Shown one piece after another: positions 1 to 64,000 of a stretch of 64,000 nucleotides of DNA (its first letter is position 1; every line of letters begins with the position of its first letter). Under the pieces are notes generated by a model. It worked only from the letters and a program-made list of their open reading frames with translations. It made no database searches and was not told the DNA's origin. This DNA is from Octopus vulgaris (taxonomy: Eukaryota), in contig OX597821.1 of assembly GCA_951406725.2 (NCBI GenBank), positions 42,718,001 to 42,782,000 on the forward strand, written 5' to 3'. A program made the position numbers and the translations under genes.

Positions 1-132
1 CCAATATCAACCAATCAGAGTATTGGGCACAACAAGGCCCAAACGGCCGAAGGTTAGCTGTTATCTGCTACGTCCGTATTTGTGTTATATATGTCAGAGA
101 GAGAGAAAGCATTTCACTAAGCGTCCACTACA
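1..132 (-). mobile_element. 5' end of a related LTR, running off the window edge
   Basis: The minus strand starts TGTAG at 132 and contains tgttgtgcccaatactctgattggttg, similar to tgttgtgtccactgctctgattggttg at about 1339-1365. Confidence 0.5.
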
Positions 133-500
133 AATCCTAGTGAGGAAAATGCAAAAGTTATTTGTACAGTTCTAACTTGCATTAAAGCCATTCCTGTTTT
201 TAAAAAATCTCTTATAAAACTTATGTTTAGCAGGGTCGTTTTATTGATTAAGTTTAGGAAAGAAGAAGCAATATTAAAACTAACATTTAAACTGAAAGAC
301 AGATTAAACTACGTAAACATCCTTCTGGTATTCTTAGCATAAGCAGTATTTTGTCAGGGTATATATTGAACTTCATTGGAGAAGCCGCTTCTGTTTAAAG
401 CCTTATTATAATATTTAGGAGAATTAAATATTCATGTTGTTATGTATGCTAAAAGCTCTTTTCTTTCCTATGATGACCTTTTCTAAGTAAAATGTATTGT

Positions 501-830
501 TAGGTGCATGCGTGGTTCTGTGATAAGAGGTTTGCTTTCCAGTCAACTGTGTGCGTGTGTGTGTGTGTGTATGTGTTCGTGTGTGTGTGTGTGTGTGTGT
601 GTTCGTGTGTGTGTGTGTGTGTGTGTGTCTGTGTGTCTGGTTACCCCCACTACCACTTGATAACTGCTGTTGGTGTGTTTACGTCCTTGTAACGTGGCAA
701 AAGAGACTGGTGGAATGAGTACTAGGCTTAAAAAATAAGTACTAGAATCGACTCGTTGGACTAAAATTTTTCAAGGTGGCGCCACAGCATAGCCGCAGTC
801 TAATGTCTGATAAGGTTAAAGGATAAAAAA
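501..830 (+). mobile_element. tRNA-derived SINE, family A (internally deleted, long GT tract)
   Basis: Head remnant plus the 3' body ggtgtgtttacgtcc..agtactaggctt..cagcatagccgcagtc. Confidence 0.65.
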
Positions 831-1250
831 CAAAAATATGGAACATTTTGATGTTCCTATGTGTTGCATTTAATGGTGCCGAAGTTTGTAACTTTATTTA
901 TTTTATAAACTTTTCAAATGAAATTCGCTTCTATAGAGTTTAGCATGTAGAGAGATGAAAGATTAGTTGTAACCTGCAATAAGAATGGGCATAGTTAGAA
1001 AGGATTAGTAACAAATAATTAGAACTCAAAAGTTTGGGTCTAAAGATTATTGTAAGTGCACAGTCAATATTTTAGATATTAACACGTATAGTCTACATGT
1101 AAAATATTATAATTTAGGAAATCTAGCAGAAATAAATCGTTGCATAACTTTTAAATTTCGTTTTCTTGCATTTATCAATTATAAGTGTATTACCATGGTT
1201 TTTTGTGCGACCATAGGCAAAATGCGTAAATAACATGACATCATTACCAT

Positions 1251-2199
1251 TGTAGCGTAACTGATATCCTCACTGATTGAGAGACACATTAAGAATAATC
1301 TCGTGGTAGTTAACAACCATCTTTGACTAGTTTGACCCTGTTGTGTCCACTGCTCTGATTGGTTGGCATTTGGCGCAGTTTGTCTCTGGACTTATTTCGC
1401 ACCAGTGTGTAAGCCAACCAATCGCGGCCTTTGAATAGGGTTTCGTGATACTGTTTTTCAGATGTCCTGTTTGAGCCACTTTAACCCTATAAAGAGCCCA
1501 GCATTCACTATTCCAGGCCTTTGGCTCTAGACCTTTTAAGGTCTAGTCACTGACCACCGAGCTACTCAGCCATGTTCCAGTTCCAGTGACAGACGACCAG
1601 CCAGCCAGCCAGCCATGAAGACGCTATTATACACCAGCGACAGACAGGACGTTCTACATTTCCGTCGCCTTCATCTCAACGTCGTCTCCCTCTGCCGCCG
1701 CCATGAACATCATCCTTCAATTCTGCGTCGTCTCTATCTCCGTCGTCTTCAGCAATACGTACACAGCACTCGCCCAGGTTTAAACTCCCGCTGTTTGTGA
1801 ATATTTCACAGAGGTAAAACAGTTACAGTCTACCTGAAGAACTTTCTGTATCAAGAGACTCGGCACGGCATTGAAGTCACAAACCGCTGCACGACATGTG
1901 CCCAATCGGCCTCTGCCTCGTGTCCACAAAATCTTGTTATAGAACTGTTTGCTATTGTGTACCTCACTTACGAACTGGTAAACAAATTCCATCTTCACTC
2001 AATATGCTGATCTTATGTTCTGCATTCTGTGTTATACGCATACACCTCTGTCGCACACACGAACACACAGACACAAAACACTTGTCGCACGCATGCAGAT
2101 ACTACACCTTGCTAGCATTCACACACTCTCTTTGTACACTTTGTAAATAAAGTCTTCTCTCTCAAACAGTAGAACGTTCCTTTTGGCACTGAATTTACA
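1251..2199 (+). mobile_element. Solo-LTR-like sequence (about 950 bp)
   Basis: Starts TGTA and ends TACA; several CCAAT/ATTGG boxes, TATA box (ctataaag near 1487) and AATAAA near 2146; GC-richer than the flanks. No clean TSD. Confidence 0.65.
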
Positions 2200-2886
2200 T
2201 TATAGGAGAGAGAGTGAGAGAGAGAGAGAGAGAGAGAGATGCAAAGAGCGTTTGTATTGTTAGAGTAGAGATACATCGACAGAAAGAAAAAGTAGATATA
2301 AGCAAACAGCTAAACTGGAATGACCTTCGTATTTGAAAACTATAGTGATGATGATGGTGGTGTGTTGATAGTGGAAAGTATTTTTTTATTCAACTAAATC
2401 TATATTATTCTTTTACCTGTTCGTAAAGAATATTACAGTTTGTTAGAGGGGAAAAGGAGGAGGAGTGTGAGAGAGAAGATAGCCAGCTGATGCATTATAC
2501 TGTCACTTATATGGTTAGAGGAAGTGAAGAGGAAAATTACACGGTTAAAAAAATTTGTTGAGAGAAAGAAATATAAAGCTTTCAGCAGAAGATAATTTTA
2601 AAACCATATAATATGTTATTGTGACTGGAAATGAAATAACTTAGCAAAATAAAAATGCAAATCATCCTTTCTCGTTTTGTGGAATTTCCACGGTTCCACT
2701 AGTCAAGTAATATTTTGAAATGTATTAACCGAAAAAGCTCTTGCTATTATAGTTTACAGTGTATAATACTGAAACATACGTATTAAATGCTTTCAAAATA
2801 TCATTATTTGGTTTTATTTAGTCTGGGGAGAATCTTTACCCCTTATCGACTAACACATTCACTGGTTCGATTTCCACTAAATTTAT

Positions 2887-3278
2887 TTACTCTTTTACTT
2901 GTTTCAGTCATTTGACTGTGGCCATGCCGGAGCACCGCCTTTAGTCGAGCAAATCGACTCCAGGACTTATTCTTTGGAAGCCTAGTACTTATTCTATCAT
3001 TCCCTTTTGCCGAACCACTAGGTTACGGGGACGTAAACACACCACCATCGGCTGTCAAGCGATGTTGGGGGGACAAACACAGACACACAAACATATACAT
3101 ACACATAATATACATGACGAGCTTCTTTCAGTTTCCGTCTACCAAATCCACTCACAAGGATTTGGTCGGCCCGAGGATATAGTAGAAGACACTTGCCCAA
3201 GGTGCCATGTAGTAGGAATGAACCCGGAGCCATAAGGTTGGTAAGCAAGCTACTTACCACACAGCCACTCCTGCGCCT
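2887..3278 (-). mobile_element. tRNA-derived SINE, family A (full length)
   Basis: Head ggcgcaggagtggctgtgtggtaag (A box) and gggttcattcc (B box), caccttgggcaagtg core, internal (GT)n and an A-rich tail; many relatives in the window. Confidence 0.85.
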
Positions 3279-3589
3279 ATATATTTTTTCCAGAATTTTC
3301 GTTGATTCTTGCAACCATCTCAATGGTTGTTGGCTGTCCGTTATCGGCGCTGTGTTCCTTTTGTTTGTTTGACTTTATTATATTTGTGAGTGTTATATAC
3401 AATATATACACACACATGTATGTGTGTACTTACATATATAGTTCACAGATGAGATCCAGAGATTCTCCGTATAGAAGACACTTAGTAGTGCTCAAAAAAT
3501 TCAAACTTAAGACTCCGATGTCTTTACAGGGGATCATTCCACAAGGTAAAGAAAGGCTATAAGAGGGATCAAGTTGAGCAGGTATAGAG

Positions 3590-3682
3590 GCAATTATGTG
3601 GATAAACAAATTAGACACATCAAATAAATTAAATACATCATGATGTATTTAATGTGTCTAATTTGTTTATCTGCATAAATGC
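3590..3682. repeat. Loop-less palindrome with arms of about 42 bp
   Basis: Centre atca|tgat at 3640/3641; arms match except for a 9-nt insertion and about 3 mismatches. Confidence 0.9.
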
Positions 3683-4536
3683 ACACACACACACACACGT
3701 AGATGCAGTTTGAGATAGTCCACATTTGATGGCATTGTTCACAGCTGTGTAGATATTTATTTATCATGCAGGAACATTATATGATGAAAATACAGCAAAG
3801 AAGAAAGCTATCCTTATGAGTAACACCATCAAAAATGAAGTCAAACAGCTGAACTTTTCACGGTAGGTAAAAACCCCTATCACCATATTACTATTTTTAT
3901 TCATTCCAAGCTCACATACCAGTGTCTACGAAGGAGTCTATAAGCAGTCATTTGGGTTGCTAAAAATAACAAAACAAAATTTCCCTCAAAACATACCATA
4001 CCATCTTGAAAAAGAAGGTCATGTGAAAACATAGGGTTATAAATACAAGAAAACAGTATGACTAGAATGCTGCTGGTCACAGGTTTGCTAAGGTGGGGGT
4101 TGACTTGGGGTTAAATAACAATAAGCAAGGTCAACTGAGGGGGGATTTTAACTTATAATGTAAACACTGACAGACAGTTCGCTATTTCTCACCCTACTAT
4201 ACTACTATTACTAGTGATAGGTTATTTTGGGAATTTCTTGCTTGGCACCTTGGGCGTCTTCTATAGCCCGGACCAACCTGAATGGACTAGGTAGACGGAA
4301 AACTGAAAGCCTGCCGTGTATATGTTTGTGCGCTCGTGTCTCCTTGTCGTAAACAAATGTCTGACACAATTATATATATGCTGTGTCGTATGTTTGCAAG
4401 CTTGTGTGAAACCATGTGCTGTTCAAAGTACTATAGGAAATATTTGTTTGAAAGCAGGTAATGGTTTAAATAGGCCCCCGTCCAATTCATGGAAAAACGG
4501 ACGTTGAAACAAACCAATGATGCGCACACATATACA

Positions 4537-4605
4537 CAGGGTGTCCATAAATTATCTTTAAAACTTCCACACTTCAAATTGTAAAGGTAATTTATGGACA
4601 TCCAG
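4537..4605. mobile_element. Tiny mariner-like foldback MITE
   Basis: cagggtgtccataaattatcttta ... taaaggtaatttatggacatccag inverted arms of about 24 bp around a short spacer. Confidence 0.55.
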
Positions 4606-4912
4606 CACATTTGTGAATCATGTTTTTTATCCCTCTATCTTCTCAACATCTGACATGAAGCCACATCTCTCTCTACTATAACCCCACGCAGTTGAGGGGA
4701 CTTCTTTTTGTCTTGCAAGTTATTTAGCAACCTCACTCGTGCAGATGACACGAAAAAAAAAAAAAGCACTCAGTACCCTATGTAATGTGGCTTGCATTAG
4801 GAAAGGCATCCAGCCATATAAGTTATGCCGAAGTAGACATTGGTGCTCGACACAGGCTGGCAGTTCGGATCCTGCCAAACTATTCAACCCGTGCCAGTAT
4901 GGAAGACAGATC

Positions 4913-5294
4913 TTTTCTCTTTTACTTCTTTCAGTCATTAGACTGCGGCCATGCTGTTGGCACTACGTTGGAGAATTTTTTAGCTGACTGAATCAACCCC
5001 AGAACTTATTTTTTTAAATACTGGTACTTATTCTATCAGTTTCTTTTGCTGAACACACAGTTACGAGGATGTAAATACACCAGCACCGGTTGTCAATCTG
5101 AGGTGGAGGACAGACACAAAGACACACACATATACGATGGGCCTCTTTCAGTTTCTATCTACCACATCCACTCACAAGGCTTTGGTCGGCCCGAGGCTAT
5201 AGTAGAAGGTACTTGCCCAAAGTGTCAAGCAGTGCGACTGAACCTGGAACCATGTGGTTGGGAAATAGGCTTATCACACAGCCACGCCTGCGTC
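4913..5294 (-). mobile_element. tRNA-derived SINE, family A
   Basis: Colinear with the 2887-3278 copy. Confidence 0.82.
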
Positions 5295-5899
5295 TATATT
5301 AAATAAAGCTGATAAACATACCCACAGGTGGGAAAGAAAGTCCAGTTGCATTTTTGACTTGATCATTTTGAGGGTACCTTTTCAGTACTAATATGCACCT
5401 CCCCCCATCCCCAAAGATTACTTTACACCACAGTGGTTAAATTCTTATCAATTTTACCCATTTATACTGTTGCATACTACTATTGAAGTTATTCCCTTTC
5501 ATTTTTCAGTTACAAATATGTATGCACAGTTCTAATAGGAGAAAAAAAACGACAGGACTTGGCGCTGAGCAGGAAGGTATTGCAATCATCTGAAGATGAT
5601 GGTTATGCTGAATATGTATATGAAAACGGCAGTTTAGTTGCACATGGGGTGATAGTGGCTTTTTACTGCGAATGATACTGAAGCACTTGCACATAGTCTT
5701 CAATCAAATAACTTTCTAATTATATTCTTTGAGGAGTTTGTTGTTAATAAAATTATATCGTTCTTAGAAATAGACATTTTTAAAAGGAAAAAACAATATC
5801 TGCTATCTCAAGATGTTTTTTTTTTTTTTTTTTTTTTTTTTGGTGGGGTTTTGATATGGCTTTCCAAGACTGACATATTTCATGTGCCATTGGAACAGC

Positions 5900-7300
5900 T
5901 TACAAGATGGAAATTCCAGAGGGGTGTCCTGGAGAAAATACCAGACTTAGTGTTTAGAGCAAGGGACAATACAGGCCACGTCAGTGCAAGAAGCGAGTTA
6001 AGACAGGACATGTGAGCTAGCTCAAAGGAGCAGAGGCAATGGTAGTAGCAAAATGTGAAGCAGAGGCAATGGTAGTAGCAAAATGTGAAGCAGAGGAATC
6101 AGCACATCAGTGGTCTTTCATTGGATGCAGTCTACCATGACTGTGTGTGTGTAGCATCAGCAATTGAGATGAGAGGAGGCCTAATCTTTGCAATGTTGAG
6201 TACGCATGTTCACTAAAAAAGATATCCAGAACTGTTGATGCTTGATGTTTATGAGTGACAGTAGTGTTTGGCAGAGATAACATTAACATGACCCCAGTGG
6301 AAGATCTCAGGCTGTTATTCCTAGAGTCAGTGTAGGTTTGGCATAAGATGTCGAGGTTGCAAATAGATGATGCTTTGATACAGAAGGTTGGGGAGGAATG
6401 AAGGCTGGCAACATCTGAATATGAGTGCATGTTGGATATGGTAACAAGTAGATCATCAATATATAAGAAAAAGAGCATAGAGGAGAAAACTTAACCTTGG
6501 GGTGAAGAGAACTTCAGTAGCACATGCAATAAGATCTGACAGGAAGCCACTGAGGCAAGAGATGACAGATGGAACTGAAAGAGTAGCAGTTTTGATAGAT
6601 TTGTGTGCCGCATACAGTTGACTGCTTTGCAGATGTTGAGTAAAATAAAACTCTTTTTTTTTAGATAATTTCTTAACGCAAAGGAACCACTGGTGAGTGG
6701 CCATAAGAGGGAAATTCAAGGTGCTGGGATAAGTTGTCAATGGCTTTCTCCATTAGCTTTGAGGTGATAGAAGTGCAGAAGTATGATTAATGGCAGGGTC
6801 AGAGTAATTGCTCTTCTTGGAAATGGGACAACATAGTTGTGGGTTTACAAAGATCAGGATTTATCAGTGGAGAGAAAAACAGAAAGAGAAATATTGAAGT
6901 AATTGGTGTGTAGAGACTAACTCTGGTATACATTGTCTGAGTAAGGAAAGGAACATTTTCCTGGTCAGTGGCCTTATTGATTTCCTACTTGGCATGAAGG
7001 TGTGTGGCAGTGGACCTGATGGAGTGGGAGGAGAATTTTTGGAGGAGATTTACCTCATACGACCAATGTCAAGTTGAATGCAAAGTGGGCAGCAAAAGAA
7101 AGGATTTTCTGCAGGGAAGTAATCCTTATAGAAAGGATTATTAGGTTTGGGGAGTTCACTGAGTTCAATACGAAATATATGATGTAGTCTTACAAGAGTT
7201 GCTGTGTTGGCCATAAGGTATCCAATTTGTAGGTGTCAGTGATTTTCTATAAGTATTATAGATGTGTTGAGTGGAGTGAAACATTTGGAGGATTCAGAGC
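5900..7300 (-). pseudogene. Very old LINE RT remnant (CR1/jockey-like)
   Basis: Scattered translations GFLSD, LFLIY/IDDLL and YSDVASLH resemble SFLSDR...LFLIYINDL...YADDASL in the expected order; boundaries are vague. Confidence 0.45.
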
Positions 7301-7859
7301 CGTAATCTTGAGTGGGATGAAGAGAGCGAGAGAGGGGGTTACACATAAAAGGAATGATTACAGTCAACTGCTTAAATTCTCCTGGCACTGACAAACCCAT
7401 TACTACAGCCATCTTTTTCCCAAAAATGTCACCAAGTCACAAGAGACAAAACACAGCCACTCCTCACTGTTCAAGCTTATTTGTCCCCCTTCCACTCTCT
7501 ACATAATTCAGTCCACTAAGAATTATTCAATCATCAAGTATCTCTGCCACCCCTCCCTAACTGAACCATATAACAAAGTTGTTATCTTGATTCCTTTCCT
7601 ATTCCAAAACCCACAATGTATTGTGTGTGTGTGTGTGTTCTATTTAAGCATGCATGGACTAGTTTCAAAAGATTACCTAAAGGAAATCACTCTGTGTTAA
7701 TGAATAGGAAGGCAATAGTAGTAAAGAAGTGTTGTGTAATGTCCATTGGACACAACACAGACATGTTATATATTCACAAATGCACATAGAAAATGTCAGC
7801 CAGTGTACCAAACTGTAAACTGCCATTAACTGAACAACAAACTCAGATGTGATAAAAGA

Positions 7860-7911
7860 CAGATCAGTAAAACAACAACAACAACAAACAATTTAAGAAC
7901 AAAGTTTTATT
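7860..7911 (-). terminator. Putative polyadenylation signal of the Tudor gene
   Basis: AATAAA on the minus strand (7906-7911), about 420 nt past the stop, followed by a GT-rich downstream element (ttgtttgttgttgttgttgtttt). Confidence 0.5.
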
Positions 7912-8327
7912 TAATGCAATCATTTAAAATTTTCTCCCCTCCATGAAATTTTAAACGCTAAACATTATAATGTGAAAAGAAACTAGCAAAAAAAAAAAAA
8001 AAAAAACACCCCATGTAAAATTGCAAGGACAGATTAAGTAAATAAAGAAATAAAAATAAATTAAAGATATTTGAGAAAAGAAAATATTAAGTGCAGACAT
8101 CATTGGAAGAATCAGTGAAAGACAAGACGTGATTCCAATCTTCTGAGTCTGAAAGATTAGCTCTTTCATCTGTAATCTCAACAAAACCTCAGGTTTATTC
8201 ACTTTGAACAAGGCATTCTGGCAAGGCCATAGGTTTGTGCCTCGATAGACAGTGAGGGGCGTGCATCCACCCACCCACTCATCTACAAGCAATCAGATTG
8301 TGGTTTGCAATCATTTGCTTAGTCATT

Positions 8328-8473
8328 CTACAGTTCGTCACTTGACTCTCGGCTGTCCTTATGTTCTGATTTTTTCTCCTCATCAAACTGTTCCTCAACG
8401 TTTTCGTTTGATGTCTGATTCTCCTCTTTTTCACTCAAGTCAGAAAGCCCTACAGTGTCCCTAGTGATGCAAT
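8328..8473 (-). CDS. Tudor gene terminal coding exon (acidic tail ending ...KDSRESSDEL*)
   Basis: Strong acceptor ttttatttctttttcag, phase 1, E/K/S-rich open frame to TAG at 8328-8330, followed by UTR-like sequence and a polyA signal. Confidence 0.65.
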
Positions 8474-11400
8474 CTGAAAAAGAAATAAAACATATTCACA
8501 GGAAATTATTTCATTTAGTCCAGTGAAACCCATGCAAAAATTACAACAGGGATGAAAATAATGCGAATGGTGATAAACCATAACGTTTACTCTTAAAACA
8601 AAGTATAGAAACAACTTCCAAAATTAACTTTTTTATGCAAAACATTGTTTTGTGGAGACAACACATATTTACAACTTTAAAGCAACAATATCATTTCTTT
8701 TGATATATTGCCACTAGTTTGTTGGTCAGCAATGTCAGCTGTCACCAACTACTTCTAATCTCCAGTCATGTGACTGTAAATGGGAAGCTGAAATTAAAAT
8801 TTTAACTACATCATCATCATCATCATCGTCCGTTTTCCGCGCTAGCACGGGTTGGACGGTTTGACCGGGGTCTGGGAAGCCAGGGCTGTACCAGGCTGCA
8901 GTCTGATCTGGCAGTGTTTCTACAGCTGGATGTCCTTCCTAACGCCAACCACTCCGCGAGTGTAGTGGGTGCTTTTTACGTGCCACCTGCACAGGTGCCA
9001 GAGGGGTCTGGCATCGGCCACGATCGGATGGTGCTTTTAACGTGCCACCGGCACGGAAGCCAGCCAAGGCAGCGCTGGCATAGGCCACGTTTGGATGGTG
9101 CTTTTTATGTGCCACCAGCACAAGCCAGTCGAGGCGGCGCTGGCATCGGCCACGTTCGGATGGTGCTTTTTATGTGCTACCGGCACAGAAGCCAGTCGAG
9201 GCAGCGCTGGCAATGGCCATGTTCAGATGGTGCTTTTTATGTGCCACCGACACAGGTATCACAACTACTATTTCCATTGATATTTGTTTCGATGTTCGTG
9301 TACATGCACTTGACTCAACAGGTCTCCTCAAGCACAGCGAGACGTTCCGGGATCCAAGGTACTTTGAATGGGCAGGGGCTATGCGGAACTGGAGCCGGAA
9401 GCATCCCGGGTCTTTGTAGTCACAGCACATCTCCAGAGATCTCGGTCCTTCGCCATTGCCTCAGTGAGGCCCAACGCTCTGAGGTCATGTTTGACTACCT
9501 CATCCCATGTCTTCCTGGGTCTACCTCTCCCCCTGATTCCTTCAACTGTTTGGGAGCGGCACTTCTTCACACATCTCTCCTCATCCATCCGCAGTACATG
9601 ACCATACCATCGCAAGCGTCGCTCTTGCACACCGCATCTGATGCTTCTTATGTCTAGCATTTCTCTCAGGTTGCTTACACTCTGTCATGCATTCACACTG
9701 ACATTACACATCCAGCGGATCATGTTAGCTTCATTTCTTTCAAGTCTACGCATGTCCTCTGCTGTCATGGCCCATGCTTCACTACCATGAAGCATGGCAG
9801 TTCGCACACATGCATCATACAATCTACCTTTTACTCTGAGTGAGAGACCCTTTGTCGCCAGTAGGGGTAGGAGCTTTCTAAACTTTGCCCAGGCTATTCG
9901 TATTCTAGTGGTGACATTCTCTGAGCATCCACCTCCACTACTAACTTGGTCACCCAGGTAGCGGAAACTATCAGCTACTTCTAGTTTCTCCCCCTGGAGT
10001 GTGATGGAATCTGTTTTCTGAGTATTTGTGGTGTCTATTGTCCCTGTGCATCTGCCGCACATGAAAGCTATCTTATCAGTTAACTTCCCTTTGATGTTGC
10101 TGCACCTCTTATGCATCCATAGCTTACACTGGGTGCATCCTATGGAGTTTCTACCTACACCTTTCCTACAGATCGAGCAGGGCCACTTGCCCGATGGGGT
10201 GTGTGCTGAGTTTGCCTTTCTGCTTACTATAACTTTGGTCTTCGCTACATTTACTCTAAGGCCCTTTGATTCTAACCCTCGTTTCCACACCCGAAATTTC
10301 TTTTCTAGTTCCAGTAGTGATTCTGCTATGAGAGCCAGGTCATCAGCATAGAGGAGCTCCCAGGGGCAACCTGTTTTGAATTCTTCTGTTATTGCCTGGA
10401 GGACTATGATGAATAAAAGGGGACTGAGGGCTGAGCCTTGGTGTACACCTACTTCTACCCGGAATTCTTCACTATATTCGTTGCCAATCCTAACCTTGCT
10501 GACAGCCTCTCTGTATAGAGCCTGTACAGCCCTTATTAGCCATTCGTCAATCTCCAGTTTCCGCATCGACCACCAGATAAGGGATCGGGGAACCCTGTCA
10601 AAGGCTTTCTCCAAGTCCACAAAAGCTATGCAGAGGGGTTTATCTTTAGCTAGGTACTTCTCCTGCAGTTGTCGGACCAGGAATATAGCATCAGTGGCGC
10701 TTCTACCCGGCACAAAACCGAACTGCATCTCATCTAAGCAAATTCTCTCCCTAATGAGATGGGTTATGACCCTCTCTGTGACCTTCATCACCTGATCCAA
10801 CAGTTTAATACCCCTGTAGTTATTTCTATCTAGAGCATCACCCTTACCCTTGTAGCAGTTGACTATGGTGCTGCTACGCCAGTCATTGGGTATGACTCCA
10901 TGAACTAGATTATTTGAAACAAAGGTTGAAACAGACATACCACCAACAGCTAAAACACAGTAGCTATCTGTATCCCCACCTCCACACACCAATACATACC
11001 TATTTCTGATTATCAAAATATGAACAAACATTAATAACTGCCAACTCACTGAGGCAAGGTATACATCAGTAACTATAAGCACTTCTTTAAACATTGTGTG
11101 GTAAGAGTTGGCTAATTGCTGAGAAATATTGTCTTAATAAAAGATGAAGATATGTATGATATGGCACTTAAGTATCAGATTGAAACTAAAAGTTTAAGGC
11201 AGTGATCATGTATGGCCAAAACCACAATAATGCCCTAATAAAACTTAACTTCAGAGGTATACAAAGAGATAAAACAAACACATTGAGAACATAACTCACC
11301 TTTAACTGAATGATTGCAAGGAGAAATGGAGATGTGTTCTTGAGGGTTGTCATCAGAATCTACAGTAATAATGAAAAATGACTGTATCAAGATAGTTAAA

Positions 11401-14400
11401 TAAAATGGTAGATTTGTACATATATATACCCAAATGTTAGCATGATTAATATAGAAAAATGTGTCTGAAACCATAACTTATATATCTAAATATTTTTCTT
11501 GTCTTAAAACAGGAGCAAGTCCCAGATGTAGAGGGGTATAATATAGTAAGATTGTATAATGTTTATGCTATTTTCATGAATATGTGTGGCCTAGTCATTA
11601 GGATGTTCACTTTATCATGAGGTAATGAGTTTGATTTCTGGACCAAGCAGCCTATTGTCTCCTTGAGCAAGACACTTCATTACATGTCACTTTTAGTCTA
11701 CTCAACAATGAGTAACTAGCTAGGATGCTGATGCAGCCTGCACTCTCTCTCACCATTTTTCACATCTTGAATGTGTCACAGAGTCATTGGCAAAGGTGCT
11801 GAGAAGATATCTGCTTGTGGTTATAGGAGAACCTAAAACAGTTTAGTGAAAGCATGGTGCATACTACACAAAGCCATATTCACCCACGGGTAGTGGTAGA
11901 GTACATTCTGCTGTTTTAAAGAGTGCAATCAATGAAATCCTACTGAAATGATTTAGTCAAGAACTTATTGGGGGGCAATTTGCCACCAGGGATAATTCAA
12001 CAGCAAACCAATAAATCACTGACGAATGCTGTATATGGAGACAAACTAATTCATCCACAGTTTAGCTTGGCCATGACAAGTCAAGAACTTGCTATAGGGC
12101 TGAACTGTTCACACAGAAAGAAGGGAAAGCACAAATGATCTGAGACATTGAGCTCAGAACAGCCTGGTAGATCTGCCTCCCACCATAATTTTTCTTAATA
12201 TTAATTTCATTTTGCCAGTATCAACTTTGCCTTTATCTTTTTTTGGTGGGGTGGAGGAATAGAATAAGAACCAGTTAACACTGGGATCAATGTACTTGAC
12301 TCACACCCACCCCTGAAATTGCTGACAATGGACCAAAATTTGAAACTAAAATTGATTTAATTTCTGTCACATTTGTTTTAAATAAGAGATAAGCATTAGT
12401 TCTGAAAGTATTAGCATAGAAGTAGATTCATTTATGAACCAAAGTGTATTTAAGTAAATCCAATAACTCTAAAGCTCTACACAATTTCGTTTTTACCAAT
12501 CCTTCCTTAGAAATGCTGTTCCTACAATGTATCACCTCTCACAATCTTCAAAGTTAACATTATCTAAACTGATCCCTTTATCTACCTATGCAAGAACCCC
12601 CACTCTGCTATTATGGACAGGATTCTTGTAACTGATGCAAGGAAAATCTGCAAATCCAATAAAACATTTACAAGAAGGAATAAAAAAATTTAAGAAATGA
12701 TTAAATATTGATCCACAAACAGAAGCTAGAAGCAAAAGACAAAAATCAATGAAACTGAAAGTAGAGGAAATATTAAAATTTTGATGCAATTGCTAGTAAC
12801 TTGAAGACTAACGAAGATATTGCAATATTTTATGTTAATTTCTGTTGTTATTTAATAGTAGAAAACATCTGAGTTTTGTCAGATAATGAAAAGACAGGGA
12901 TAATCTTAATTCTAAACAATTTTCCCAGGAAGATCAGAGATGAAAATAAAGTGTTATGTTTATCCATATAACCACACACACACACTGAAACAGAATTTCT
13001 ATTGTATTTATTTGTAAACAAAGGGCAATTACGAGAACAGAATTCAGAAGACACCCCATCTGGATGTTGTTGGAATTACAAATGTTTACTACTATTACAT
13101 TTCTGCTACATCAACAAATGCTTCTTCTGTTGATCTGGGACAGACACACCACATTTTCTGTTAATTATACGATTTGCATGGCATTATTCCAGCATATGCC
13201 TTCAAGGCTAATAATAGCCAGGGTCACTACTCTTGACAGCAACACTGGAGCCATTACGGTGTATTTCCCAATTTCTGCTTAAAGTACAAAGCAACACTAA
13301 GAAGATATATGGATTCTCTGTTTGTGTCATCATCATCATCATCTAACATCTGTTTTCCATGCTGGCATGAGTTGGATGGTTTGATAGGAGCTGCAAGCCA
13401 AAAGACTGCACCAAGCTCTACTGTCTGCTTTGGCATATGGGACCAGCACTGATGAGGTCTGCTTTAGCATGGTTTTACAGGTGGATGTCCTTCCTAACAC
13501 CAAGTACTTTATAGAATGGACTGGGTGCTTTTTTATGTGGTACCACCACCAGTGAGGAACATCACATAACTTGCAAGACAAAGATCCTTCAACTGAGAAG
13601 AAGTATTTTGAGAGGTGGTTTTGTTCCAGGTGATGAGAGGTTTAACTATGATAGAGGGACAGAAACAAGAGTCTTGCAGTAGAAACATGGTTATCCCAGT
13701 CTGAATGAGAGAGAGATGGTGATGTACCAAAATATACTCTCAAGGTACAAAGCTGTGAATATAAATGGAATGATAGAGGACTGCATGGGGTGCATGAGCA
13801 GGGAGTTCACAAAAGTGCAAAAAGAACGGGAGAGGAGGGTGCACAACTCATAGTACTAGTGCAAAATGCTACACTGCTTTCTGTCTGATGGTTTAGAGAT
13901 TCTCCCAAATCTTCAGTGGACTGATAATAAATGGCAAGTTTCCACAGACTTCCATGTACCAGATTTCACTCACAAAGTAATTAGTCAATCCAAGATTACA
14001 ATAAAGTACACTTGCTATGGTGCTACATAGTGGAGTTGAAACCAAAACCACATGATAGTGAGGTGAACTTTCTAGCCACTTGGCTATGCTTATGCCAGTG
14101 TCCTGAAGTTTCTTCTTCAAAATCATTCACTAAATTTATATACTAGTGTTACCAGTCACATAAGTAACTTTGGAAATAAACTTCTGCCATCATGGGTAAT
14201 ATCAGGAAATATGGCATACATATAATAATTGTTAATTTAAATTATCAAATATCTCGGTATTTATACAAGATGATGAAATGAATATTAATTTTCAAAAAAA
14301 GAGAATATTTACTACCTTAAAACAAATTTCTCATTTGAATAACTCCTCCCCTACGGTCATTTACTCCCTATCCTCTATTGCTATGATTCTTTTTTTCTCA

Positions 14401-17400
14401 CTGTGTTTATGTAGTGTTTAACTTTTTGCCTGCCACCAAGCCTAGCATGTGTACCCATCCCATACCTCTTACATTAATGTTAACTACATTTTTTTTCTTT
14501 TTGAACCCTGCCATTCTTTCTATACAATATAAAGAGTGACTGGAGAAATCAACCAAACAACATTAATATTGTATGCCAATATAAATGTTGTCTGGTTGGT
14601 GATTTCTTCCATAGAGGGAAGAAAGAATTACAAAAAAGCAAATTTACAGATATAAAAAGGTTCATTCAACTCAGAGCACATTCGCTCTTTCCTTCTCATT
14701 TTCCCCTAATTAATTATTTTTGCTATATTTCTCTAATACAACCAGATTTATAAAAATAACTTCATCCTCCACTCCACTCCCATACAAATATAATACACAA
14801 TGAAGAAACACCTACTTTTTGTTGAACTACTGTTAATATGCAATATGATTATAATTCCTTAGCATTTTTTGCAGTAAATTAGATGCATGGCCTACATTTT
14901 TATTAAAACCGTTGCTTTAATAATAGACATATCACTTCCCAAGTGGCCACAACCTAGTTCAGGTCAAATACCAACATGTACAAACAATAGAAAGTCTGAA
15001 ACTATATCTGAGACAAGTTGTTAAACTGAAGTCAGATCTGTCAATTTGTCTGTGCCCAGTAATAAAAAATTACTAATAAGGATGAAGCACACACGTATGT
15101 ACATACACACACTTTTTTACATATACACAGCACACACGTGTACTTGCATATATCTATAGAGATATTTATATACAGGGAAAAAAAAAAAAAAAGCACCAAC
15201 TAAAGCAAGCAAGCAAGTCAGTCAGTCAGTCATGAGAAACTCAACAGAAACAAAATTTTCTAGAGAAACTACAAAGAACCAAAAGAATTTCATGCAGAAA
15301 AATCACATCAAACTATATCAAATTTTACACACAACATCATCCTTTGATGTCTGTTTCCATGCTGGCATGGGTTGGACAATATCAATGCAAAATTACAACA
15401 CTAATAACAAGAACCAAACTATGTGATATTCTGAGAGAAAAAAAAAGTCCTATGTTTAAGTCAAGTGAAAATGATTTGCCAATGTATTTCATATTTAAGC
15501 ACAAAGAAGACAGAAGCAACTAGTTATGATACAACATTGGAAATAAGACATTAAAACAATGCTCTCTGTGCATGTGTGGAAGTGAATGGGGAGAAAGTAA
15601 TTCCTTCAAGTATTTTAATTTTTTTGGTTTAACAAATTTTTATACACATAACACAAAAAGAAGTTTTTCATGTCATTTTTATGAATAAGTAACATTTTTT
15701 TTACAAAGTTGCTTAACCCTTCTGTTACAATACACTGCTTTTGTTTTAAATTTATTTTAAAACTAACAACAAATTTAGTTAGTTTTTAGAACATAAATTA
15801 AAATGAAATTTTGATGTAAGGTTTTAAAATCTAATTCACTTTAAAACATGAAGTTTGTGTTACAGAATAAGGGGCAATCTTAGGCAGATTGGTATCAAAA
15901 GGGTTTTAATTCATATAGATTCATTAAAAGTAGCACAACTCTTTATATAGAGTAAAGTGGACAAATTCACTCATGGGAATCAAATCATGTGTTTGCTTTA
16001 GACTGGATGGCTATGATAGCAATATACCAGAGAGACTTGCTGATTTTTAGCCATGAAATTTAGAGGCATCATCTTAAGTGAGAAAGGAATTTTGTTCCAT
16101 TTTCATTTAAGCAACAACAAAAAAATGATTGATTTATTCTCAAATAACTCAATGCTTCAAAATGTGACCTAAAAACAGAGATTTATCTATATTTCATGAT
16201 CATGTAATGTCAGTATAAGAAATGCCAGACTTAAAACAACAGCCTTATACTTTCCCATCAAAATTTTGATTGGTTATTGTAAAGGTTATAGTGATTAGTC
16301 CAATAGCTGAATACACTTCAAAACACAAAAACAACAAATTGATAATGCAATTTTAAATCTACCAATCATTCTACTGCTGATAATAACAATAAAAACAATG
16401 AAAGTAAAACAAAGATCACTCATTCTGAGGTTGGACATAGAGACAGAATCATAAATTCATGAGTGAACATTAAATTAATGATATATATATATATGTATAT
16501 ATATATAATCATTATATATAGACATCTCGAAAAAAATTACTTTTCTAAATATGAAAAAAAGTAGAAACAAGATATGCAAACAGAACAAAGTTGTTATTTT
16601 AACACAAACACTATGTGTGTGTGTGAAAGTGATGCCTGCTGACATGAGAAGATAGCCACTGCAAAAGAAAACCAACACATAGGAAGTTGTATCTCAGGAT
16701 TTTGGACATTACAGAACAAATGAAGCAAGATTAAGAAATGTTGTGAATGGTACTGTAGTTCTGTCCAACCTATGTCAGCAGGGAAAAACACACATGCAAA
16801 CAGTGTAGTTAAGTTGAGCTGTGATTAACATAACAGACAACACTGAACCAGCAATGGAAATGAGGTTCCAAGACTGCTCACATAGTGAGTTTATTCAAAA
16901 GTTTAACATGGATCTGAATGTGGAACAGGTTAAAAAAGTTATTTCAGGCAACAGAAAGAAAAGTAATAAACACCGTTTACAGACAACAACAACATCTATA
17001 AAAAAAAAAGTGAGTTTCTATGGGGTGAAAACAGGAACAACTTGGTAAAGGAGAAGAGAAAAAAGAAACCAAAACAAAACAAGTTTGCTTCCTCCATCAC
17101 AGAGATCATTTAGCCCCCTCCCACACCAGTTGTTGACATCAGCCACCCAGCCTCAGGATTGAGATGAGTCTCTAAAGACAAAAAATAACCTATTTAAAAG
17201 GACCCACTGCCCTACTCAATACCTGTACATACCAAGCACAAACAGAAAACTATATATATATATATTTATATATATATATATATAAATAAATATAAACATT
17301 TGGTACAATATTTCATCACAAATCTATGTCATCTACACCTAACTTTTAGCTCTACCAAACCAAACTTTGGTATATGTGGTACACTATTGCAAATTACAAT

Positions 17401-20400
17401 AAACAATTTATTTTATACATGTGTGTTGGTTGTGTTCTATGCATAATTACATGTGTGTGTGTATAGCTATACACAAACACATACATTTGTGAGTGTATAT
17501 AAGAAAGAATAACAGAGAAAGAGATAGAGAGAGACTATGTTGAAAATAATTACCGTCAGATAAACAGCTGTCACGGCAACAGGAGATGTCATGGAATGAC
17601 AATTCTGAAACAAAGTTAAATTGGTAACAGAATCGACAAAAACATTATCCCTTAATAGAGCAGAGAGATTTTTTGTTATATGTTGTTGTTTTTCATTATA
17701 TTATAAGCTGTTGTTTTTCCTTATTTATGAGTTTCTATTTATGCTGATTAATTTATTATTGGCCGATTTATGAGAGACCCATGCAAGGAATGAATTTAAA
17801 GACAGTCTAAAGACAGACTCTGGCTTTGCGTTAACCAATCAATGTTAAGAAGACATGGCTTAGACAGAAGTATCTCTTTGGGTGGCAGGGTTAAGACAGT
17901 CTACATTATTAAAAAAAATAAATAAAATTTGAAATTGATTTGCCTTTATGCAATTAATTACTGTTTGTATAATTTTTTAATAAACAGAATTAATTTTTTT
18001 ATATTTTTCAAATGTATCTGAATATTACCTCATCAAAGGTACCCATATGAATATTTGCTGATGGAAGGGTTTTAAAAAGCCCCAGGCAAGACATGTCCTT
18101 TTGGTATCAAATCAACATTGCCAATAATCTACTTACTGTCTCTACTATATATGTGATAGTCTTCATATACTACAATATACACTTACTACCACTTCTACTG
18201 TACATAAGTCTTTGTAGACCTACACCAACACTATTATTCTCTGAGGTCAATTGATCTGCTAGAAATCTCCTTTAACCATCTTTTTTTTTTTAAAAAAAAA
18301 GGAGGACACTGAATAATGTAGGGTACATTATCTAAAGTCTCTCCATCCCCACAAAAAAGATGGCATGGTCAATACTGGAATATTTGTGATTATGCTAGAA
18401 CAAAGTAAACCCAGGATATGTCTGGTTTAATAATTCTAATTTGGGTACAAAGCCACCCATTTGAAGTAGTGAAGTTAATCACATTAAGCCCAGTACTTGA
18501 CTATTATTTTATTTTATAGATTTGAACTCAGAAAATAAAGAGTTGAAAGAAATGCCATGAATGATACTATCAGCTTACTGGCTTAGTCTGGTTTAATTAT
18601 AAACACAATTTAGATCTATATTCCACAGTGTATAAAATTATGTACACTGGTATTTTACCCATTCTATATGGCATAGTGTCTACCCACAAGAATTTGTACA
18701 CCTAGCTATGCATAGATTATGGCAGTGTTTCCCAATCACTTTTTATCTATGGAATCCCTTTGATTCCTATTTTACTTGGATGTACCCTCCTAGCCATTCG
18801 ATGTTTAAAAAATCATATTTTTATAATTAAATATTATCAGGAATCGTTAAGAAAAAAAAAATGTTAAAATATTTTGTACATTGTAGAAGCATAACCAATT
18901 TATAGCAGATAGATTTTAAAATTTTATTTGCACCTCATCTGAGAACCACTGGACTACAGCATAACAATGCAAATTACACATAACTTTTTAATGTTTAAAC
19001 TGATAGAAGCTAATTATAATTCACAATATCATGAGGCCTTTAAAAGACAGCATTTTTTGCCAAGGGGCTCTATACAGCCAATTGTTGGTAGGGAATGGAG
19101 GTGTTCTTAATGTGAAAACTCCGCTAAGTCATGCATTTAAATTCATAGTAAACTTCCTATTTATAACCAAAATGCCATTTTGGCTGGTCTCATTCCTTGT
19201 GCAGCAATGCATGCAGAAAAAACAAACAAAAACATAAAACAACAACATATAACAAACAAAATACAAAAAATAAAACTGAATACACACAAACAAAAAAATA
19301 AACACCAAACTAATGCAATCTTTGGAGAAAAACAAAAAAGAAAACACCCAAAATGTTGGTAGTCCTCATGTTAATATCAGTTGACCTCAAAAGTATCTTG
19401 GTCCAAAACCTGTAGATAAAGAAATTAATACACACACACACACACACACACATAGATATTACATATGTCATAAGATATATACATGCACACACTCATATAT
19501 ACATATGCTTTACATTCATTCTTCCAGTCTAACATCTGTAAGATAGATTTTGTTAAAACAATTGTTTTTACATGGTCAGTTGATACAACTGACACCTCTC
19601 ACCTGTAATTCTTTCCTATTTTGACATGAACCCCACTCAAAACCTTTATGAAGTGGTTCCAAAGACTCAATTTTGGGTGAGATGGTTAGGTATAAACATT
19701 TTTTATTCCCATATTTCTGTTGAAATACACTTTGTTTCAATGTATTTTTAAAATAATGAAGAATTTATTAAAATTTGCTGTTTCATTTCGAAGCTGGTGT
19801 TTAGAACATAAATTAATGGGTTTAACGGAAGTCTTTGACATCATTTAAAACAAGGGGTGGTCTCAGGTGGATTAGCATAAAAAGGGTTAAATTTCTTTTA
19901 GAACCAGATGTCATCTAATACTACTGAAAGGGGATGTCTGTGTGCGTAATAGCCAACGTTTTCAATTTGATTAATTTATATTTCTAAGATTGCAGTCTGA
20001 CAGAAGATAGCGCTGTTATATAAATGAGATAGCCATCTTATTTATGTAATTTGAATGGTGGTCAGTACCGCAAAATGACTAAAGGCTGAAAGTTGGTGAT
20101 TTTAATAGAATGGCAGCAAAATGAGTAATAGCGAATTCCTGTTAAACCAAATGATTGAATACTGAATCCTTGAACCTGTTTCACTTGGAGAGTTTAAAAT
20201 TGCTTTTGGAGTATTAACTTTTGCTCTAATAAACAAATGAGCTAATTAGTTATTTCAGTATGGATTATGAGCTAATAGTTATTTCAGTATGGATTACAAC
20301 CTCAGTTATAGCAGAAAATGAATTTATATCCCTCAAGTTATTGTGTCTTCTTTTCAGGTAAAATGACATTATCATGACTGCCTCAGTGTCCCTGGCTGAA

Positions 20401-23400
20401 AATAAAAAGATAAGAACATCACTTCCACTTGTTCGCAGGTAAGTAGTTCATCATGGAAATGTCAGGTTTTATTTCAAAGTTCAGATATATGTCAGAATGC
20501 AACAATTCTCACAAAAACCTAAACTTGTAAAACTATTCAAGCAATATCGACCAAGAACAAATATTTTAAGCAAGCACTGCTAATTCTACTTGATAGAAAA
20601 TGTAGTAAAATCTCACCAAATCAAACTCTACTATTTAAAAAAAAAATTATTTAAATAAAAAAAACATTTGATAAGTCCAGAATACACTATGGCCTGAAAA
20701 GCAAAAATGAAAAAGCAAAAAACATTTAAAAGAAAAACCAAATCTTGTATTGATTCTTGTGAATGGAAAAGAACAAGATTATTTAAAGATTCCAGTCAAC
20801 ACTACACACACATGTAAACATACACATACACTTGTATGTATATTTCAAGGTGCTCTGTTTGTATAGATGGGTGTACCTGTTACCAATGTAACTCAGTACA
20901 ACTTATTACATAGGTGGATTGTCAGTGACAGCACTACTGCTACCACTCAGAAAAGAGTATTCTAAAGGTTTGCTAAGTCCCAGTTGAACAAAAACAAAAT
21001 CTCTTAGAAGCATGATGAAACAAGCTTAGTATTAACAACTTTCTAACAATATTGAGCAGGAACGCAAAAAATATATTGACATGGTAAACAAGTACACTAT
21101 AAGACCACTTTAGCAGTGATGGATCACCAATTGTTGCTGGAACATCTCAGAAAGGAGTAGATAGGACTCCATAGCTGTGGTGGGTCAATCTGTCTAACCC
21201 GCCTTACTGCATGTACTCAAAACTGTCTTCAATACATGACGCATAAAATCTTTTTTTCTTCTTCTGTTGTCCAAATTCTTTACATAATGTAACAAGGAGT
21301 AGATGAATATGGTTATACTCATCTATGTCCCAAGTTCTGTTTCTGGTGTGTGATTAGTACCCACCACTGCTACAGTAGAAGGATGGCAGCATTAGTAGTT
21401 GACAGTATAAGTATCTTCCCCAGAGAGAGAGACTTGCACCCGTGAGGTGGTATCCTATCAATCAACGTTCCAGTGTCTGAATTAACAGGAAAAGTAGGCA
21501 AAATTAAGAAATATGAAAAGAATAACTAACCCATATGTGATGTCCGGTGTGGGTCTAACAGTGTCTGCTCAATTTCACGGTTCGCTTCCAGTTTGGAGCC
21601 AGGTTCAGCAATGGCGTGACCCAAATCAATCATACGGTCATTCAAGTTGTCATCATCAGCTTCCTTGTAAAGGTACACACCATATTTCGTTGAAGACTTC
21701 ACATCAATTCTCATCTCAAGCTGCTCACTGTCAGTAAATTCTTTAACAATGAAATAAGAAAGATATTTGGAATACGTAAGAGAGGATTAAGAAAAATAAG
21801 ATAGAAAAAGGGTTGTGGTGGTCACATTAGATGCCATGCTGTTGGATGGAAGCATATTAATGATAAAAACTATCAAAGAAGTGTTGGTGAGATAAAGTGA
21901 GGGTTAGTAATGTGTATAGTGATGAATTCAGGGTACAAGTAGGGGTTCACCAAGGATCATTCTTCAGCCCCCTCTTGTTCATCATAATCCTCCAGGAAAT
22001 AACAGAGGAGTTCAAGACAGACCTCTCCTGGAAGTTCCTCTATGCTGATGACCTTGTTCTCATAGCTGAAGCAGTTCCAGAACTAAAGAAATTTCAGGTG
22101 TGGGAGCAAGGTTTAGAATCAAAGGGCCTTACAGTTAATCTAGCAAAAACCAAAGTCATAGCAAGTAGGAAAGCAGACAAATCACAAATCCCTTCAGGTA
22201 GAGAGCCCTACTTGATCTGTAGAAAAGGTGTAGGTAGAAACTCCATAAGATGTACCTGGTGTAGGCTATGGACACATAAGAGGTGTAGCAATATCAGAAG
22301 TAGGTTAACAGGGAAAATAGCTTTTGTGTGATAGGTGCACATGTACAATTAACATTAGAAATATGCAGGAAATAGACTCCATTAAATGCCAGAGGGGAAA
22401 GCTAGAAGTAGTTGATAGCTTCGTTATCTAAGTCAGTAGCAGGGGTGGATGTTCCAAGAGCATAGCTGCTAGAATAAGAATAAGTTGGGCAAAGTTCAGA
22501 GAGCTCCTAGCTCTGTTGGTAATTTAGGGCCTCTCTCTCAGAGTGAAAGGCAGATTGTATGATGCCTGTGTACAAACAGTAATATTACACAGCAGTGAAA
22601 CATGGGCTGTGACTGCTGTGGACATGCGTAGGCTTGAAAGAAATAAAGCTAGTATGCTTCGCTGGATGTGTAATGTCAGTGTGCATGTATGGCAGGGTGT
22701 AGGCATCTTGAGAAAAGCTTGGCATAAGAGGCAACTGCATAGGTATGGTCATGTGATTTATATGGATGTGGACAGTTGTGTGAAGAAGTGTCGATGTTTA
22801 CCAGTGGAAGGAAGCTGTGGAAGAGGTAGACCCAGGAAGACATGGGATGAAGTGGTGAAGCATGATCTTTAAACGTTGGGCCTCACGGAGGCAATGACTA
22901 GTGACTGAGACCTTTGGCGATATGCCCTGCTTGAAAGACCTGTCAAGTCAAGTGAAATCATAGCTGTGGTTATTGTCAGTGTCATGTAAGTGGCACCCAT
23001 GCTGGTGGCATGTAAAAAGCATCTTCTGAGCGTTGGACCTCATGGAGGCAATATGGCTGATGCTGACGTTGCATAACTAGCACCCATGCCAGTGGAACAT
23101 AAAAGACCCCTTCCAAGCGCTGGACATCATGGTGGCAATGACAAGTAACCAAGACCTTTGGCAATATGCCATGCTTGAAAAGACCCATCAAACCAGGTTT
23201 GATATGTATGTACGTATGTGTAGATGTATATATGTGTATACGTGTGTGTGTATGTGTAAATATATATATGTATTATATATGTATGCATGTATAAAAAAAA
23301 AAAGATAAATAGAATAATATAAAGCAAGTTTGAATTTTAACCGTTGTCCCTGAAAAGAGTGTCATATATATATGTATGTGTGTGTGTATGTATATATATA

Positions 23401-24020
23401 TATGTATATGTGTGTGTGTGTGTGTGTATGTATGTAGAGATGGATGAGCATATATATGTGTATACTTTAAGATTATACGTATATTAGTGAGTATGTGTAA
23501 GTGTCTATATGTATAAGGTTATATGAGCATCTTTGTATCTTAGATGTATCCATTCACTGTTAGCCGGTGGTGAGAAGGACAAACGCACACACACACATGT
23601 GTGTGTGTCTATATAAATGTATATGTGTGTATATATACAACCTTCGACAAGGTAACAGTCATATATACAACTTAAACTGACACATATCATTACATAAACA
23701 TACGTTCACATGTACACACACACAGACACGTCTACACACACTCCTAAATACTCACATACATACATACATGCGTATAGGCATGCACACATACATACATACA
23801 TACAAACATGAATACATACATACACACACACACATATTATATATATATATCATGAACTAACTGTTACTTTCTCAGATGCAGCACGGAATTTTGTTAGTGA
23901 ACAGGTCGCGGTCTCAAAGCGACGAAAATATTTTGACAAATTAAATTTAAATGTTGAAGTGAATCTAACGGTTTTGTGTGTTTCTTAAATGGCTTATAAA
24001 CACCTTCCATGCTGCAATTG

Positions 24021-24053
<33 letters not shown>

Positions 24054-27000
24054 AACTGTAATCATCATTTTAACATCTACTTTTCCACATTTGCATCATC
24101 AACTCTTACCTGCTTCCAAGCAATACTTGGATGTTTACACAGAAGATTGGAAGCAAACAGCACGATTTGTAAGACAGTGAGGCTCATTTACAACTGTCAC
24201 ATGTCAAGACAAGGGGACACAACACACACATGCTATTGCTTCTTACTATTTCCATCTACCAAATTCACTCACCAAGACTGGTTAACCCAGGGCTATATTA
24301 AAAGACACTTTTCCAAAATGCCACTGAGTGGGACTGAACTCAAAATTAGTGGTTGGGAATCAATCTTCTTAACCAACTCTGCCACATTATATAAAATATG
24401 TTTTGAACTAGCTACAAATTGTATGAAAAGAGATTAGTTACATGAAAGACAAACTGCAACAGAAAGTGCACATTGTGCATACATTTGTTTTAGATGTTGG
24501 TAACTAAAATTCACTCAAATGCTTATAACAAAATAATATTGTAATTCGCTCGAAGCATTGTAGTGTGTAAACTAAGTAAATATTTTTAAGACTATTAACC
24601 CTTTAACATTCAGATTACTCAGTCAAATGTAATGCTTATTTATTTACATTTTCTTTATCATGAATTATCCTATAGCTTAGAGATTTCAATGATGTGATTG
24701 TTTATTTTATCCAACAATGTATTTTACCCTACAATATCATTTTTAGAATGACATTGTAGGGTAGGTGTGAGAAGCTGGATTTGGCCATTTGGAACATCAG
24801 GACAATATTTGGGCTGGATATAACCTTTTGAAATGCTAAAGAGTTAAGCAATGTATATTTCAAAAAAGCTTCTCTTTATTCATCATCGGTTAGTATCTGC
24901 TTTCCATGCGGGCATGGGTTAGATGGTTTGACTGAAAGTAGTAAGCTGGTGACCTGCAACAGGTTCCAGTCTGATTTGGCATGGTTTCTACAGCTGGATG
25001 CCCTTTCTAATGCCAACCACTCCAAGAGTGGCTTTTATGTGCCACTGCCACAGATGCCAGTTACGCAACACCAGCATCAGTCATAGCTATGCTTTCACTT
25101 GGCTTGAGTCTTTTCAAGCACAGCATACTGCCAAAGGTCTTGCTCACTTATCATTGCCTCTGTGAGGCTCAATGTTCAACGGGTGCTCTTTGTGTGTTAC
25201 CGGCACAGGTCCCTGTTACATGACACTAGCATTGGCCATGACTATAGTTTCACATGGCTTAACAGGTTTTCTCAAGAATGGCATATTGCCAAAGTCTCAG
25301 TCACTTGTCACTGCCTCTGTTAGGCCCAACGATCGAAGATCATGCTTTACCACCTTGTCCCATGTCTTCCTTGGTTTACCTATTCCTCAGGTTCCCTCTA
25401 CAGTTAGGGTCAGGGTTAGAGATTGGCACCTTTTTACACAACTGTCCTCAGTTGTGTAAAACTAGGCCATATTCATCACATGGCCTAGTGGTTAGAGCAG
25501 CGGACTCACGGTCGAGTGATCGCAGGTTCGACTCTCAGACTGGGTGATGTGTGTGTTTATGAGCGAAACACCTAAGTTCCATGCGGCTCCAGCAGAAGGT
25601 AATGACGAAATTCTTTCGCCACAACTTTCTCTCACTCTTTCCTCCTGCATCTTGCAGCTCACCTGCAACAGACTGGTGTCCTGTCCAGGTGAGGAACCTA
25701 TACGCTAAAAAAGTATGCGGGTTACGAGTTCAAACCTTACTGAAGACACTGCTTGTCCCAGTTTGCCCAACCGTACAATAATGAAAGAAGAAAAAAGAAA
25801 AAAAAATGTTTCTGAAGATATTTTTGCTTTAAAATAAAATTGTGTGATAGTAAGATAGCTACCTTTAAAGATTTCAAATGCTGTGGTGCTCCAAGAACTG
25901 TTTAAGGGTAGAACATCAACTAAGAAGCAGTGGATAGACATTGCAGGTGGTTTGTACAAGGATGGAGGACATTTTCTCAGTACTGATTTTTCCATACATA
26001 ATTCTTTACCAATGTCTACAAAAAACACCTGAAACAAAGATTTCAAGAAAATCAAGGCAAGACAGATATATGCAATCACTCTTCAATGCAGTTTATTTTT
26101 AATTTAAATACTAAGAGTTGTCCCCACTGTTCCTGTTGACCATAGTAACGTATATTAGAATTTCTAGGTTTATTTACATTAAGTATGGTATAGCATCTAA
26201 TTAACTCATTGCTCAATAGTGAGATGGTGACATAATAAAACCTACAATAACACTTAGACCTATATGGAACCTTGAGTGTCTTTTACCACATACAATATTT
26301 TGTATGTGGCATCACCATCATCATCATTTAACGTCCGCTTTCCATGCTAGCATGGGTTGGACGGTTCAACTGGGGTCTGGCAAGCCCGAAGGCTGCACCA
26401 GGCCAGTCAGAACTGGCAGTGTTTCTACAGCTGGATGCCCTTTCTAACGCCAATCACTCCGAGAGTGTAGTGGGTGATTTTATGTGCCACCGACACAGGT
26501 GCCAGACGAGGCTGGCAGACGGCCACGCTCGGATGGTGTTTTTTATGTGCCACCGACACAGGGAAACTATATGTGTATATACATATACACATCACTTAAT
26601 GTCCACTTTTCTGTTTGTACAGGTCAAATGGCATTTGTTGAGGTAAATTTTCTATGAACAGATACCCAGATACCCTTTTTGTAGCCAACCATCACCTGTT
26701 TTCCAAAATAATATTTCTCCATGGCCAGATATGTTTTCAAACAGACTGGAAATGAAGGACACCTTTATAAAGCAGTGACTAACTTACAATCTCATAAAAT
26801 GTCCAGACAAGGAGACTCAAACACACAACAGACTTCTTTCAACTTCATCCACCAAATCCACTGACAAGGACTTGGTTGACTTAGGGTTTTAGAAGAAGAC
26901 ACTTGCCAAAGGTGCCAACAACGGGATGGCTAAGAAGTACACTTTCCAGTCAGGTGGTTTTAGTCTGGATTCAATCCCACTGCATGGTACCTTGAACAAA

Positions 27001-27082
27001 TGTCTCCCAATGCAGCCCCAGGCTGACCAAAGCCTGGTGAATGGATTTTGGTAGGGATACACTAAAGGACGTCTATTGTGTA

Positions 27083-27113
<31 letters not shown>

Positions 27114-30100
27114 GGGGGAGGGGGCGTATATCTGTCTAATGATAGTTACAAATAATAATTACTAATGAGCATCTTATTTCTTTATTGCCCACACGGGGCT
27201 AAACACAGAGGGGACAAACAAGGACAAAGGGATGAAGTTAATTACATCGACTCCAGTGCATAACTGGTACTTAATTTATCGACCTTGAAAGGATGAAAGG
27301 CAAAGTTGACCTCGGCGGAATTTGAACTCAGAACGTAAAGATAGATGAAATACCGCTAAGCGTTTTGGCCGGCCTGCTAACGTTTTTGCCAGCTTGCCTC
27401 CTAATGAGCATCTTGTCATACACAATATATTACATTGTGTGTGTGTGTGTGTGGTTAAAAGTGTAATTAAAAAGGAATTATATATCACACTACAGGTTCC
27501 AGCTGGCCTTATGCTGGGGCATCAACATCAAACAATATTAGAGTTAGAACTGCTTGAAAAAAAAAAGAAACAGTTCTAACAATCAAAGAAACAGAATATC
27601 AAGCCAGATGGGTTTCATCAGCATTGGTGTAGTCAGAAACACAATATAAAGAGTTTCCATGCAGGCCTCTAAGACGAAAGTCAGAAATACTGAGCACTAC
27701 TCATAAAAGTACAAATACCACCTCAACCTCATGGCAATTATATGGGTATGCACACAACCTGAGTTTATAACATGCATGGGCAACCTGAGGCCCTCAACGA
27801 GTTTTTAGGTTACTAATTTCATACTAAGACAAATAAAATTAAGAAGAACTACAGAAAATTCAGTGTAACATGGGCAATATTTCATGCATCTATGTTTTAT
27901 CACGTGGCCCTCTCCCACTTGGAAATGGTACGATGCGGCCCCCAGTTGAGGGAAAGTTACCCATCCCTGGTTTATAATAATATCAAGTACATGTGATGTT
28001 TTTCTGGACAAGTATCAAAGTTACACTCCCAGATGATTTGTTACCTATTTCTTACAGTTAGGTCAACCGACGTAAAGTAAAAGATTCTACAATGGAAGAA
28101 TAGTACAATACCAGTAGATTTAGCTCCTTCATAACTAGATTTTTAATAACTACATTACTTGGACTTCAATTAATACATTTAAAAATTTTATTAAAATATA
28201 TCTGGACTTATATTTGTTAGCTTTACATCCGTTTTACCATGCTAGCATGGGTCGGATGAATACATATTTTGGGCTTTGTTTTTACAACCAGATGCCTTTC
28301 TGTCACTAACCCTTACCTGTTCTTCAAATAAGGCAGTGATCATTCAACTTGTCTTTGAAAGTACAAAGCTAGATGATGATTTATTAACAAGGAATGGCAA
28401 CAAATGAAACTGATTTTAATTTCTCTGACTCCACAGACTTTATTGTCGTTGTTTGAATCTGCTGTCCTCCTTAATAGGTGGGAGCCAAGTCTCACACACA
28501 CATGACATTTTTTGTCATGGATTCAGCAGTTAGATACTGTTCCACTCTTCAACCGTTTCATAGAGTTCGCAATTTTATCGAGACACCATCATAAAGATGA
28601 CCAACTCCCAGCAAGAGTAAAGAGTCTTCTTTATCCAGTGTTGTCTCAGCTCAAGAATGATGAAGAGCAAATATAGTGATGTGATGGAAGACTAATGGTT
28701 CTGTGTGAGAAAGAGAGTAATGTGAAAGTATTCAGCTGTCAACAGCTACATAGAATGCAGTAGAAAAACTTACCACTCATTTCAATGCATATTAATTAGT
28801 GTAATTAGGTAGACAGTAATAATGACTTCATGTAGCAAATGTTTAACTTTTTTTCCCAGTTTCTACCATGGTTTGGAACAGTGCACATCATGTGTTTGCT
28901 GTTGGAACATTTTTCAACCTGTAATATTGGGTGGATTTTTTGCCACACCCAGTACTTTGCATAAAGTAGTTCATGATAGAGAGATCATTCAATTGAAAGA
29001 GCCATACTTTAAGCCTTAATATCAGCTCACTCACCTACAGATGCCTCATCTTAAAGAGTTTAAGTCTTCTTCAAAGTCTCATTACAACATCAAATATGAA
29101 ATCCCAGTAGTGCTGCATTTACTGTATCAGGCTAAAACCTAGAGCCTCAAAATAGGTCTTTTAGGAGTGTCCTCACGAGTGAAATAGTCTTCGGTCACTT
29201 TTCATCTAAAGCCAGCATTGGGTTCCAATTCGTCAACAAAGGTATAATATATACCAATATATAAAGTTACTAATATTAATCTAAGTGTTTCTAATATCTT
29301 AACTTTATACTGAAAATTAACCAAAACTTAAGCAGTTAATTTATTAGATTTAACCACAGAGGTTGGTGACATCAAGGAATCATTCAATTAAAAAATATAC
29401 ATAAGTAAAACAAAACAACAAAGAAAAAAGCGAAATTGACTTACATTTATTGCATTGTTATCATTAGATTTAATAATTCCTCGTTGCCATGAATTTTCAA
29501 TTTCTGCAAGACATGGTAATCCAATTATATCATCCATATCAGAGAAAGGCTCTAGTGTATCTACACAGTCTTTCATTGCAATGGACAATTGCAAATAGTC
29601 ATCAGAATCATCTGAAGGGGTCACATAAAAGTCGTCTGGTGCAATGAAATTCAATAATCTAACTTTGATACGGTTGCTGATCTCCATGTTCCAATCAAGG
29701 AATGACAATAGAGGGTCTCCTGCCATATCACCTAAAGATGGCTTCAGATTAAATGTCTGGCAATCCTCAAATGGATTCAAAGTATTTTCTGTTTTAGAAT
29801 CAGAACAAGGGACAGTGTCTTTGGGTTTTATCAAGCAGTTTGACACGAGACTAGTACTTAAACCTTGATCTAATTCTTCCCATTCACTAGGATTGCAATC
29901 AAATACATCCAATGAACGATTTGTTTCAATTTCAGCAGGAAGGTCATTTTCAGCATGATGGTTTGTGGAAGACTCTGCTGTTTTACCTTCATCAATGAAA
30001 GCAGTGGTTTGAATTTGGGAAGAACTAATTACGTTGCTGTTGAAATCACTGTTGTCTGTCATATTGACATCTGGAAGGTTCTCTTTGGTAAACTTTGAAC

Positions 30101-33100
30101 TGATTCTTTCATTGAGATCATTTTCATTTTGATCAGCTGGACAGTTTTCAGAGGCCGTAATGACCACATTTTGGTCATCAGGGAATTGTTTGGTTATTGT
30201 GGTGTCATCTTGGAATGCTGGGTTGTCATTACTCTTCAAGCTTTCACTGTTGTCAGTGCTTGAATTCTCTAGATTACATCTGTCAGGATTAATAGAAGAG
30301 TTTGGAATGTCAAAGTCATCAAAAGTATCTTGGTAGACATCCAAATCAGAATCTTCATTTTCTGTCATTTTCACAGCTGTACGCTGAAGGGTTGATTCAG
30401 TTTCTTGGGTCACAGACATGACTGCTTCAACTTCAGAGGACACAGATGTAACTGCTTCACCTTCAGAGGACACAGATGTAACTGCTTCACCTTCAGGGGA
30501 TATAGGCATGACTGCTTCAGTTTCTGGAGACATAGATGTAACGGCTTCAGTTTCTGGGGACATAGATGTAACGGCTTCAGTTTCTGGGGACATAGATGTA
30601 ACGGCTTCAGTTTCTGGAGGTATAGATGTAACTGCTTCAGTTTCTGGAGGTATAGATGTAACTGCTTCAGTTTCTGGAGGTATAGATGTAACTGCTTCAG
30701 TTTCTGGAGGTATAGATGTAACTGCTTCAGTTTCTGGGGACATAGATGTAACCGCTTCAGTTTCTGGAGACATAGATGTAACTGCTTCAGTTTCTGGGGA
30801 CATAGATGTAACTGCTTCAGTTTCTGGGGACATATATGCATTTGATTCAGTTTCTGAGGGCTCAGCATCAAGAGAAGGAAGATCTTGTGATTCATCATCG
30901 CCTGGAGAATCAGTATCTTGTGATTTGTTATCTGTTACTGGATGATTTGCTGACTGAAGATCTGAATTACTTTCTCCACATTCACTAAACATTTGTGCTG
31001 TGAGGCCTGAGGCCATGTCACACTCAATCAGAATTTCTTGAAGAAGTTTGTCATTACCATCTTTTAAATTGACCATATAAACACTTTTAGCCATTTCAGC
31101 CAGAACTGACATGGTAAACACCTTTTCAGAAACAATCTCTTCAAAACCAGTACACATATCTTCATCCCAGTAACTGTCACCTTTTGGAGATACGTCAGCT
31201 AAACTACAGTGCAAAGCCTGTTTTGGGAGAATCATGAAGCATTCTGGAATTGGTATCAACTCAGTGATCATTACTGACTCAATATTACCATAATCACAGA
31301 AAATCACCTCTACAGATGATGAGGCAACATTGACTGAGACAACCTCAGCTCGATAAAGAGCACCATCTTCACTGTATTTGGCAAGGCATGGTAATCCTAC
31401 ATAGATCTCTGCAGTTGGGATGATATCATCATCTTGGTAAATCTGCAACTGATTCATTAAGCTATCAAGACCATAGGAATCAGATGACTGGCACCAGAAA
31501 TCTTGAGGATTCGTTGTGAAACAAACTTTAACTTCCATAGTGAAGCCTGAATTATAGGTTGGTTCTAAATACCTACAAAGTAAAACAAACAGAAATTACT
31601 GAACTATTAAAACAGTTACATTGAAAAACATCTGAAAAAGTCACCACACACAAGTCTATTTTCCTGAATCACCAGAGAGACTGAGGGCAAACTTTCAGTT
31701 ACTTAGAACAAGAAAATTGGAACATATGATCTACTGAAAATCTATTCACATCAAAATATTTACAGAAGACAGTAAAAATGAAGTTAAGGGAATTTGTCAT
31801 ATTTTGATAAATGTTCCAATAACCATTTTATATTATATGTATGATGCTCCTGATGAGCTCTAATATAACAGACAAAGTGGTGGCTATATAAGACAGATAC
31901 AGAAACTTAGGATAATTTAATTCAATATAATTTATTGTTATAAGTATAAAGAACACCAATATAATGGGCCAGGTGGCTATAACAGAAACTAAATCTAAAA
32001 ACTAACACTAAAAACCCTTTCTGCTATAGGCACAAAGCCTGAAAATTAGAAGGCAGAGTCTAGTCATTTGTATCAACCCAGTGCTTAACTGGTATCTATT
32101 TTATCAACCCTGAAGGATGAAAAACAAAGCCAACCTCAGAAGAATCTGAACTCAGACTATAAACATGAACAAAATGCCACTAAGCAATTATGTCCTACAT
32201 GCTAACAATTCTGTCAGCTTACCTCCGGAGCAATAATAATCATCCATACTTTAGTGTACCTGATAGACATATTACAAGTTCAACTCCTGCTTTATGTTCT
32301 GGTAGTTAGTACCAGCATATACAGCTGTGCAGTATTGTACATTCAACACTAACACATTGCCAAAGATTTTGTCTTTGAATAGCCTGTGTTACATTCCAAG
32401 AAATAATGTCAATTAGCTCCATTCAGTCAAGTTTTAAAGAGTAAAATTAATGTTCATCTGCTAGAATATGAAAGAGATGAGTTGAGAGGCAATCACATCA
32501 TCATCATCATCATCGTTTAATGTCCGTTCTCCATGCTAGCATGGGTTGGACGGTTCGACCGGGGATCTGGGAAGCCAGAAGGCTGCACCAGGCTCCAGTC
32601 TTATCTGGCAATGTTTCTACAGCTGGATGCCCTTCCTAACGCCATGCCCAGGTAAAAATGATACCTATAAAGTTACAATAACATACACGACACTAAAGCA
32701 GCAAACTGGCAGAATGATAAACATGCAAAGCAAAATGCTTGGCAGCATTTCGTCAGGCTTTACATTCTGATTTCAAATTCTGCTTAGATCAACTTTACCT
32801 TTCATCTTTTCAGGGTCAATGCAATAAATGCCAGTTGAGAACTGGGGTCAATGTAATCGACTGATCCCGCCCCAGAAATTGTTGGTCTTGTACTAATATT
32901 TGAAACCAATAACAATACATGACATTACACAAACAACTACTTTACAAAATCATCCATCAATCTATTCATACATGGATATAGATGATGTATAAGATGTTGC
33001 TGATGTGTACACTATAAGCTTTCAGTAGTGAGGAGTAGAGTGAAAGTCTAGATCGAGACTGAACTAGGTTTGAGTAATGTGTGCTTGCATATGATTATTG

Positions 33101-36100
33101 TTCTGAAGTACCAGACAAATCTGCTGCCACACACAAGAAACTATAACGTTTATGGCATCTATAAAGAAAACTGATATTTGATTGATGTAAAAGAAGCAAT
33201 ACCTATGGAGATTCCATAGTTATTTTAAAATTCTAAGATGGAATTGTATGTTTTTCTTGAGCATTTGAATTTTCTTGAGATAGTGTAACAGTCCATATAG
33301 GTAATACTGAAAGTACACTCTCAAGAAAGCTATACATGAACTTCTTAACTATTCCATTATTGGTACCTTTGGCAAATGTCTTTCTATTATAACCCTTTAG
33401 CCCTAGGTCAACAAAGTCCTTGTGAGTGGATGTGGTAGATGAAGTTGAAAGACATCTGTAGATATGTGTGTGTGTGTGTGTATACATGTATGTGTGTCTT
33501 CGTGTCTCTTTGTTTTGACATTGTGTGAGATTGTAAGTTAGTGTCACCGTTATATATGAATGCTATATTCTCAGGTTTTCTACTTTATTAGCTGTTATCT
33601 ATTATTTTTTTTACTTTATATCACTTAACAGTACTGACTTCTACTTTTGTGATGCCCTCAGTAAGCATACTTCCATTGCCTCTCCCCTGCACTAATCACA
33701 TTCTATTGTTCTCTCTCCCTTCAACTAACCAACCATTTAAAAATAATAATCTCTTTCTCTTTGCTCTTATTAACACTTTTCTTTCTCTGTTTTCACTATC
33801 TCCTTCAACTAACTACAAGACAGCATCACACATTTGACATTAGCATATTAATGTAGATGATTTCTGTCAAAGCAGAGGCATTCTTTGATATTTTCTGTTT
33901 GTTGTCTATGTATGATGTAGAGAATAATGCGCAATTGGAACCTGACACCACTCCTTTTAAGGTGCAGATATCAAGAAGGAATTAAAAGCAAAACATGGCA
34001 ATGACTTGAGATCCATTTAAGTCAAATCAATATTAGATAATCTTCAAGAGCTGTATTAATGACTGCTATCATAAACTTGCCTTGTATCTAATTTACATGG
34101 GTAAAATGGCTTATCTATTGAAGCAATCGTTTGAAGAGTGTTCAGTTGATAAATTGGAGAAAGCAGGGTTGTCATAAATAAGCCACTTCAGCACGCTATT
34201 GATGGCAAAAATTGGTTTACCATTATCACTGTTTAATCATCTTTTCCCTAATTGAATACATCAAGTGAGATTATACTGAGGCAGAGTTTTCTATAACCAG
34301 ATACTCTTCCTTATGCCAACAACCCTCAATCAGTTTCCAACCAATGATAAACAATAATAAACATCGCCTCACCCAGTTTATTGAATAACAAATGGCCTAG
34401 ACGTTGTTAGATGGAGAACTGGAAACTAACAAACAACAGTAGCAGATGATGAAGAAGGAGTGGAGAACATCCAGTGATACACAGGGTTGAAGAGCAGCAA
34501 AAGAGTAATGTAGATAAGGATAAGCGTGAGAGAGAGAGATGATGTGTGGTTGCCAGTATGTGTTAGGGGAGACCGACATAGTGCAAGGGGAGAGCAAGAA
34601 ATGTATGGTGGTGGAATTATCAAGTGAAAAGGTTTAGGGTATTAAAAAATTTCTCACATGAAACCTGTTGAAATAGATCTATTCTAGAATTTTGTTCAGA
34701 AAGGAATTATCAAGACATGTTCAAATGACAAAAATGATTGGATTGAGGTTTTAAGAAATTTTAAATTTTGCCAAAATCAGACATCATGAAAATTGGAATT
34801 TCTCTACAGGAAAAAAGTTGAAAGTTAGTTTAATCATGATAGTTTATTCAACTATTTCAACATTGGAATGTGTTATACACAGAATGAACTCCCTGTACAT
34901 TTTTAAGGGAGAAGCATTCTTAAGCTATGATCTTTTTGACTGAGTGTCCCTGGGTTAAGAAGTATGTTCAAATACAAGATTGTGTTTAATGAGAATATCA
35001 CACAAGTATGCAAATCTATATATACATATATGGTCAAACAGACACACATAAACATCTACACACACAGATATTGAAGTACTCACCTGTTATGACTAGAAGA
35101 TAATTCTGCAGGTATTAAGGACACCACATAGAGGTTGTCTTCCTTACACTCTTTGACCTTCATCTGTCCAGTCCTAAAAAGAGAAATTAATCATGCTAAC
35201 CTGGAAAAATGGCATTAAAATGAACAGAACATTATGTGGAGTGGTTGTTGTTAGGAGGTATCTAGCCACAAAAACCATGCCAAAATATGGAGTCAAAGAA
35301 AAACACAAGACTCTAACCTACTCACAAGTCTAATAACACAGAATAAGAACTTGGGCCATGATGACCAATACAACTCATCCTAACACAGAAACCAGGTGGA
35401 AAATGATGACGACAAGTAATAAATGTACTTCTTGCACTGATGTACAGGATGGTCTTCTCTTGCATACTCTGCCTTTTCATTTGCAGAGTCAATCTGATGC
35501 CCGACAGCAATTTTCAGAAAAGTAAGATAAAAAGAATAAGTTAGAAGAAAGTCAATGCTCTTGAAAGTGTCCTCAAAAAACTGATGCACTCTGTATATAT
35601 TACAATGTTTCTCAAACAAATTCCCTTGTGATATTTGTTCTATGCTGAGTTTAAGAAACTTCCTGGATCATTAGAAACCGACAATACTATTATCCACCAA
35701 TTGAGATAAAGTAAATAAAATACATTTTTTACAGCTAAATGACAATCCTTAGGAATCATCTGTAGAACAAGGTTGACAAGATATGATGTTTTAAAGAAAA
35801 ATATATTATTATACTTAAGTCACTAGCAAAGATTTTTTTTTGTCATAAAGCAGAAAAGGTAAACAAAATTTCAAACATTAATAGACAAGACTTGTTCTTC
35901 AAAGGTCAATAAAGTCTGAAAATGGGAACAAGTAGTAAAAAACTGGATGACTCAAAATTGTACACAAATTCTCAATTAAAAAAAAAAAAGAAGCTTATTA
36001 TCCAGGCAAACAATTATATTTATGTATATATTAATATATACACACTCAACTACTAAACATCTATTAACCTTTTAACATTCCAATTACTGTCAAATGAAAT

Positions 36101-36610
36101 ATTTACTTATTCACATTGTTTTGAATTAATCATGCATTGTCTCATAGCTTCAAGACTTCAGTGATGTGATTGATTATTTTTAGAATGACATTGTAGGGTG
36201 GATGTGAGAAGCTGGATCTAACCGGTTTGAACATAAAACAGACAGGATATCTGGGCTCGACAGGGTGGTTTAAATATCATACACTAAACAAGGGTAGTTT
36301 ACATCCAGTTTTTATTTTACAGAGTTCAATTAATTACTATTTTTTTTATTTCAAGAGAAGCCCTCAGATTCATATGAGGGGTAAAAATAAATTACATTTG
36401 TTGTAATGGAAAAATGATGCAAGATTTTAAAAAACCCAGAGACTGAAATTGGGCCAGGAATTCAGCCCTATAACAGGTAGCCCCTATCTAATAGTAGTTA
36501 GGAAATTAATTCATATCTGTAGGGGAAAATTCAAAATTTTTCAGATGTAGTCACACCTGTGTCTCTCTCTGTATGTATGTATTTATATATATATATATAT
36601 ATATATATAG

Positions 36611-36642
<32 letters not shown>

Positions 36643-38545
36643 CACACACACACAGCTGTTGCCAGTGTCATGTAAATGGCACCCATTACACTCTCAGAGT
36701 GTTTGCCATTAGGAAGAGCATCCATCTGTAGAAACCATGCCAAATCAGGCCTGATGTAACCCTCCGGCTTACCAGTTTCAGCATGGAAAGCGATATATAT
36801 ATATATATTTATGTGTTGATTAAAATTTTTCTTTCTACTTGTTCTACTATACATTTCAACATTTCTTGTTTGTTTACATTGGACACAATATTATGTATAT
36901 ATATATATATATATACAGTTGCGGCCAAAATGTTCAGAACAGCATTGTTTTTGTCAGAAAAGTAGGTATAATTTTTTATCAAAGTTGTTTTATATTCTAT
37001 AATTTTCAGAGACAATAAATACGATATTAATTGTTATTGTCTGAGACTTTGGTGTAATTTGAGAGGATAATACAAAAGTTATGGATGATTTAGTGATTTA
37101 CTGCAAAATCCATGGCGGCCAAAATGATCAGAACGGTTGAAAAAATAACAAAATAATCAAAAATGACAGAGAATACTGGAATTATTTAATATTTAGTGTG
37201 AAGCCCTTTAGCTTCAATCACACTTTGACATCTTCGACTGCATGAGGAAATTAAATTTTCAATTTCTTGCTGGGTGATCTTATTCCATTCTTCCTGAAGG
37301 GCATTCCATAATTGCTCGGTTGTTTTAGGATTTCTGGCGTTCAAACGTTCTCCTAGAATATTCCACACATTTTCAATAGGATTGAGATCTGGGCTTTGAG
37401 CAGGCCAATTCATAACAATAACCTTTTCAGCCTTGAGGAAGTTCATGACCACTTTAACCTTGTGACATGGGGCATTGTCCTGCATGAATATGGGTGATCG
37501 CTTAGTTGAATTTTTCAGCTCAGGCAAGGCATGATCTTTTACAAGTTGTTTATAAACTCCTGAATTTACCTTTCCATGTAATCGCACCAAAGGGCCCACA
37601 CCATCCCCAGATATCATCCTCCAAACCATGACACTTCCTCCGCTGAATTTAACACTAGTCTTAAGGCATTTAGGCAACAATTTTTCACCTACTTTTCGAC
37701 GAACGTACCTTATCCCATCTGTGAGCCAAATAACAAACTTAGATTCATCACTGAAATGCACCATTTGCCATTTTTCTTGAGATCACAAAACATGTTCGGT
37801 TGCAAAGATAAGACAACACTTTTTATTCTTGGAGCTGATCAGTGGCTTCACTGCAGGTGCTCTTGCTTGTAGGTCATGTTCAACTAAACGACGAGACACA
37901 GTTTTTCGAGATAAAGTTTTCTTCAGTACAATGCTCATTTCCCGAGAAACAGTAGCAGCAGTTTTAAATTTGCCATTTTAACCAACTTTACCATAGCACG
38001 ATCTTTTCTCTTGGTCGTTTTTCTTGGCCTACCTGTAGACTTTCTTGCTTCACATGAACCACAATCATCGTAGACCTTAAGAATACCGTGAACAACACTT
38101 TTTGACTTGTTAACAATCTTTGCAATAGACCCAATACTTAAATTATCCTTTTTTCGAAGCTTAATAATCTGCTGACGAATTGGTAATGGAGTAAGTGGCA
38201 TTATATTAACGAAGTACACTGCAGATATTCTTACTAATGTTTAGTAAACGAACCATCACGTAAACAAATTCAAAACATTAGGGTTCGCCGGTTAAATATA
38301 CTAAAACAGGGAGTAAAAGCAACCATTCTGATCATTTTGGCCGCCATGGATTTTGCAGTAAATCACTAAATCATCCATAACTTTTGTATTATCCTCTCAA
38401 ATTACACCAAAGTCTCAGACAATAACAACTAATATCGTATTTATTGTCTCTGAAAATTATAGAATATAAAACAACTTTGATAAAAAATTATACCTACTTT
38501 TCTGACGAAAACAATGCTGTTCTGAACATTTTGGCCGCAACTGTA

Positions 38546-38628
<83 letters not shown>

Positions 38629-41600
38629 GAAACTAATAATTTACTCCAATGTACTTGTTATTCCTAGTTTCTCATTTGTATTAATTTCTTCAAGAGTAGT
38701 GTTATTGTAAATCATTAGCTTTTTTAATAAATGAACTCTACAAGGATTGAGTAACACCCAAGTGTTTGTATATGTGTGTGTTGTTCATTGTATGTCCATT
38801 TTTCCATGCTAGCAAGAGCTAGATGAATATGCTATCGAGACATTGTTTTACAGTTGAATGCTGTCCTTGATGGATAATTCTTACCTGTCTTGCAAGTAAG
38901 AGATCTTTTATTTCACATGGCTTCCAAGGGATATGAAGTGACTGGTTATAATGACACTGCCATTTATAACTTTCATACAAGCAATCACAGATGTAAACTA
39001 ACACACCATGATGATCTTTCAGTTCCAGTCTAATAACCCCACTCACAATACTTTATTTGGTCACATGCTATTGCGGAAGTCATGCCAAATGTAACACACA
39101 CCAGGACTGAACTCAAAATCACTAGGAAGTGAAGTGCTCAACCATAAAACCAAGCCTGCACCTATCATATTTCTGTAAAATAAACTTGGTATAAGTAAAG
39201 AGATATGCTATGACAATTAAAATATATATTTGTATATATCGATGCATCAAAGACTGAATCAGTTCTTATTCAAAGTTCATCCTCTCCTAAATAAGTCAGA
39301 GGACCACATTTTGCTTATTCATTTCATTCTTGGTTTGGAGTTCTATGACTAGATGTCCTTCCTATTACCAATCACATCGTTACATTCATAACAGCTGATG
39401 CAGAAATACATAAACGAGGGAAAATTTTGTTTTAACAGTGTGTCTTTCATGCTACACATTCTTTTTGTTAAATTTTTTTGTTCCAAGTCAACTCTCTGAT
39501 CAAAACACATGACCCTGTTCCCATTGTAAACTTTAACATCAACTAAGATTCAACTTGTATTTAGTGTTATAGGCATATAATGTAGTTTAAAGACACTTAC
39601 CATAAATCTGATACAAAGGATTCAGAAGTTGGGTCTTCGGCTATTTCACAATGGATGGCTAAAGGTGGTAAGTCAGCAAGAAAATGAAACAATTCTTTGA
39701 GACAGTCCCTAGGTACTACTTTTGTAAGACCACAGTCAATATCAAAAACTGTTAAATCTTCTTTGGTGACAGCTTTTAGGATGGCTCGATAAACATTCTC
39801 ATCAGGAGCAACAACAGCATATAAAACACCAATTTGGTATTCACTTACAGCAGCTTCAGTAGGAGCTAAACTTCGGTAAATTTTTTCCATTAGATCTTTT
39901 AGCTTATCAATAATAGGCACTTTTGGAAACATTTTTATCCAGAATTCCTTTTGAGATACAACACTGCAGATTTGAATATTCAGCAATTCTCCACAGACCA
40001 GGTTCCACCGGTACTGTTGTTTCTGCAGCCATGCAATTACATCCATAACAGAACGGTCAACAATAACATCGTTTGAAAGTTCAACTTTGTCATAGACTTC
40101 AGCTATTTCTCGTTCTACAAGAAGTTCAGCAACATTCTTACCTTTCAGTGTTAAGTTTATCACATATCCTGTACCACCAGGGTGCTGCAGAATGCTGCAA
40201 ATTTCAGCTGTCATCAACTGATTTAGGCATAAATTCTGAAAGATACTGAAAGAGTTCTGGGACCATGAATTATTTTTGCCTTCCACATAGGCCAAATGAC
40301 ATTCAAATGCTTGCATTGGGAGTTTTGTAAAGTCTTTATGCAATGGCCAAATGCTTTTGCGTTCAACAGTTTCTGTATTACCAAAATCAACAAGTAGAAT
40401 ATCACAGCTAAACTTTTTCAAAGATTGTACTTTGCCCCGGTAAAATTTACCATCTTTAGCAGACCTGACAACACACAGAGAGGACAGCTGGAGATCCACA
40501 GCCTTACTCCCTTTATCACAATTGCTACAATACAGGTTCATTTCTTTCTCGAGCTGTTTCAGAGAAACAACACTCTCTTCAGGCTGACACCAAAAGTTCT
40601 CAGGTGTAACTAGGTGGGTTACATATACACCAAGGCATTCAAACTGAAGAAGATCCAATGGCTGAAGAATATCTGTAAAAGAAAAAATTTGATTTGCAAT
40701 GCGGCTGCTAGCAAATGGTAACTCTGAATCTGAAATAAGAGTCATGTGATAACCAGATAGATGGTAATTCAGAACTAAGAGGCAAACTATCATTACAGGT
40801 TGTCAATCAGTTTTCAATGTGCCACATTAATAATGTTTAATTAGGGTATATCAATGAAATAGGTAAAAAAAAAGTTTGTTGTTTCTGTGAGATATTACAT
40901 TAAATAATACTGTAAAAGGAAAATAAGTTACTTTACAGAAGCAGTAAATGTTGCTACTATCATTCATTCTTTGTGATTTTTTTTTCTTTTGGAAAGTTAA
41001 TCCTTATGGCATCACTTCATTAATCTCTAGCTACAATTTTTAAGTTGTGGGCATTAGCAGAGTAAAACTAAGAATGCTATAGGTTACTGGGTCACTCAAA
41101 TAGCAAAGACCTAAAAGCAAAACGTGTACTAGAATATGACATACAAAATGTAGATAGTAGATCTAAAAGGACAACTTTAAAGATGCTACGTGAAGAAGCA
41201 GCTGGAAAGAAAGAAGTTTGGAGAGATGTTGGTGTTAAACAATTTCTGGTTAATCAAACTGTACTGTCAGAAGACAATACTGAAGGCAAAAAGTTTTAGA
41301 AATGAAATTGAACACTTACGTTTATCTGTATTAGGGTTTTGGATAATATTTTGCATTGAGACCTGATTAGAAACAGTTTCAGCAAGTAACTGTCCATCTA
41401 GAGAGTAGAGTTCAACAAGATATGGCTTAGATTTAGATTCAAAGCTTACAAACAGGGATTTTGCATTTGTAGAGAGATGGAACCTGCTTTGCAGGCGGTC
41501 ATTCCACATTTGGCAACTTTTTAAGGTGCATGGCAGAGCAAGGGGAGGAAGTGTAGTCAAGTTGGTATCAGCAGTAATATTAAGTACAGAAGATGCAGGA

Positions 41601-44600
41601 ACATCTTTCAAATACTCTCCAGTGTCAATACATTTTATGTCAAGTAAGAGGTTAGGTTTTGCACTAATAATAACACCACGGCATAAATTAGAGGAATTGG
41701 GGTTAAACACACTACAGAGGGTATTTATTTTAAGTGATGGGCCACAGTAATTGACTGGTTGACAACAGAGTTTTTTGGACAGTTCTGAGTACTGTTCTTC
41801 CATGGTTGCAAGCCTGATATAGAAAATTCCAGGCTTTTTACTGTCTGTGATATGTGTCATGCGGCACTGAACTTTTTCAGAAGGCACAGCAGTGTTAGCA
41901 AAAAGTTTTGAAACAAACAACACATCTGGCATTGAATCTTTAGCTTCAAAAACATTTTCATCTTCAAATATGACATCCAAGTAGGATTTTGGTGGCTCCA
42001 CAGCACTGGACGGTTGTGTCAGCATAGCTGATTCAGTGATAAGATTCTTAGCACATCCTGATTTGATAAAGAGAGAAGCAATGTTGTTACCATCATCAAT
42101 CAAAATACACATTCCTTGGCCAATATTTTGGATGGTTAGTGTTTTGTTGAAAACTAAGTCTTCAAATATATCACAGGCATTTCTTGACCATTCCTCTTCA
42201 ATGGGCATTACATTAGCCAAAGAAAATTTATAAGCCAAAAATGGAATAGACTGAAACTTTTCAGCGAGTGGTTTGATGCCTTGGAGGGAAACTCTTTCCT
42301 GATTACCATAATCAACAAAACGAACAGCAGCATCATCAGTAGTGTAATCAACTATAACTGCACGATACCATTGATCATCAAGGTAATATTTAGCACAGCA
42401 AAACATTCCCACTTCAACTAAGGTCAAAGACTTCTCCAACCAATACTGCTTCGAATATTCACTATTTAATTCGTCAGCTAAGCTTTCTATCACATCATCA
42501 TCATCTAAAAACTGGACATAAAAACATTCTGGTGTGTATACATAGGAAACAGAGATTTCTTTGATGTCTCCAGTTGGTAGTTTATCGTCATTGGAAATAA
42601 CGGAAAGCTTTGAATTACTTCGTGATATTGTATCAGGTAAGTGAAGAGCAGTTGATGTCTGAGCAGCAGAGCTAGATATGAACTGTTCTAAGTGGACAAC
42701 AATAGATGTATTATGGTCCACAATCAGATCCACTTCATAAATTTCAGTAGTCTGGTCATAATTTAAGAACTTGGCCTGTACTGATTTTTCGAGAACAAGT
42801 TCTGAAAAAACACCATTTACAATAGAGAGGTGAGAATATACATCAGACAACTTACAGTGGGAAGCTAACCGAGGTAGTTGCATATATTTGGAAGTCATCT
42901 GACGAATATTCTCAAAGGTTACTCTCTCAGTATTTCCATAATCGACAAAGAGAACATCAACATTGTTGTGTTGTATGTCGAGCACTAGTGCTCGGTACCA
43001 AGTCTTATTCCCCAAGTTTTTGGCAATACATGGGTTGCCAACAACCAGATCACCTGGTTTAATATGGGGAAGAGTCGAGGAGTTGCCATCTGCCACCAAT
43101 GAATCCATCAGCATTTCTAATTCCTCAGAAAAACCAACTAACTGGCACCAGAAATCAAAAATGGAAGTGTAGTAAGAGACTACTACAGCAGCTGGTTTAT
43201 CAAAACGTGGTTGTATAACTTTGTAAGTTTGAATGATATTTTTTGACTGGCGATGTCCATTTGGTTCCTGATGTTGTTGAGGCTTAACATTTACTATTGC
43301 AGCCAGTCCTAACTGTAAGAATTTCTCAGCTATGGAAACTCCATTGAGTTTCAGTTCTACATGGAATATACTTTGAACCTGTTTCTTGAAAGTACACAGG
43401 ACATTTTCTTCAATGTTTTCCAAAAATAGTTTTGCATCCTGTCCCCATTCTCCAAAAGAGATTGGTTTAATGTCAATCAAGCGACAACGCACAGCTTGAC
43501 AACAATGTCTGGTGAATACAGGAACAAGTGGTTTCAGATTAGTTATAGGTGTAACTTCATCGTTGCCAAAGTCCACAAACCGGACACGTACATTAGAAGC
43601 AAATATCTCTTCAACAACTGCTCGATACCATGCAGAGTCTTCACTGAACTGGGCAACTACAAAAGTTCCAACAGTTACAAGGCCTTCATATCTTTCTTTT
43701 AATTTGTCATAATAATCTTGCATATTTTGTACTAGTTCATCTAGCTGATGTTCATTGCTGACCAGTTGTAACCAAAAAGCATCTGGACTATTGACCCAAG
43801 ATATAACAACAGGTAAACTTGTACCATTCGCTATGGTCAAGGGTTTTAAAGTATTTGTATTTTCCACAATGGAAACTAGATTCTTTTTGGACAGTGGGTC
43901 AAACAATTCAAGGACGTAAGTTTTCTGTAAACATGACAATACTTTTGCAGTGACTCGGTGATCAAGTGCTAAGTCCTGTAATGCATTTATCTGAGATTCA
44001 GACCAAATAGTTCCGGGAGGCAAGTTGAGTGAACATTTCACAGCTATAGTAGGTACATCAATAAAGCGATGTGGCAACATTCTCAGTTGAGAAAATGGTA
44101 AAATTTCAGCATTTCCGTAATCAACATAGAAAACGGCTGCTTGGTCTTGTTTCACATCTACTATTTCAGCTCGATACCACATGCCATCATCAGTAAATTT
44201 AGCTAGACATGGTGTTTGAGATGGCGGCATAGTCTTAAAGGTGCCATATGCATTGTCACACTGGTTTTCATTCAGTTCCTTCATCAAGCTTTTCAAAGCA
44301 TTGCCCATACAGACAGGCTGACACCAAAATTCATGTGGACTTATCAAAAATATCATACAAATATCTAAGCTGTCACCAACATTTAATTTGTAGTTTTGGT
44401 AACCCACATTTGCATATGAATCACTTGTAGAACCATTGACATTAGGGAGCAAATTCCTTTGACTTCGACCATTCTTTACAGGAGACCGTCCTTTTGGTGA
44501 GATTCTTTTGCTTGTTGAATTTCTTGATTCTGATGCAACAGTGACCTTTAAATTGGACCTATCACGACCAACACTGACCGATCGAAGAGACGGGTCACAT

Positions 44601-46601
44601 TGTAGTTGATCATCGTCATCATCATCTTCATCATTACCAGCTAAACAAAGACTGTTAGTGAGCTGACCAAATATGAGGTTGATACAGACATCTTCATCTT
44701 TACTCAGTTCAACTGCATGGATGCCTGATGAACTGACAGACTTGAAAGTGGCAGTGAAAAACTGTTCGAGAACTAAGTCTTCAAACTGAGCAATGTGTTC
44801 TGGTGACCAATAACTCCGAACATTTGTGACTCCATGCAGACAACATGGAATTCCTTGAGCAGGCATCTCCATAAATTCTGGTTTTGTCACTTTAATAAGA
44901 TGCTTGGGAACAAGTTCAATGTTGCCATAATCTATGAAGAATACTTCTACAATATTGTTGGTCAGTTCTCCTGAAATAAAACAAAAGAAAAAAAAAGCAA
45001 TGATAATATTAGTATCAAGAAATAACTTGAGTACAGAATTTGAAGAAGTGAGGAATGTATTTCAAAATGTCAAAACCCTAATAAACATTAACCCTTTCGT
45101 ATTTGACACTTTAGCATTCAGATTACTGTCAAATATAATGCTTATTTATTCATACTGTTTTCAATTAACCAGGTATTATCTTGTAGCTTTGAAATTTCAA
45201 AGATGTGACTTTATTTTTAGAATGACATTATAAGGTAGATGGCAGGGGCCAGATCTAGCCAGTTTGAACATAAAACAGGTAGAATATTTTGGCCAGATAT
45301 GGCCGATTTGAATACTAAAGGGTTAAACCAGTCCCATTTGGCCCCTCATACCTATCCTACAATATCATTCTAAATATATTCAATCACATAAAAATCTCAA
45401 AGATACAAAATTATGCATGATTAATTCAAAACAATACGAATGAATAAACATTACCTTTGACAGTTTAATCCGAAAGTTAAAGTGTTAAAACTAATATATG
45501 TCAGCACTATCCCACGAAAAGAAGAGTTTGGTTATAAGGAAATACAGAAAGTGAACAATTCTCTAAGAATCACATAAAGTATGATTGAACCAGAAGAGGG
45601 TTGAGTTAAGAGTCAAACACAAAAATGCTTTGGGATTATGTGACCAAAAATAATAAAAACCTATAAGTGAGAAGGAGAAAGCGATAGAAAGAGAAAGGAA
45701 GAGAGTTCACACTAATTAGATTGTTATTAGATCACCAATGTTATCATTACAGAAAGTTTACTATGTTTATAACAAATTAGATTCTTATTTTACTGACATT
45801 AGTCACTGGACTGTTGGCACACATGTTGGTGCACAAAATGAGGGTTTTAGTCAATTAGATCAAACCCAATACTTACTTCAGTCCTCTATTTAATGAATGC
45901 CTAGTATTCCTTCAATGTAAAGGAACATAAATCATCACACTGTTTTATAGACACAATTATACATATACAAACTTATTTTGTTTCTCATTCGTTTTTATAT
46001 GCCAGAATGAGTTAGGTGAGTATATTATTGAGACGTTTTACAGCTAGATACCCTTTCTGTCGTTAACTATTATTTGATTTTCCTTTTTCAAGTAAAGAAT
46101 AACTTTTCTCATGTATCATTGAAGGTGAAAAACCAGTAGATAACCGGCTGATGATAGGAGAAATGGCAGTAATGTTCCTGCCTGTAGCTAAGTGAATTTT
46201 CAGAGAAGCACAAATGCAAGCTAATAGACACACAATGAGTTTCTTTCAGATTTTGTTCTCCAAATCTACGCATCAGGTTTTGGTTGGTCTAAGACTATAG
46301 AAAGACACTTGCCCAAGGTGATGCAGCGTGAAACTGAACCTGAAACCAAATGATTCAGAAGTGAACTTCTTAACTACACAACCATGTCTGCATCCACACA
46401 TACAAATATTATACCTCTCTCTCTCTCTGCATGTATGTATGTGTGTGTGCATATATATATATATATATATAGCCTGCCCACCTGATCAGCAGAATGGTGT
46501 CATTTAAATAGTACAACATTGCAAAGTGTACTGTGACCTGTGATGCATAACATCTGATAACCCAGTTTATACATAAATACATATGTATGTGTGTGTGTGT
46601 G

Positions 46602-46636
<35 letters not shown>

Positions 46637-49284
46637 ACACACACAAGATAAGTTTCCACAGTTGTCATTCACCAAATCTCATCAATCCAGGGTTATGATG
46701 GAAAACACATGCCTATTATATTGCACAATAGGGTTAAACCCAGAACTGTGTAGTTGTGAAGTGAACTCTTTAAGCACATGGCTATATTTGCGCATGTGTT
46801 ACAAATAACATTAAACACTAAAATTCGACATCAGTGTTGATATATGTGGACAAACTAGATGTACTTTGAAAAGTCAACTAACATTTCACAACTTTTATCA
46901 CCGACAATCATAAGGATTAAGGGATAGTTGTAATGATAATGGAAACAGGTGTACTGCATGGAGAGAACTAACATTTCACAGCCGTTATCGCTAATGACAA
47001 TGATGACCATTTACCTTCTATTTTTTACTCTACCAAATCCACTCACAAGGCTTTGGTCAACCCGAGGTTATAGTAAAAGACACTTGCCCAAGGTGTCACA
47101 CAGTGGGACGGAACCTGGGACCATATGGTTGGGAAACAAGCTTCTTATCACACAGCCATACCAGTGCCTATGATGATGATAATTGAGGAATAGTGGTAGT
47201 GTGATGAAAATAAAATTGCAAATTTACTGAAAGTAACTTACGGTTAACTTTGGCTCTGTACCACGATTTATCCATGCTATATTGAGCTATGCACGGTTGG
47301 CCTGGTGATACTAACATCAAGATTTCCTCTTCAGGTTGCAATTGGGAATAATGCATATGAATCTTGTCTGCAAGTTGGCCAAATGCTGGTGCATATCTCG
47401 TACCTTGGCAGTGGAAATATTGTGGACTGGTAACATGAGTAATCATGACATTGAGAGAGGTACCAACTGGAAACTCTGGGCTCTTAAATCCATATGTGAA
47501 GGATCCAGATCTGAAAATATAATGTTGAAAAATAATATACATACTTGTGTGTACATTTCAGTGTATACACATGATTATCCCAAGAGCTATTGTAGAAAAC
47601 ACTATCCCAAGTTGTTGCACAGTGGAACTGTACTGGAAACCATGCAGTTGCAAAGTGACTTTCTTAACTACACACACACATTAGCTCTTTTAATCTACTA
47701 TGGGTATAGACAGACCTGCATTCAATACAGAATATGGTGTCACTTGTAAATGCTTCTCCATTGGAACCAGCTGTTATCTAATAGTGCAAGTAGGAAATCT
47801 ATTCCATTTGGTACTTTCTTATAGAATAAAATCTGTCTTTTAATTTATGTTCCGTATTTATTTTCTACATTACAGCAAACATATTTACTAGAGTTTCTTC
47901 TAGAATGTTATTTGTGGTACTTCACTATGTATTACTAAATGTATATTTAGGATAAAGCACCACTGATTACTATTTATTGTTCACCTACAAAGAAATGAGA
48001 GAGATACTGCCCAGATTTTATTTAATGGCAACATGACAATGCCATATACAAAGGTAAATCAAAAGTAATGCAAATAACAACTGCATTAGTTTCTGACTCT
48101 TCCCTACCTTTTCTACTTATCCCAGAACACTTGTTCCTCATAATATTCACATTCTCACTCAATTTCCACCTCTCACTCTCCTACACAGCCTCCCAACCTC
48201 AACCCACCAATATTCCCTGTTCTCCTGTCCACACTCACTTCTGCTCACCTTGTCCTTATATCTCGAGGATCCACTGCGACACCTCATTACTTTTAATCTC
48301 TTTTCAGCTGCACCCCAACCACCCCAACTCTATAGTGTGAGTAACCATGTAGCTCTTCTATTGCAAGAAACCCGTTCTGCTTAGGCCCTTTCTCTCAGAC
48401 TTGAACCCTTCTTACCCTAATTTAAAGCTGCTTCTCTAATGTAGTCCTACTTATTTGAAGGAGACCGGTTTTGCAAGCTTGCATGGTGACCGTGCTGGTG
48501 CCATGAAAAAAAGCACCTAGTATATGCTGCAAAGTGGTTGGCATCAAGAAGGGTATCCAGCTGTAGAAACCATTCCAAAGCTGACACTGGGGTATGCAGT
48601 CTTTAGACCTCTCAAATCTTGTCAAACTATGGAACATGGACATTGAATGATGATTAATACCAGATATTTCAGCAAAATTTGTTGAAATCCTTGACAAATA
48701 CTAAATATATGCAATATACTTTGGTCCAAAATATTACGATGTTCAGTTGGTGATACTCAACTCCTATTCTCTCCAGAAACTTTTCTATATATAACTGAAA
48801 AAGTATTTTATTTAATTTGGTAATGGTCATGTGCTTGTTTTTAAGGGGTATTTTTTACTAATTAGCCACACACACTTATATACTTGGTGGTCTTCACTTC
48901 AGCTTTATTTTCTTGAATAATAATAAAGCTGAGTGAAGTTAATTGGAAAAGAATAAAAACAAAACAGAAAAAACATTCCCAAATGTAACAATATCTGCTT
49001 CAACACACAATTTCTCATCACAAATCTTATAAAACAAATACACAAAAAACATTTTTTTTTTGTTTTGGTAAGTGCGGTTTCCTTGAAGGGACAGACAGAA
49101 GAATCACTTCAGAAACTTTCAACCAAATGCAACAGCTGCAGGGAAATACTATCATCAACATTTTTAAAGAAAGGAACAAATCATAATAGCAGAGAGTTAC
49201 CGAGTTTTCACAGAAACTTGAGATTTTGAATAGCCTTCCCCCGGAGATATTACTGGCATCATATTGAAGCTGAGGTAGTTATGC
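8328..49284 (-). CDS. Multi-Tudor-domain protein gene (Tudor/TDRD6/TDRD15-like); 11 predicted coding exons, about 2,640 aa, 10 extended Tudor domains; 5' end uncertain
   Basis: Exons 49201-49284, 47242-47510, 41320-44970, 39601-40672, 35084-35173, 29445-31572, 25863-26028, 21531-21740, 17554-17604, 11300-11359 and 8328-8473 all have GT-AG borders and compatible phases, giving one stop-free frame (7,927 nt). Repeated motifs PCxAxY/FxxDxxWYRA...VxFVDYGNxE...LPxxAxxCxL are typical of extended Tudor domains. Confidence 0.88.
8809..10899 (-). mobile_element. 5'-truncated RTE LINE (RT + PHD + 3' UTR) in the last Tudor intron
   Basis: Protein from GVIPNDW onward closely matches the 54606 ORF (YADD, CSICRKGVGRNS..); one in-frame TGA at 9685-9687; 3' repeat units at about 8960-9255; (CAT)n tail at 8809-8827. 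Confidence 0.93.
11300..11359 (-). CDS. Tudor gene candidate micro-exon (60 nt; DSDDNPQEHISISPCNHSVK)
   Basis: Acceptor ttattactgtag, strong donor AAG|gtgagt; symmetric phase 1-1, open frame. Confidence 0.6.
13327..13860 (-). mobile_element. Older RTE-tailed non-autonomous element; related pieces at about 4650-4905, 32497-32645 and 48330-48655
   Basis: (CAT)n tail, ttccatgctggcatg, ggatgtccttcctaa and cttgcaagacaaa motifs recur across these loci; no ORF. Confidence 0.55.
15717..15903. mobile_element. Second TTAA/CCC-ended MITE family; related copy at about 19700-19890
   Basis: TTAA|cccttctgttac ... gtatcaaaaggg; interior (tttagaacataaattaa) shared with the 19.8 kb copy. Confidence 0.55.
17554..17604 (-). 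CDS. Tudor gene candidate micro-exon (51 nt; ELSFHDISCCRDSCLSD)
   Basis: Acceptor ctttgtttcag, donor gtaatt; symmetric phase 1-1, open frame. No homology support. Confidence 0.55.
21531..21740 (-). CDS. Tudor gene exon, C-terminal SN-like part of the last domain
   Basis: EFTDSEQLEMRIDV..YGVYLY..NLNDRMIDLGHA resembles the closing helix of extended Tudor modules; phase-1 acceptor ttgttaaag; donor gttagt overlaps an in-frame TAG at 21526-21528. Confidence 0.82.
21895..23195 (+). mobile_element. Degraded 5'-truncated RTE fragment
   Basis: GVHQGSFFSPLLF, YADD, KGRLYDACV and GRPRKTWDEVV in broken frames. Confidence 0.88.
24599..24843. mobile_element. piggyBac-like MITE; another copy at about 36064-36275
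   Basis: TTAA|ccctttaacatt ... aatgctaaagag|TTAA; interior shared with the 36.1 kb and 45.1 kb copies. Confidence 0.75.
24880..25455 (-). mobile_element. RTE 3'-end fragment
   Basis: Reverse complement of the GRPRKTW/KHDL region plus the shared tail (gcatgggtt..gatgg..cagctggatgccc). Confidence 0.75.
25475..25710 (+). mobile_element. tRNA-derived SINE, family C
   Basis: A box tggcctagtggttag and B box ggttcgactc, followed by a non-tRNA body. Confidence 0.65.
25863..26028 (-). CDS. Tudor gene exon, second half of Tudor 10
   Basis: VFFVDIGKE..PPAMSIHCFLVDVLPLNSSWS continues the domain in phase 0; acceptor ttgtttcag, donor gtagct. Confidence 0.88.
26308..26562 (-). mobile_element. RTE 3' tail with one array unit
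   Basis: Near-identical to the reverse complement of about 58350-58605; (CAT)n tail. Confidence 0.85.
27175..27398 (-). mobile_element. tRNA-derived SINE, family B; relatives at about 32015-32225 (-) and 32700-32910 (+)
   Basis: Head ggcaagctggcaaaaacgttagc, B-box-like gagttcaaattcc and body ggtcaactttgcctttcatcctttc shared by three copies. Confidence 0.78.
29445..31572 (-). CDS. Tudor gene exon, Tudor 9, acidic linker with 10-aa repeats, start of Tudor 10
   Basis: PCLAKYSEDGALYRAEV..FCDYGNIE..LPKQALHCSL, then a long D/E/S/T-rich tract, then PCLAEIENSWQRGII; acceptor tactttgtag, donor gtaagt. Confidence 0.93.
30400..30855 (-). repeat. Coding 30-bp minisatellite, about 14 units of (S/P)PETEAVTS(M/I)
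   Basis: Unit actgcttcagtttctgg(g/a)g(a/g)(c/t)atagatgta repeats with exact 30-nt period inside the exon and degenerates at both edges. Confidence 0.97.
35084..35173 (-). CDS. Tudor gene small exon (90 nt; WTGQMKVKECKEDNLYVVSLIPAELSSSHNR)
   Basis: Acceptor tttctctttttag, donor gtgagt; phase 2-2, open frame bridging the 39601 and 31572 exons. Confidence 0.8.
36916..38543 (-). mobile_element. Tc1-family DNA transposon, IR/DR type, 1,628 bp
   Basis: 224-bp TIRs (36916-37139 and 38320-38543, about 3 mismatches) starting CAGTTGCGGCCAAAATG; TA on both flanks; outer and inner direct repeats gcggccaaaatg(t/a)tcagaa. Confidence 0.96.
37186..38201 (-). pseudogene. Tc1 DD34E transposase, disrupted
   Basis: HTH and GRPRK, then FSDES, FMQDNAPCH and WPAQSPDLNPIENVW (34 aa between D and E); 1-bp frameshift near 37978 and a TGA at 37783-37785. 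Confidence 0.92.
39601..40672 (-). CDS. Tudor gene exon, Tudor domains 7-8
   Basis: VTHLVTPENFWCQ..DGKFYRGKV..VDFGNTE..LPMQAFECHL; second domain NVYRAIL..IDCG..LPPLAIHC; acceptor ttttacag, donor gtaagt; phases 1 and 2 match the neighbours. Confidence 0.93.
41320..44970 (-). CDS. Tudor gene giant exon (3,651 nt), end of Tudor 1 and Tudor domains 2-6
   Basis: 1207-aa ORF with WYRA/VDYGN motifs (DGMWYRA..VDYGNAE, DSAWYRA..VDFGNDE, KTWYRA..VDYGNTE, DQWYRA..VDYGNQE) plus one degenerate domain; acceptor tttatttcag at 44971-44972, donor gtaagt at 41319. Confidence 0.95.
45092..45484. mobile_element. Two nested piggyBac-like MITEs of one family
   Basis: Outer copy (reverse orientation) bounded by TTAA at 45088-45091 and 45485-45488; inner copy 45107-45322 bounded by ttga and TTAA. 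Confidence 0.72.
47242..47510 (-). CDS. Tudor gene exon, first half of Tudor domain 1
   Basis: VMITHVTSPQYFHCQ...PCIAQYSMDKSWYRAKV; acceptor tttcag, donor gtaagt; joins in phase to RELTNNIVEVFFIDYGNIE in the next exon. Confidence 0.9.
49201..49284 (-). CDS. Tudor gene exon (84 nt), possibly carrying the start codon (MMPVISPGEGYSKSQVSVKT)
   Basis: Acceptor ttttacttatatttcag, donor gtaact; only one frame is open and its terminal CG joins the A of the next exon in frame. ATG ATG begins at 49262. Confidence 0.65.
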
Positions 49285-49921
49285 CTGAAATATAAGTAAA
49301 AGATATATGTAATAATGGATCAATATCAGTAAAAAGCTATTGCTGCAATTGATTGTCCATAGAAGTGTGTCTCAATCATACATTTACTTGTATAGGTTGA
49401 ACTGTGTAAATCATTAGTGAAAGAAACCTAGCTGTTTCTAGCAAAATTTCATGGACCCTTAAAATAATGCTGCAGATCCAATTTATTATTTTGCTTGCAT
49501 GGACCTTCAATGGGTCATATGGACCCCAAATGAAAATCACTGGTCTGTAGAAAAGATAAGCAACAGAGGGTAGAATTCTGCTTTATGCACAGCAATATAA
49601 CCAACCACTCAGAAGATTTATTTTTTTGAATTCTAAGAAAATTTTGTGAATTTGTATCCCACACAGAGGAATTCATATGATTATGCAAAAACTGAAAGCA
49701 AAAAAATTTTGCTGTGTGATTTAAAGGCTATTTAGCTGTTATTTTTAGCACATCTCATGGCCACCTCATACCCTCATTGTTTGTTTGTCAGTTTGATGTA
49801 TTGATGTTTTTCAATATCTTCTTGATGACACTTGTTTACAACTACCATGTGATATCAAAGCAACGAAACACTAAGACATGCATGCACAAACACATACATA
49901 TATGTACAGTAAATAGATATA

Positions 49922-50129
49922 CTTTTTAACTTTTACTTGCTTCAATCATTTGACTGTGGCCATGATGGGGCATTGCCTTGAAAGGTTTTAGTCAAACAAA
50001 TCAACCCCTAAGCCTAGTATTTATTCTCTAGGTCTCTTTTGCAGAACAGCTAAGTTACGGGGAATATAAACACACCAACACTAGTTGTCAAGAGGTGGTT
50101 GGGGGACAAACACAAAGACACACATCCAC

Positions 50130-50166
<37 letters not shown>

Positions 50167-50312
50167 ACTTCTTTCAGTTTCTGTCTACCGAATCCACTCA
50201 CAAGGCTTTGGTCAGCCCAAGGATATAGTAGAAGACTTGCCTAAGTTACCATGAAGTGAGACTGAACCTTGAACCATGTGGTTGGGAAGCAAACCTCTTG
50301 CCATATAAGCAA
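49922..50312 (-). mobile_element. tRNA-derived SINE, family A; partial copies also near 24240, 26830, 33370, 46240 and 47030
   Basis: Colinear with 2887-3278 (ttttacttgcttcaatcatttgactgtggccatg...aatccactcacaaggctttgg). Confidence 0.8.
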
Positions 50313-51387
50313 TGGGCTTCTTTCAGTTTCTGCCTGCTAAACCTGTTCACAAAACTCTAGTTGGCCCAGGACTGTAGTAGAAAGCACTTGTCTAAAGCTC
50401 CACACACTGTGTTACATCTCTAAACTTCTGAATTCAGAAAACAAACACAGGCACACCTGCACAATAACAAACCCAACACAAAAGTTTGTTTATTCAATTC
50501 AAGTATCATGATCTACTTTAAAAGTTCAATGTTCTTAAAATAGCAATTGTTAAGAGTGCGTTTGTTTCAAAACAATCAGTACAGTGAAACAAAATAAAAA
50601 CGCTTATTCTATGCATGAGTAGCCAAATATGTAATGTATTAAAAAAATAAATTAAAATCTGTAAGTATATAGGGCACTGTGTTTATGTGTATTTTGAACA
50701 AAGAAAAACCAATTTTTTGCTTCACTTTTATATTTCAACTAAATTAGAATTTATTTTAGTTATATTAAAGTTCAACTTCACTATTACTTCCAAGTTCAAC
50801 ATGGTTTCTTTTGCTTCGTACACTTCCTAACTACAACCACTTTGCAGAGCGTACGGAGTGCATTTCAAGCAGTGAGGTTGTCATGTCCTTAGTAAGACAA
50901 AAGAATCCTTTAGATATTGCATTGCCTCTAATATTATAATCAATTTGGGGGATAAAACTGTATTTTACCATGGTGCTAACTGGATAGGTTGTCATGTCTT
51001 CAACAAGACAGGATTAACCATCTCAAACTTGAGACCCTGTGTCTAATTCTACCCTCCAACTGGACTTCTGAGCGAAAAAATAAACAGTTGCATATATACA
51101 GCTCACAAGTAACAATTGCAGGAAAACTAATGGACAGAATCACAAAAAAACATTCAGAAGAAAAACAATAACAGGCCCTTCTCTCAACTACCATATTTAT
51201 TATGGTAAACAGGGATGGAATCACAAAAAAAAATCCAGGAGAATAACAATAATAGCACTATGTCTCAACTACTGTATTCGTTCACCTGAATCACTGAGGT
51301 TGCCATGGTACCCTGTAAGACAAAAAGAGGATCCACCACTGTATGCTGTCCAATAGTAGGTGGGTAGAAGGTGTAAATGAATATATA

Positions 51388-51441
<54 letters not shown>

Positions 51442-51473
51442 TGTGTGTATATGTATATATATATAATTGTGTA

Positions 51474-52045
51474 TCATCATCATCATCATCATCGTTTAAC
51501 GTCCGTTTTCCGCGCTAGCACGGGTTGGACGGTTTCGACCGGGGTCTGGGGAGCTAGGGACTGCCCCAGGCTCCAGTCTAGTCTGGCAGAGTTTCTACGG
51601 CTGGATGCCCTTCCTGAGTTTCTACGGCTGGATGCCCTTCCTAACGCCAACCACTCCGCGAGTGTAGTGGGTGTTTTTTACGTGCCACCTGCACAGGTGC
51701 CAGAGGGGTCTGGCATCGGCCACGTTCGGATGGTACTTTTTTATGTGGGGGGGGGGTGCAGAAATATAGGGGAGCACCAGTGGGGAGGGGTGGTTCAGAG
51801 AAATGATGACAGGTTCTAGGCAAGTAGAACGTAGGATATCAAGAGAGGGGTAATGCATGGTGAAATAGCGTATTGAAGAGGGGGTTCGAAGAGTAGACAC
51901 CTATTATGGTGGTGGGAGAAGCGACATCCGGTATGGATGGAGCAAAAATATAGAGATATCCGGTATTGGTGGTGGGGGTGGGCAGGGCGGGTGCACCGCG
52001 AATACACGATGGTTGATGAATACACGAGAGGCGAGATGGGTAATG
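51474..52045 (-). mobile_element. RTE-tailed non-autonomous or internally deleted element
   Basis: (CAT)n tail and RTE 3' end (51474-51745) joined to a GC-rich segment; contains an internal 27-bp duplication (gagtttctacggctggatgcccttcct). Confidence 0.65.
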
Positions 52046-52280
52046 GATAAATTAGTTAAAATAATTATAGATATAGAAATTAGTTAAAAATAGTTAGATA
52101 GATAAGAAAGCATGTATGATTGATGGGGAAGTGAAAATAAATAAATAAATAAGCATTCAACTTATCTGCTAGATGAATGAATGAATGTAAGAGCAGAAGT
52201 TTGGGGCTGATATATATATAAATATAAAAATGGAACAAAAACGCAATGGAGGAAAATAAAACATTTGGACAGACGATGCA

Positions 52281-52828
52281 AAGGCGAACAGGTGAAATAA
52301 CAATTAGAAGGACAGGAAAAAAAGACCGGTCATTCATGGCCTTCTTTCCTCAGTCAAGTTTACCAGATGTCCTTACTGTTTCGGGCAGTTACACTTGAAA
52401 CAGTTCGATCTGGTTGCCCCCCAAAAAGTCTAAGCTAACAGCATTAGATTTTTTGTAAGAAAGCTAGTGAATGTGTTCGGCAACAAAGACAAAAAACGAA
52501 GAGCATGGTGCACAATTACAAATACAAACAGCAAGAAAATAACAACAGGTGTCTTTCAACTGAGAACGAATCAAATTGAGCTGGTGTGTATGAAGTGAAA
52601 GCCTAAAGGCAGGAACATAGGTGATGGACATAAGAGATGTTGATGGTCAGCAGTCAGGCCAAGAAAGGCAGACAGGAGAAACAACAATTAGAAGGACAGG
52701 AAAAAAAAGACGGGTCATTTGTGGCCTTCTTTCTTCAGTCAAGTTTACCAGAAGTCCTTACTGTTTTGGGCAGTTGCACTTGAGACAGTTCGATCTGGTT
52801 GTCCCCAAAAAAGTCTAAACTAAGAGCA
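52281..52828. repeat. Diverged direct repeat of about 160 bp (52281-52443 and 52665-52828)
   Basis: acaattagaaggacaggaaaaaaagac..cagtcaagtttaccaga..cagttcgatctggttg..aaaagtcta occurs twice. Confidence 0.85.
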
Positions 52829-53238
52829 GTCAGGCCAAGAAAGAAAGATCATATATATATATAGTTTGTTAGATTGGTAGAATTGTAAGGAAGTTTGACC
52901 AATAGCTTTGCAATATTTGTTTCAAAATCTCACCATTGCCTAGTTATGTGGTAGATTTAATCTGTTCACTCAGCTTAACACCTTGGGTACTTTTTGTAGA
53001 TCCCTCCCTACCTTTATTTTAAGCATTTAGGCCAGGTTTCTATATTGAGGATCCCTCCTTTCTATCAGTCTTGGAAGCCTTGAAAGGGGTTAGGGACATG
53101 GTTCTCCCTCCCAATGAGGAAATCAGTTGCATCGCCCCCAGTGCTTGACCAGTACTTGATTTATCAACCCTGAAAGGTGCTGATGCCACGTAAAAAAACA
53201 CTTATAAATATGTATATACATATATGTGTGTATACATA

Positions 53239-53291
<53 letters not shown>

Positions 53292-53318
53292 CCGCACCCC
53301 CTCCCCTATATATATATA

Positions 53319-54419
53319 CCTCCGCACCCCCTCCCCTATAAAACCCTACGCACGAGGCTTGACCGCCCTTATTATTGCTTTCCTCCTGGCTATAACACAC
53401 GAACTACGAACCGCAGGATGATGAATAATATCAGCTAAGTCATATTTAAGTTCACGACCTGTCCCTCTTTCATTGTTTTTGCAAGTATTATTATCACCAT
53501 CAAGCCTTATTATTGTGTCCCCATATATTATCGTTATCGTTGTCCTTCGTCTCAAATGCTAGCTGAAGCATATAAACTTTCGCTCACAAAAGCTTATTCA
53601 CACGACCGCAAAAAAACATCTCGTCTCAAATCTGGTCTTTCTGTCGCTTAATTCTCTAACCCATCTTTTCCCAACTTCCACTCATAGAAACTTATGCACA
53701 CGACCGCAAACCTTTCCATCTCAAATCTTGTCTTTCTTACTTTCGTCTAAATCTCGTCTTCTCCCAGTGCCCGGTGCCGTTTTTGCCCCTCTGTTATCAC
53801 CATGTCTCTCTCCCTCCCCTCTCTCTCTCTCTCTCTCTTTCTTTCTCTGCGGTGTCGTTTTCTCCCTCTGTTATCGCTGTCTCTCTCTCTCTCTCCCTCT
53901 CTCTCTATATATTTCACTTTCACTCGCTGCCACAGGCTTAGCCAATACGCTCTGCCTTCTACCCACACCTCTGCACCCCCTCCCCTATAAAACCCTACGC
54001 ACGAGGCTTGACCACCCTTATTATTGCTTTCCTCCTGGCTATAACACACGAACTACGAACCGCAGGATGATGAATAATATCAGCTAAGTCATATTTAAGT
54101 TCACGACCTGTCCCTCTTTCATTGTTTTTGCAAGTATTATTATCACCATCAAGCCTTATTATTGTGTCCCCATATATTATCGTTATCGTTGTCCTTCGTC
54201 TCAAATGCTAGCTGAAGCATATAAACTTTCACTCACAAAAACTTATTCACACGACCGCAAAAAAAACATCTCGTCTCAAATCTGGTCTTTCTGTCGCTTA
54301 ATTCTCTAACCCATCTTTTCCCAACTTCCACTCATAGAAACTTATGCACACGACCGCAAACCTTTCCATCTCAAATCTTGCCTTTCTTACTGCGTCTAAA
54401 TATCGTCTTCTCCCAGTGC
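53319..54419 (+). repeat. Direct duplication in the RTE 5' leader (about 450 bp, period 649 bp)
   Basis: 53319-53770 and 53968-54419 are near-identical; the ORF track shows twin ORFs at 53346 and 53995. Confidence 0.92.
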
Positions 54420-54605
54420 GCAGTGCGCCCGCCCTCCCACCAGTACCGGAAGTCCTTATCTCACCTTGCTCTCTTTTGCTTTTCTTCCATGAACACCTAA
54501 AGGCCTTAAACCAATACCACCCCTTCTATATATGGTGGTGACCATACGGCGCAAAAACATGTTAGTGCAGTGTAACAGGTTGAACTTAAGTTCATTGCTT
54601 TGCTT

Positions 54606-57600
54606 ATGAATTCTGCCAAATGCGAGTTTTCTTCTTCTTTTCAGGTACATGACGGCACTGCTCCCCGTCCCTGGTCCTCTCGGGTCAATACCTTCCACCC
54701 CCTCAGGGTGGGCACCCTCAACGCTGGCACACTGAAAGGTAGGTCTGGCGAGATAGTCGAGATGCTTGAACGGAGACGTGTTGATGTATGTTGTATGCAA
54801 GAAATAAGGTGGAGAGGAGGATCTGCTAGGTTCCTCACGGGCAAGGAACACAGGTACAAGATTTTCTGGGCAGGGAACACTGACGGGGTTGGTGGCGTGG
54901 GTATACTTATCGCTGAGAAATGGATAGATAGAGTAATTGAGGTAATCAGAGTAAGTGACAGAATACTTAAGATTAGAATAGTGCTTCATAATAGATTAGC
55001 AACCATTATATCGGCCTATGCCCCTCAGCCAGGGCTACCCGATGGACAGAAAGACAGTTTCTATGACACCCTACTGCAGACCACCTCATTGACGAACGAC
55101 AGGGACCTTCTCTTTGTGGCTGGTGATTTCAATGGGCATGTTGGACAACATGCTGGGGGCTTCCATGGCGTGCATGGAGGCTACGGTTATGGTTCCCGCA
55201 ACGAGGAGGGAACCAGGCTGCTTGAGTTCTGCGATGCGAATAGTCTTATGATCTGCAACACTAACTTCAGGAAACCAACAAGCCACCTGGTCACCTACCG
55301 ATCGGGCCGGCATACTAGCCAAATCGACTACATCCTTGCCAGAAAAAGGGAAAGATGGCTGCTTATAAATGCCAAAACCTTCCCAGGCGAAGAATGCACC
55401 CCACAACATAGACTGGTAGTTAGTGACTTTAGGATCAGGACTAAGAGGGCGACTAGAAGACGACCAACATGGAGAAGAAGGGTCTGGAAGCTTAAAGACC
55501 CTGCGAATGGACAGAGATTTAGAGATATGTTACTTGAAGCCTTTGACGAAGTGGAAGGGGGTATAGCTACACATGGGGTAGAAGACAACTGGACGTTTCT
55601 GAGGGACAACCTGCTGAAAGCCGCTGACCAGATCTGTGGCTGGTGCAAAGTCCCCTTAAGACCCAAAATAACGTGGTGGTGGAACAATATTGTTGACAGG
55701 GCTATTAGACAAAAGAAACAGGCTTGGAAGGCCTGGAAGAACGGTGGTAGCAGGGAAGTGTATCAGACTGCCAGAAGGGAAGCTAGGAGACAGGTCTATC
55801 TAGCCAGAGGGGAAGCAGATAAAAGAAAGTTTGCCAATGTCCTGCGCCGTGAGGATGAAAGACTTGAGGTATTTCGTGTTGCAAGACAGTGTGTGAGAGA
55901 GAATCGTGATGTGGTAGGAGAGAAATGTGTTCGCATGGAGGATGGTTCACTTGCGCTAAATGAGGATGCAAAGAGAGAAGCTTGGAGACGCCACTATGAA
56001 AGGTTGCTGAATGAGGAAAATGAATGGGATAAAGAGAGTCTGCCGAATGTTGACCCAACAGAGGGACCAGCTATCCGAGTTGATAGTTCCGTGGTAGCTA
56101 AGGCAATTAGAAGCATGAAGACAGGGAAAGCCCCAGGCCCATCAGGAATTACTGCAGAGATGCTCAAAATATCTGGTAGTGTCGGCTATAGCATAGTCAC
56201 CCGTATAGTTAACCAGGTGATACACGAAGGAGTCATACCCAATGACTGGTGTAGCAGCATAATAGTCAACTGCTACAAAGGTAAAGGAGATGCCCTAGAT
56301 ACAAATAACTACAGGGGCATCAAGCTGTTGGATCAGGTAATGAAGGTTACGGAGAGGGTTATAGCCCAGTTAATTAGAGAGAGAGTTAGCTTAGATGATA
56401 TGCAGTTTGGGTTCGTGCCAGGGAAAAGTACTACTGATGCTATATTCCTGGTAAGACAGCTGCAGGAGAAATACCTAGCCAAAGGTAAGCCCTTGTACCT
56501 GGCTTTTGTTGACTTAGAGAAAGCCTTTGACAGGGTCCCCCGATCCCTTATCTGGTGGTCAATGAGGAAACTAGGGATAGATGAATGGTTAGTGAGAGCT
56601 GTGCGAGCCATGTACAGAGACGCAGCTAGTAAGGTGAGGGTTGGCAACGAGTACAGTGAAGAATTCCGGGTAGAGGTTGGGGTCCACCAAGGTTCAGTCC
56701 TCAGCCCCCTCCTATTTATCATAGTCCTCCAGGCAATAACGGAAGAATTTAAGACAGGATGCCCCTGGGAGCTCCTATATGCTGATGACCTTGCTCTAAT
56801 TGCTGAGTCACTATCAGAACTGGAGGAGAAGTTTCAGGTGTGGAAACAAGGATTAGAGTCGAAGGGCCTTAGAATCAACCTAGCCAAAACCAAAGTCCTA
56901 ATAAGTAGGAAGGTGGACCAACCACAAACGACTTCAGGTAGATGGCCCTGCTCGATCTGTAGAAAAGGTGTAGGTAGAAACTCTATAAGGTGCACCAAGT
57001 GTAAGCTATGGACACATAAGAGGTGCAGCAATGTCAAAGGTAGGCTAACTGGGAAGATAGTTTTCGTATGTGGCAGATGCTCAGGAGAAATAAACACTGG
57101 AAATGTGCAGAGACCAACTTCTACCACGTTCCAGGGAGACAAACTAGAAGTAGTTGATAGCTTCCGCTACCTTGGAGACCAAGTTAGTAGCGGGGGTGGG
57201 TGTGCTGAAAGTGTAACTGCTAGAGTAAGAATAGCCTGGGCAAAGTTTAGGGAGCTCTTACCCCTGCTGGTGACAAAAGGCCTCTCGCTCAGAGTAAAAG
57301 GCAGACTTTATGATGCATGTGTACGTACAGCCATGCTACATGGTAGTGAAACATGGGCCGTGACTGCTGAGGATATGCGTAAGCTCGCAAGAAATGAAGC
57401 CAGTATGCTCCGATGGATGTGTAATGTCAGTGTTCATAATCGTCAGAGTGTAAGTACCTTGAGAGAAAAGTTGAACCTAAGAAGCGTCAGTTGTGGTGTG
57501 CAAGAGAGACGGCTGCGCTGGTATGGTCATATGACGAGAATGGCTGAAGATAGTTGTGTGCAAAAGTGCTACACCCTAGCAGTTGAGGGAACCTGTGGAA

Positions 57601-57818
57601 GAGGTAGACCCAGGAAAACCTGGGACGAAGTGGTGAAGCACGACCTACGAACTTTAGGTCTCACCAAGGAAATGACTAGAGACCGAGACCTAACCCGTGG
57701 CATAACCCGTGGCCCCTACCTAGGACGTAGTCAGTCCACCTGTGCATACCTTCCTTCTTGTGACACTTGTGAAGACCTGTTGAGGCAAGTGAAAATCAAA
57801 CAAAATCAAAATAGATGA
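54606..57818 (+). CDS. RTE ORF: APE endonuclease + reverse transcriptase with embedded PHD finger (about 1,070 aa)
   Basis: APE motifs GTLN, QE, SAYAP, GDFNGH, QIDYIL, QHRLV; RT motifs NYRGIKL, QFGF, FVDLEKAFDRV, GVHQGSVLSPLLF, YADD, FRYLG; RTE C-terminal RLRWYGH and GRPRKTW. No internal stops. First ATG at 54606 (the ORF track starts at TTG 54600). Confidence 0.95.
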   Translation: MNSAKCEFSSSFQVHDGTAPRPWSSRVNTFHPLRVGTLNAGTLKGRSGEIVEMLERRRVDVCCMQEIRWRGGSARFLTGKEHRYKIFWAGNTDGVGGVGILIAEKWIDRVIEVIRVSDRILKIRIVLHNRLATIISAYAPQPGLPDGQKDSFYDTLLQTTSLTNDRDLLFVAGDFNGHVGQHAGGFHGVHGGYGYGSRNEEGTRLLEFCDANSLMICNTNFRKPTSHLVTYRSGRHTSQIDYILARKRERWLLINAKTFPGEECTPQHRLVVSDFRIRTKRATRRRPTWRRRVWKLKDPANGQRFRDMLLEAFDEVEGGIATHGVEDNWTFLRDNLLKAADQICGWCKVPLRPKITWWWNNIVDRAIRQKKQAWKAWKNGGSREVYQTARREARRQVYLARGEADKRKFANVLRREDERLEVFRVARQCVRENRDVVGEKCVRMEDGSLALNEDAKREAWRRHYERLLNEENEWDKESLPNVDPTEGPAIRVDSSVVAKAIRSMKTGKAPGPSGITAEMLKISGSVGYSIVTRIVNQVIHEGVIPNDWCSSIIVNCYKGKGDALDTNNYRGIKLLDQVMKVTERVIAQLIRERVSLDDMQFGFVPGKSTTDAIFLVRQLQEKYLAKGKPLYLAFVDLEKAFDRVPRSLIWWSMRKLGIDEWLVRAVRAMYRDAASKVRVGNEYSEEFRVEVGVHQGSVLSPLLFIIVLQAITEEFKTGCPWELLYADDLALIAESLSELEEKFQVWKQGLESKGLRINLAKTKVLISRKVDQPQTTSGRWPCSICRKGVGRNSIRCTKCKLWTHKRCSNVKGRLTGKIVFVCGRCSGEINTGNVQRPTSTTFQGDKLEVVDSFRYLGDQVSSGGGCAESVTARVRIAWAKFRELLPLLVTKGLSLRVKGRLYDACVRTAMLHGSETWAVTAEDMRKLARNEASMLRWMCNVSVHNRQSVSTLREKLNLRSVSCGVQERRLRWYGHMTRMAEDSCVQKCYTLAVEGTCGRGRPRKTWDEVVKHDLRTLGLTKEMTRDRDLTRGITRGPYLGRSQSTCAYLPSCDTCEDLLRQVKIKQNQNR

Positions 57819-57976
57819 ACATCAATGGAATTTGTATCTTTGTGGTACCAGTGCCAGTGGCACACAAGAATACCATCCGAACGTGGGCGTAGCCAGTACC
57901 GCACCGACTGGCCTCCATGCTGTGGGCACGTAACAATCACCATCCAATCATGGCCGATCGCCAGCCTAATATGGCT

Positions 57977-58444
57977 CCTGTGTCGGTGACACATAAAAAA
58001 ACACCATCCGAGCGTGGTCGTCTGCTAGCCTTGTCTGGCACCTGTGTCGGTGGCACATAAAAACACCATCCGAGCGTGGCCGTTCGCCAGCCTCGTCTGG
58101 CACCTGTGTCGGTGGCACATAAAAAAAACACCATCTGAGCGTGGTCGTCTGCCAGCCTTGTCTGGCACCTGTGTCGGTGGCACATAAAAACACCATCCGA
58201 GTGTGGCCGTTCGCCAGCCTCGTCTGGCACCTGTGTCGGTGGCACATAAAAACACCATCCAAGCGTGGCCGTTCGCCAGCCTCGTCTGGCACCTGTGTCG
58301 GTGGCACATAAAAAAACACCATCCGAGCGTGGTCGTCTGCCAGCCTTGTCTGGCACCTGTGTCGGTGGCACATAAAAACACCATCCGAGCGTGGCCGTTC
58401 GCCAGCCTCGTCTGGCACCTGTGTCGGTGGCACATAAAATCACC
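57977..58444 (+). repeat. Tandem array of 7 units of about 62-65 bp in the RTE 3' UTR
   Basis: Unit cacataaaaacaccatccgagcgtgg(tcgtct/ccgttc)gccagcct(t/c)gtctggcacctgtgtcggtgg, in two variants ordered A-B-A-B-B-A-B. Confidence 0.95.
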
Positions 58445-58608
58445 CACTACACTCTCGGAGTGGTTGGCGTTAGGAAGGGCATCCAGCTGTAGAAACACTG
58501 CCAGATCTGACTGGCCTGGTGCAGCCTTCAGGCTCCCCAGACACCAGTTGAACCGTCCAACCCATGCTAGCATGGAGAGCGGACGTTAAATGATGATGAT
58601 GATGATGA

Positions 58609-58700
58609 TATATATATATACGTATATACATATGTATATACACATATATATATATATATATATATATACGTATATACATATGTATATACATATATGTATG

Positions 58701-58732
<32 letters not shown>

Positions 58733-58931
58733 TGTATATATGTATATATATATGCATGTTTTATATATGTATATATGTATATATATGTATGTATATATGC
58801 ATATATATGTATGTATATATGCATATATATATGTATATATATGTATATATATGTGTATATATATATATGTATATGTATGTATATATATATGTATATGTAT
58901 GTATATATATATATGTATATATATGTGTATG
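58609..58931. repeat. Compound (TA)/(TATG) microsatellite between the RTE and CR1-like tails
   Basis: Direct inspection of the sequence. Confidence 0.95.
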
Positions 58932-58932
58932 T

Positions 58933-61415
58933 TTTTTCATTTCATCTAGTTTCAGCTCACGAGCTGTGGCCAATCTGGGGAACCGCCATTCGGTGTTGCT
59001 CCATGATTTTACTTCACGAATGCTTTTTAGCAATTGACATTTGGTGCATGAGAGAGTTTGATGCAGCTGCCCTCATCTGCACCTCCTGCTGTGAAGTTGG
59101 TTCATCCGGGACACCTGACAGGAAGAGGTCTGACTTTATTTTGAAGACATCTGCATCCACCCCATGCAGGTCTCTCAGGTCCTTCGGGAGGATATTGAAG
59201 AGTTGTGGACCTCTGAAGCCCAGGCTATTGCAGTATCTTGTCCGACATCTTGATGGCAAATTTGGAGTCCTTGGCACTATGCAGTGGCGTCCAGTTCTAG
59301 TATTTGTGTAACTCTCGATGCCAAAGTTTGGGACAAGTCCTTCCAGATGTATATTATGGCATATCTTTCTCGCCTACGCTCTAAGGAATAGAGTCTTAAT
59401 CTCTTCAGTCTTTCCCAATAGCTTATATGCTGCATAGAGGCTATCTTCTTCATGTAGCTTCGTTGGATTGCCTCAAGTTCTGAGATTAATTTGACACTGG
59501 TTGGTGACCATAGCTGAGAGCAATAGTCAAAGTGGCTTAGGACAAGTGTCCTCCAGAGGACCATCATGGTTTCCTGTTCTAAAAGCTCTAAGAATCCATC
59601 CGGTCAGCCGCCTACATTTCATTGCCAATTTAGCAACATGCACATGAAAGGTTGCATCATTACTCATGTAAATACCCAGGTCTCGCACTGATTGTGCCTC
59701 TGGGATTGCAATATCTCCAGGTCTAGTGTATTTATTGGATATTGCATTTAGTTTTGCATGCTGATAGCATAAAGCTTGAAACTTTTCAGCATTGAACTGC
59801 ATGCTATTCTTTTCAGCCCACTTGTATATTTCGTCCAGCTCACATTGCAGGTGCATAGTGTCTTCAGGGTTCTGTATTACCAGCGAAACTTTTGTATCAT
59901 CTGCATAACTTGTGATCGTGGCTCTCTGCGTGACTGAAGGCATGTCTGAGGGGGCCATTATGAACAGCAGTGGTCCCAAAACAGTACCTTGTGGAACATC
60001 ACTCACTATTTGCGTGTTATTGGAGGTGGCCCCATTGGCTACTACCACCCGACTTCTATCCTTCAGAAAGTCATGAAGCCATTCTCCCAATTTTCCAACT
60101 ATGCCAAGATCACGCAGTTTATGACATATCATTCCATGATCGACTTTATCAAAGACCTTTGCAAAGTCGAGATATATCACTTCCACACTGGAGTGGTTGA
60201 GCAGTTGTTTCAGCACCCAGTTATAGTGCTGTAGGAGCTGAGTTAGGCAGCTTCTTCCTGGTCGGAAACCATGTTGGGTGTCAGGCAGCAAGTCATTTTC
60301 TTCAAGGGAGGTGATTAGTTTCCTTCTGACTATTCATTCCATGACCTTGCTGATGTGTGAGGTCAGAGCGATAGGTTTGTAGTTCTTGGCCTCCGCTCTG
60401 CAACCTCCTTTATGAATAGGGCATATTTTACCCTCCTTCAGTTTTCTTGGAAGTTTGCCAGTTGCAAGGAAGCTCTGAAAGAGGAACTGCAGTGGTCTTG
60501 CTAGGACTCGCTTACATACTTTAAGAAGGATTGCTGGGAATCCATTGGGGCCAGTAGCTGAGTTTGGGTTCATTTCATCTATAGCCCTTATTACATTGTC
60601 TTCCTTTATATTGATGTAATCAATCATCATTGCCTCTGATTTTAATCTGCAGTGGTAAAGAAGTCAGTTGGATTGCTGACTTGAAAATGCCCTAGGGGTG
60701 GAGTGAAAATACTTTTGAATTGCTCATTTAGTATTTCACTTATCCTCATTGGATTTCCTGTGAGTGTACCATCTTTTTCAAGGAGTGGCCATATCCGACA
60801 GTGCACCGGAGCTGTTTCTTTGGCAAACTTGTAGAAAGCTCTGGGGTTAGATTTTATGTTGTCTATAGCCCAGGCTTCTTTGTCTGCTCTTTCTTTTTCA
60901 TGGGAGAGTTGCAGACATTTTTCAATTTCCAACAGTTTTATTTTCAGGCAGGACTTTTCACTGCTTTCAATTTGTTTGTTTAGGCGATTTGAAACTTTTG
61001 TAAGCCGTCTCATAAGAATTTTCTTCTCTCTGGGGATTTTGTTCTTGTGTACAGTGGCCTTTCCCACTGGGACACATTTGTAGCATATGGCTTGCATTAC
61101 AGACATGAATTGTTGAAGTTTCATGTCGATGTCTGGTGAGGAGAGACATTTAGGCCAGTTTTGTTTGAGGATCTCTTTCTCAATTTGTTTCCAGTTTGCC
61201 TTATGGAAGTTCAAGCTGGAAGGATTCTGAGTTTCTTGCAGGCTGCATGTCCATGCTTTCCTTTGACCCATACATGGTCAGCTCTACCATGTTGTGATCC
61301 GAGAGTAGCGTCGGTGTCACTTTCACATAATGGATGAGATCTATATTATTTGTGAAGCAGAGATCCAGTATGTGACCTGCCCTGGTTGGAGTACTATTTC
61401 CTCCATGTACAGTGT
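58933..61415 (-). mobile_element. Decayed CR1/L2-group LINE (end of APE + RT), 5'-truncated
   Basis: Successive frames give [86 protein letters not shown]; several frameshifts; short (ATGAA)n-like tail. Confidence 0.9.
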
Positions 61416-61421
61416 TGATGA

Positions 61422-62513
<1,092 letters not shown>

Positions 62514-62662
62514 TCTTTTTTTCTGTGTATATTTCTGTCGAAAAGCGTAGGCTCGAAGCGTAAAAGACTTTTTCTATTTCTATTCCTGAGCGCTATACTA
62601 ATACATTTGTTTGTTTCTAACTCCACCTGCCTTCGCCTTTTGATTATTTTCGTAAACTTTCC

Positions 62663-62707
<45 letters not shown>

Positions 62708-62721
62708 TACATATACGTATA

Positions 62722-63613
62722 CCGTGAAACTGACATGCTTCACGTTTGTGAAACATGGGCTGTTACTGCAGAGGACATGCATAGGCTTGAAAGAAATGAA
62801 GCTAGCATGATCCGCTGGATGTGTAATGTCAGTGTGCACACACGACAGAGGGAAAGCTCCCTGAGAGAAATGCTGGACATAAGAAGCATCGGATGTGGTG
62901 TGCAAGAGAGACGCTTGCGCTGGTATGGTCATGTCTTGGATGAGGAGAGACATGTGAAGAAATGCCTATCCCAAACAGTTGAAGGTATCCGGGGAAGACG
63001 TAGACCCAGCAAGACATGGAATGAGGTGGTCAGGGATGACCTTCGAACATTGGGCCTCACTGTAGCAATGACGAAAAACCGAGATATATGGAGATATGCT
63101 GTGACTGCAAAGACCCGACAAATAATGTGAGTTCATGGCTGTTTCCTGCACCAGTTTCGCATAGCCCCAGCCTATCCAAAGCACCTTGGATTGCAGAACG
63201 ATCTGCTGTGCTTACCTTGGATCATAGGGTGACCTGTTGTGCTTGAGGAGACCTATTGAGTCAAGTACATCAACATCAAATTAAATATCAAATGGAAATT
63301 GTAGTTGTAATACCAGTACCGGTGGCATGTAAAAAGCACCATCCGAACGTGGCCGATGCCAGCGCTGCCTTGACAGGCTTCTGCACTGGTGGCAAGTAAA
63401 AAGCACCAACCGATCATGGCCACTGCCAGCCTCCCCTGGCACATAGAAAGCACTCATTACACTCATGGAGTGGTTGGCATTAGGAAGGGCATCCAGCTGT
63501 AGAAACACTGCCAGATCAGACTGGAGCCTGGTGCAGCCTCCTGGCCCCACAGATCCCGGTCGAACCGTCCAACCCGTGCTAGCACTGAAAATGGACGTTA
63601 AACGATGATGATG
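62722..63613 (+). mobile_element. RTE 3' fragment with UTR and (TGA)n tail
   Basis: [32 protein letters not shown], two array units and the conserved terminal sequence. Confidence 0.88.
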
Positions 63614-64000
63614 ATATACATATATATATATATATACATAGCATGGAAAACGAGCGTTAAACGATGATATATACGCATATACATATACACACATATGGAT
63701 CTTTTCGCTTTGATTGGCAGATTTTAAAAAATAATTTCTTTGTAACTAAACACTTTTAAACTTCATATACTGGTAGAATGTGTTTATAAAACATCTTTTT
63801 CTCTTCGCTTTCTTGAGAAAATTCTGTAGTTTGTAAGCTATTTGTTATTTAATTTCATGCATTTTGGCATGTGTTTATTAATAAAAAGTTTAATAACGAT
63901 AATCTTTTATTCATAAAAACGTAACTGATATGAAATATGTCATAAATAACAGGGACATTTTCATATGACACCGCAAATAATTGTTGTTGACACACTACAA

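What the first reader, a model, noticed from the sequence alone, without database searches (positions are those of the whole stretch)
56949..57080. PHD finger embedded inside the reverse transcriptase region of an RTE LINE
Seen: between ..NLAKTKVL and LEVVDSFRYLG the ORF carries CSIC-x10-CTKC-x4-H-x2-C-x14-CGRC, an exact C4HC3 spacing with I-x-C, W-x-H and F-x-C. All eight ligands are also kept in the copy at about 10040-10180, despite substitutions around them. Known: these two RT motifs are usually joined by a short linker in LINEs; PHD fingers read histone H3 tails and are described in ORF1 of some CR1-group elements. Inference: this single-ORF family may couple a chromatin reader to its polymerase to steer integration, as chromodomains do in chromoviruses. 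I cannot confirm it is undescribed.
Basis: partly seen in the sequence, partly recalled or inferred. Interest (0 to 1): 0.8.

Follow-up and report, generated by a model that had tools for sequence, protein, structure and literature searches.

The report
Chromatin-reader finger inside a LINE polymerase
A widespread branch of RTE retrotransposons, very abundant in this octopus genome, carries a conserved PHD zinc finger inserted into its reverse transcriptase at about the loop that R2 elements use to grip target DNA, so the finger likely anchors the enzyme to chromatin at the insertion site, though no binding partner has been shown.

Summary
A C4HC3 PHD finger (56943-57080) lies between RT motifs 6 and 7 of an RTE LINE ORF. 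It passes Pfam's PHD cut-off as a fragment and is predicted to fold as a PHD; the nearest structure is Pygopus. It lengthens the usual ~31-aa loop by ~63 aa. It is not octopus-specific: all eight ligands are invariant in 121 of 121 relatives and in 13 of 13 insert-bearing relatives found by RT alone. dN/dS is 0.16 between two octopus subfamilies, and one origin is not rejected. The insert starts about where R2 proteins have the 6a loop that wedges into upstream target DNA. The hydrophobic part of the Pygo methyl-lysine pocket is kept, both acids are lost, and the domain is basic. Best reading: a target-side chromatin anchor (methyl-lysine pocket plus DNA-binding surface); binding is untested. 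Copies favour (TA)n sites (25 of 40 against 7% background), but relatives elsewhere do not, so the finger is probably not a TA reader. Five literature searches found no description; Repbase and Dfam could not be checked.

The parts
56943..57080 (+). PHD finger, C4HC3, with W-P-C at its start and W-x-H; 46 codons
56901..57143 (+). whole RT motif 6-7 loop: N-linker (56901-56942), PHD, C-linker (57081-57143); ~63 aa longer than in PHD-less RTEs
54576..57818 (+). single long ORF (stop to stop, 1080 aa): APE endonuclease, RT, PHD, thumb; last ~11 natural residues replaced after a small deletion near 57690
54714..55346 (+). APE-type endonuclease domain
   Evidence: Pfam PF03372; fold
56301..56903 (+). 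RT core, motifs 1-6 (YADD at 56778)
   Evidence: Pfam PF00078
57162..57176 (+). RT motif 7 (FRYLG), after the insert
   Evidence: F, Y, L, G invariant
53289..58609 (+). apparently full-length element: 5' UTR with a 649-bp tandem duplication, ORF, 3' UTR with a ~62-bp minisatellite, (GAT)n tail ending at 58609
53200..53288 (.). (TA)n microsatellite at the 5' junction
58610..58930 (.). (TA)n-rich microsatellite at the 3' junction
10048..10185 (-). PHD of a second, 5'-truncated copy (other subfamily; 81% DNA identity over 1463 nt); all eight ligands kept
22113..22479 (+). third copy, decayed: first Cys lost, frameshifted

Best explanation
One branch of RTE LINEs carries a conserved PHD zinc finger inserted into the loop between reverse-transcriptase motifs 6 and 7, and this finger likely acts as a target-side chromatin anchor during target-primed reverse transcription. 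Shown: the insertion, its spread across the branch and purifying selection on it. Predicted: the PHD fold, which hangs from a beta-hairpin of the palm. Inferred: the loop faces upstream target DNA as the R2 6a loop does; the Lys/Arg surface would hold DNA; and the Trp/aromatic/Val/Ser/Ile pocket would hold a methylated lysine, most likely H3K4me2/3 on a neighbouring nucleosome. The endonuclease and the 3' tail repeat would choose the exact bases, which is (TA)n in this genome. The finger would raise residence on chromatin and could bias integration towards marked regions.
Confidence: 0.45

Rival explanations
1. The finger no longer reads histones. It is a basic nucleic-acid clamp at the 6-7 loop that holds upstream target DNA, or the element's RNA, without regard to histone marks.
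For: Net basic in 121 of 121. Conserved R/K-K-G before the loop, H-K-K/R, and G-R/K-L. Both Pygo acids lost. The R2 6a loop binds DNA through His and Lys.
Against: An exposed Trp in 135 of 137 and a second aromatic in 130 of 137 are kept at the cage positions, which plain DNA binding would not obviously need. The PHF13 PHD stretch shown is also net basic (+4 by count), and PHF13 is an H3K4me2/3 reader by the title listed.
Confidence: 0.25
2. The finger binds a non-histone protein, for example a methyl-lysine or peptide of a host repair, import or silencing factor, or another part of the retrotransposon protein. It then helps assembly or second-strand steps rather than targeting.
For: PHD fingers, Pygo's included, bind non-histone partners (PMC3241642 passages). 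RTE elements have no large ORF1 to carry such functions (PMC4120745 passage). The pocket is kept while the H3-specific acids are not.
Against: No candidate partner was found. The position, by analogy with R2, faces target DNA.
Confidence: 0.2
3. The finger is a sequence-specific reader of (TA)n DNA and causes this family's microsatellite preference.
For: (TA)4 within 30 nt of the junction in 25 of 40 5' ends and 20 of 36 3' ends, against 7.2% background and 6 of 38 / 8 of 33 for a PHD-less RTE family of the same genome (Fisher p 3e-5 and 0.014). Second subfamily: 9 of 16 3' ends.
Against: 0 of 12 related loci from metagenome contigs with a visible tail are followed by (TA)n (one locus each, 7 with an intact finger). 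A second PHD-less octopus family sits beside alternating purine-pyrimidine repeats, mostly (TATG)n matching its (GTAT)n tail, at 14 of 20 5' ends. So microsatellite targeting needs no PHD, and tail-target pairing is a published model for RTEs (PMC6007223 passages).
Confidence: 0.05
4. The finger is a tolerated passenger, kept only because an unfolded insert would harm the RT; it has no ligand.
For: At least one nested lineage lacks it. PHD-less RTEs are successful.
Against: It persists across lineages down to 45% RT identity. Surface positions (Trp, Asn, basic residues) are conserved, not only the ligands. Deletions of the finger do occur in copies, yet the one shared junction has only 2 copies.
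Confidence: 0.05

Closest known systems
RTE-clade LINEs (APE + RT in one main ORF; BovB and Rex3 types, names recalled)
   Same: APE-RT-thumb ORF, microsatellite 3' tail, 5' truncation; RT 35-49% identical to PHD-less relatives
   Different: Motif 6-7 loop of about 92-98 aa with a PHD, instead of about 30-41 aa
RTE-2_OV of Octopus vulgaris (PMC9115989; section 6 and passages read, 8 supplements searched, 4 not)
   Same: RTE clade, octopus, single ORF, carries a zinc finger
   Different: RTE-2_OV has a terminal C2H2 finger and a 1109-aa ORF. A family in this genome fits that description (1109 aa from the first Met, C-terminal C2H2, no PHD) and served as my control. The family studied here is a different one.
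PHD fingers of CR1/L2 elements (PMC4120745, passages read)
   Same: PHD in a LINE, proposed there to help target the genome, and stated there to have no functional studies
   Different: Those lie in ORF1 or at the N-terminus of the ORF, upstream of APE. Here the finger is inside the RT palm of an RTE.
R2 RT 6a loop (PMC10499050 and PMC11601368, passages read)
   Same: Insertion between RT motifs 6 and 7, basic, at about the same place
   Different: 6a is a loop of about 6 residues that reads bases in a site-specific RLE element. Here it is a two-zinc domain in a dispersed APE element; the likeness is of position, not descent.
Pygopus PHD (PMC2726290, passages read)
   Same: Best structural match and best language-model neighbour; Y341, V350, A356, I357 and W366 positions kept
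   Different: D352 and E360 lost; Pygo loop two residues shorter; segment after the sixth ligand shorter; basic rather than acidic
Chromodomain integrases of chromoviruses (recalled, not read)
   Same: Chromatin-reader-type domain fused to a retroelement integration protein
   Different: LTR elements, chromodomain at the integrase C-terminus, different integration chemistry

Membership tests
PHD finger | Cys4-His-Cys3 ligand pattern | tested here: met
   invariant in 121 of 121
PHD finger | Pfam PF00628 above gathering score | tested here: met
   24.7 bits vs 24 on the 126-aa fragment; below cut-off on the whole ORF (19.6) and second copy (23.6); C1 domains score lower
PHD finger | PHD fold | tested here: met
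PHD finger | binds two zinc ions | not testable with these tools
   inferred from the ligands only
H3K4me2/3-reading PHD | cage Trp before the His plus a second aromatic | tested here: met
   W in 135 of 137; aromatic in 130 of 137
H3K4me2/3-reading PHD | acidic residue(s) at the H3R2/A1 site (common, not universal) | tested here: not met
   Glu at the E360 position in 9 of 137; any acid at the three positions around Cys3 in 14 of 137
H3K4me2/3-reading PHD | measured binding to methylated H3 tail | not testable with these tools
   needs peptide or nucleosome assays
H3K4me0-reading PHD | no aromatic cage; acidic cluster before the first Cys | tested here: not met
   cage Trp present; at most one partly conserved Asp five residues before Cys1 (56 of 121), absent in the window copy
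Pygopus PHD | EVND motif with invariant V and D | tested here: not met
   V kept, D position variable and not acidic
RTE-clade LINE | APE endonuclease and RT in one main ORF | tested here: met
RTE-clade LINE | 3' tail of short tandem repeats | tested here: met
   (GAT)n tail in 36 of 40 fetched copies
RTE-clade LINE | RT groups with named RTE references in a tree | tested here: inconclusive
   the tree held unnamed relatives only; the RTE label rests on recalled motifs and architecture
R2 6a loop | insertion between RT motifs 6 and 7 | tested here: met
   alignment end point with residue numbers (six-residue extrapolation)
R2 6a loop | contacts upstream target DNA | not testable with these tools
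   model coordinates could not be superposed with DNA

The most novel reading that the evidence does not exclude
A widespread, apparently undescribed RTE branch built a histone-methylation reader into the palm of its polymerase, at the R2 target-gripping loop, and uses it to couple target-primed reverse transcription to H3K4-methylated nucleosomes. That would be a LINE counterpart of chromovirus targeting and would show that this loop accepts a whole targeting domain.
Probability: 0.3. Interest if true: 0.85.

Novelty: new variant of a known kind. Interest (0 to 1): 0.64.

Why it matters
How APE-type LINEs choose chromatin is largely open, and LINE PHD fingers have had no functional study according to PMC4120745 (2014). 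This branch gives a compact test: one ORF, one separable domain, one Trp to mutate, and PHD-less sister lineages as controls. It also shows that the RT 6-7 loop tolerates a folded domain of about 50 residues in a successful lineage. Two unrelated LINE groups (R2 and this one) have elaborated that same loop. That bears on retargeting retrotransposon RTs for gene insertion. In the octopus genome, where the family is very abundant (27,136 first-look candidates; not a copy number), any chromatin bias would have shaped the genome.

Full report

IT MARKS A BRANCH, NOT ONE FAMILY. A search with ORF residues 700-900 gave 661 hits among 1860 candidates. In the best 120 plus the query, all eight ligands are invariant (118 of 121 also pass a strict spacing pattern). 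That search favoured insert-bearing proteins, so I searched 50%-cluster representatives with an RT query that ends before the insert. Of the 150 listed, 89 covered the RT core and motif 7: 13 had the finger and 76 did not, most of the 76 being near-copies of one family. All 13 keep eight ligands and the Trp. The loop from KT to YLG is about 92-98 aa with the finger and about 30-41 aa without. A quick ML tree of the RT core alone (67 rows after removing near-copies and sampling 35 of the first-search hits) needs three changes of the label against a shuffled mean of 15. With the outgroup and two long or aberrant rows left out, one origin for 49 finger-bearing rows is not rejected (p-AU 0.68), which does not prove it. 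Named hosts are two octopuses and a catfish gene model; most relatives are unnamed contigs. A metagenome scan gave 79 loci, 38 with an intact finger pattern. Automatic annotation already flags PHD plus RVT_1 on many of these proteins and labels octopus fragments 'PHD-type domain-containing', so the signal is in databases without being described.

SELECTION. Two octopus subfamilies (41 and 30 copies) were compared column by column. dN/dS is 0.06 in the RT core, 0.16 in the finger (Nd 8 of 110 sites, Sd 10 of 28; Fisher p 4e-4), 0.75 in the C-linker and 0.12 in motif 7 plus thumb. So the finger was under purifying selection in the active lineages while the linker beside it drifted. Copies with the finger deleted exist (7 of 30 loci from a search with a PHD-less query), but the one shared junction is in only two copies.

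WHERE IT SITS. In R2Bm an insertion '6a' between motifs 6 and 7 (residues 672-677) reads the upstream target motif, and deleting it blocks nicking (PMC10499050, passages). In vertebrate R2 it wedges into upstream DNA (PMC11601368, passages). My alignment to R2Bm ends with the Leu of KTKVL (56898) on residue 666. By ungapped extrapolation, 6a corresponds to the linker that leads into the finger. The likeness is one of position: the paper calls 6a R2-specific, and I could not superpose coordinates. It suggests that the finger projects towards upstream target DNA during target-primed reverse transcription.

WHAT IT COULD BIND. In Pygo1, W366, Y341 and D352 wall the K4me2 pocket, V350 and A356 floor it, I357 lines the T3 pocket, and E360 is needed for binding (PMC2726290, passages). 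Mapped through the Pygo2 alignment, 137 finger-bearing proteins keep W in 135, an aromatic at the Y341 position in 130, V in 124, S/A in 136 and I/V in 135. They lack both acids: Glu at 360 in 9, and any acid in the loop in 8. The Trp is described as the invariant cage wall of H3K4me3 readers, and unmethylated-K4 readers lack it; Pygo leaves R2 in solvent and RAG2 has no acid there (PMC3241642, passages). The finger is net basic in 121 of 121 (mean +5.8). The evidence thus points both ways: a kept hydrophobic methyl-lysine pocket on a surface better suited to DNA than to a basic tail. A bivalent nucleosome anchor fits both, as with PZP domains that bind H3 and DNA (PMC10124903, passages). I put that at 0.45, nucleic acid only at 0.25, and a non-histone partner at 0.2.

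TARGET SITES. Among 40 young copies, (TA)4 lies within 30 nt of 25 of 40 5' junctions and 20 of 36 3' junctions (4 had no tail), against 7.2% of 11,740 flank 30-mers. The second subfamily gives 9 of 16 3' ends. A PHD-less family fitting RTE-2_OV gives 6 of 38 and 8 of 33 (2 of 40 loci dropped). Another PHD-less family gives 2 of 20 and 2 of 12, but it lies beside alternating purine-pyrimidine repeats, mostly (TATG)n matching its own tail, at 14 of 20 5' ends. Related loci from metagenomes have other tails and 0 of 12 are followed by (TA)n (12 of 79 loci showed a tail, one duplicate dropped, one insertion each). Tail-target pairing is a published model for RTEs (PMC6007223, passages). The (TA)n preference is real but is better assigned to the endonuclease and tail than to the finger.

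COMPARISON AND NOVELTY. PHD fingers in LINEs are described in ORF1 or at the ORF N-terminus of CR1/L2 elements, with targeting proposed and untested (PMC4120745, passages). The octopus RTE-2_OV has a terminal C2H2 finger and is a different family (PMC9115989, section 6 and passages; 8 supplements searched, 4 not). Five full-text searches for a PHD in an RTE or inside an RT showed no description, judged from the listings and from passages of PMC9115989, PMC3849965 and PMC4120745. Subscription journals, Repbase and Dfam were out of reach, and the insert may be noted there. The scan's own index had no match by sequence and one related note by words, on PHDs upstream of an APE.

VERDICT. A real, selected, branch-wide PHD insertion in the RT palm of RTE LINEs, at a position with a precedent for target contact. 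It is a new variant of a known kind. The ligand is unproven but directly testable. Interest 0.64.

Noticed in passing
window 53200-58930; loci L031-L070: This family inserts strongly into (TA)n microsatellites (25 of 40 5' junctions against 7% background), although its tail is (GAT)n.
   Followed up: yes
loci L171-L190: A PHD-less RTE family with a (GTAT)n tail lies beside (TATG)n-type repeats at about 14 of 20 5' junctions: a case of tail-matched microsatellite targeting.
   Followed up: partly
loci L131-L170: Family fitting RTE-2_OV (1109 aa, C-terminal C2H2, (ATT)n tail), with several intact 1123-codon frames and 94-98% identity between copies.
   Followed up: partly
L102 and L103 (G000:C11, about 2 Mb apart): Two separate insertions with different 5' ends and flanks share the same in-frame deletion of the whole PHD at a short microhomology; no third copy was found.
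   Followed up: yes
window 54620-54740: The ORF's 5' part has a polypyrimidine tract plus CAG (splice-acceptor-like) followed by an out-of-frame ATG opening a short overlapping frame; how the ORF is initiated is unclear.
   Followed up: partly
window 29388-31595 and 39597-45061 (-): Large exons of a multi-Tudor gene (TDRD6-like, name recalled; six Tudor stretches in one exon), including a 30-bp tandem repeat coding PETEAVTSMS/IP at 30333-30916.
   Followed up: no
window 36892-38567: Tc1/mariner-like element: 248-nt inverted repeats (95%) around a transposase-like ORF at 37186-37782 (-).
   Followed up: no
window 59527-61277 (-): Fragments of a CR1-like LINE; used only as a tree outgroup.
   Followed up: no
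loci L197-L268: Relatives from metagenomes share a short motif just before the tail (CG/C-TAA-type) but have switched tail repeats: GT, TTG, AGTG, ACTA, GAT, TC.
   Followed up: partly
protein P0011 (Neoarius graeffei gene model): A PHD-bearing RTE fragment is fused into a catfish gene model named slc22a21; probably a misannotation, or exonisation.
   Followed up: no
ESM Atlas result, rank 29: A cluster of APE-RT proteins carries zf-PARP in 78% of members: another LINE lineage with an unusual DNA-binding finger.
   Followed up: no
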